From assembly GCA_964458565.1 (NCBI GenBank), contig CAYWJO010000043.1, positions 1 to 30,963 on the forward strand: DNA of 30,963 nucleotides. Reading direction: 5' to 3'. The DNA is from an uncultured archaeon. GTDB taxonomy: Archaea; Asgardarchaeota; Thorarchaeia; Thorarchaeales; Thorarchaeaceae. The number at the start of each line of letters is the position of its first letter. The stretch's first letter is position 1. The notes beneath the pieces are model-generated. The model did not search any database, was not told the origin of the DNA, and worked only from the letters and a program-made list of their open reading frames with translations. This document shows positions 1 through 30,963 of the stretch, one piece after another. The position numbers and the translations under genes were made by a program.

Positions 1-2652
1 ATTCCAGCACTGCTTGTAACGTTTGTGTACCAACTCTTCTTCAGGAAATCTAGGAATAGGTTCGTAGAAGCTTTCATTATAATGATCTATCTCAAAACAT
101 TTACATTCTTTATCTATAATATCACCTTCTTTCCTGAGATAGTACCCTCATATTTTGAACGAGCAACATCAAATGATATCTTTTCTTGGATTCTCGTTCA
201 AGACTTTTTATTCATCATCTCTACTTCCCTTCAGGAATATTTGACATGGGTTATGATTTCATTCTTTGCGGTTTTATTTGGCCTGTTTGTTTTAATGCTG
301 AAGCTGTCACTGCAAGACCCCCTGAAACGAAGATTTAGCAACGTTATCCGCAGGGTTATTGGACGTGACCCGGTAACAGATGGTTATGATGGTCTGCGGC
401 ATCGACTTGAAAATATCACATTTGAAGGCGTGGAAGCACAACCCCTTAATCCAGATGTCGTAATGAAAGCATACGGTGAATCGTGGCGTGACTACATGAT
501 CATTGGCCTCGTTACGTTAATTCCTTCAATCGCTCTCTATGCAACAGTCAATCCAACTCAATTCTATGCACAAGGCGTGATTGTTTTCCTATCCTGGATC
601 TACAGATTTGGCTATACCTCATCGAATCGTATTGCAAAGGGTGCAGGTATTACTCTTGGTGATCGAGACATAGGGAGCGAAATGATGCGTGGTGTTCTTG
701 GTTGGTTCTTCAGGTTGAATTTACTCCTTTCATTATTCACATTGATAGTTCCGCTAGGTCTCTTAGGAATACCTGGAGGTCCCCCAACAATTCTTGATTT
801 CTTAGGTCTTGGTGGATATACATTCATGCAAACTTTAGAGCATTTCTTCTATGGAATCACATTAGCAATTCCACCAATCGCCTTTGCTATCCTCATCCTT
901 CCATTGACTGAGGATTTTGCCATTCACTTGTATAAGGAATTATTTGAATCAATAACCAGAGCCCGAACTAAACTATCCGGTATTGATTGGAAAGGAGCTT
1001 TCCTCAATATTGGAGGTGCTCTGTTCACTGCTGGGATTTCTATCGCTGCGTTTGTTGGGGCCGTTTTTGCCGCAACATTATCATATTCAGGTGATAGTTA
1101 TTTGTTCTTCCCGGGACAGGTCACTCCCGATATACAGAGTTCATTGTCTCAAGCTCCAAACAATGCATTACTGATTGCTCCCATTAATTGGGCACTTCTA
1201 GTGCTAATCATTCCATTTGGCATAATGCTTTTACTAGGCGTATTAGGTCATTATGTTCGCAGTAGAGTCAAAGGTAGCATAGAAACATTCGCTGTAATCA
1301 CGGGAATATTAGTATCTGTAGGGGTTGCTCTCATTTTACCAGGTCTCGATTACATTCTCGATACTCGTGTAACTGGAATCACGATGGGAGATACTACGAT
1401 TTACCATCTTAGACCAGTTATAACTACATCTGGAGAGGTGTTCATGCGCCTGGCTAATCAGTATATAATCAGCATGCCTCTCTATATTTTTACAGCATTG
1501 TTTGTGATGTATTTCTTCATGTTTCGTGACAGATGGAAGGTTGAAACAGGCGAGGAAATGGCTCCCCTATTAAGTGTACATCAACGAGATATCGTCGACG
1601 TCGTAGTGATGTTTGTAGCTGGGTTAATTGCTTCTGTGATAGGTGTGTGGCTTTTATCACTCGTATTAGATCCTGGAATATTTGTGTCAACAATCGACCA
1701 ACTAAATGCAGAGATTGGAAATCCTGATGGCCTTGAGGGATATCTTCAATCAATCACGGGACCTTTTGTTATCATTGCTGAGCATAACATTGTTCGGACG
1801 TTACTCATGCTTCTCATTGGTCCAATATTTTGGTCCGCTGTATTGTGGTTGGTTGCCGTCAAGAAGCAGAAATCGGATACAAATGTTGGTTATGTGGGAT
1901 TAGTCCTTTCCTTAATTGCAATAGTAGGTACGATACTATGGACCTTACTCGATAGTGCACAGGGTGTTCTATACTTCAATCCATCAGAGCCATGGGCTTT
2001 TGGTGCTGAACTCGGACTCAGATCCTTAGTCATGATTGGTATTTTATCAGCTGCTTTTGTCGTTATAATAATCATACGCGTTATAACTGGCAGAACCACA
2101 GGAGTTTGGTGGTTCCCAGCTGTGGTTGCTCTGATTTCTCTTGAGTATTTTGTTTATGATGACCAATTCACAATGATTGCAGTTGTTGTATTACCAATGA
2201 TTATGGCTATTGTCTATAAAGGACTACTGTCCTCCAGAGAAGAAGTTGCAAGTGAAGACCTCTTGGTCACCTATATAAGATTCAGTCTGATGGCAATCGC
2301 TATTGCTGAAGTTTTATCCACTGCGTTACTGCTTGGAGGTATTGGTATAATTTACTTGACAACTCCTGGAGAGAGTATTTTTGTCTTTCTAGCTAAAATC
2401 TTACCACATGCAGTTATTGAGATTCCCGCTTTCTTATTTGCAGCAGCAGCTTCAATTCGTGTTGCAAGGAATTTAGCACCAAGCCTACAGCAAGAGGATT
2501 GGGCGAGCATTCCCGCAAAAACAAAGCAACTTCTCACTGATGAGCGAACTTGGAGAGGTTATATACTCATCATATTCTTCCTCATCTTAGCTGCTATTAT
2601 CGAGGTGTCAGTAACTCCAATCGTCAGTGATCTTGTACGGTTTGGTGGTTAG
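1..2652 (+). CDS. Large polytopic membrane protein with C-terminal SpoIIM-family (stage II sporulation protein M-like) domain; 5'-truncated by window edge
   Basis: Frame is open from base 1 (IPALLVTFVYQ...). Many hydrophobic segments. C-terminus has the SpoIIM-type motifs ILPHAVIEIPAF and LILAAIIEVSVTP. Confidence 0.75.
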   Translation: MPALLVTFVYQLFFRKSRNRFVEAFIIMIYLKTFTFFIYNITFFPEIVPSYFERATSNDIFSWILVQDFLFIISTSLQEYLTWVMISFFAVLFGLFVLMLKLSLQDPLKRRFSNVIRRVIGRDPVTDGYDGLRHRLENITFEGVEAQPLNPDVVMKAYGESWRDYMIIGLVTLIPSIALYATVNPTQFYAQGVIVFLSWIYRFGYTSSNRIAKGAGITLGDRDIGSEMMRGVLGWFFRLNLLLSLFTLIVPLGLLGIPGGPPTILDFLGLGGYTFMQTLEHFFYGITLAIPPIAFAILILPLTEDFAIHLYKELFESITRARTKLSGIDWKGAFLNIGGALFTAGISIAAFVGAVFAATLSYSGDSYLFFPGQVTPDIQSSLSQAPNNALLIAPINWALLVLIIPFGIMLLLGVLGHYVRSRVKGSIETFAVITGILVSVGVALILPGLDYILDTRVTGITMGDTTIYHLRPVITTSGEVFMRLANQYIISMPLYIFTALFVMYFFMFRDRWKVETGEEMAPLLSVHQRDIVDVVVMFVAGLIASVIGVWLLSLVLDPGIFVSTIDQLNAEIGNPDGLEGYLQSITGPFVIIAEHNIVRTLLMLLIGPIFWSAVLWLVAVKKQKSDTNVGYVGLVLSLIAIVGTILWTLLDSAQGVLYFNPSEPWAFGAELGLRSLVMIGILSAAFVVIIIIRVITGRTTGVWWFPAVVALISLEYFVYDDQFTMIAVVVLPMIMAIVYKGLLSSREEVASEDLLVTYIRFSLMAIAIAEVLSTALLLGGIGIIYLTTPGESIFVFLAKILPHAVIEIPAFLFAAAASIRVARNLAPSLQQEDWASIPAKTKQLLTDERTWRGYILIIFFLILAAIIEVSVTPIVSDLVRFGG

Positions 2653-2665
2653 ATCAAGTACAAAT

Positions 2666-2697
2666 GGATACGAGGAGTCGGTTTACTTCTCGTATTC
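2666..2697. terminator. Hairpin between convergent genes (probable bidirectional terminator)
   Basis: ATACGAGGAGT-CGGTTT-ACTTCTCGTAT stem-loop with one G-U pair, followed by a pyrimidine-rich tract. Confidence 0.55.
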
Positions 2698-2708
2698 TTT
2701 GCTTCTTC

Positions 2709-3113
2709 TTATTCCTTTTTGATGCATGGTAGCAGTTTCTTATGGAAGAAGCTAATACCTGACATATGTGCTTCATATGTAGCATTGAAGGAATCATATG
2801 AGATTCCTAAAACAGGAATTGCATTTCGAAGAATTATGCAATCTTTCTTGTCTATTCCAAAACTGACCTCAACTAGTGATGCATTGGCTTTGAGAAGTTG
2901 TTCACAGAAATCTTTCTTCTCTTTCTTAGATACGGGCGATAGATTATAGAGTCGAGTTGTAAGGGTAATCCAATGAGCTCCCGGAAAGACTTCGATTTCT
3001 TCAGTTTTTGTTGGACCATAGGGGAATAAGCTGAATGTTTTTCTACCATTCTCTTCAAAATTAATCTCCAGTCGTTTGAGATACTCCTTTGCTATGAACC
3101 ATGTGGTGCTCAT
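2709..3113 (-). CDS. YbjN / type III secretion chaperone (CesT-like) fold protein
   Basis: 134 aa; LLKANASLVEVSFGIDKKDCIILR resembles the YbjN/T3SC pattern; GAGGT RBS upstream of the ATG. Confidence 0.6.
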   Translation of the reverse strand: MSTTWFIAKEYLKRLEINFEENGRKTFSLFPYGPTKTEEIEVFPGAHWITLTTRLYNLSPVSKKEKKDFCEQLLKANASLVEVSFGIDKKDCIILRNAIPVLGISYDSFNATYEAHMSGISFFHKKLLPCIKKE

Positions 3114-3173
3114 TTTCAGACCTCAAATTATGAAGTGTATGCCCTCTGAATACAGATGGCAAATAGTCTCACA

Positions 3174-3350
3174 CTATATGTGTAACATACTAGTAAAAGT
3201 CTTCGCTTTTTTGTGTGATGCTACGAGGTCTGCTGATTGTGCCAAGAAGTATTGATGCCCGTTTTCTGTTGCCTGAATAGAGATTACTCCTGAGTTACTC
3301 GCCACGATTAATATCATTGCTATTAGAATAGATATTTGTCTAATTTTCAT
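3174..3350 (-). CDS. Unannotated 58-aa ORF with Sec-type signal peptide (small secreted protein or gene remnant)
   Basis: Manual translation: MKIRQISILIAMILIVASNSGVISIQATENGHQYFLAQSADLVASHKKAKTFTSMLHI*. RBS context is GGTGAAGTAAA-ATG. Confidence 0.5.
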   Translation of the reverse strand: MKIRQISILIAMILIVASNSGVISIQATENGHQYFLAQSADLVASHKKAKTFTSMLHI

Positions 3351-3547
3351 TTTACTTCACCGAAAAAATTTATTAGCTAATCTATTAAGTTAATAGTATT
3401 TATTCATATTCAAGCATTTTTAAGGCTCGTAGAAGCATGGCGAGTCCTATTAGAAAGTTCCTCCTCATTTATCTTTTTGAGCTTAGCATAGAACAATGAA
3501 CGAGGTAGCACATTTGATTTTTCATTCTTTAGTACCCGGAATTAGAT

Positions 3548-4477
3548 TCACTCAACTTTGTAAACGAGTGAAATTTTTTGGGAGAACCACTCTTTCAGTT
3601 TTTCGGATGCTTTGAGCAAATCTGGCCAATTAGAATCTGTGTAAAATCCTTCATAGCGTATTGTAAAGCAATTATCAATTAGTTCTGGTTTCTGATCAGT
3701 GACATCTTCATTGTGCAGATGAATTGGATAATTGTACAGGGAATGCAATTCCTTCAACTCAGATTTCTTTGTCAATGAAAGAATCACACCTGATAGAATT
3801 GCTTGGTGAATGAAGATAAGATAGATTTCATCTAAATCATAGAATCTACTAAACAGATCATTATCATATCCCTTTGAATACAATGAATACCATGTTCTGA
3901 GAATCTTAGCGATGGGTTTCACGATTAGGAAACCTGCATTGAAGTATGGGCGAATTTTCTCGGAATCTACATGAGTTCGCATCGGAAAGACTTTCTCATC
4001 AGATATTTTGCAATACTCGAATATAGCACTCCAGAATTCATCTTTCGGTTTTTCATAATCCGAGCCAATAAGTTTGTGATGCACCGGCCTATATCCAAGC
4101 AATATACCATCATCGAGTATCATATCAATTGGTTCTTTCAGAACTATGTTATTTGGGGCTAACCATGCAACATTTTTCTGTTCATTTTCAGCACGTTCTT
4201 CTGCTAATGAGGCAGCATAGGCATGTCCAAGAAATGGAAATCCAATATCCAGATTGCCTGTATCAAATGTCATAATCTCAACGTCTAGTCTATCAAGCTC
4301 TCTTTCTACTTCGCTGTCTATTGACATACCAATATCCGGTACATAGAACCAGATTGGTAGTGGGGACATAGATCCTCCAAATTCTCGGATACTACTTGCT
4401 AGAAGAATTCCGTTTGTCTGAGAGTGCTCAGTAGGGAACATTATTGATGCATATGCAAGATTTTCCATGATAACCAA
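3548..4477 (-). CDS. Glycosyltransferase family 8-like (GT-A fold) protein with degenerate DxD motif
   Basis: YFNAGFLIV, FIHQAILS and LYNYP match GT8 motifs (FNSG, DQDILN, YN); the DxD position reads WLAPNNIV. Confidence 0.55.
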   Translation of the reverse strand: MVIMENLAYASIMFPTEHSQTNGILLASSIREFGGSMSPLPIWFYVPDIGMSIDSEVERELDRLDVEIMTFDTGNLDIGFPFLGHAYAASLAEERAENEQKNVAWLAPNNIVLKEPIDMILDDGILLGYRPVHHKLIGSDYEKPKDEFWSAIFEYCKISDEKVFPMRTHVDSEKIRPYFNAGFLIVKPIAKILRTWYSLYSKGYDNDLFSRFYDLDEIYLIFIHQAILSGVILSLTKKSELKELHSLYNYPIHLHNEDVTDQKPELIDNCFTIRYEGFYTDSNWPDLLKASEKLKEWFSQKISLVYKVE

Positions 4478-4576
4478 CCGTCTGAATTATGAAGTAGAAA
4501 TTGCTAGATGTATTACTCAGTCCTTCTATCCACGCAGAAGATGGCTTAGATTTCGGAAATTAGATTCCGACATTTG

Positions 4577-4592
4577 ATTGAGTATACTCAAT
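4577..4592. promoter_or_regulatory. Perfect 16-bp palindrome (candidate operator) in a divergent promoter
   Basis: ATTGAGTATACTCAAT, just upstream of TATA-like TTTATATT (4598-4605); second inverted repeat TCGGAA-N6-TTCCGA at 4553-4570. Confidence 0.45.
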
Positions 4593-4679
4593 ATTTCTTT
4601 ATATTACTATAATTCAGGATTGTGTATTAGGGACCAACGTTTTTCGTTGATGCAAAGAACGAACGAAGTGTGAGATTAT

Positions 4680-5546
4680 ATAGCAGATGAATTAAAACCA
4701 ATCAGAATACTTGATAATTTTTACCAAACATCGAGCTTTTTTCCAATGCCAGTTGTATTAGTAAGTACAGACTTTGAATCAGGACAAACAAATCTTGGTC
4801 CATATTCACTATGTTTTCCATATATTATAGCAAATGAGTCTGAATGGGCAATGATGCTGGTTACAAGACGTGACAGTAATACATCTACAAATATCAAACG
4901 CACAAAGAAGTGTACGTTGAACTTCATCCCAGATGAGAAGAAGTACATGGAAAATTGTGTAATGTTAGGTTTTCCTGGTGAAACAACAGAGGAAAAAATG
5001 CCAAATAGTATATTCACTCTGATCCCCTCCCCCCGCGAAGGCACTCTCGGAAATCCATATCCCGAAATCGTGAAGGAAGCCTTCCAAGTTTTTGAATGTC
5101 ACTGGGATGTTAGTTTCGACCATGAGCTAATTGATGGATGCGACAACTTCGTATTGCGTGTTGACAATATCCTTTTAGACGAAAGGTATCATAGCGCAAT
5201 CTGCCGCGGTATGGAAGCAAAACATTTTCCACCTGTGCCAATAGACTACGGATTTAGAGATAATTATCAATTCTGGTTTGCTGAAACTAAGAAACCCTAT
5301 GCCGTGCCAATACCATCTGGTAAAGGAGTTGATGTGGGTCAAGTGATTTTTGCTGCAAAGCGAATCGACCCATCTTATGAGTGGACTGAGGAAGCAGCTG
5401 TTAAAATTACTGCAGTTCCCAGGGTATTCCTGAAGCGAGTGATCTCAGGTGTGCATGATGCTGCAGCAAAGGAGGGCATCACAACAATATCACCTGAATT
5501 TATGGATAAAGTGCGCGATAAGCGAAATGAAGCGAATGAAAACTAA
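4680..5546 (+). CDS. Flavin reductase-like (FMN-binding split barrel, DIM6/NTAB) protein with C-terminal PCP_red-like domain; probable ATA start at 4680 (first ATG at 4746)
   Basis: PMPVVLVST...GQTNLGPYS...NIKRTKKCTLNF is a flavin reductase pattern. WTEEAAVKITAVPRVFLKRVISGVHDAAAKEGITTISPEFM is PCP_red-like. The frame stays open back to TGA at 4671. Confidence 0.75.
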   Translation: MADELKPIRILDNFYQTSSFFPMPVVLVSTDFESGQTNLGPYSLCFPYIIANESEWAMMLVTRRDSNTSTNIKRTKKCTLNFIPDEKKYMENCVMLGFPGETTEEKMPNSIFTLIPSPREGTLGNPYPEIVKEAFQVFECHWDVSFDHELIDGCDNFVLRVDNILLDERYHSAICRGMEAKHFPPVPIDYGFRDNYQFWFAETKKPYAVPIPSGKGVDVGQVIFAAKRIDPSYEWTEEAAVKITAVPRVFLKRVISGVHDAAAKEGITTISPEFMDKVRDKRNEANEN

Positions 5547-7319
5547 TCACTCTATTCTGTGACGTGCTCGATATCGTTTGAGAGCTTCTATACCATCTCT
5601 TCCAAATCTCTTATCTAGTTCACTCCGAGTCACTCTAACCATCGATGGTCTTCCGTGACAACAGTAGTTCTGATTAGATGTTTTTGAGAGTTTAACAATG
5701 AGATCCTGAATCTGCCTATGATCTAAAACTTCTCCCGCTCTAATAGCAGCATGACATGCGGTGACTCGTATTATTTCGTCCATGAATTTATCTTTGGCGA
5801 CTACGCCTAATTCTATGATTCTGTCAACAAGTGATATCATATCAATTTCATTGGCTCTTTGCTGCAGGATTTCAGGGAGTGAGGATATGAGTATCTCATT
5901 TCCTCCAAACTCAGCCACTGAATATCCCACTTCTTTCAATACTTCTGCAACTTCGAGAATTTGCTCTATCGATACTGAATCGAGTCGGATCACTATTGGT
6001 TCAAGAAGCTCCTGTATCATTACTGATCCTGAGTTTACCTTATCTCTCAATTTCTCGTACAGAATTCGTTCATGAGCAGCATGTTGATCGATAATGACCA
6101 GCCCTTCTTCCATTTCTATGAGAAGATATAATCTACTAACTTGACCAATGACTCTGAATCTACCACCTAATCCTTCCACCTCATCTCTCATCAAAGATTT
6201 AGGCTGCAGAAGTCCTTCTTCAACAATAATGCTAGATTGCCTGCCTTCGACTTCTGCAGGCATTATTGTTTCTCTCTGTTTACTAATTGACGATTCTACA
6301 AATTCATCCAATGTCTGCGATACTGATTTTATTGATGGTTCAAGGGCATCTCGCACAACCGAGTGAAGAATTCTAATTAGAGTATCAATATTCTCGATTC
6401 TTACTTCTCGCTTCGTGGGATGTACATTCGCATCGACAAGTTCAACATCAACGTCGATATCTAATGCAAATATTGGATACCGCCCACTCATAAGAAGTGT
6501 AGAGTACGCCTCCTCTACTGCCAGACTAAGTCTTCTTTCTTCAATAGGTCGTTTCCGGATTGAGAGATATTCACGCTGTCTATTTCCCCTTGATAAGGGA
6601 GGTTGAACTAGAAACCCTCTGATATGTGTTGAATCTTCAGTATGATTTATTTCAATGAGTGATTTGACAATCTCTAAACCCCATAGTTCAAGAACTCTAT
6701 CTCTCTTTGATTGATTCAAAGGAACATCTATCACTACGACTCCATCCCGAATGAACCTAAAGCCCACCTCATTTCGAATGATTGCATGTTTCATTATAAT
6801 TTCATGAATTCTCTGAGCCTCTCTTGAGGGACTATCAAGATGTTTCCGTCGAGCAGGGATTCTTGAAAAGAGATTTGCCATTTCAATCGTTGTACCTTCT
6901 GGTCTGGAGATTTCCTTTCTCACAGGGGTTTCGCCTTGATTAGCAATTAGCTCAATTCCCAAACTTGATGTTGTTTGACGAGATCTAATTGATATATCTG
7001 CTACAGCTGCAACACTAGCAAGTGCTTCGCCTCTGAATCCATATGTATGTATTGAATCAATATCAGAACGCGATGTTATTTTACTAGTTGAATGACGCTG
7101 GATGCAAATCATGCAATCATCCGGATGTATTCCTATCCCATCATCCGAGACTTTGATGCTTTTAATCCCCCCTTCAAGAATTTCAATCTCAATGTTTTTT
7201 GCTTCTGCATCCAGTGAATTCTCAATTAATTCTTTCACAATAGATGAGGGATTCTCTATAACCTCACCAGCAGATATGAGTGAGACAAGGTCATCTGGTA
7301 GTATTCGTACCCTGCTCAT
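5547..7319 (-). CDS. mutL: DNA mismatch repair endonuclease MutL
   Basis: GEVIENPSSIVKELIENSLDA, GFRGEALAS, DANVHPTKREV; endonuclease motifs DQHAAHERILYE, ACH and CCHGRP. Confidence 0.97.
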   Translation of the reverse strand: MSRVRILPDDLVSLISAGEVIENPSSIVKELIENSLDAEAKNIEIEILEGGIKSIKVSDDGIGIHPDDCMICIQRHSTSKITSRSDIDSIHTYGFRGEALASVAAVADISIRSRQTTSSLGIELIANQGETPVRKEISRPEGTTIEMANLFSRIPARRKHLDSPSREAQRIHEIIMKHAIIRNEVGFRFIRDGVVVIDVPLNQSKRDRVLELWGLEIVKSLIEINHTEDSTHIRGFLVQPPLSRGNRQREYLSIRKRPIEERRLSLAVEEAYSTLLMSGRYPIFALDIDVDVELVDANVHPTKREVRIENIDTLIRILHSVVRDALEPSIKSVSQTLDEFVESSISKQRETIMPAEVEGRQSSIIVEEGLLQPKSLMRDEVEGLGGRFRVIGQVSRLYLLIEMEEGLVIIDQHAAHERILYEKLRDKVNSGSVMIQELLEPIVIRLDSVSIEQILEVAEVLKEVGYSVAEFGGNEILISSLPEILQQRANEIDMISLVDRIIELGVVAKDKFMDEIIRVTACHAAIRAGEVLDHRQIQDLIVKLSKTSNQNYCCHGRPSMVRVTRSELDKRFGRDGIEALKRYRARHRIE

Positions 7320-7328
7320 TTTAACACC

Positions 7329-8894
7329 TCAACTTCTCGCTGCCACGTATTCTGCATTTCCACCGAGGAAAGTCATTTCGACAGATGCATCATTTATCTG
7401 CTGAGGTGGGATAGTCATAATATCTTTTGATAGAACGACGAAATCAGCACGTTTCCCAACAATTAAGCTACCAAGAGTCCTTTCTAGGAATGAGGCGTAT
7501 GCACTCTCCATTGTATAACATCTAACTGCTTCCTCAACCGTGATTCTAACTCTATCATTCGGATGTGTTGTCGCAGACCAGATTCCATAGAGTGGCCCAT
7601 AAGGCATTCCATCAGACCCAAAAGCGATTCGGGCTCCGTTATCTAAAGCAGTCCGGAACATATTCATTCCCCTAACAATTTCCTCATCGAATCTGGTTTC
7701 ATATAGTCCACCGGTCTGCTGCCATTTTCCTACAAAGTTGGGTTGCATAGAGAGAATGAGCCCCAGACCTGCTGCACGTCGTATTTGCCATTCATTTATC
7801 ATTTCTGCGTGCTCGATTCGATGTCTCTGTTCTCTAATCCGAGTTTTATCTGATATATCTTCAAACGAGGCGATCACCATTTCTATTGCAGCATCACCGA
7901 TTGCATGTGTCACAGTCTGTATATCGTTCTCGATTGCCTGTCTGAGTATTTTACTATATTTTTTAGCATCCATTAACAACATGCCAGAGTTGTCTTTATC
8001 ATCCCGATAGCTCTTTTGTACTGCTGCTGTACCAGCACCAATAGAACCATCTGTAAAAATCTTAATTCCTCCTATTTTAAGAAGCGGACTACCCATCACG
8101 GATGTTACACCAAGCTCTATAATGTGTTTCATTTGTTCCACCGGAGGATTGAGTACCATTCGCGTAGTTAACAGATTTTTTCTTTCAGCTTCACGCAGAT
8201 ACCTCAAGTAGCCCGCTGGTGCATTGTCAACTGCTGCAGTGATACCATGCTCATTCGCGATTTTGTTACCTGCAACTACACCTTCTAGAATTTCTTCGCT
8301 TGTAGGTTGAACAAGTTCAAATATCCCTTCAATGTCTTTGAGTACTCCTGAAGGTTGTCCTTTGTTGTCCTTTTCTACACCTTCTTGATCTAGTGGAATC
8401 TTGAGCTTTTCAAGACCCATAGTGTTCACAGTTACAAGATGTCCATCAATTCTAGTCATCATCATTGGATGTGAGGTACTGATTTCATCAAGATCTCTAG
8501 CTACTAGATATCTACGTTCAGTCCAATCACTTTCGTCCCAATAATAGCCTTTGACCCATTGACCTTCTGAATATCTATCTAAACTACTTGCGATTTTCTT
8601 TTTTGCCTCTTCAGCAGATTTTACCGTTGATAGGTCGATGTGATTTGATTTAATTCCAGAAGAAGTTAGGTGAGTATGTGCATCAATGAATCCAGGTAAA
8701 ACCGTTTTTCCTCCAAGGTCTACTACTCTCTTTGCAGACGACACCAATTCCGCGATTTCTACTTCATCACCAATTGCCAGAATTTTGTAGCTCTTTACGG
8801 CCAATGCTGCAGCCTTTGGATTCAGCGGATCCATTGTATAGATATTCGCATTATAGACAATTAGGTCTGCTTCTATCTTCATACTATCTCGCAC
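7329..8894 (-). CDS. Metal-dependent amidohydrolase, YtcJ / amidohydrolase_3 family (start GTG 8894 or ATG 8882)
   Basis: PGFIDAHTH, IKIFTDGSIG, HAIGD, HRIEHAE, SMQP, FGSD. Ends 9 bp upstream of mutL, so probably co-transcribed. Confidence 0.9.
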   Translation of the reverse strand: MRDSMKIEADLIVYNANIYTMDPLNPKAAALAVKSYKILAIGDEVEIAELVSSAKRVVDLGGKTVLPGFIDAHTHLTSSGIKSNHIDLSTVKSAEEAKKKIASSLDRYSEGQWVKGYYWDESDWTERRYLVARDLDEISTSHPMMMTRIDGHLVTVNTMGLEKLKIPLDQEGVEKDNKGQPSGVLKDIEGIFELVQPTSEEILEGVVAGNKIANEHGITAAVDNAPAGYLRYLREAERKNLLTTRMVLNPPVEQMKHIIELGVTSVMGSPLLKIGGIKIFTDGSIGAGTAAVQKSYRDDKDNSGMLLMDAKKYSKILRQAIENDIQTVTHAIGDAAIEMVIASFEDISDKTRIREQRHRIEHAEMINEWQIRRAAGLGLILSMQPNFVGKWQQTGGLYETRFDEEIVRGMNMFRTALDNGARIAFGSDGMPYGPLYGIWSATTHPNDRVRITVEEAVRCYTMESAYASFLERTLGSLIVGKRADFVVLSKDIMTIPPQQINDASVEMTFLGGNAEYVAARS

Positions 8895-8979
8895 GCACCC
8901 GTTTTCAAACTATGATAAGTTATTTATCATTGTTGCCTTTACTATTCTATTTCTAGAATATAATTCGCCCGATGTAGTC

Positions 8980-9627
8980 TTATTGTTTTTTGACTTTCTC
9001 CCAATCTTCAAGGAAGCGTTTGATACCCACGTCAGTAAGACTGTGTCTGATCATTTTATCTAGAACTGCTGGAGGAATCGTTGCTATATCAGCTCCAAGA
9101 AGCGCTGCTTCATGAACATGTTCCGGATGGCGAATGCTCGCTACGATAACTTCTGTCGCATATCCATAATTCATGTAGATTTGAACTATATCTGCAATAA
9201 GCTGCATCCCTGGGTGACCAATGTCATCCAACCTACCGATAAACGGTGAAACAAATGTCGCTCCTGCTTTTGCAGCAAGTAGTGCTTGATTTGCACTGAA
9301 ACAGAGAGTGACGTTGGTCTTGATGTCTTCATCAGCAAGCACTTTCACTGCCTTCAATCCTTCCCAAGTCATTGGAATTTTGATTGCTGCATTATCAATC
9401 CAGCCATTCAATTCTCTGGCTTCCTCCAACATACCCTCTGCATCCTCACTAACTACCTCGAGACTGATTGGACCTTCAACAAAAGATGCTATTTCATCTA
9501 CTATCTTTCTGAAATCACGACCTTCTTTTGCTACCAGAGATGGATTTGTTGTTACACCATCAACCATTCCTCGTTCATGGGCTTTTCTAATATCTTCGAC
9601 ATTGGCAGTATCAATAAAGAACTTCAT
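8980..9627 (-). CDS. tal: Transaldolase (small TalC/MipB/FSA-type family)
   Basis: [17 protein letters not shown] and Schiff-base Lys in IKIP. Glu in SLEV and Phe in SPFIGRLDD are the transaldolase-type rather than FSA-type residues. Likely start is ATG 9627. Confidence 0.9.
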
Positions 9628-9784
9628 CGCACTCATCTCAATTATCTGTTGGTTCATATGAGGAATAGCGGAAGTATATTACATTGTCTGTATGTTTGAT
9701 GATCACCAAGGAAGTTTCATCAGATTATTATAATTCTAGTTACTCGACGTTTGAATACATATTTCGCTGTTTCTTCTCATGTAC

Positions 9785-9840
9785 AAAACCTTATAAGTAT
9801 CAATACCGATATCGGTATTGATATCAATATTGATATTGAA
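9785..9840 (+). promoter_or_regulatory. padR promoter (BRE/TATA) with overlapping palindromic operator array
   Basis: AAAACCTTATAAG TATA-like element, then perfect palindromes at 9798-9823 (26 bp), 9816-9829 and 9821-9836. Confidence 0.7.
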
Positions 9841-9872
9841 AAAAAAACAACAAATAAAACGAGGAAAAAACA

Positions 9873-10451
9873 ATGTGCGAATTTAGACACACACACTATG
9901 GTCATGGAAGACCCAATGGTCATAGATCTATGAGAAGAAGAACTGCCCGAGTACCTAAAGGATTACTGAGACACTATGTACTGAAACTACTTGATGAGAA
10001 TCCTATGTCTGGCTCAGAAATAATGAGTACAATCTCAGCAAGAACAGAGAATAGATGGGAACCAAGTCCTGGTTCAGTTTATCCACTCCTTTCATGGCTG
10101 CTTGATTCTGGATTTACAAAAATATCCGAAGATCAAGATGTTGGAATAAAACGATATGGTCTCACAGATGAAGGCAAGAAGTTCTTAGAAGAGCATGATG
10201 AAAATCACCCGGACTTCGATCAGAGGATCTTGGATACGGGACCGCACTTTAGAGGTGATATGTCTCGATTTCCAAAAGAGGTCCGAGAATTGTTCAAGGA
10301 TTTCCGAATTATACGACGCTCAAGCAGAAGGCTCCTTAGGCGTTTGGAGAAGGACTATTCGGAAGAAACTGTTGAAAAGGCAAAAGCCGCAATTGCAGAA
10401 TTCATTGAAAAATTGGACCTCTTATCTGAATTTGATGAGTCCAAAGAATAA
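9873..10451 (+). CDS. PadR-family transcriptional regulator
   Basis: GLLRHYVLKLLDENPMSGSEIM...WEPSPGSVYPLL...YGLTDEGK winged-HTH; His/Arg-rich N-terminus; GAGG RBS. Confidence 0.92.
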   Translation: MCEFRHTHYGHGRPNGHRSMRRRTARVPKGLLRHYVLKLLDENPMSGSEIMSTISARTENRWEPSPGSVYPLLSWLLDSGFTKISEDQDVGIKRYGLTDEGKKFLEEHDENHPDFDQRILDTGPHFRGDMSRFPKEVRELFKDFRIIRRSSRRLLRRLEKDYSEETVEKAKAAIAEFIEKLDLLSEFDESKE

Positions 10452-10460
10452 ATCACCATA

Positions 10461-10507
10461 CTTCAGGATGACTGAAGAATGGATAAGTGAGGGGATTAAC
10501 CCCTCAC
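10461..10507. terminator. Two hairpins between convergent padR and maoC
   Basis: CTTCAG-N5-CTGAAG (10461-10477) and GTGAGGGG-ATTAA-CCCCTCAC (10487-10507). Confidence 0.55.
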
Positions 10508-10520
10508 AAAATAATATTCA

Positions 10521-10940
10521 TTATAGATCCATCAATTTTACTGTAGCATCACCATCAATTACTATCTTATCATCCTGATTCGTGCATGTGGTCTTCATTG
10601 TAACACGTTGTTTTTCATCATCCAGCTTCACAACTTCCACTCTAGCTGTGATAATATCACCAATTCTGACTGGGGCAAGAAATCTCATGGTCTGGCCCAA
10701 GTATATTGTTCCAGGTCCTGGTAACTTCATGCCGATTGCAGTACTGATGTATGATGCTGAAAGGAGCCCATGTGCAATACGCCCATTAAACATAGTGGAT
10801 TTAGCCCATTCCTCGTCAAAATGGAGTGGATTATAATCTCCTGTCAGATCACCAAAGGTCTTGACGTCTGCTTCGGTGATTACATGTGTAACCTCAGCGT
10901 ACTGTCCCAATTCAATATCAGAGTATTTTGTAACCTTCAT
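10521..10940 (-). CDS. MaoC/PhaJ-type (R)-specific enoyl-CoA hydratase (hot-dog fold)
   Basis: Hydratase-2 motif FGDLTGDYNPLHFD, plus GRIAHG and LPGPGTIYLGQ; probable ATG at 10940. Confidence 0.9.
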   Translation of the reverse strand: MKVTKYSDIELGQYAEVTHVITEADVKTFGDLTGDYNPLHFDEEWAKSTMFNGRIAHGLLSASYISTAIGMKLPGPGTIYLGQTMRFLAPVRIGDIITARVEVVKLDDEKQRVTMKTTCTNQDDKIVIDGDATVKLMDL

Positions 10941-10985
10941 TGATATCTCTCTCAATCCAATTTTTTATCATCTGTCAGGATGTGC

Positions 10986-12005
10986 TCAATCTACAGGTCC
11001 CCATTTTATAGTCATTGCATTCCATGACCATCCAATCCCAGCAGCAGTCAGAACGACAACATCTCCGTCTTTGATCTTACCACTCTTGAGACCCTCCTCT
11101 AGTGACACAATCGAGTCATTTTGCCCCATATGTCCCCACTCATCGAAATATGTCGATTGTTCATAGGGGTGAACACCACACTCCTTGGCGACATACTCAA
11201 ACGCACTTCTCTTCATCCTGATGAGACCAAGATAGTCAATATCCTCTCTTGAATATCCGCTCTTTTCAAGTGACTCATCAACAACCTTCAGGAAATTACT
11301 CATTGAGAGTCTGTCAAGTCGGTCCTTCAGACCTTCTGGATCTGTTACATCTAGATAGTGTAACCGTTGCTCAATGGTTTCGCAAGTAGCTGGCATCACT
11401 GTGCCTCCTGCTGGAACATACACATCCTCTGAAAACTGACCATCGGAGATGACGCTACCTTCAAGGATTACGTTATGTGGATAGTCATTTCGGAGAATCA
11501 TTGCGACACCACTCGCTGCTAGGTCGTGCATGAAACGAGTCCGAATGTTGGTATAATCAATAAGGTCGCAGTTTCTGTATCCACTGCTAATTAAAACTCG
11601 ATTGTATCCATGGGTCTGCATTAGCGACTTGGCAAGAATCATTGCTACTACGATTGTGCCACACCGTTGGTTGACATCGAAAGCCCACGCTCTGGTCGCA
11701 CTAACTTCATTTTGGAACTTAATCGCATAGGTCTGCATGGGATGCTCAGCATAGACCTCTCCAGCCCATATCACCAAATCGATGTCCTCTACAGGATTAA
11801 TACCTGCTCGTTCGATGGCAATCTTAGCTGCCTTTACGCCCATAGCAACGGTGTGATCATCAGGACCCGGTACTGATTTACTCAACATTCCCATCTTTGT
11901 CTTGATGATTTCCGCAGGAGTTCCAGAGTATTTTGAGATGTACTCCGCTGTATGTCTCTCTGAAGGTATATAGGTTCCAATCGCTTCAATACCAATTGCT
12001 TTCAT
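10986..12005 (-). CDS. 3-oxoacyl-ACP synthase III (FabH)-like thiolase-fold enzyme, non-canonical (Cys115 / Arg263 / His292)
   Basis: IGTYIP, AFDVNQRCG, LIRMKRSA, WGHMGQND, AAGIGWSWNA; ATGA overlap with the upstream ligase. Confidence 0.88.
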   Translation of the reverse strand: MKAIGIEAIGTYIPSERHTAEYISKYSGTPAEIIKTKMGMLSKSVPGPDDHTVAMGVKAAKIAIERAGINPVEDIDLVIWAGEVYAEHPMQTYAIKFQNEVSATRAWAFDVNQRCGTIVVAMILAKSLMQTHGYNRVLISSGYRNCDLIDYTNIRTRFMHDLAASGVAMILRNDYPHNVILEGSVISDGQFSEDVYVPAGGTVMPATCETIEQRLHYLDVTDPEGLKDRLDRLSMSNFLKVVDESLEKSGYSREDIDYLGLIRMKRSAFEYVAKECGVHPYEQSTYFDEWGHMGQNDSIVSLEEGLKSGKIKDGDVVVLTAAGIGWSWNAMTIKWGPVD

Positions 12006-13537
12006 GATTTATCCTCCAGTTCCCTTTTCAGAATCTTTCCCGCCGCACTCTTAGGTAGATCTTCACGAAATTCATAGTACTTGGGTATTTTGTAGCGTGC
12101 TAATTTCCCATCAAAATACTTTCTGATTTCATCTTCTGTCATCGACTCTCCTTCTCTTAGCACAATGAATGCTTTACCTACCTCACCCCATTTTTCGTCT
12201 GGAACTCCTATAACCGCTGATTCAGATATTTTTGGATGTTTGTATAGAATCTCCTCTATTTCAGTAGGGAATATGTTTTCCCCTCCACTGATGAACATGT
12301 CCTTCTTACGACCAACGATATAGTAGAATCCCTCACTATCTCGGAGGACTAAGTCTCCAGTATGAACCCATCCATCTGATGTGATTACTTTAGCTGTTTC
12401 CTCTGGTTCTTCCCAATATCCACTAAACATATGTGGTCCCCTAAGGAGTAGCTCACCTGCTTGTCCGTCTTTCACTGATTGATTTTTATCATCAACTATT
12501 CTCATATCACAGTGAAATACGGGAAATCCCACTGATGTTGGTCTTTCCTTAACAGCATCATCAGGCAGGTAGAAATTGTTTGGTCCCACCTCAGTAAGAC
12601 CGTACCCCATCTTCAATATTTTTCCACGTTCCCAATATTTCTCCATTATGGCAACGGGACATGGAGCTCCGCCACTGATGAAAACTCGCACGCTACTAAA
12701 ATCAGCTTGCTTGAACTTTGGTGATTGTGAAATCATATTGAACATTGTCGGCACTGCAATAACAAGAGTACATTTCTCACGTTCAATTACATTGAGGGTC
12801 TCTTCGGGATTGAAATCACCCATAATGATGCTTAATGCTCCAAAATGGTAGAATGGCATTAACAGCACATTGATACCACCAGTATGAAAGAGCGGAAATA
12901 GCAAGGGTTGAATGTCATTTGGTCGAAGACCCCATGATACAATCGTATTCACTGAATTCCAAAAAACTAATCTGTGAGATAAAACTGCACCCTTTGGTAA
13001 TCCTGTCGTTCCACCAGTGAACACTATCAGATATGGATCGTCAATTGTTATGGTGGGACGCTCTACTGCGCTTGATGCTTTTCTTGTCATAAGTGAGGAT
13101 ACATCCGGGTCGGAATCAAACATCTTATGACCCATAACAACGACTTGTTTCTTTTCGAGAAATGGACGAATCTCTCTAAATTGGTCTCTTAGATCAGGAT
13201 CATAAAATACTATGGAGGGATTTGTTTTCTTCAATAAATATTCGATCTCAGGTGTGGTCAGTCTTATATTGAATGGAGCCAGTATTGCCCCCACTTTTCC
13301 ACAAGCAAAGAGTATGTCAAGAAAATCGAACCTATTCTTTGAGTATACTCCAACTCGGTCTCCTTTTTGTACCCCCGAATCAAGTAACACTCTTGCAACC
13401 TGATTTGCTCGTTTATCCATTATTTCGAAAGTGTATCTCTTATTCTGGATGTTGTCAACGATTGCTTCCCTTTTTGGAGTCAGCAACGCTCTTTTTCCAG
13501 TCCAATCTCCTATCCAAGACCAATCTTTCAGGTCCAT
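12002..13537 (-). CDS. Acyl-CoA synthetase (AMP-forming, long-chain fatty acid/MenE-like) 1
   Basis: FTGGTTGLPKG, GYGLTE, TGD, KDMFISGGENIFP, GKILK. True start is ATG 13537 after an AGGTGA RBS. Confidence 0.92.
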   Translation of the reverse strand: MDLKDWSWIGDWTGKRALLTPKREAIVDNIQNKRYTFEIMDKRANQVARVLLDSGVQKGDRVGVYSKNRFDFLDILFACGKVGAILAPFNIRLTTPEIEYLLKKTNPSIVFYDPDLRDQFREIRPFLEKKQVVVMGHKMFDSDPDVSSLMTRKASSAVERPTITIDDPYLIVFTGGTTGLPKGAVLSHRLVFWNSVNTIVSWGLRPNDIQPLLFPLFHTGGINVLLMPFYHFGALSIIMGDFNPEETLNVIEREKCTLVIAVPTMFNMISQSPKFKQADFSSVRVFISGGAPCPVAIMEKYWERGKILKMGYGLTEVGPNNFYLPDDAVKERPTSVGFPVFHCDMRIVDDKNQSVKDGQAGELLLRGPHMFSGYWEEPEETAKVITSDGWVHTGDLVLRDSEGFYYIVGRKKDMFISGGENIFPTEIEEILYKHPKISESAVIGVPDEKWGEVGKAFIVLREGESMTEDEIRKYFDGKLARYKIPKYYEFREDLPKSAAGKILKRELEDKS

Positions 13538-13735
13538 AGTTAAGTCACCTATTGATTCAGGATGAAACATCATAAGTATTAGTGTTGTTGAAGACAAACT
13601 CAGAAGTCTTCTTAAGAATGCTGGTAGAAAAAGCATCTTCAATTTCATCCAAAACATATATTGGCCAGAACTGAATTCACCAAAGATAACTGACATTGGA
13701 TATGCAATGTCAAAGAGATTCTGGAGGAAGTCGAT
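13538..13735. promoter_or_regulatory. Divergent promoter of the acyl-CoA cluster with a 22-bp near-perfect palindrome
   Basis: TGACATTGGATATGCAATGTCA (13691-13712, 10 of 11 pairs); TATA-like AAAACATATATT near 13651-13662; GAAGAC-N10-GTCTTC at 13590-13611; GGAGG RBS before livG. Confidence 0.6.
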
Positions 13736-14530
13736 TTGTCCTCAACAAATGAATACATCCTTAACACGAGTGGTTTGACCAAAAGATTCGGTGGACTAGT
13801 TGCTGTCAATGATGTAAGCCTTAATGTCGAAAGAGGTTCAATAAAAGCAATCATTGGTCCAAATGGTTCAGGAAAAACCACCTTTTTTAATCTGATTACA
13901 GGAGCACTTCCTCCTTCATCTGGAAAGATATATTTTGAAGGCCAAGATATCACTAGATTTTCAATGCATCAACGGACACGGCAAGGCATATCACGATCAT
14001 ATCAGATAACGAATATTTTTCCATATCAGACTACATTCGAAAATATCCGTTTAGCTGCTCAAGGTTGTAGTGGTTCAAGAGTGAATTTTCTTGGTATGTT
14101 AAAGAAAGCAGGCTCGTTCATCAATTTTCATGAGAAAGTAATTGAAATTGCTACAATAGTAGGTCTTGATCCTGCACGACTGTATATCCCAGCCACTTTG
14201 ATCCCACATGCAGAACAAAGAAAGCTTGAAATCGCAATGGCTCTCGCCACGGATCCGAAACTTCTCTTACTTGACGAACCTGCGGCTGGAATGGCAATAG
14301 AAGAGATACCAGATGTTATTGATGCTATTTTGCGAGTCAAAGAATCCTATGGCGATCGACTAACGCTGTTGGTGGTTGAACACAAAATGGATATTGTTAT
14401 GAAACTCAGTGAGGAAATTATTGTGCTTTCAGAAGGGAAAATTATCGCAAAAGGTCCTCCAAAAGAGATTCAAGAGAATGAACAAGTATTGACAGCTTAT
14501 CTTGGTGGTACAGATGAAAAACTTGCTTGA
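13736..14530 (+). CDS. livG: HAAT (branched-chain-type) ABC transporter ATPase, LivG-like
   Basis: KRFGGLVAV, Walker A GPNGSGKTT, LLLLDEPAAG, VEHKM, AYLG; TTG start with GGAGG RBS. Confidence 0.9.
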   Translation: MSSTNEYILNTSGLTKRFGGLVAVNDVSLNVERGSIKAIIGPNGSGKTTFFNLITGALPPSSGKIYFEGQDITRFSMHQRTRQGISRSYQITNIFPYQTTFENIRLAAQGCSGSRVNFLGMLKKAGSFINFHEKVIEIATIVGLDPARLYIPATLIPHAEQRKLEIAMALATDPKLLLLDEPAAGMAIEEIPDVIDAILRVKESYGDRLTLLVVEHKMDIVMKLSEEIIVLSEGKIIAKGPPKEIQENEQVLTAYLGGTDEKLA

Positions 14531-15236
14531 AATACAAAATGCTCATGTATACATTGGGTCTTTCTATATTCTTCAAGGAATATCAATTGTTGTACCCAAG
14601 GGAGAAGTAACTCTATTATTGGGTAGGAACGGATCCGGTAAAACCACAACAATGAAGACAATACTTGGTATATATCCACCGAGAGAAGGAAAGATTGTTT
14701 TCAACGGTGAGGAGTTATCAAATCTACGCACCCATGAAATAGTCAACAAAGGAATCGGGTATGTTCCTGACACCAGAAGGATATTTGGAACATTGACGGT
14801 TGAACAAAATCTAATTGTGTCGATGCGGAAGGGAGGTCTTAAAGGTGATGTGCAGGAACGATTGGACTTCATTTTTGACCTGTTTCCTGACATGAAGAGA
14901 TTCTACAAGCAGAGAGCAAGTGCTCTTTCAGGTGGTCAGCAGCAGATGCTAGCTGTGGCTCGTGCGTTGATGAATGATAACGATTTGCTACTTATAGACG
15001 AGCCCACAGAAGGCCTAAGTCCCCTCCTAGCCAAGAATCTCATCAATGCTCTTGGCCAACTGAAGGAGTTTGCTACTATCCTATTAATAGAACAGAACTT
15101 TCGAGCTGTGTCTAAGCTAGGTGATAACTACTACATTTTCGATGGTGGAAAAATCGTCCATGAAGGAGATAACATGACTGAGCTAATAGCTGACAAGGCA
15201 CGTGTTGCGCAATATTTGGGGGTAAGCATCAAATGA
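14514..15236 (+). CDS. livF: HAAT ABC transporter ATPase, LivF-like
   Basis: GRNGSGKTT, LSGGQQQMLA, LLIDEPTEGL, LIEQN; likely ATG at 14514. Confidence 0.9.
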   Translation: MKNLLEIQNAHVYIGSFYILQGISIVVPKGEVTLLLGRNGSGKTTTMKTILGIYPPREGKIVFNGEELSNLRTHEIVNKGIGYVPDTRRIFGTLTVEQNLIVSMRKGGLKGDVQERLDFIFDLFPDMKRFYKQRASALSGGQQQMLAVARALMNDNDLLLIDEPTEGLSPLLAKNLINALGQLKEFATILLIEQNFRAVSKLGDNYYIFDGGKIVHEGDNMTELIADKARVAQYLGVSIK

Positions 15237-16345
15237 CCATGCAAAGAAAGAGATTCTCTCCTCGGGACTACTTGGAGGAAAACCCACAAGCTCGCAAAAT
15301 ATTGAGAATTGCACTGGTGATTGCACTCATAATAATAGGAGTTCTATCGGTTTTAGCTGCCATAAACATCTATTCATGGGATGGATTCGTTGTTAAAGCT
15401 AGCAAATCACTAGTTAATGGTCTTGCACTTAGCATGTTGCTCTTCTTGATGGTTTCAGGTTTCTTCTTAATCTTTGGTCTATGTGATGTAATCAATTTCG
15501 CACACGGTGCGTTCTTTATGTTGGGTGGTTTCATGGGTTTTACAATCTATCTCGCAACCGAGGCTATTTTCCTAGACCCAGCCCTACCGTTCTATTTTAT
15601 CTTCGGAGCTAACCAATTTGCCATGTCAGTCACAGCTTTTATTGTGAGTGCCCTTGGAGCTACAGCAGTTATGGCTCTGATTGGTGGAGGAATAGAGTTC
15701 TTTACAATTCGGCGGCTTTACGGTAATCCTATTGCTCAGATACTGCTGACAGTTGGTTTTATGTTCATTATCACTCAGATTGCTGAGATTTTCTGGGGAC
15801 CTTCACAGTTTTCCTATTTTATTATTCCCAATTCGCAAATAAACTACTTCTTCATCAGTGGTATATTTGATTTTGGCGGTGGGCTGCAATTTGCGGTTTA
15901 CCGGATTTTCTTGATTTTTCTAGGGTTAGCAGTTGCTGGATTAATGTTTATAGGATTCAGAAAGACACGTATTGGACTCCAGATACAAGCAGGAATAGAA
16001 GATAAGGAGATGGTTGAAGCATTGGGGACTGATATCAGAAAATTGTTTACAATTGTGTTTATGTTGGGTGCAGGTCTTGCGGGACTATCAGGTGCTGTCC
16101 TAGTCCCATGGATTGGAGCGAACTCGGGTCATGGTCTCACATACCTCATATACGCATTTGTCATAGTTGTTGTTGGAGGCGCCCATTATGGTCGCTTTGA
16201 AGGGACTTTCTTTGGAGCACTTGTAGTCGGTCTATCAATTCAAATTACATCATATTTCATTCCATTTCTTGAGGACATTATCGTATTTATCATTATGGCG
16301 ATTATTTTGATAATAAAACCAGGAGGATTGACAGGTCATGCTTAA
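15233..16345 (+). CDS. livH: HAAT ABC transporter permease, LivH-like
   Basis: GFFLIFGLCDVINFAHGAFFMLG, LAGLSG, FVIVVVGG, KPGGL; ATGA overlap with livF. Confidence 0.9.
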   Translation: MTMQRKRFSPRDYLEENPQARKILRIALVIALIIIGVLSVLAAINIYSWDGFVVKASKSLVNGLALSMLLFLMVSGFFLIFGLCDVINFAHGAFFMLGGFMGFTIYLATEAIFLDPALPFYFIFGANQFAMSVTAFIVSALGATAVMALIGGGIEFFTIRRLYGNPIAQILLTVGFMFIITQIAEIFWGPSQFSYFIIPNSQINYFFISGIFDFGGGLQFAVYRIFLIFLGLAVAGLMFIGFRKTRIGLQIQAGIEDKEMVEALGTDIRKLFTIVFMLGAGLAGLSGAVLVPWIGANSGHGLTYLIYAFVIVVVGGAHYGRFEGTFFGALVVGLSIQITSYFIPFLEDIIVFIIMAIILIIKPGGLTGHA

Positions 16346-18113
16346 TGTAAGAACTATCGTAAGGAAACTGAAAGCAATTATCCATCGGATACCCTCCATA
16401 CTGTCAAACAATAGAACAGTAATAGCTGTTCTTGCGTTTTTGTATCTACTCCCCTTGGGTACAGCAGCAGGTACGTCCCCTGTTCGAACTTTGCTCTTCC
16501 TCATTACTAAGATAATGATCTTTGGTCTTCTTGCAATGTCTTTTGATCTACAATTAGGACGTGCATCGCTTCTGAATTTCGGACATGTTGCACTTTTTGG
16601 TGTGGGCGCTTATTTCATGGCATATACGTTAGACGCAGATTTTCTCCCCCCACCCTTTAATCTCATAGCTGCGATTCCATTTCCCCTTTCATTAATTGTA
16701 GCAATGATGATTGGCGGTGGTCTCGGGTTCATAATGGGTCTGACAACGAGCCGCATGAGAGGCACAGCGTTTGCATTCATTGCTTTAGCGATTGCGATGT
16801 TTATCTATAATTTCTTCTCTGATAATTCTGATTTATCTGGGGGCGAGACAGGACTGACGTTACCAACTCCTGCTCTCATTAGGACTGCGCCTTTCTATCT
16901 GCTTTTTGTCATACTTGCATTTGTATTCCTTGCCGCATTTATTGGAATGGTCGTCCTTTACATAAAGAAGCAGACAGAATCTATCGGTCTAATTCTGGTT
17001 TCTCTAGTTATGGTACCCTTTACAGGTTTGCTATTGTTTTTCGGGACAAATGTCTTTGGACCTGTGTTAGTTTTCATTGCATTTCTTGGGATGATTCTTT
17101 TCTATCGGATTAAACAGAGTAAATCAACTAGTGATCCTCTTCAATATTCTGAGAACCAAACACTCACAGGGAAAGTAAAACCAGCAAATATCCTGACTAC
17201 CTACGTATTACCTTTCATTATCATATTGATAGCCATCATTGGTTTGGTTGTAAGTTTTGGTACAAACATTGCTCAAATGATATCACTGTGGATCGAAGAT
17301 AAATCCACTGTTTACTACACTATTCCAGTGCAATTCTATCTAGTATTGACTTGTCTAGTGATAGTCTATGTTTTCATAAGACGATTAATTGCATCACCAT
17401 TTGGGAGAATGGTTATTGCGGTCGCTCAAAACGAAGAACGTGCTGAAGCTTTGGGCTATAATAGTTATCGTACTAAAATTGTTATACTTGTCATTAGTGG
17501 AGCAATTGCCGCCCTTGCGGGGGCGTTGTATGCACCATTCATTAGAATTATTGATCCGTCCACCGTATTAGGAGTTGAAGTTACAATCAGTGCAATGTTG
17601 TACACCATCATCGGAGGAATTGCTACACTACTTGGTCCAATACTCGGATCAGGAGTCGTAGTGTACTCTGAGTCAAATCTAGTGGATGTCATCAAGTACG
17701 GTCTAGGTCTACCTGGACAATTATGGTTGGTGGGGCTAGGAGTGATGTACATACTCATTGTCCTATTCATGCCTTTTGGTATCGTTGGTTCAACTGGGAG
17801 AAGGTTCGACTCTGTCAAAGGGAAACTACAACGAATGAAATTACGTCAATTTGAGTTTGGACTAAAAGATGCTGATTATTGGGTATTTGGATTACTTGGT
17901 GCAATGGGCATATTCCTATTGTTAACGGAAGATAGTGGAGTACTCCCTATTGCTATCGGAATATTTGGATTACTGGGGACAATTGGTTTTCTCCTATTGT
18001 TAATCTTTAGAAGGGAGATTTGGTCACGATTGAAATCTTCCAGTGGAAGGTTGAAATCGAGATCGATAACTTTCGGTGGAAGGATAAGATCGAGATTAAG
18101 AGGAAGGAAGTGA
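16338..18113 (+). CDS. livM: HAAT ABC transporter permease, LivM-like, enlarged (591 aa)
   Basis: LLNFGHVALFGVGAY, SGGETG, SPFGRMVIAVAQNEERAEALGY, IIGGIATLLGP, MPFGIVG; extra hydrophobic insert and C-terminal extension. Confidence 0.88.
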   Translation: MLNVRTIVRKLKAIIHRIPSILSNNRTVIAVLAFLYLLPLGTAAGTSPVRTLLFLITKIMIFGLLAMSFDLQLGRASLLNFGHVALFGVGAYFMAYTLDADFLPPPFNLIAAIPFPLSLIVAMMIGGGLGFIMGLTTSRMRGTAFAFIALAIAMFIYNFFSDNSDLSGGETGLTLPTPALIRTAPFYLLFVILAFVFLAAFIGMVVLYIKKQTESIGLILVSLVMVPFTGLLLFFGTNVFGPVLVFIAFLGMILFYRIKQSKSTSDPLQYSENQTLTGKVKPANILTTYVLPFIIILIAIIGLVVSFGTNIAQMISLWIEDKSTVYYTIPVQFYLVLTCLVIVYVFIRRLIASPFGRMVIAVAQNEERAEALGYNSYRTKIVILVISGAIAALAGALYAPFIRIIDPSTVLGVEVTISAMLYTIIGGIATLLGPILGSGVVVYSESNLVDVIKYGLGLPGQLWLVGLGVMYILIVLFMPFGIVGSTGRRFDSVKGKLQRMKLRQFEFGLKDADYWVFGLLGAMGIFLLLTEDSGVLPIAIGIFGLLGTIGFLLLLIFRREIWSRLKSSSGRLKSRSITFGGRIRSRLRGRK

Positions 18114-18118
18114 TTGAT

Positions 18119-18937
18119 TTGCCATATGCAACAATAGGAAACATCGATATTTATTACGAGATTCATGGACCACCTGACGCTCCACCTCTTGTGCTCATTG
18201 GAGGATGGGCTAGCTATCGCTGGATCTGGTTTCGACAAATTCCCGCATTTAAGGAAAAATACAGATGCGTAGTCTTTGATAATCGTGGAGCAGGAAGAAG
18301 TTCTAAGCCTGACTATCCATATACCATGGAAATGTTCGCTGATGACACTGTTGGTCTGATGGATTCACTGAAGATTGAAAACGCACATATTCTTGGGATT
18401 TCAATGGGAGGATTGATTGCGCAGCAAATTGCTATTTCCTATCCTGAAAAGATCCGAAGTTTGATTCTTGTGTCCACTCACTTTGGAGGACCCAATTCTA
18501 TCCCAATGGATGATAAAACAATGGCTTTGCTAATTGCTCTTCCCACTGAAACAATCTCAAAAGAGCAAGCCCGAGATATGCGCTACAGAGCTACCTTCAG
18601 TCCACAATTCCTCCAAGAGAACAGGTCAGTGATGGAGCAGATAGATGAATGGGCAGAACGGCATCCTGCACCGTTGTATGCACAAGTGCATCAAAGTTCT
18701 GCGGTGGGTGGGTTCAATGCTGAATCGGAAGTGAAGCAAATATCAGCACCCACACTTATCATACACGGAGATAGTGATCGCGCTGTCCCAACTAGGAATA
18801 GTGAACTGTTAGCTGATAGTATATCCAACTCAAAATTGGTTCTTATAGAAGGCGGTTCACATTTTAGCATCATTGAGAAATACGAAGTGTTCAATAATGC
18901 TGTAATAAACTTCATAGACGAAGTGGAAAGGGGTTAG
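18119..18937 (+). CDS. Alpha/beta-fold hydrolase 1 (enol-lactonase/esterase-like); start TTG 18119 or GTG 18110
   Basis: IYYEIHG, DNRGAGRS, nucleophile GISMGG, acid HGDSD, His GGSHF. Confidence 0.9.
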   Translation: MPYATIGNIDIYYEIHGPPDAPPLVLIGGWASYRWIWFRQIPAFKEKYRCVVFDNRGAGRSSKPDYPYTMEMFADDTVGLMDSLKIENAHILGISMGGLIAQQIAISYPEKIRSLILVSTHFGGPNSIPMDDKTMALLIALPTETISKEQARDMRYRATFSPQFLQENRSVMEQIDEWAERHPAPLYAQVHQSSAVGGFNAESEVKQISAPTLIIHGDSDRAVPTRNSELLADSISNSKLVLIEGGSHFSIIEKYEVFNNAVINFIDEVERG

Positions 18938-18986
18938 GCTACCCCTTATGGCAAGAAATGGTTAATCAAACTCGAAGGATGCTAGA

Positions 18987-19997
18987 ATGGTTCGTTCAGC
19001 TGTAATAACAGGTTTGGGAATGTACGTGCCTGAGAAGATGTTGACAAATGAAGATATTGAGCATATGCTTGGCCGTCCTGGGACAGCAGATTGGTTGGTA
19101 AAGAACGTTGGAATCAGACAGCGTCATGTAATGGCTGAAGATGAGGTGACATCTGATCTCGCCGTGCATGCTAGTCGTGAAGCATTGGAAAATGCAGATG
19201 TAGATGCTGAAGACCTTGACCTAATCATTTTGAGTACTGACACACCGGACTATCTATCTCCCGCAACATCAGTAGTGGTTCAATACAAACTCGGAGCGAA
19301 GAATGCAGGTACTTTTGATGTCAATTGTGCTTGTGCAGGTCTGGTTACTTCTTTGGACATAGCCTCTCGTTACATTAGAACAGATTCTGATATCAATTCG
19401 GTTTTGGTGATTGGGGCATACGGAATGACCAAATTTGTTGATTGGACGGATCACTATACATGTACCTTGTTTGCTGATGCTGCAGGAGCTATGGTCTTAC
19501 GAGCCAGCGAAGACAAAGAAGGATTCATTGCCTCAAAACTGATTGCGGATGGCTCTTTCCACGACCATTTAGGAATCTTCGTCGGAGGAACTTCAGAACC
19601 CCCAACTGTTGAAGCGATCCGGAACAATCGACATCATCTAGCGTTTCGTAAGCGCTTTCCTGCAGATACAAACCTTCAACACTGGCCAGCTATGACAAGA
19701 GATTGTGTATCAAAGGCGAATCTGTCCATCGATGATATCGATTGGATCTTCTTCACTCAAGTAAATATACGAACCATTGAGGCTGTTATGAAGGAACTAG
19801 GCATGCCGCTCGAAAAGACTCACAATGTCATGGATAAATGGGGATACACTGGTTCGGCTTGTATCGCATTAGCAATGTACGATGCCATTAAACAAGGAAA
19901 GATTCCACCTCCCGGACAAGGAAATGGGGAGAATATTGCTCTCTGCTCGTCAGGAGGAGGTTTCAACATGGCAGCGGCAGTACTGAGATGGTGGTAA
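18987..19997 (+). CDS. 3-oxoacyl-ACP synthase III (FabH)-like enzyme 2, non-canonical (Cys116 / Thr257 / Tyr287)
   Basis: ITGLGMYVP, GIRQRH, TDTPDYLSPATS, DVNCACAG, LFADAAGA, FFTQVN, WGYTGSA, SGGGF. Confidence 0.9.
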   Translation: MVRSAVITGLGMYVPEKMLTNEDIEHMLGRPGTADWLVKNVGIRQRHVMAEDEVTSDLAVHASREALENADVDAEDLDLIILSTDTPDYLSPATSVVVQYKLGAKNAGTFDVNCACAGLVTSLDIASRYIRTDSDINSVLVIGAYGMTKFVDWTDHYTCTLFADAAGAMVLRASEDKEGFIASKLIADGSFHDHLGIFVGGTSEPPTVEAIRNNRHHLAFRKRFPADTNLQHWPAMTRDCVSKANLSIDDIDWIFFTQVNIRTIEAVMKELGMPLEKTHNVMDKWGYTGSACIALAMYDAIKQGKIPPPGQGNGENIALCSSGGGFNMAAAVLRWW

Positions 19998-20077
19998 GGG
20001 ATTTTTATTACGGTTGAGACTGATAATATAAGAAGCGATTTTGCTTCTTTGTCAAGAACAGAATTCCTATCGAAGGG

Positions 20078-21625
20078 ATGTCAATGGTTAATCAGTTTGA
20101 TTATCTATCCAAGCGAAACATCTTCTCTCCCGAGGTCGAAGCATTAGTAGATGTAGAAACCGGGACACGATATTCGTATAGTGCGTTCAACAAACGAGCG
20201 AATAGAGTCGCAAACTTCCTCCAACAAGGGGTTGGATTTCAAAAAGGAGATCGTCTATGTATCCTCGCTCAAAATAGCCTGGAGTATTGGGAGGCATTTT
20301 TCGGATGCCAAAAGTGTGGAGGGATTTTCAGTCCGCTCAACTGGCGTCTGGTTGTTCGAGAGTTAGCTGGTCTGGTCGATGACCTTTCTCCTTCCGTACT
20401 ATTCTTTGATTCCGACTTAGCTGCTGTTGCATCAGAGTTGAAACAAGAAGTCACTGTTAATCACTGGGTTTCATTGGATTCAAGAGGAACAGAACTGGAT
20501 GGTTCTCTGAAATACGAGGATGTTCTGAGTAAAGTAGCAACAGATCCTCCAACACCTGTTGACCTCTCTTATGATGATCCGATGGGTATCGTTTTCACTG
20601 GTGGAACAACAGGACTACCAAAAGGTGCTATGATAACCTACAGACAGGTTGCGTTCAACACTCTTAGTACAATTAGAGATATACTTCCAGGTGATGTTTT
20701 TATTAATCATCTACCTTTGTTTCATGTCGGAGGACTGTATGTATATGCTATTCCGCTTTTCATTCTGGGAGGGAAAGTAATCCAGATGAAGAGATGGGAT
20801 CTAGACACATTAGTGAGTGTGATCAATAAAGAGAATCCTAACTTCTTCTTTGCTGTTCCTACACAATATCGCATGCTGATGAACCATCCCGATTTTAAAT
20901 CGATTGACTTCAGTAACGTTCGGTTTTTGACATCTGGAGGTGAGCCTCTACCCCTAGACATCATCAAGACCTACCGAGAAGCTCATGGAGTCAAATTCAA
21001 GCAGGGGTTTGGAATGACGGAAGTTGGACCAGGATGTTTTGCTCTTGACCCATGGGATGCTGAACGAAAGGTTGGTGGTATTGGTACTCCTAATTTCTTC
21101 ATAGACGCAAAAGTGGTTGATCCTGAGACTGGAACGGATTGCAATGCGAATGAGGTCGGTGAACTTCTATTTAAAGGGCCCACAGTGACGATTGGTTACT
21201 GGAATCGACCAGAATTGAACAAGACACTCCTAGATGAAGCCGGTTGGTTTCGAACAGGTGATATGGTGTATTTTGATGAGGAAGGTTACTACTTTGTAGT
21301 TGATCGAGTAAAGGACATGTTCATTTCGGGAGGTGAAAACGTCTATCCTAGAGAAATTGAGAAGCTTTTAGAACAGTATCCAAAGATAGCTCAAGTACAG
21401 GTTATCGGTGTATCTGATCCCAAATGGGGAGAAGTCGGACGCGCTATTGTTGTTTTGAGATCAGGGCAAGAAGCTACGGAAGCAGAAATACTTGATTTTT
21501 GTAAAGGCGAATTAGCCAAATTCAAGATACCCAAATCAGTGGTTTTTGTGGACAGTTTTACAGATTACATTTCTGGAGCTGGGAAAATCTTGAAACGGAA
21601 ATTAAGAGAGGACTTTGGAAAATAG
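20078..21625 (+). CDS. Acyl-CoA synthetase (AMP-forming) 2
   Basis: FTGGTTGLPKG, GFGMTE, GWFRTGD, KDMFISGGENVYP, GKILK. Confidence 0.92.
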   Translation: MSMVNQFDYLSKRNIFSPEVEALVDVETGTRYSYSAFNKRANRVANFLQQGVGFQKGDRLCILAQNSLEYWEAFFGCQKCGGIFSPLNWRLVVRELAGLVDDLSPSVLFFDSDLAAVASELKQEVTVNHWVSLDSRGTELDGSLKYEDVLSKVATDPPTPVDLSYDDPMGIVFTGGTTGLPKGAMITYRQVAFNTLSTIRDILPGDVFINHLPLFHVGGLYVYAIPLFILGGKVIQMKRWDLDTLVSVINKENPNFFFAVPTQYRMLMNHPDFKSIDFSNVRFLTSGGEPLPLDIIKTYREAHGVKFKQGFGMTEVGPGCFALDPWDAERKVGGIGTPNFFIDAKVVDPETGTDCNANEVGELLFKGPTVTIGYWNRPELNKTLLDEAGWFRTGDMVYFDEEGYYFVVDRVKDMFISGGENVYPREIEKLLEQYPKIAQVQVIGVSDPKWGEVGRAIVVLRSGQEATEAEILDFCKGELAKFKIPKSVVFVDSFTDYISGAGKILKRKLREDFGK

Positions 21626-21636
21626 GAGGATGAATC

Positions 21637-22431
21637 ATGCCAATCAGAAAAATAAATGGAATCAATATCTACTATGAAATACACGGTCAAGGCGAACCTG
21701 TTATTTTTGGGAATGGTATCTTCTCAAACACATTGGGATGGGTAAATCAACTCTCCACGTTTTCAAGAGAGTATCAGGTTATCCTCTATGACATGCGTGG
21801 ACAAGGGCAAAGCGATAAACCGAAGGGTCCGTATTCCTTCGATATCCATGCAGACGATCAAATGGCTCTTCTCGAAGAACTTGGTATTTCTAAGGTTCAT
21901 CATGTTGGAATCAGCTATGGCGCAGAATTAGGTATGGTCTTCGCATTGAAGTATCCAGATACACTGAAGAGCCTAGTTGTTTGCAGTGGTGTCTCGTTCG
22001 TGGGAACATTGCTCTATAAGATGTGTGAATTATGGAGATATGCCTGTGTGCTTGAGGACCCTGAGTTGTTCTATTATGCAACACTCCCCTTGAATTTTGG
22101 AGAAACTTTTCTTAAAGCGCAAGCTGCTATATTGGAACAAGCAAAGGCACGCTATGCTCAACTTGATTTTGCAGCACTAGTAAGGTTAATTGATTCATTC
22201 CTCATGCTAGACATTACGGAGCAATTACCAAAGATCAAAATACCTACCTGTGTCATTGCAGGTGAGAAAGACATTTTAAAACCAGCTCATCCCTATTCTA
22301 GCTTGATTCATGATAGTTTGTCTAATTCGGAAATGGTGATTGTCCGTGATTCAGGACATGCCATTACATTTGAAAAACCTGAGGAGTTCAACAGCATAGT
22401 TCTAGGGTTCTTACATAAACAATTCCTGTAA
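21637..22431 (+). CDS. Alpha/beta-fold hydrolase 2
   Basis: DMRGQGQS, GISYGA nucleophile elbow, AGEKD, SGHA; GGAGG RBS. Confidence 0.9.
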   Translation: MPIRKINGINIYYEIHGQGEPVIFGNGIFSNTLGWVNQLSTFSREYQVILYDMRGQGQSDKPKGPYSFDIHADDQMALLEELGISKVHHVGISYGAELGMVFALKYPDTLKSLVVCSGVSFVGTLLYKMCELWRYACVLEDPELFYYATLPLNFGETFLKAQAAILEQAKARYAQLDFAALVRLIDSFLMLDITEQLPKIKIPTCVIAGEKDILKPAHPYSSLIHDSLSNSEMVIVRDSGHAITFEKPEEFNSIVLGFLHKQFL

Positions 22432-22514
22432 TATACTCTTTAGAGTAACGCTGTTCTTTGGTTTTTTAATTTCCCAAGAGATAAATAGCAGGAACACTAC
22501 TAAAAGTGGTTAGG

Positions 22515-22534
22515 CATAGAACATTCTATGTTCT
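22515..22534. promoter_or_regulatory. Overlapping inverted repeats upstream of the substrate-binding protein gene
   Basis: CATAGAA-CA-TTCTATG (22515-22530) and AGAACAT-TCT-ATGTTCT (22518-22534) in a 153-bp intergenic gap. Confidence 0.35.
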
Positions 22535-22584
22535 TACTCTAACAGTATTCTTGAAAAAGAAGTATTGATTAGGGAGGATAGAAG

Positions 22585-24105
22585 ATGAAAAAAAATAAAA
22601 CAATATCTCTATCTCTGTCGCTGCTATTATTAGTATCCATCTTCCTACCTTGTTTATTTGTTACACCAGCTGTTTCACAAGTAACTCCGATTAAAATTGG
22701 AATTTTCACCCCTGAAACAACAGGTCTGACGGCTTATGCACCTTGGACAAAACAAGGCTTCGAGTTGGGAATGATATATGCAACTACGATGATGGGATAT
22801 AACAATGAGAATAAGACTCAAGCGGGTCGACCCTATGAGCTTCATTATTATGATACACAAGGTTCAGTTGTCGAGGCAGCAACCAAAGCGGTAGAAGCTA
22901 TCGAAACGGATGGCATTGACATTCTCGTCGGAGGAACTTCTAGTGCAGTTGCCGCAGCAATAGCACCTATTGCAGAAGATTACGAGAAGCTATATTTCAT
23001 AACACCAGCTGCTGCTTCTTCGCTAACTGCAGCGGACTTTAATCCATACATTTTCCGTATCGCCAGAAATAACTGGCATGATGCCTATGCTGGGGTTACG
23101 TATGCTATGGATTACCTCAACTATACGAAATTTGCCTTTCTTGCTGCTGATTATTCCTTTGGATATGATGGCGTTGCATCAATGACGAGTGTAATAGAGG
23201 AGAAGGGAGGAGTGGTGATCACTAGCTTGTATGCCAATCTATTTGATAATGATTTCACTCAGGAGATTGATGCTCTCAAAGCTGCTGATGTAGTAAACGA
23301 TATTGAGTATTTGTTTATTATTTGGGCTCTTGACTTCTCATATCTCTACAATGATTTATCAACATATGGTCTTGCAGCTGATATGGAAATTGCAGGAGCA
23401 TGTATTGATATTCTTTCCATGAACACTATTGAAGCTAGTTTGACTCCTCCAGCTACCTATGAGAATTCTACCGGACTCTGTCTATATGGCTATGAACTAC
23501 CAAACAATACGGTAAATGACTGGATGGTGGCTCAACATGTCACCAGAAACATCAAGCCAAATGGTCAATATGGACTTCAATATAGAGTTCCGGAACTTTT
23601 CACAGCAAGTGGGTTTGCTACGGCGCAATTCTTGGTAGATGTAACGAATGCAATCCCTGACCTCAATACTAATCTGATGATCAATTATCTCGAAAGTGGT
23701 ATTACGATAGACACCCCGAAGGGACCAACATATTTGAGACCTGATGATCATCAAGGGCTTGCAGAGATGTATATCGCCAGAGCTGTGAATGATACACGCC
23801 CAGCGTCCGAAACATATAATCTCATCATTGCGGATTTGGTTAGAACCCTCGACCGTAACGAAGTTGCGCCTCCAATTGAATCAGGTTATACACCCGGCGG
23901 ATTTGCACCAACGACAACAGGAACAACAACGGAAACAACAACGGAAACAACAACGGGACCAACAACGGGAACGACATCAGAAACAACATCAGAAACAACG
24001 CCAGTACCCACTGGATTTGATGTTCTCACTCTCACTTTGATAGTTGGTGGTGTTGGTGTAGTTCTAATCATTGTAATTGCTGTAATTTGGTTGCGGAAGA
24101 AGTAA
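22585..24105 (+). CDS. ABC transporter substrate-binding protein (LivK/type I PBP) with signal peptide, Thr-rich linker and C-terminal TM anchor
   Basis: IKIGIFTPETTG, ILVGGTSSAVA, AADYSFG, TPKGPTYLRPDDHQ; T-rich linker; LTLIVGGVGVVLIIVIAVIWLRKK. Confidence 0.9.
   Translation: MKKNKTISLSLSLLLLVSIFLPCLFVTPAVSQVTPIKIGIFTPETTGLTAYAPWTKQGFELGMIYATTMMGYNNENKTQAGRPYELHYYDTQGSVVEAATKAVEAIETDGIDILVGGTSSAVAAAIAPIAEDYEKLYFITPAAASSLTAADFNPYIFRIARNNWHDAYAGVTYAMDYLNYTKFAFLAADYSFGYDGVASMTSVIEEKGGVVITSLYANLFDNDFTQEIDALKAADVVNDIEYLFIIWALDFSYLYNDLSTYGLAADMEIAGACIDILSMNTIEASLTPPATYENSTGLCLYGYELPNNTVNDWMVAQHVTRNIKPNGQYGLQYRVPELFTASGFATAQFLVDVTNAIPDLNTNLMINYLESGITIDTPKGPTYLRPDDHQGLAEMYIARAVNDTRPASETYNLIIADLVRTLDRNEVAPPIESGYTPGGFAPTTTGTTTETTTETTTGPTTGTTSETTSETTPVPTGFDVLTLTLIVGGVGVVLIIVIAVIWLRKK
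23908..24003 (+). repeat. Imperfect 12-bp tandem repeat encoding the Thr-rich linker
   Basis: ACAACAACGGAA-like units encoding TTTE/TTTG/TTSE. Confidence 0.8.
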
Positions 24106-24144
24106 TGGTTCATCTTGAACCATTATTTTTTTCTTTTTTTTTTT
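24103..24144 (+). terminator. Intrinsic terminator ending the right-arm operon
   Basis: TAATGGTTCA-TCT-TGAACCATTA perfect 10-bp stem followed by a long T tract. Confidence 0.8.
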
Positions 24145-24247
24145 CTCATATTCTTAGTTGATACTGGACAGATAATTTACTCTAGGTCCCTGAATTTGTA
24201 AATGGGCCTAAAATCAAATATCACAGCATTTGATGTTTCATGAAAAA

Positions 24248-24814
24248 CTAATCTATGTCAGTAAGCGCAATGACATGGAGAGTCTGATGATCTGGATTAA
24301 GGATGAACATTAGACCATCCCATGCAAGATTTTCAAAAAAAGCGGAGATCTTCTTTAGTTCCAGCATCTCTACTGGAAGTATAAATCCCTTACTGACATC
24401 TTCACCACGAGTATCCTCTTGAATCCCCCAAAATATCATTAAGGACTTAGCATCGTTTTGTAACCTCTTTCTTTAGTTCTCTTCTATTATTGCAGTTTCA
24501 GCTTCACTCAAACTTGACCCGTACGAACTTCCAGTCTTAAGAATCCTGTAGAGCCCCTTTAGGGTATCACTGGGCTCTCGAAAAGGAAACATGCTGAAAT
24601 CCCAGTCCACACTTGATTTCCACTTCCATTTCTCGTTCGCATATTCTGCAAACTGCTTGAAGAACAATCTATACTTATCCGGATTTTTGAAATCATAAGT
24701 TTCAAGTGATATATCAGATTCAATCTTATACTGAGCAACCACTACCTCCACTTCAACCTCTCTCACCAACTCATCTAGGACTTCATCAGTAATCTCTTCA
24801 ATGAATGTGAACAA
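24248..24814 (-). pseudogene. Hypothetical protein interrupted by one in-frame TAA (24473-24475)
   Basis: The 113-aa and 63-aa ORFs share a frame, and the intervening codons are sense: ...IIEEN*RKRLQNDAKSLMIFWG... Confidence 0.6.
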
Positions 24815-24847
24815 AAATTCATCTCCTAGTAAATTGATGCATCAGTT

Positions 24848-25519
24848 TTAAGCGCCATCTAGAATGGCTTTGAGTCTCCTTGTAGTATCCTCAATGTTAT
24901 CCGTTTTGAAGACAGCAGAACCCGCTATGAAAAAATCAGCACCAGCTTTTCTAATCTCAGCGATATTCTCCATCTTGACGCCCCCATCTATTGCAATTCT
25001 AACCGAAGGTTTGTGCTCATCCAATAATTCTCGTAATTCTGTGATCTTGGTCATTACCGATGGGATAAAGCTCTGTCCTCCAAAACCCGGACATACGCTC
25101 ATTAGCATAATTCTATCCAATAGGTCCAGAAGTGGAACGACGCTTGATATTGGTGTTGCAGGATTTAGAGTAATACCCGCCTTGCCTCCTAAGTCTGTAA
25201 TCATTTGTACAGTCCTATAAACATCATAATCACCCTCAATATGAGGATAGAGTAGTTCAACCCCTGCATCCAAAAACCTAGGTATGTACTCCCTGGGTTT
25301 TGTGATCATTAGGTGTGCGTCTAAGGGAACATCAGTGATTCTCTTCATAGTCTTAGCAATCCAAGGTCCGAAGCTAATGTTCGGTACAAAATGTGAGTCC
25401 ATGATATCGAGGTGGAAATAATCTGCTCCACCACGTTCAGCTGCTTTCACGTCCTCCGCGAGATGCGCAAAGTCTGCGGATAGTATTGAAGGTGCAAGCA
25501 TGGGTTTCATTAGAATCAT
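24848..25519 (-). CDS. rpe: Ribulose-phosphate 3-epimerase
   Basis: LAPSILSADF, HLDIMDSHFVPN, DAHLM, MSVCPGFGGQ, IDGG, AGSAVF. Confidence 0.95.
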   Translation of the reverse strand: MILMKPMLAPSILSADFAHLAEDVKAAERGGADYFHLDIMDSHFVPNISFGPWIAKTMKRITDVPLDAHLMITKPREYIPRFLDAGVELLYPHIEGDYDVYRTVQMITDLGGKAGITLNPATPISSVVPLLDLLDRIMLMSVCPGFGGQSFIPSVMTKITELRELLDEHKPSVRIAIDGGVKMENIAEIRKAGADFFIAGSAVFKTDNIEDTTRRLKAILDGA

Positions 25520-25766
25520 CTCACAGAAATCGCCCCGATTATTTAAACAATATCACCAATCCTCATAATGCCACATTGTAGAATAGATAATATGACAATA
25601 TAGTACTATTTGCAGTTTTTAAAGCCCTCTTAAAGGTTATTTAGGTATAAATGGCTCGAAAAACATTTTTTTGGTTTGGCATTTGAGATATTGCTTCATC
25701 TTCATTATATATAATCTAAAGAATTGTATATTGATGATTTACATGCAAGGATACAATGCCCGTTCA

Positions 25767-26009
25767 ATGGAGTCTTCTAGATTTTTTCAAACAGATACAG
25801 AAATTTCTGAGATTGAAAAGGAGATTCTCTGGGTATTTGGGAAATCAATAATTGAATTTGAGTCAGTTCTTTATGTCAAGTTTCATACTCTTACAACTGA
25901 ATTCATACTTAGTGAAGAGCAGTTACGTCTACATCTTATGAATTTGGAACAGAAAGGGTACGTGGCTTTTGCTTCCTTTATGGGTAAGCGATCATGGAGA
26001 AAGCTTTAG
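25767..26009 (+). CDS. Small hypothetical protein, possible winged-helix domain
   Basis: MESSRFF...EKEILWVF...LSEEQLRLHLMNLEQKGYV resembles a wHTH; the upstream extension in the ORF track is AT-rich, promoter-like sequence. Confidence 0.5.
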   Translation: MESSRFFQTDTEISEIEKEILWVFGKSIIEFESVLYVKFHTLTTEFILSEEQLRLHLMNLEQKGYVAFASFMGKRSWRKL

Positions 26010-26219
26010 CTGCGTCACCATCACATAAAAAGCGCTAATTGAAAGCATCTTCTTCATTGGTTGTGGCCTATTCAGAGTTCGAATTATCATCAGATAAATC
26101 AGCTACAGAATTACCTGGGTCCTCAAGTATCTCGTCTAACTCCAATTATATGCTGCGAACTTAGTCCTCATCCTCTTCAAGTGAAACATGAATGTATTCA
26201 TGTTCAGGTACAACAACTA

Positions 26220-26258
26220 AAAAGTGACTAGGAGGGGTCGAAATCTCGAACCCCTCCT
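26220..26258 (-). terminator. GC-rich hairpin terminator after the surface protein gene
   Basis: AGGAGGGG (26230-26237)...CCCCTCCT (26251-26258), followed on the minus strand by TTTTT. Confidence 0.65.
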
Positions 26259-26267
26259 TAAATTGGT

Positions 26268-28616
26268 CTAAGAACCTTTTCGTTTTCGCATGAATATTAT
26301 GACCACTAGAAGGACAATACCTGCACCAACTACAACAGCTATGAGTAGAAGTGTATTGTCAGAAGGTGGTTCAGATGTTGATGAAGTAGTTGTTGATGTG
26401 TTAATTGACGTACTGATGCTTGTTGATGTACTGATTGTCGTAGATGGTTCGACGGTATAGGAGAAATATTCTCCACCATCAAGCACTTCAGTCATTTTTC
26501 CTGCAATATCTTCAGCTGTGATGAAATACTCCACAAAATCAACAGATGCCTGAGCAGGTATAGTTCCTGAGTAGATATTTCCATATATCAGATTCATTGT
26601 GACATTATACCATTCACCAGAGTTGACTCTATAATGGAGTGTTACATTAACTTGGCTCGAATCAATAACAGTAGCTGTAACTGTGACAGATTCAGAATAT
26701 TCTGGCATCAATGGAGAATGTTGAATATTTTCAATCTCTGGAGCTACATCATTGTAGAGATAGACATCATCGAGAAGGAAACTGATTCTACCTCCGCTTT
26801 TCGATACAACATCAATTGATATACTAGCTAACTTCGTATCAGGCATGTCACCATAGATGGTTTTCATATCCTCATACAAATTTCTATGGAGGTTAAACCA
26901 CACTCCCGTTTGATTGATGTTAGGGAGCAGGAAAAATCGGTCATCAAAACCATCCGCAGTTGTAGCTTCGCTACCATTTGCAAAAATGTATGCGTATGGA
27001 TATTCTGAATCGGGATAAATCTCAATGTACACAATCTCATTATCTAGACCTGTAAAGTCTTCTAATCTCCAGTTAAGATATAGAAATGTTTCAGTCTGGA
27101 TATTGATTGGTCGATATTCGAAATCAACTTCATACTGAACTGAGTCACCATCAGATACAGTAATATTCGCTGCTTTGGTACCATTGAGCGCTAAGTCAGT
27201 TACGACCATCTCGGGAGTACCATCGTAATCATCTAAATTCCAAGCACTGATTGGCTCACCAACATCACCTTGGTCTTCATAACCCATGTCATTTAATGCT
27301 GGCAACGAGAGAACGAAATCGTCCAAGAGAATTTCTGATCTGATACCTTTTCCATGTCCCAAAAACTCAAACTCAATTTCTATTATTATAAAGTCATCAG
27401 TTTGATTGAAAGAGGCGATGTCTGAGAAAACACTCCTTTCGAAATAATTCCATTGACCCAGCGTATTGAAGTCTGTAGCATTGATGAAATGATAATTACC
27501 ATCAGGTGTCCATGGGTATGAGCCTTCAAAATAGAGGAAATACACAACTCCAAATTCAGAACCACTTGAATTTCTTCCATTAATGTATATGTAACCATAA
27601 CTAGTACCAGTGAGTACTTGCCATTCATCAAGCTTCCACCTAAAGCTGAGAGTATCTGGATTCAATGCAGAAGCCCTTCTCTCTGGATTAGTTGTCCAAT
27701 ACGCCTTACTCTCATTACCATTAGAGATTGTAGTTGCATTTAGTGACCATAACCCTTCAATTCGGTCTGTGCACTGAGAGATGTCTGCTGGGTCAGAATG
27801 ACTCCTTGTCCAACTTCCGCTTTCAAAATCACCATATAAACTCAGAACACTGTTGTTAGTCATAATTAAATTGTCAGCAAAGGTTCTGGAATAAGATTGG
27901 GTTTTACTCGTCAAACTCAACTCTACGCGTCTAATAGCATCCGGTTCGGTTGAATAAACCTCAATCCAATCAGCTGTAACGTTCCTTGAAAATGTGTTCC
28001 AACTTTTAGCTGGTCCATCAATTTTGAAAAATCCTCGATAGCTTGTATTCGTAAGGCTTGTATCCCAGCTACCCAGGTAATAGACCAACCTTTTGGTGAA
28101 TTGGGATATCATACCCTGTGGATATACTATGAAGCAGAATGCGTCATTATCAATTGAGGATGGCAACTCATCTATGTACCAATCGAGTTGAAATGTGAGA
28201 TTCAACATGTTGTTCCATCCAGATGGATATGTATATGCGAAACTAGTTGCTTCATGATTCGGATCTAATGCCTTTGCTTGCAGCCCCATTGACCGTAAAC
28301 CTTCATTCACAGGCCAAGGTGAAGTTGCATACCATGCCCATTCTTCTTGAGTTCTATCACCATAATAACCTGGAAGATATGCCGGTGTATGAGGATCATT
28401 CCATAACTCAAAACCAGGATTTTCAAAGTGGTTCATCTTCCATTCAACACGATCCAAATCCAATCCAGCTTGAGTAAAATTCGGTCGTTCAATTGATAGG
28501 TTGTTAATTTCCTGACTATTTCGATTAACATCAATTACAGTGCTAGTCAATGCCACAATATTAACCAGCATCGTAAGAATTAGTGCTAAGGCTAAACCCA
28601 TTCTAACCTTTTTCAT
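26268..28616 (-). CDS. Secreted, membrane-anchored surface glycoprotein: three CBM/jelly-roll-like repeats plus an Ig-like domain
   Basis: Signal peptide; repeats WNTFSRNV / WNYFERSV / WFNLHRNL, each ending in FADNL / LLDDF / LLDDV; Ig-like HSP...VTVTATVID...YSGTIPAQ...VEYFITAED; S/T linker; TM helix plus basic tail; many N-x-S/T sequons. Confidence 0.8.
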   Translation of the reverse strand: MKKVRMGLALALILTMLVNIVALTSTVIDVNRNSQEINNLSIERPNFTQAGLDLDRVEWKMNHFENPGFELWNDPHTPAYLPGYYGDRTQEEWAWYATSPWPVNEGLRSMGLQAKALDPNHEATSFAYTYPSGWNNMLNLTFQLDWYIDELPSSIDNDAFCFIVYPQGMISQFTKRLVYYLGSWDTSLTNTSYRGFFKIDGPAKSWNTFSRNVTADWIEVYSTEPDAIRRVELSLTSKTQSYSRTFADNLIMTNNSVLSLYGDFESGSWTRSHSDPADISQCTDRIEGLWSLNATTISNGNESKAYWTTNPERRASALNPDTLSFRWKLDEWQVLTGTSYGYIYINGRNSSGSEFGVVYFLYFEGSYPWTPDGNYHFINATDFNTLGQWNYFERSVFSDIASFNQTDDFIIIEIEFEFLGHGKGIRSEILLDDFVLSLPALNDMGYEDQGDVGEPISAWNLDDYDGTPEMVVTDLALNGTKAANITVSDGDSVQYEVDFEYRPINIQTETFLYLNWRLEDFTGLDNEIVYIEIYPDSEYPYAYIFANGSEATTADGFDDRFFLLPNINQTGVWFNLHRNLYEDMKTIYGDMPDTKLASISIDVVSKSGGRISFLLDDVYLYNDVAPEIENIQHSPLMPEYSESVTVTATVIDSSQVNVTLHYRVNSGEWYNVTMNLIYGNIYSGTIPAQASVDFVEYFITAEDIAGKMTEVLDGGEYFSYTVEPSTTISTSTSISTSINTSTTTSSTSEPPSDNTLLLIAVVVGAGIVLLVVIIFMRKRKGS

Positions 28617-28682
28617 AATGACTCACTAAATCCACGACTATACAAATCCACTTATGGTTTTCCTTAGTTAGATTTGCTTTCA

Positions 28683-30963
28683 CTAATGCTCTCGTCGTCG
28701 AAGCTCATCTCGAATCTCTCTTAATTCTAGAAGAGCATCAAATGGCGTCATTCGTTCTAGATCCATATGCTTCAAACGCTCGAGTATTGGGTCATCAATG
28801 GTGAGAAGCTCAAGACTTGTCTGAACAACATCCTCACTAATTCTATCATTCTCATTAATGGGCACCGAGCTTTCTCTCTCAAGTTTGAGGAGTAGTTGCT
28901 TTGCTCTCAAAACTACTTCTTCTGGAATTCCTGCTAGTGCAGCTACTTGCACACCATAGCTCTTGTCAGTGCCACCCTCTACAACTTTATGAAGGAACAC
29001 TATTGAATCTCCTACTTCTTTGGCTAGAGTGTGTACATTCTTCACTCCATGGTGAGTTGATGCCATCTCAGTAAGATGATGGAAGTGTGTAGCAAATAAA
29101 GCGCGAGTTCTCATCATAGCAATTCGTTCTGCGACAGCCCAAGCTAGCGCCATGCCATCATATGTAGAAGTTCCCCTTCCAATTTCATCTAGTATAACTA
29201 GGCTTCTTTCAGTGGCATTGTTTAGAATATTAGCTGTTTCCAGCATCTCAACCATGAAGGTCGATTGCCTAGCTGTAAGATCATCAAATGCACCTACTCT
29301 TGTGAATATCCGATCAACTATTCCAATCTCAGCGCTTCGTGCAGGTACAAATGAGCCCATCTGGGCCATGAGTACAATTAGTGCTGCTTGTCGCATGTAC
29401 GTACTCTTTCCTGCCATATTTGGTCCTGTTACAATGAGAAGTGTTGTATCTCCATCACCAATCTCTAGATCATTAGGAACAAACTCCCGGGGTCCGAGAA
29501 TCATTTCCATAGAGGGGTGACGACCCTCAACAATTCGTATTTTTGTAGTATCAGTTAGTATTGGTTTTCGATACGACCTCTTTACAGCTACATCAGCAAG
29601 ACTAACCAAAACATCGACGGCAGCAATCGCTGAAGCATTTGTTCTAAGGGTTTCAACCACATCGCTCAGCATAGCTCTGAGTCTTTCATAGATCTCAAAT
29701 TCGACCTTATTGATTCGCTCCTCTCCTGCTAGGACTGTCGCTTCTTTTTCCTTCAAATCAGGTGTGATGAATCGTTCTGCATTTGTTAGAGTCTGTTTCC
29801 TTTCGTAATCGTCTGGCACTAAGTGGAGGTTTGCTTTCGTAACTTCAATGTAATATCCGAAGACTTTGTTATATCCAACGCGTAATGATTTGATTCCGGA
29901 TCGATTTCTCTCTCTGACTTGAAGTGACGCAATCCATTTTTTATCTACGGCGATAGATGATTTGAGCTTGTCGAGTTCATCGTCAAATCCATCACGTATC
30001 ATACCTCCATCATGAACAGAAACAGGGGGGTCATTAAGAATAGCATTATTCAGAGTTTTAGCTAAGTCGTTTAAAGGGTTCATTGAATTCCCTGATCCAA
30101 TCAATAGCTCTGATTTGCATGTCTTGAGAGATGATTTGATGTCGGGGAGTTTCGATAATGTGGTCCTAAGGGCAATAAGGTCTCTTGCATTTGAAGTCCC
30201 AAAGACAATCCTACTAGTCGTTCTCTCTAAATCCCCAAGATTCTTGAGTGCTTTTGCAATCTCCTGTCGTGCAATAGCTGTCCTCGCTAATTCATCTACT
30301 GCATCAAGTCGATGGTTTATTTTCTTGATTTCCATCAGTGGTTGGAGAATCCATCTCTTCAATAGACGTTTTCCCATTGGGGTTTCAGTATTTGATAATA
30401 CAGAGAGCAAAGTCCCTCTCATCGATCCGTCTCTGGCATTTTTAACAAGCTCTAGATTTCTCTGAGTCGTATTATCTACTACCATATGTGTACCCAATGT
30501 ATAAGTCCGTAATGAAGATACATTCACAGTTCCCGTTTTATGAACGTCATAAAGATATGTAAGAATCGCTCCAACTGCGCCAACAGCGACTCTTTTCTCA
30601 GAGAGGCCAAACCCTTCTAGAGATGTGACTTTAAATTGCTCCTTTATTCGCTGTTCAGCTGCACGGGACGAAAAATCCAGTTCATTTCTAAATGTGATAT
30701 GAATCCCCATACGTCCAATTTCTGAACAGACCTCCATTCTTTTCGAACAAGGTTCAGGTAGCAGAACTTCTGATGGTTTCAGTCGGCTTAACTCATTGAA
30801 AGTCTTTTCTTCATTCAGCTTCCCTTCAAATTCTGTAGCGATGAACTCGCCCGTAGAGATATCAATAACTGATATCCCAACTTTCCCTTCGTGCTCAACA
30901 AGTGCTACTAGGTAGTTATTTGTTTCCTCCGTAAGCATAGAAGATTCAAGCACGGTACCGGGT
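28683..30963 (-). CDS. mutS: DNA mismatch repair protein MutS (MutS1); 5'-truncated by window edge
   Basis: PGTV at the window edge, TPMGKRLLK, GYNKVFGYYIEVT, TGPNMAGKSTYMRQ, STFMVEM, DEIGRGTST, FATHFH, SYGVQVA. Confidence 0.97.
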   Translation of the reverse strand, partial: PGTVLESSMLTEETNNYLVALVEHEGKVGISVIDISTGEFIATEFEGKLNEEKTFNELSRLKPSEVLLPEPCSKRMEVCSEIGRMGIHITFRNELDFSSRAAEQRIKEQFKVTSLEGFGLSEKRVAVGAVGAILTYLYDVHKTGTVNVSSLRTYTLGTHMVVDNTTQRNLELVKNARDGSMRGTLLSVLSNTETPMGKRLLKRWILQPLMEIKKINHRLDAVDELARTAIARQEIAKALKNLGDLERTTSRIVFGTSNARDLIALRTTLSKLPDIKSSLKTCKSELLIGSGNSMNPLNDLAKTLNNAILNDPPVSVHDGGMIRDGFDDELDKLKSSIAVDKKWIASLQVRERNRSGIKSLRVGYNKVFGYYIEVTKANLHLVPDDYERKQTLTNAERFITPDLKEKEATVLAGEERINKVEFEIYERLRAMLSDVVETLRTNASAIAAVDVLVSLADVAVKRSYRKPILTDTTKIRIVEGRHPSMEMILGPREFVPNDLEIGDGDTTLLIVTGPNMAGKSTYMRQAALIVLMAQMGSFVPARSAEIGIVDRIFTRVGAFDDLTARQSTFMVEMLETANILNNATERSLVILDEIGRGTSTYDGMALAWAVAERIAMMRTRALFATHFHHLTEMASTHHGVKNVHTLAKEVGDSIVFLHKVVEGGTDKSYGVQVAALAGIPEEVVLRAKQLLLKLERESSVPINENDRISEDVVQTSLELLTIDDPILERLKHMDLERMTPFDALLELREIRDELRRREH

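Follow-up and report, generated by a model that had tools for sequence, protein, structure and literature searches.

Remodelled KAS III-fold enzymes in a two-arm Thorarchaeota gene cluster: a candidate route for scavenging polyhydroxyalkanoate fragments

Described relatives and layout of the locus

Utilization of extracellular PHB by bacteria proceeds through a secreted scl-PHA depolymerase, an oligomer hydrolase and BdhA or PhaJ routes. To our knowledge, no PHB-utilization route involves enzymes of the KAS III fold or paired CoA ligases. The Thorarchaeota locus described here resembles the bacterial systems in its PhaJ-type hydratase and in a binding protein whose subfamily has a PHB-induced member, and its relatives occur with a depolymerase, a Bdh or a PhaC-like gene; unlike those systems, the Thorarchaeota cluster contains neither Bdh nor a secreted depolymerase. 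A second comparator is a cluster of the Bacillus cereus group (TetR, ligase, MaoC, PRK06840 KAS, NHL propeller and liv-like ABC). Its ligase, MaoC, KAS and importer are homologous to the ligase, MaoC, KAS-A and importer of the locus, but it has a single KAS, in which Ser takes the place of the Cys, and a hydrolase is absent from the slice examined. We take this cluster to be the locus of the B. anthracis GBAA_1931-1936 transporter. Amino-acid transport has been assigned to that transporter by prediction alone (bioRxiv 10.1101/2021.12.09.472043).

ORF and family analysis of the window (the whole stretch of 30,963 nucleotides) showed that the 12 genes noted in the initial annotation at 10521-24105 are real and intact, and form two divergent arms with one ligase-KAS pair in each (Table 1). 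By profile scores the families represented are MaoC, KAS III (two), AMP-ligase (two), LivG/F/H/M, alpha/beta hydrolase (two) and Peripla_BP_6. Hairpin terminators had been proposed at both ends; the right one is borne out by a hairpin and T-run (24095-24133), whereas the left one, an 11-bp hairpin at 10456-10482, was not called by the terminator scan. For ligase A, a Shine-Dalgarno motif (GGTGA) and homologue alignment favour a start at position 13537, where an ATG encodes Met54 of the listed ORF; hydrolase 1 most likely starts near 18119. Alignment of 19 Thorarchaeota intergenic regions revealed two short conserved A/T-rich elements between the arms, putative BRE-TATA elements, one per arm. 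An 8-bp palindrome at 13691-13712 was ruled out as an operator, being unconserved in 18 other Thorarchaeota loci, and the convergent PadR gene (9873-10451) was rejected as a regulator, as it adjoins the cluster in none of 29 related loci.

Within the 12-gene cluster there is no gene for ACP, FabD, SDR, acyl-CoA dehydrogenase or thiolase. The genome, which is 93% complete, has no PF00698 match and thus no detected FabD, and the sole ACP-like gene found sits in an FkbH cluster (contig C10). The system is ACP-independent and not FAS II, as originally proposed, and a complete beta-oxidation set is absent from the cluster.

Table 1. Features of the two-arm cluster, with positions in the window
Feature	Position	Strand	Basis
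MaoC/PhaJ-type (R)-specific enoyl-CoA hydratase	10521..10955	-	Pfam MaoC
KAS-A, KAS III-fold, NCBIfam PRK06840	10986..12005	-	418 bits vs cut-off 315
Acyl-CoA ligase A, PRK06839-like	12002..13537	-	AMP-binding domains
Divergent promoter region	13538..13735	.	Alignment of 19 Thorarchaeota intergenic regions
HAAT ABC ATPase, LivG-like	13736..14530	+	ABC_tran + BCA_ABC_TP_C
HAAT ABC ATPase, LivF-like	14502..15236	+	ABC_tran
HAAT permease, LivH-like	15233..16345	+	BPD_transp_2; far under LivH, UrtB cut-offs
HAAT permease, LivM-like	16338..18113	+	BPD_transp_2; under LivM, UrtC cut-offs
Serine hydrolase 1, PcaD-like esterase	18119..18937	+	GISMG nucleophile; Asp, His motifs present
KAS-B, KAS III-fold, unnamed clade	18987..19997	+	Alignment to FabH
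Acyl-CoA ligase B	20078..21625	+	39% identical to ligase A
Serine hydrolase 2	21637..22431	+	GISYG nucleophile; Asp, His motifs present
Substrate-binding protein, PDB 3N0X subfamily	22585..24105	+	3N0X E 3e-38
Likely right-arm terminator: hairpin, then long T-run	24095..24145	+	

Two separable modules in other genomes

The gene order is the same in many Thorarchaeota loci (60-93% identity), so the cluster is not a chance assembly; co-occurrence of its genes in other genomes was looked for and is present, with synteny across Thorarchaeota. Of 251 Asgard genomes, 73 encode a KAS-A that exceeds the family threshold and 26 have the binding protein, and several Thorarchaeota have the left arm alone; the two arms are thus separable. 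About two thirds of the KAS-A-carrying Asgard genomes, as well as Bacillus and haloarchaea, have KAS-A without KAS-B, and KAS-B is solitary in most bacterial loci. Each is usually single, beside the same core genes: an importer, a serine hydrolase, a CoA ligase and an atypical KAS III; an (R)-specific hydratase or a FabG-type reductase is frequently present as well. The locus is not a singular twin-enzyme system but two modules of a widespread prokaryotic cluster, joined. Its twin layout arose by merger: one arm, broad in Asgards, contributes ligase A, KAS-A and MaoC, and the other, narrower in distribution, contributes the importer, the hydrolases, KAS-B and ligase B.

Similar bacterial clusters, mentioned in the initial annotation, do exist, for example in the Bacillus cereus group and amongst non-Asgard KAS-B loci. 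The 27 such loci of at least 8 kb include 26 with ligase and hydrolase, 22 with an importer and 17 with MaoC or a FabG-type SDR. Literature searches on the gene set, PRK06840, 3N0X and Thorarchaeota FabH, with most subscription journals outside their coverage, found no characterized pathway that matches. Four unrelated importers accompany the core, namely HAAT, TonB with MFS, SSS with TonB, and an AAT-like permease (in 15 of 19 Asgard slices lacking HAAT), which argues for uptake and catabolism over synthesis. Cultured carriers are found in the Bacillus cereus group, Halobaculum, Thermofilum and marine Alphaproteobacteria.

A quick KAS tree places Asgard KAS-B (support 100) inside a largely Chloroflexota-like clade (98) and Asgard KAS-A in a clade of its own (95); its sampling is biased, most rows have no taxonomy and one is non-homologous, and no donor is claimed.

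Active sites and pairing of KAS-A and KAS-B

Both enzymes share with FabH the KAS III fold and the nucleophilic Cys. Their models reach pLDDT 96 and 90 and have FabH as the closest structures (KAS-B: Z 47, rmsd 1.8 over 321 residues); KAS-A belongs to PRK06840, but KAS-B (192) falls below the cut-off. Tallies over 118 homologues give Cys115, Glu83 and Tyr143 in KAS-A, with Arg263 at the FabH His position and His292 at the Asn position. Alignment to FabH gives Cys116, Asp85 and Tyr145 in KAS-B, with Thr257 and Tyr287 at the same two positions, and the Asp, Cys, Tyr145 and Tyr287 are invariant in 93 of 93 homologues. Hence the Cys-His-Asn triad of FabH reads Cys/Arg/His in KAS-A and Cys/Thr/Tyr in KAS-B: the His/Asn pair is absent from both, and the Cys, an acidic residue and a Tyr are invariant in both. 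Further differences from FabH are the invariant Glu/Asp at the Thr81-like position, the Tyr where canonical FabH has mostly Glu/Asp, and the FabD not found in the genome. As their sequences show, neither enzyme can decarboxylate malonyl units in the manner of FabH, in line with the non-decarboxylative chemistry first envisaged. KAS-A and KAS-B are FabH look-alikes with remodelled active sites that have so far gone unstudied.

Other KAS III-fold enzymes match in part. The general-base Glu of HMG-CoA synthase (GSES motif, after strand 3) shares its column with Asp85 of KAS-B, and Glu83 of KAS-A lies in the same column or one off, depending on the gap. Unlike HMG-CoA synthase, both have Thr or Arg for the catalytic His, identity is ~22% and family scores are 67-76 against a cut-off of 244. 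A thiolase, alone or together with DUF35, is also present in some bacterial and archaeal relatives, as in the archaeal thiolase/HMGCS/DUF35 complex; a canonical cluster of that type lies elsewhere in the genome (contig C31). CerJ/ChlB6/DpsC, OleA and PqsBC combine the KAS III fold with non-FabH chemistry, and ester-thioester exchange is a precedent for the KAS step proposed below. These enzymes are, however, biosynthetic and have other active-site residues, whereas KAS-A and KAS-B keep the Cys and are mostly single. OleA has its base, Glu117, within an LEPS motif and retains His/Asn; KAS-B reads YLSP, and His/Asn is absent from both KAS. The Cys-His-Asp triad of CerJ/ChlB6 is likewise missing, since KAS-B and Thorarchaeota KAS-A have another residue where FabH has its His.

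The initial annotation suggested that the KAS pair joins or cleaves two different CoA-activated acids, and considered synthesis of a signal or lipid. In such ACP-free biosynthesis each ligase would activate a different acid and a KAS-A/KAS-B heterodimer would condense them (cf. PqsBC, OleA). Both enzymes do retain the Cys, together with an acidic residue close to where HMG-CoA synthase has its general base, and several bacterial loci also have twin KAS and twin ligases. A KAS-A:KAS-B complex is predicted with a score of 0.94 against 0.00 for the best control (at least 95% of contacts agree between runs; partner pLDDT at least 92). Of 80 solved complexes, 58 attain the mark for this score, as do 2 of 110 mismatched pairs. 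However, the predicted interface is presumably the ordinary KAS III homodimer face, and the score probably mirrors resemblance to solved KAS III homodimers. An obligate heterodimer of the PqsBC type, with one Cys-less subunit and genes that always co-occur, is not indicated, as the Cys is present in both and KAS-A and KAS-B-scoring genes occur in 73 and 26 of the 251 Asgard genomes, respectively. Joining by an obligate pair is also at odds with KAS-A and KAS-B being mostly single with the same core genes. Exporter and tailoring genes are not recurrent, whereas importers and hydrolases are; exchangeable importers and the nearby depolymerase and dehydrogenase genes described below indicate catabolism, and we regard biosynthesis as quite improbable.

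Candidate substrate and reactions

The binding protein has an N-terminal hydrophobic leader, a Thr-rich linker and a C-terminal membrane anchor. Amongst structures it matches 3N0X well ahead of the runner-up (E 2e-16), and it is a distant member of the 3N0X-type HAAT proteins, matching them at E 1e-42 to 1e-53 and no other HAAT protein better than 1e-22; its LivJ family score is 25 against a cut-off of 477. It is 30-34% identical to Bdh-linked and PhaC-linked bacterial members, and a conserved subfamily motif is altered (RNNWHD against RNSSQD). In Alcanivorax sp. 24, growth on PHB and PHBV lifts the exoproteome share of the protein ALC24_2998 from 0.3% to 7-9% (log2 4.4-4.7; ~20-fold on PHB), with a log2 change of 2.2 on PES and no significant change on BHET, and the LIV-binding protein of the strain shows no rise (PMC7187450). 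The printed ALC24_2998 sequence has 3N0X-subfamily motifs, as judged by eye and by one short motif. With this 33-residue motif, six members of proteobacterial, Bacillus and Chloroflexota type score 70-106 and other HAAT proteins 21-47; the Thorarchaeota protein reaches just 43, where the shuffle maximum is 39. A search for homologues of the Bacillus NHL protein did not recover the NHL protein of Alcanivorax. The uptake transporter for 3-hydroxybutyrate was described as largely unknown in a 2021 review (PMC8000602).

PHA-specific genes lie co-directionally inside relatives' loci in three separate lineages. They encode a secreted scl-PHA depolymerase (NF050058; 294 bits against a cut-off of 150 in L080, with homologues in L128 and L135), a class III PhaC-like synthase (L074, L112 and L152; 314 bits, under the cut-off of 365) and a 3-hydroxybutyrate dehydrogenase (TIGR01963; 370 against 307 in L049) that immediately precedes a 3N0X-subfamily binding protein. 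The L049 Bdh and ALC24_2998 tie to the cluster through the binding-protein subfamily, not through a KAS neighbourhood, and only 5 of 70 metagenome KAS-B loci have PHA-specific neighbours, with every set from related genomes. PHA synthesis by the host was ruled out, as class III PhaC occurs in 0 of 251 Asgard genomes; with crotonase, dehydrogenase and thiolase genes in the genome, a consumer fits better than a producer. The host's sole depolymerase-like secreted esterase scores 138 against a cut-off of 150, and few Asgard genomes have PF10503 (2 of 251 at E 1e-8). Neither cluster hydrolase reaches a PHA depolymerase cut-off (NF050089, 82 and 70 against 300; TIGR02240, 81 and 56 against 251). 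Catabolism of 4-hydroxybutyrate was rejected: family CoA transferases occur in some relatives, but the dehydratase is never recurrent among neighbours.

The best solved relatives of the MaoC protein are (R)-specific enoyl-CoA hydratases (5CPG, E 5e-35; 1IQ6), and its D-x-N-P-L-H catalytic motif is intact, as in PhaJ hydratase-2 enzymes (hotdog family, Asp/His). For ligase A, feruloyl-CoA synthetase 8WEV ranks first in the PDB (E 7e-105) and FadD13 next. Hydrolase 1 is closest to esterases 6EB3 and 8V16, and the enol-lactonase PcaD is the top-scoring family, under its cut-off, for both hydrolases. The 8WEV and PcaD matches would suit another small ester or lactone, such as hydroxycinnamate or mixed short-chain hydroxyacid esters, as would the divergence of the binding protein from ALC24_2998; Rhodopseudomonas HAAT proteins, moreover, bind aromatic acids. 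With hydroxycinnamates the hydrolase may be a feruloyl esterase and the ligase Fcs, and MaoC and KAS may perform hydration and retro-aldol cleavage. We consider such substrates unlikely: aldehyde dehydrogenase and ring-cleavage genes are not recurrent among clustered neighbours of the fetched loci, the single aromatic-degradation locus has a far more distant binding protein (26%, E 5e-22), and the PhaJ, FabG-type SDR, PhaC-like, PHB depolymerase and Bdh neighbours point to (R)-3-hydroxyacids.

Both ligases resemble Staphylococcus FadD and FadD13, and Thorarchaeota have beta-oxidation genes outside the cluster, as expected if acylglycerols or long-chain fatty acids from bacterial membranes were taken up and salvaged through FadD-like activation and beta-oxidation. 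This is highly improbable, since the ligases score under FadD cut-offs, acyl-CoA dehydrogenase occurs in none of the KAS-B loci and in 2 of all loci fetched, and saturated fatty acids need no (R)-hydratase.

We lean towards catabolic scavenging, most likely of the water-soluble monomer and short oligomers into which bacterial polyhydroxyalkanoate is broken down. The PhaJ-like hydratase, the PHA genes in three lineages and the PHB-induced subfamily member suggest, on balance, PHB-derived (R)-3-hydroxybutyrate oligomers, although this substrate is only inferred, as the binding protein is no more than ~32% identical to its bacterial subfamily relatives. The HAAT importer would take up (R)-3-hydroxyacid oligomers, the two serine hydrolases would split ester bonds, and the two ligases would form CoA thioesters of monomer and oligomer; the protein families support this sequence of import, hydrolysis and CoA activation, already part of the initial annotation, with substrates and specificities presumed. 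The KAS Cys, with the conserved acidic residue and Tyr, would then carry out a non-decarboxylative acyl transfer to CoA. Our tentative preference, held at rather less than even confidence, is cleavage of an oligomer-CoA ester bond by CoA, the reverse of PHA synthase/CerJ chemistry, which would save ATP. Acetoacetyl-CoA thiolysis is a more doubtful second choice, and elimination or retro-aldol cleavage may rank after it. Ester thiolysis is uphill and requires a downstream pull. Thiolysis of PHB by CoA is a documented PhaZ reaction (PMC5658603). Finally, the PhaJ-type hydratase would convert (R)-3-hydroxybutyryl-CoA to crotonyl-CoA, and contig C4 of the same genome encodes a crotonase, an (S)-3-hydroxyacyl-CoA dehydrogenase and a thiolase that would carry the crotonyl-CoA on to acetyl-CoA.

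A bolder proposal, speculative and rather unlikely as a whole, is that KAS-A and KAS-B are a new thiolase-fold class reversing PHA-synthase chemistry on 3-hydroxybutyrate oligomer-CoA, by CoA cleavage or by elimination to crotonyl-CoA. Energy-limited anaerobes, including Asgard archaea, could then harvest bacterial storage polyester while spending less than one ATP activation on each monomer, and the 3N0X-type binding subfamily would be a missing ABC importer for PHB breakdown products. As cultured carriers exist, the PHB reading is directly testable. If true, it would explain what two enzyme clades do that are widespread but mislabelled FabH in databases, and likewise a transporter subfamily wrongly annotated for uptake of branched-chain amino acids, and would remove a false signal of fatty-acid synthesis from Asgard genomes. 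It would also bear on anoxic bioplastic degradation, and would name a concrete carbon source for uncultured sediment Asgard archaea: the bacterial PHA of dead cells.

Layout of the cluster and its flanks

The window is contig C43 of its genome. The 12 genes of the cluster are all intact and their order is conserved (60-93% identity) across many Thorarchaeota, the organism's nearest relatives, which bears out the initial annotation of this region as a real gene cluster. Hairpin terminators had been described at both ends; the right one, a hairpin with a T-run, stands, but the left one lacks a T-run. Two short A/T-rich elements between the divergent arms are kept across Thorarchaeota and probably serve the two arms as promoters. 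A nearby palindrome was discarded, being without conservation in this group. Flanking genes seldom adjoin the cluster elsewhere in Thorarchaeota; transaldolase was next to it in one locus and the epimerase in none. At the start of the window lies an 875-aa protein with a putative SpoIIM-type C-terminus, recognised by eye.

Features of the window and of comparison loci. Cluster genes are named by family assignment; L numbers are loci fetched from other genomes or contigs.
Location	Strand	Feature
25-2652		polytopic membrane protein
5547-7319, 8980-9657, 24848-25519, 28683-30953		flanking genes: MutL-like, MutS-like (motif-recognised), transaldolase, ribulose-phosphate epimerase
10521-24105		12-gene cluster
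10986-12005	minus	KAS-A (KAS III fold)
start 13537 (probable)	minus	ligase A (acyl-CoA ligase)
	minus	MaoC (PhaJ-type hydratase)
13560-13670		divergent region, A/T-rich elements
13691-13712		palindrome (rejected)
	plus	LivG, LivF, LivH, LivM (HAAT ABC importer)
start near 18119 (probable)	plus	hydrolase 1 (serine hydrolase)
	plus	KAS-B (KAS III fold)
	plus	ligase B (acyl-CoA ligase)
	plus	hydrolase 2 (serine hydrolase)
	plus	binding protein
L021:16819-17991 and 14 other Asgard loci (L154-L171)		AAT-like permease
L042:13995-14990		KAS-A, Bacillus cereus group
L059:4183-4581		stand-alone 132-aa protein
L106:10334-12685		sensor kinase
L107:4015-6891		lipoprotein-like and barrel genes
L074:3263-5166, L112:1332-3247, L152:1-1878		PhaC-like operons
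L140:7663-8586 (same genome, contig C2)		esterase
L141:2994-6917 (same genome, contig C10)		FkbH run
L174:3780-10842		Fusibacter locus

Two modules around a shared enzyme core

The cluster is composed of two separable modules and is not a single machine. KAS-A is a member of NCBIfam PRK06840; of the 251 Asgard genomes, 73 have a protein that exceeds this family's cut-off. The binding protein occurs in 26, and in 25 of these some gene also scores like KAS-B. In loci lacking the ABC importer, the usual neighbours of ligase A and KAS-A, whether or not MaoC is there, are a hydrolase and an AAT-like permease; the latter is present in 15 of 19 such Asgard slices and was not found in the window's genome. 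This membrane protein of ~400 aa has no Pfam family, its atlas look-alike is an AAT family transporter, and it is likely an undescribed organic-acid permease.

The gene set recurs in other Thorarchaeota, and a similar core occurs in bacteria, as the initial annotation had supposed. It is less of an archaeal speciality than first thought: KAS-B is present in Chloroflexota, Caldisericia, Bipolaricaulota, Bacteroidota and Thermofilum, KAS-A and the ABC importer are found together in the Bacillus cereus group and haloarchaea, and some bacterial loci have twin KAS and twin ligase genes. Of the KAS-B loci from outside the Asgards, 27 span 8 kb or more; 26 of these contain a ligase and a hydrolase, 22 an importer and 17 MaoC or a FabG-type reductase. 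Acyl-CoA dehydrogenase was found at none of the 27, and lipid salvage is very improbable. The enzyme core is served by four unrelated importers, the chief reason for reading the cluster as one that imports and degrades something; a biosynthetic condensation is improbable.

In a Myxococcota-type KAS-B operon, one gene is lipoprotein-like and another probably encodes an outer-membrane barrel that belongs to no named family; this may be one more route of uptake. Elsewhere, a stand-alone 132-aa protein of one cluster resembles part of a sensor kinase adjoining another cluster, and the shared part is possibly a ligand-sensing domain.

KAS enzymes without FabH chemistry

Predicted models of KAS-A and KAS-B have a FabH-like fold, and both retain the Cys. 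The His/Asn pair that FabH requires for malonyl-ACP decarboxylation is absent from both, and FabH chemistry is thus lost. KAS-B has Thr/Tyr at these positions (Tyr in 93 of 93 homologues, Thr in 91 of them). KAS-A has Arg/His in the Thorarchaeota-type group and His/His elsewhere; at the FabH His position, Arg occupies 76 of the 79 closest proteins (mostly Thorarchaeota) and His all 39 more distant ones, so that this His is dispensable. An acidic residue is invariant (KAS-A Glu83, 118/118; KAS-B Asp85, 93/93), as is a Tyr common to both (Tyr143 and Tyr145, respectively), whereas at the former position canonical FabH sequences usually show Thr, Ser or a small hydrophobic residue, and at the latter Glu or Asp. 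In the alignment, Asp85 shares a column with the general-base Glu of the same genome's HMG-CoA synthase, and Glu83 stands in that column or one away. From these residues we infer one common, non-decarboxylative mechanism. On the features tested, the cluster proteins fall outside FabH, OleA, CerJ, PqsBC, HMG-CoA synthase and LivJ. In the KAS-A of the Bacillus cereus group, Ser replaces the catalytic Cys and the conserved Glu is missing.

A KAS-A:KAS-B heterodimer model scored 0.94 (best control 0.00), the mark for such scores being reached by 58 of 80 solved complexes and 2 of 110 mismatched pairs. In the model the subunits appear to meet through the face that KAS III dimers commonly use, and the two genes are mostly apart; the heterodimer is therefore a possibility only.

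The proposed ACP independence is supported by the genome, in which (at 93% completeness) no FabD was found and the only ACP-like gene found is part of an FkbH cluster on a different contig. There, polysaccharide deacetylase-like, acetyltransferase-like, 78-aa ACP-like, FkbH-domain (317 bits, over the cut-off) and AcpS-like genes form one run, probably an ACP system in an Asgard archaeon that is unrelated to the cluster.

Substrate and proposed route

MaoC is closest to (R)-specific PhaJ hydratases, and hydrolase and hydratase motifs are intact. In relatives the alternative to MaoC is a FabG-type reductase; both enzyme types act on (R)-3-hydroxyacyl-CoA. A PHA-specific gene has been added in three lineages. 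TonB-type loci have a secreted scl-PHA depolymerase in the operon (294 bits, cut-off 150), and Chloroflexota-like loci a class III PhaC-like synthase directly 5' of KAS-A (314 bits, below the cut-off of 365). In Mariluticola, 3-hydroxybutyrate dehydrogenase is directly followed by a binding protein of the same subfamily as the window's, then importer and hydrolase, without a KAS gene. At their start, the Chloroflexota-like operons carry two small ORFs that have no annotation, together with the synthase, and no recognised PhaE; an undescribed PHA synthase partner is possibly encoded there.

The binding protein is a distant member (30-34% identical) of the 3N0X subfamily, to which a short motif, and by eye motifs along its length, also assign ALC24_2998 of Alcanivorax sp. 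24. The latter's share of the exoproteome climbs from 0.3% to 7-9% when PHB or PHBV is supplied, with a smaller rise on PES and none on BHET, and the LIV-binding protein ALC24_3167 does not change on PHB (PMC7187450). An NHL-repeat protein encoded three genes away is co-induced (PMC7187450); Bacillus has an NHL-repeat gene between KAS-A and the binding protein, and a homologue search from the Bacillus protein did not reach that of Alcanivorax. In a Fusibacter locus, a protein related to the Bacillus NHL propeller is encoded together with a sigma-54 activator, two-subunit CoA transferase, acyl-CoA dehydrogenase and hydrolase.

No PhaC was found in the 251 Asgard genomes searched, and crotonase, 3-hydroxyacyl-CoA dehydrogenase and thiolase genes lie on contig C4 of the genome, which together match the needs of a PHA consumer. 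On balance we favour, with moderate confidence, a route in which the importer would take up (R)-3-hydroxyacid monomers and oligomers, such as those of PHB-derived (R)-3-hydroxybutyrate; ester hydrolysis, CoA ligation and dehydration to crotonyl-CoA would follow, feeding the pathway encoded on C4. The KAS enzymes would pass the ester's acyl group to Cys and then to CoA, a step best explained by oligomers, since a monomer alone needs just ligase and hydratase. CoA thiolysis of PHB is documented for PhaZ (PMC5658603). A plain acetoacetyl-CoA thiolase role for KAS would suit loci with a reductase, but is less fitting where a thiolase adjoins KAS-B. Another small ester, e.g. a hydroxycinnamate, is a rather unlikely substrate, for which the best structure match of ligase A, feruloyl-CoA synthetase, speaks. 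Upstream of the proposed oligomer route, an esterase with an N-terminal hydrophobic leader, like extracellular scl-PHA depolymerases (138 bits, cut-off 150) and of a family rare in Asgards, is a candidate enzyme.

Importer-linked, CoA-dependent catabolic operons are an already known type, and a search mostly of literature outside subscription journals found nothing on the gene set or either KAS clade. The new part is the unstudied KAS enzymes, together with a testable substrate.
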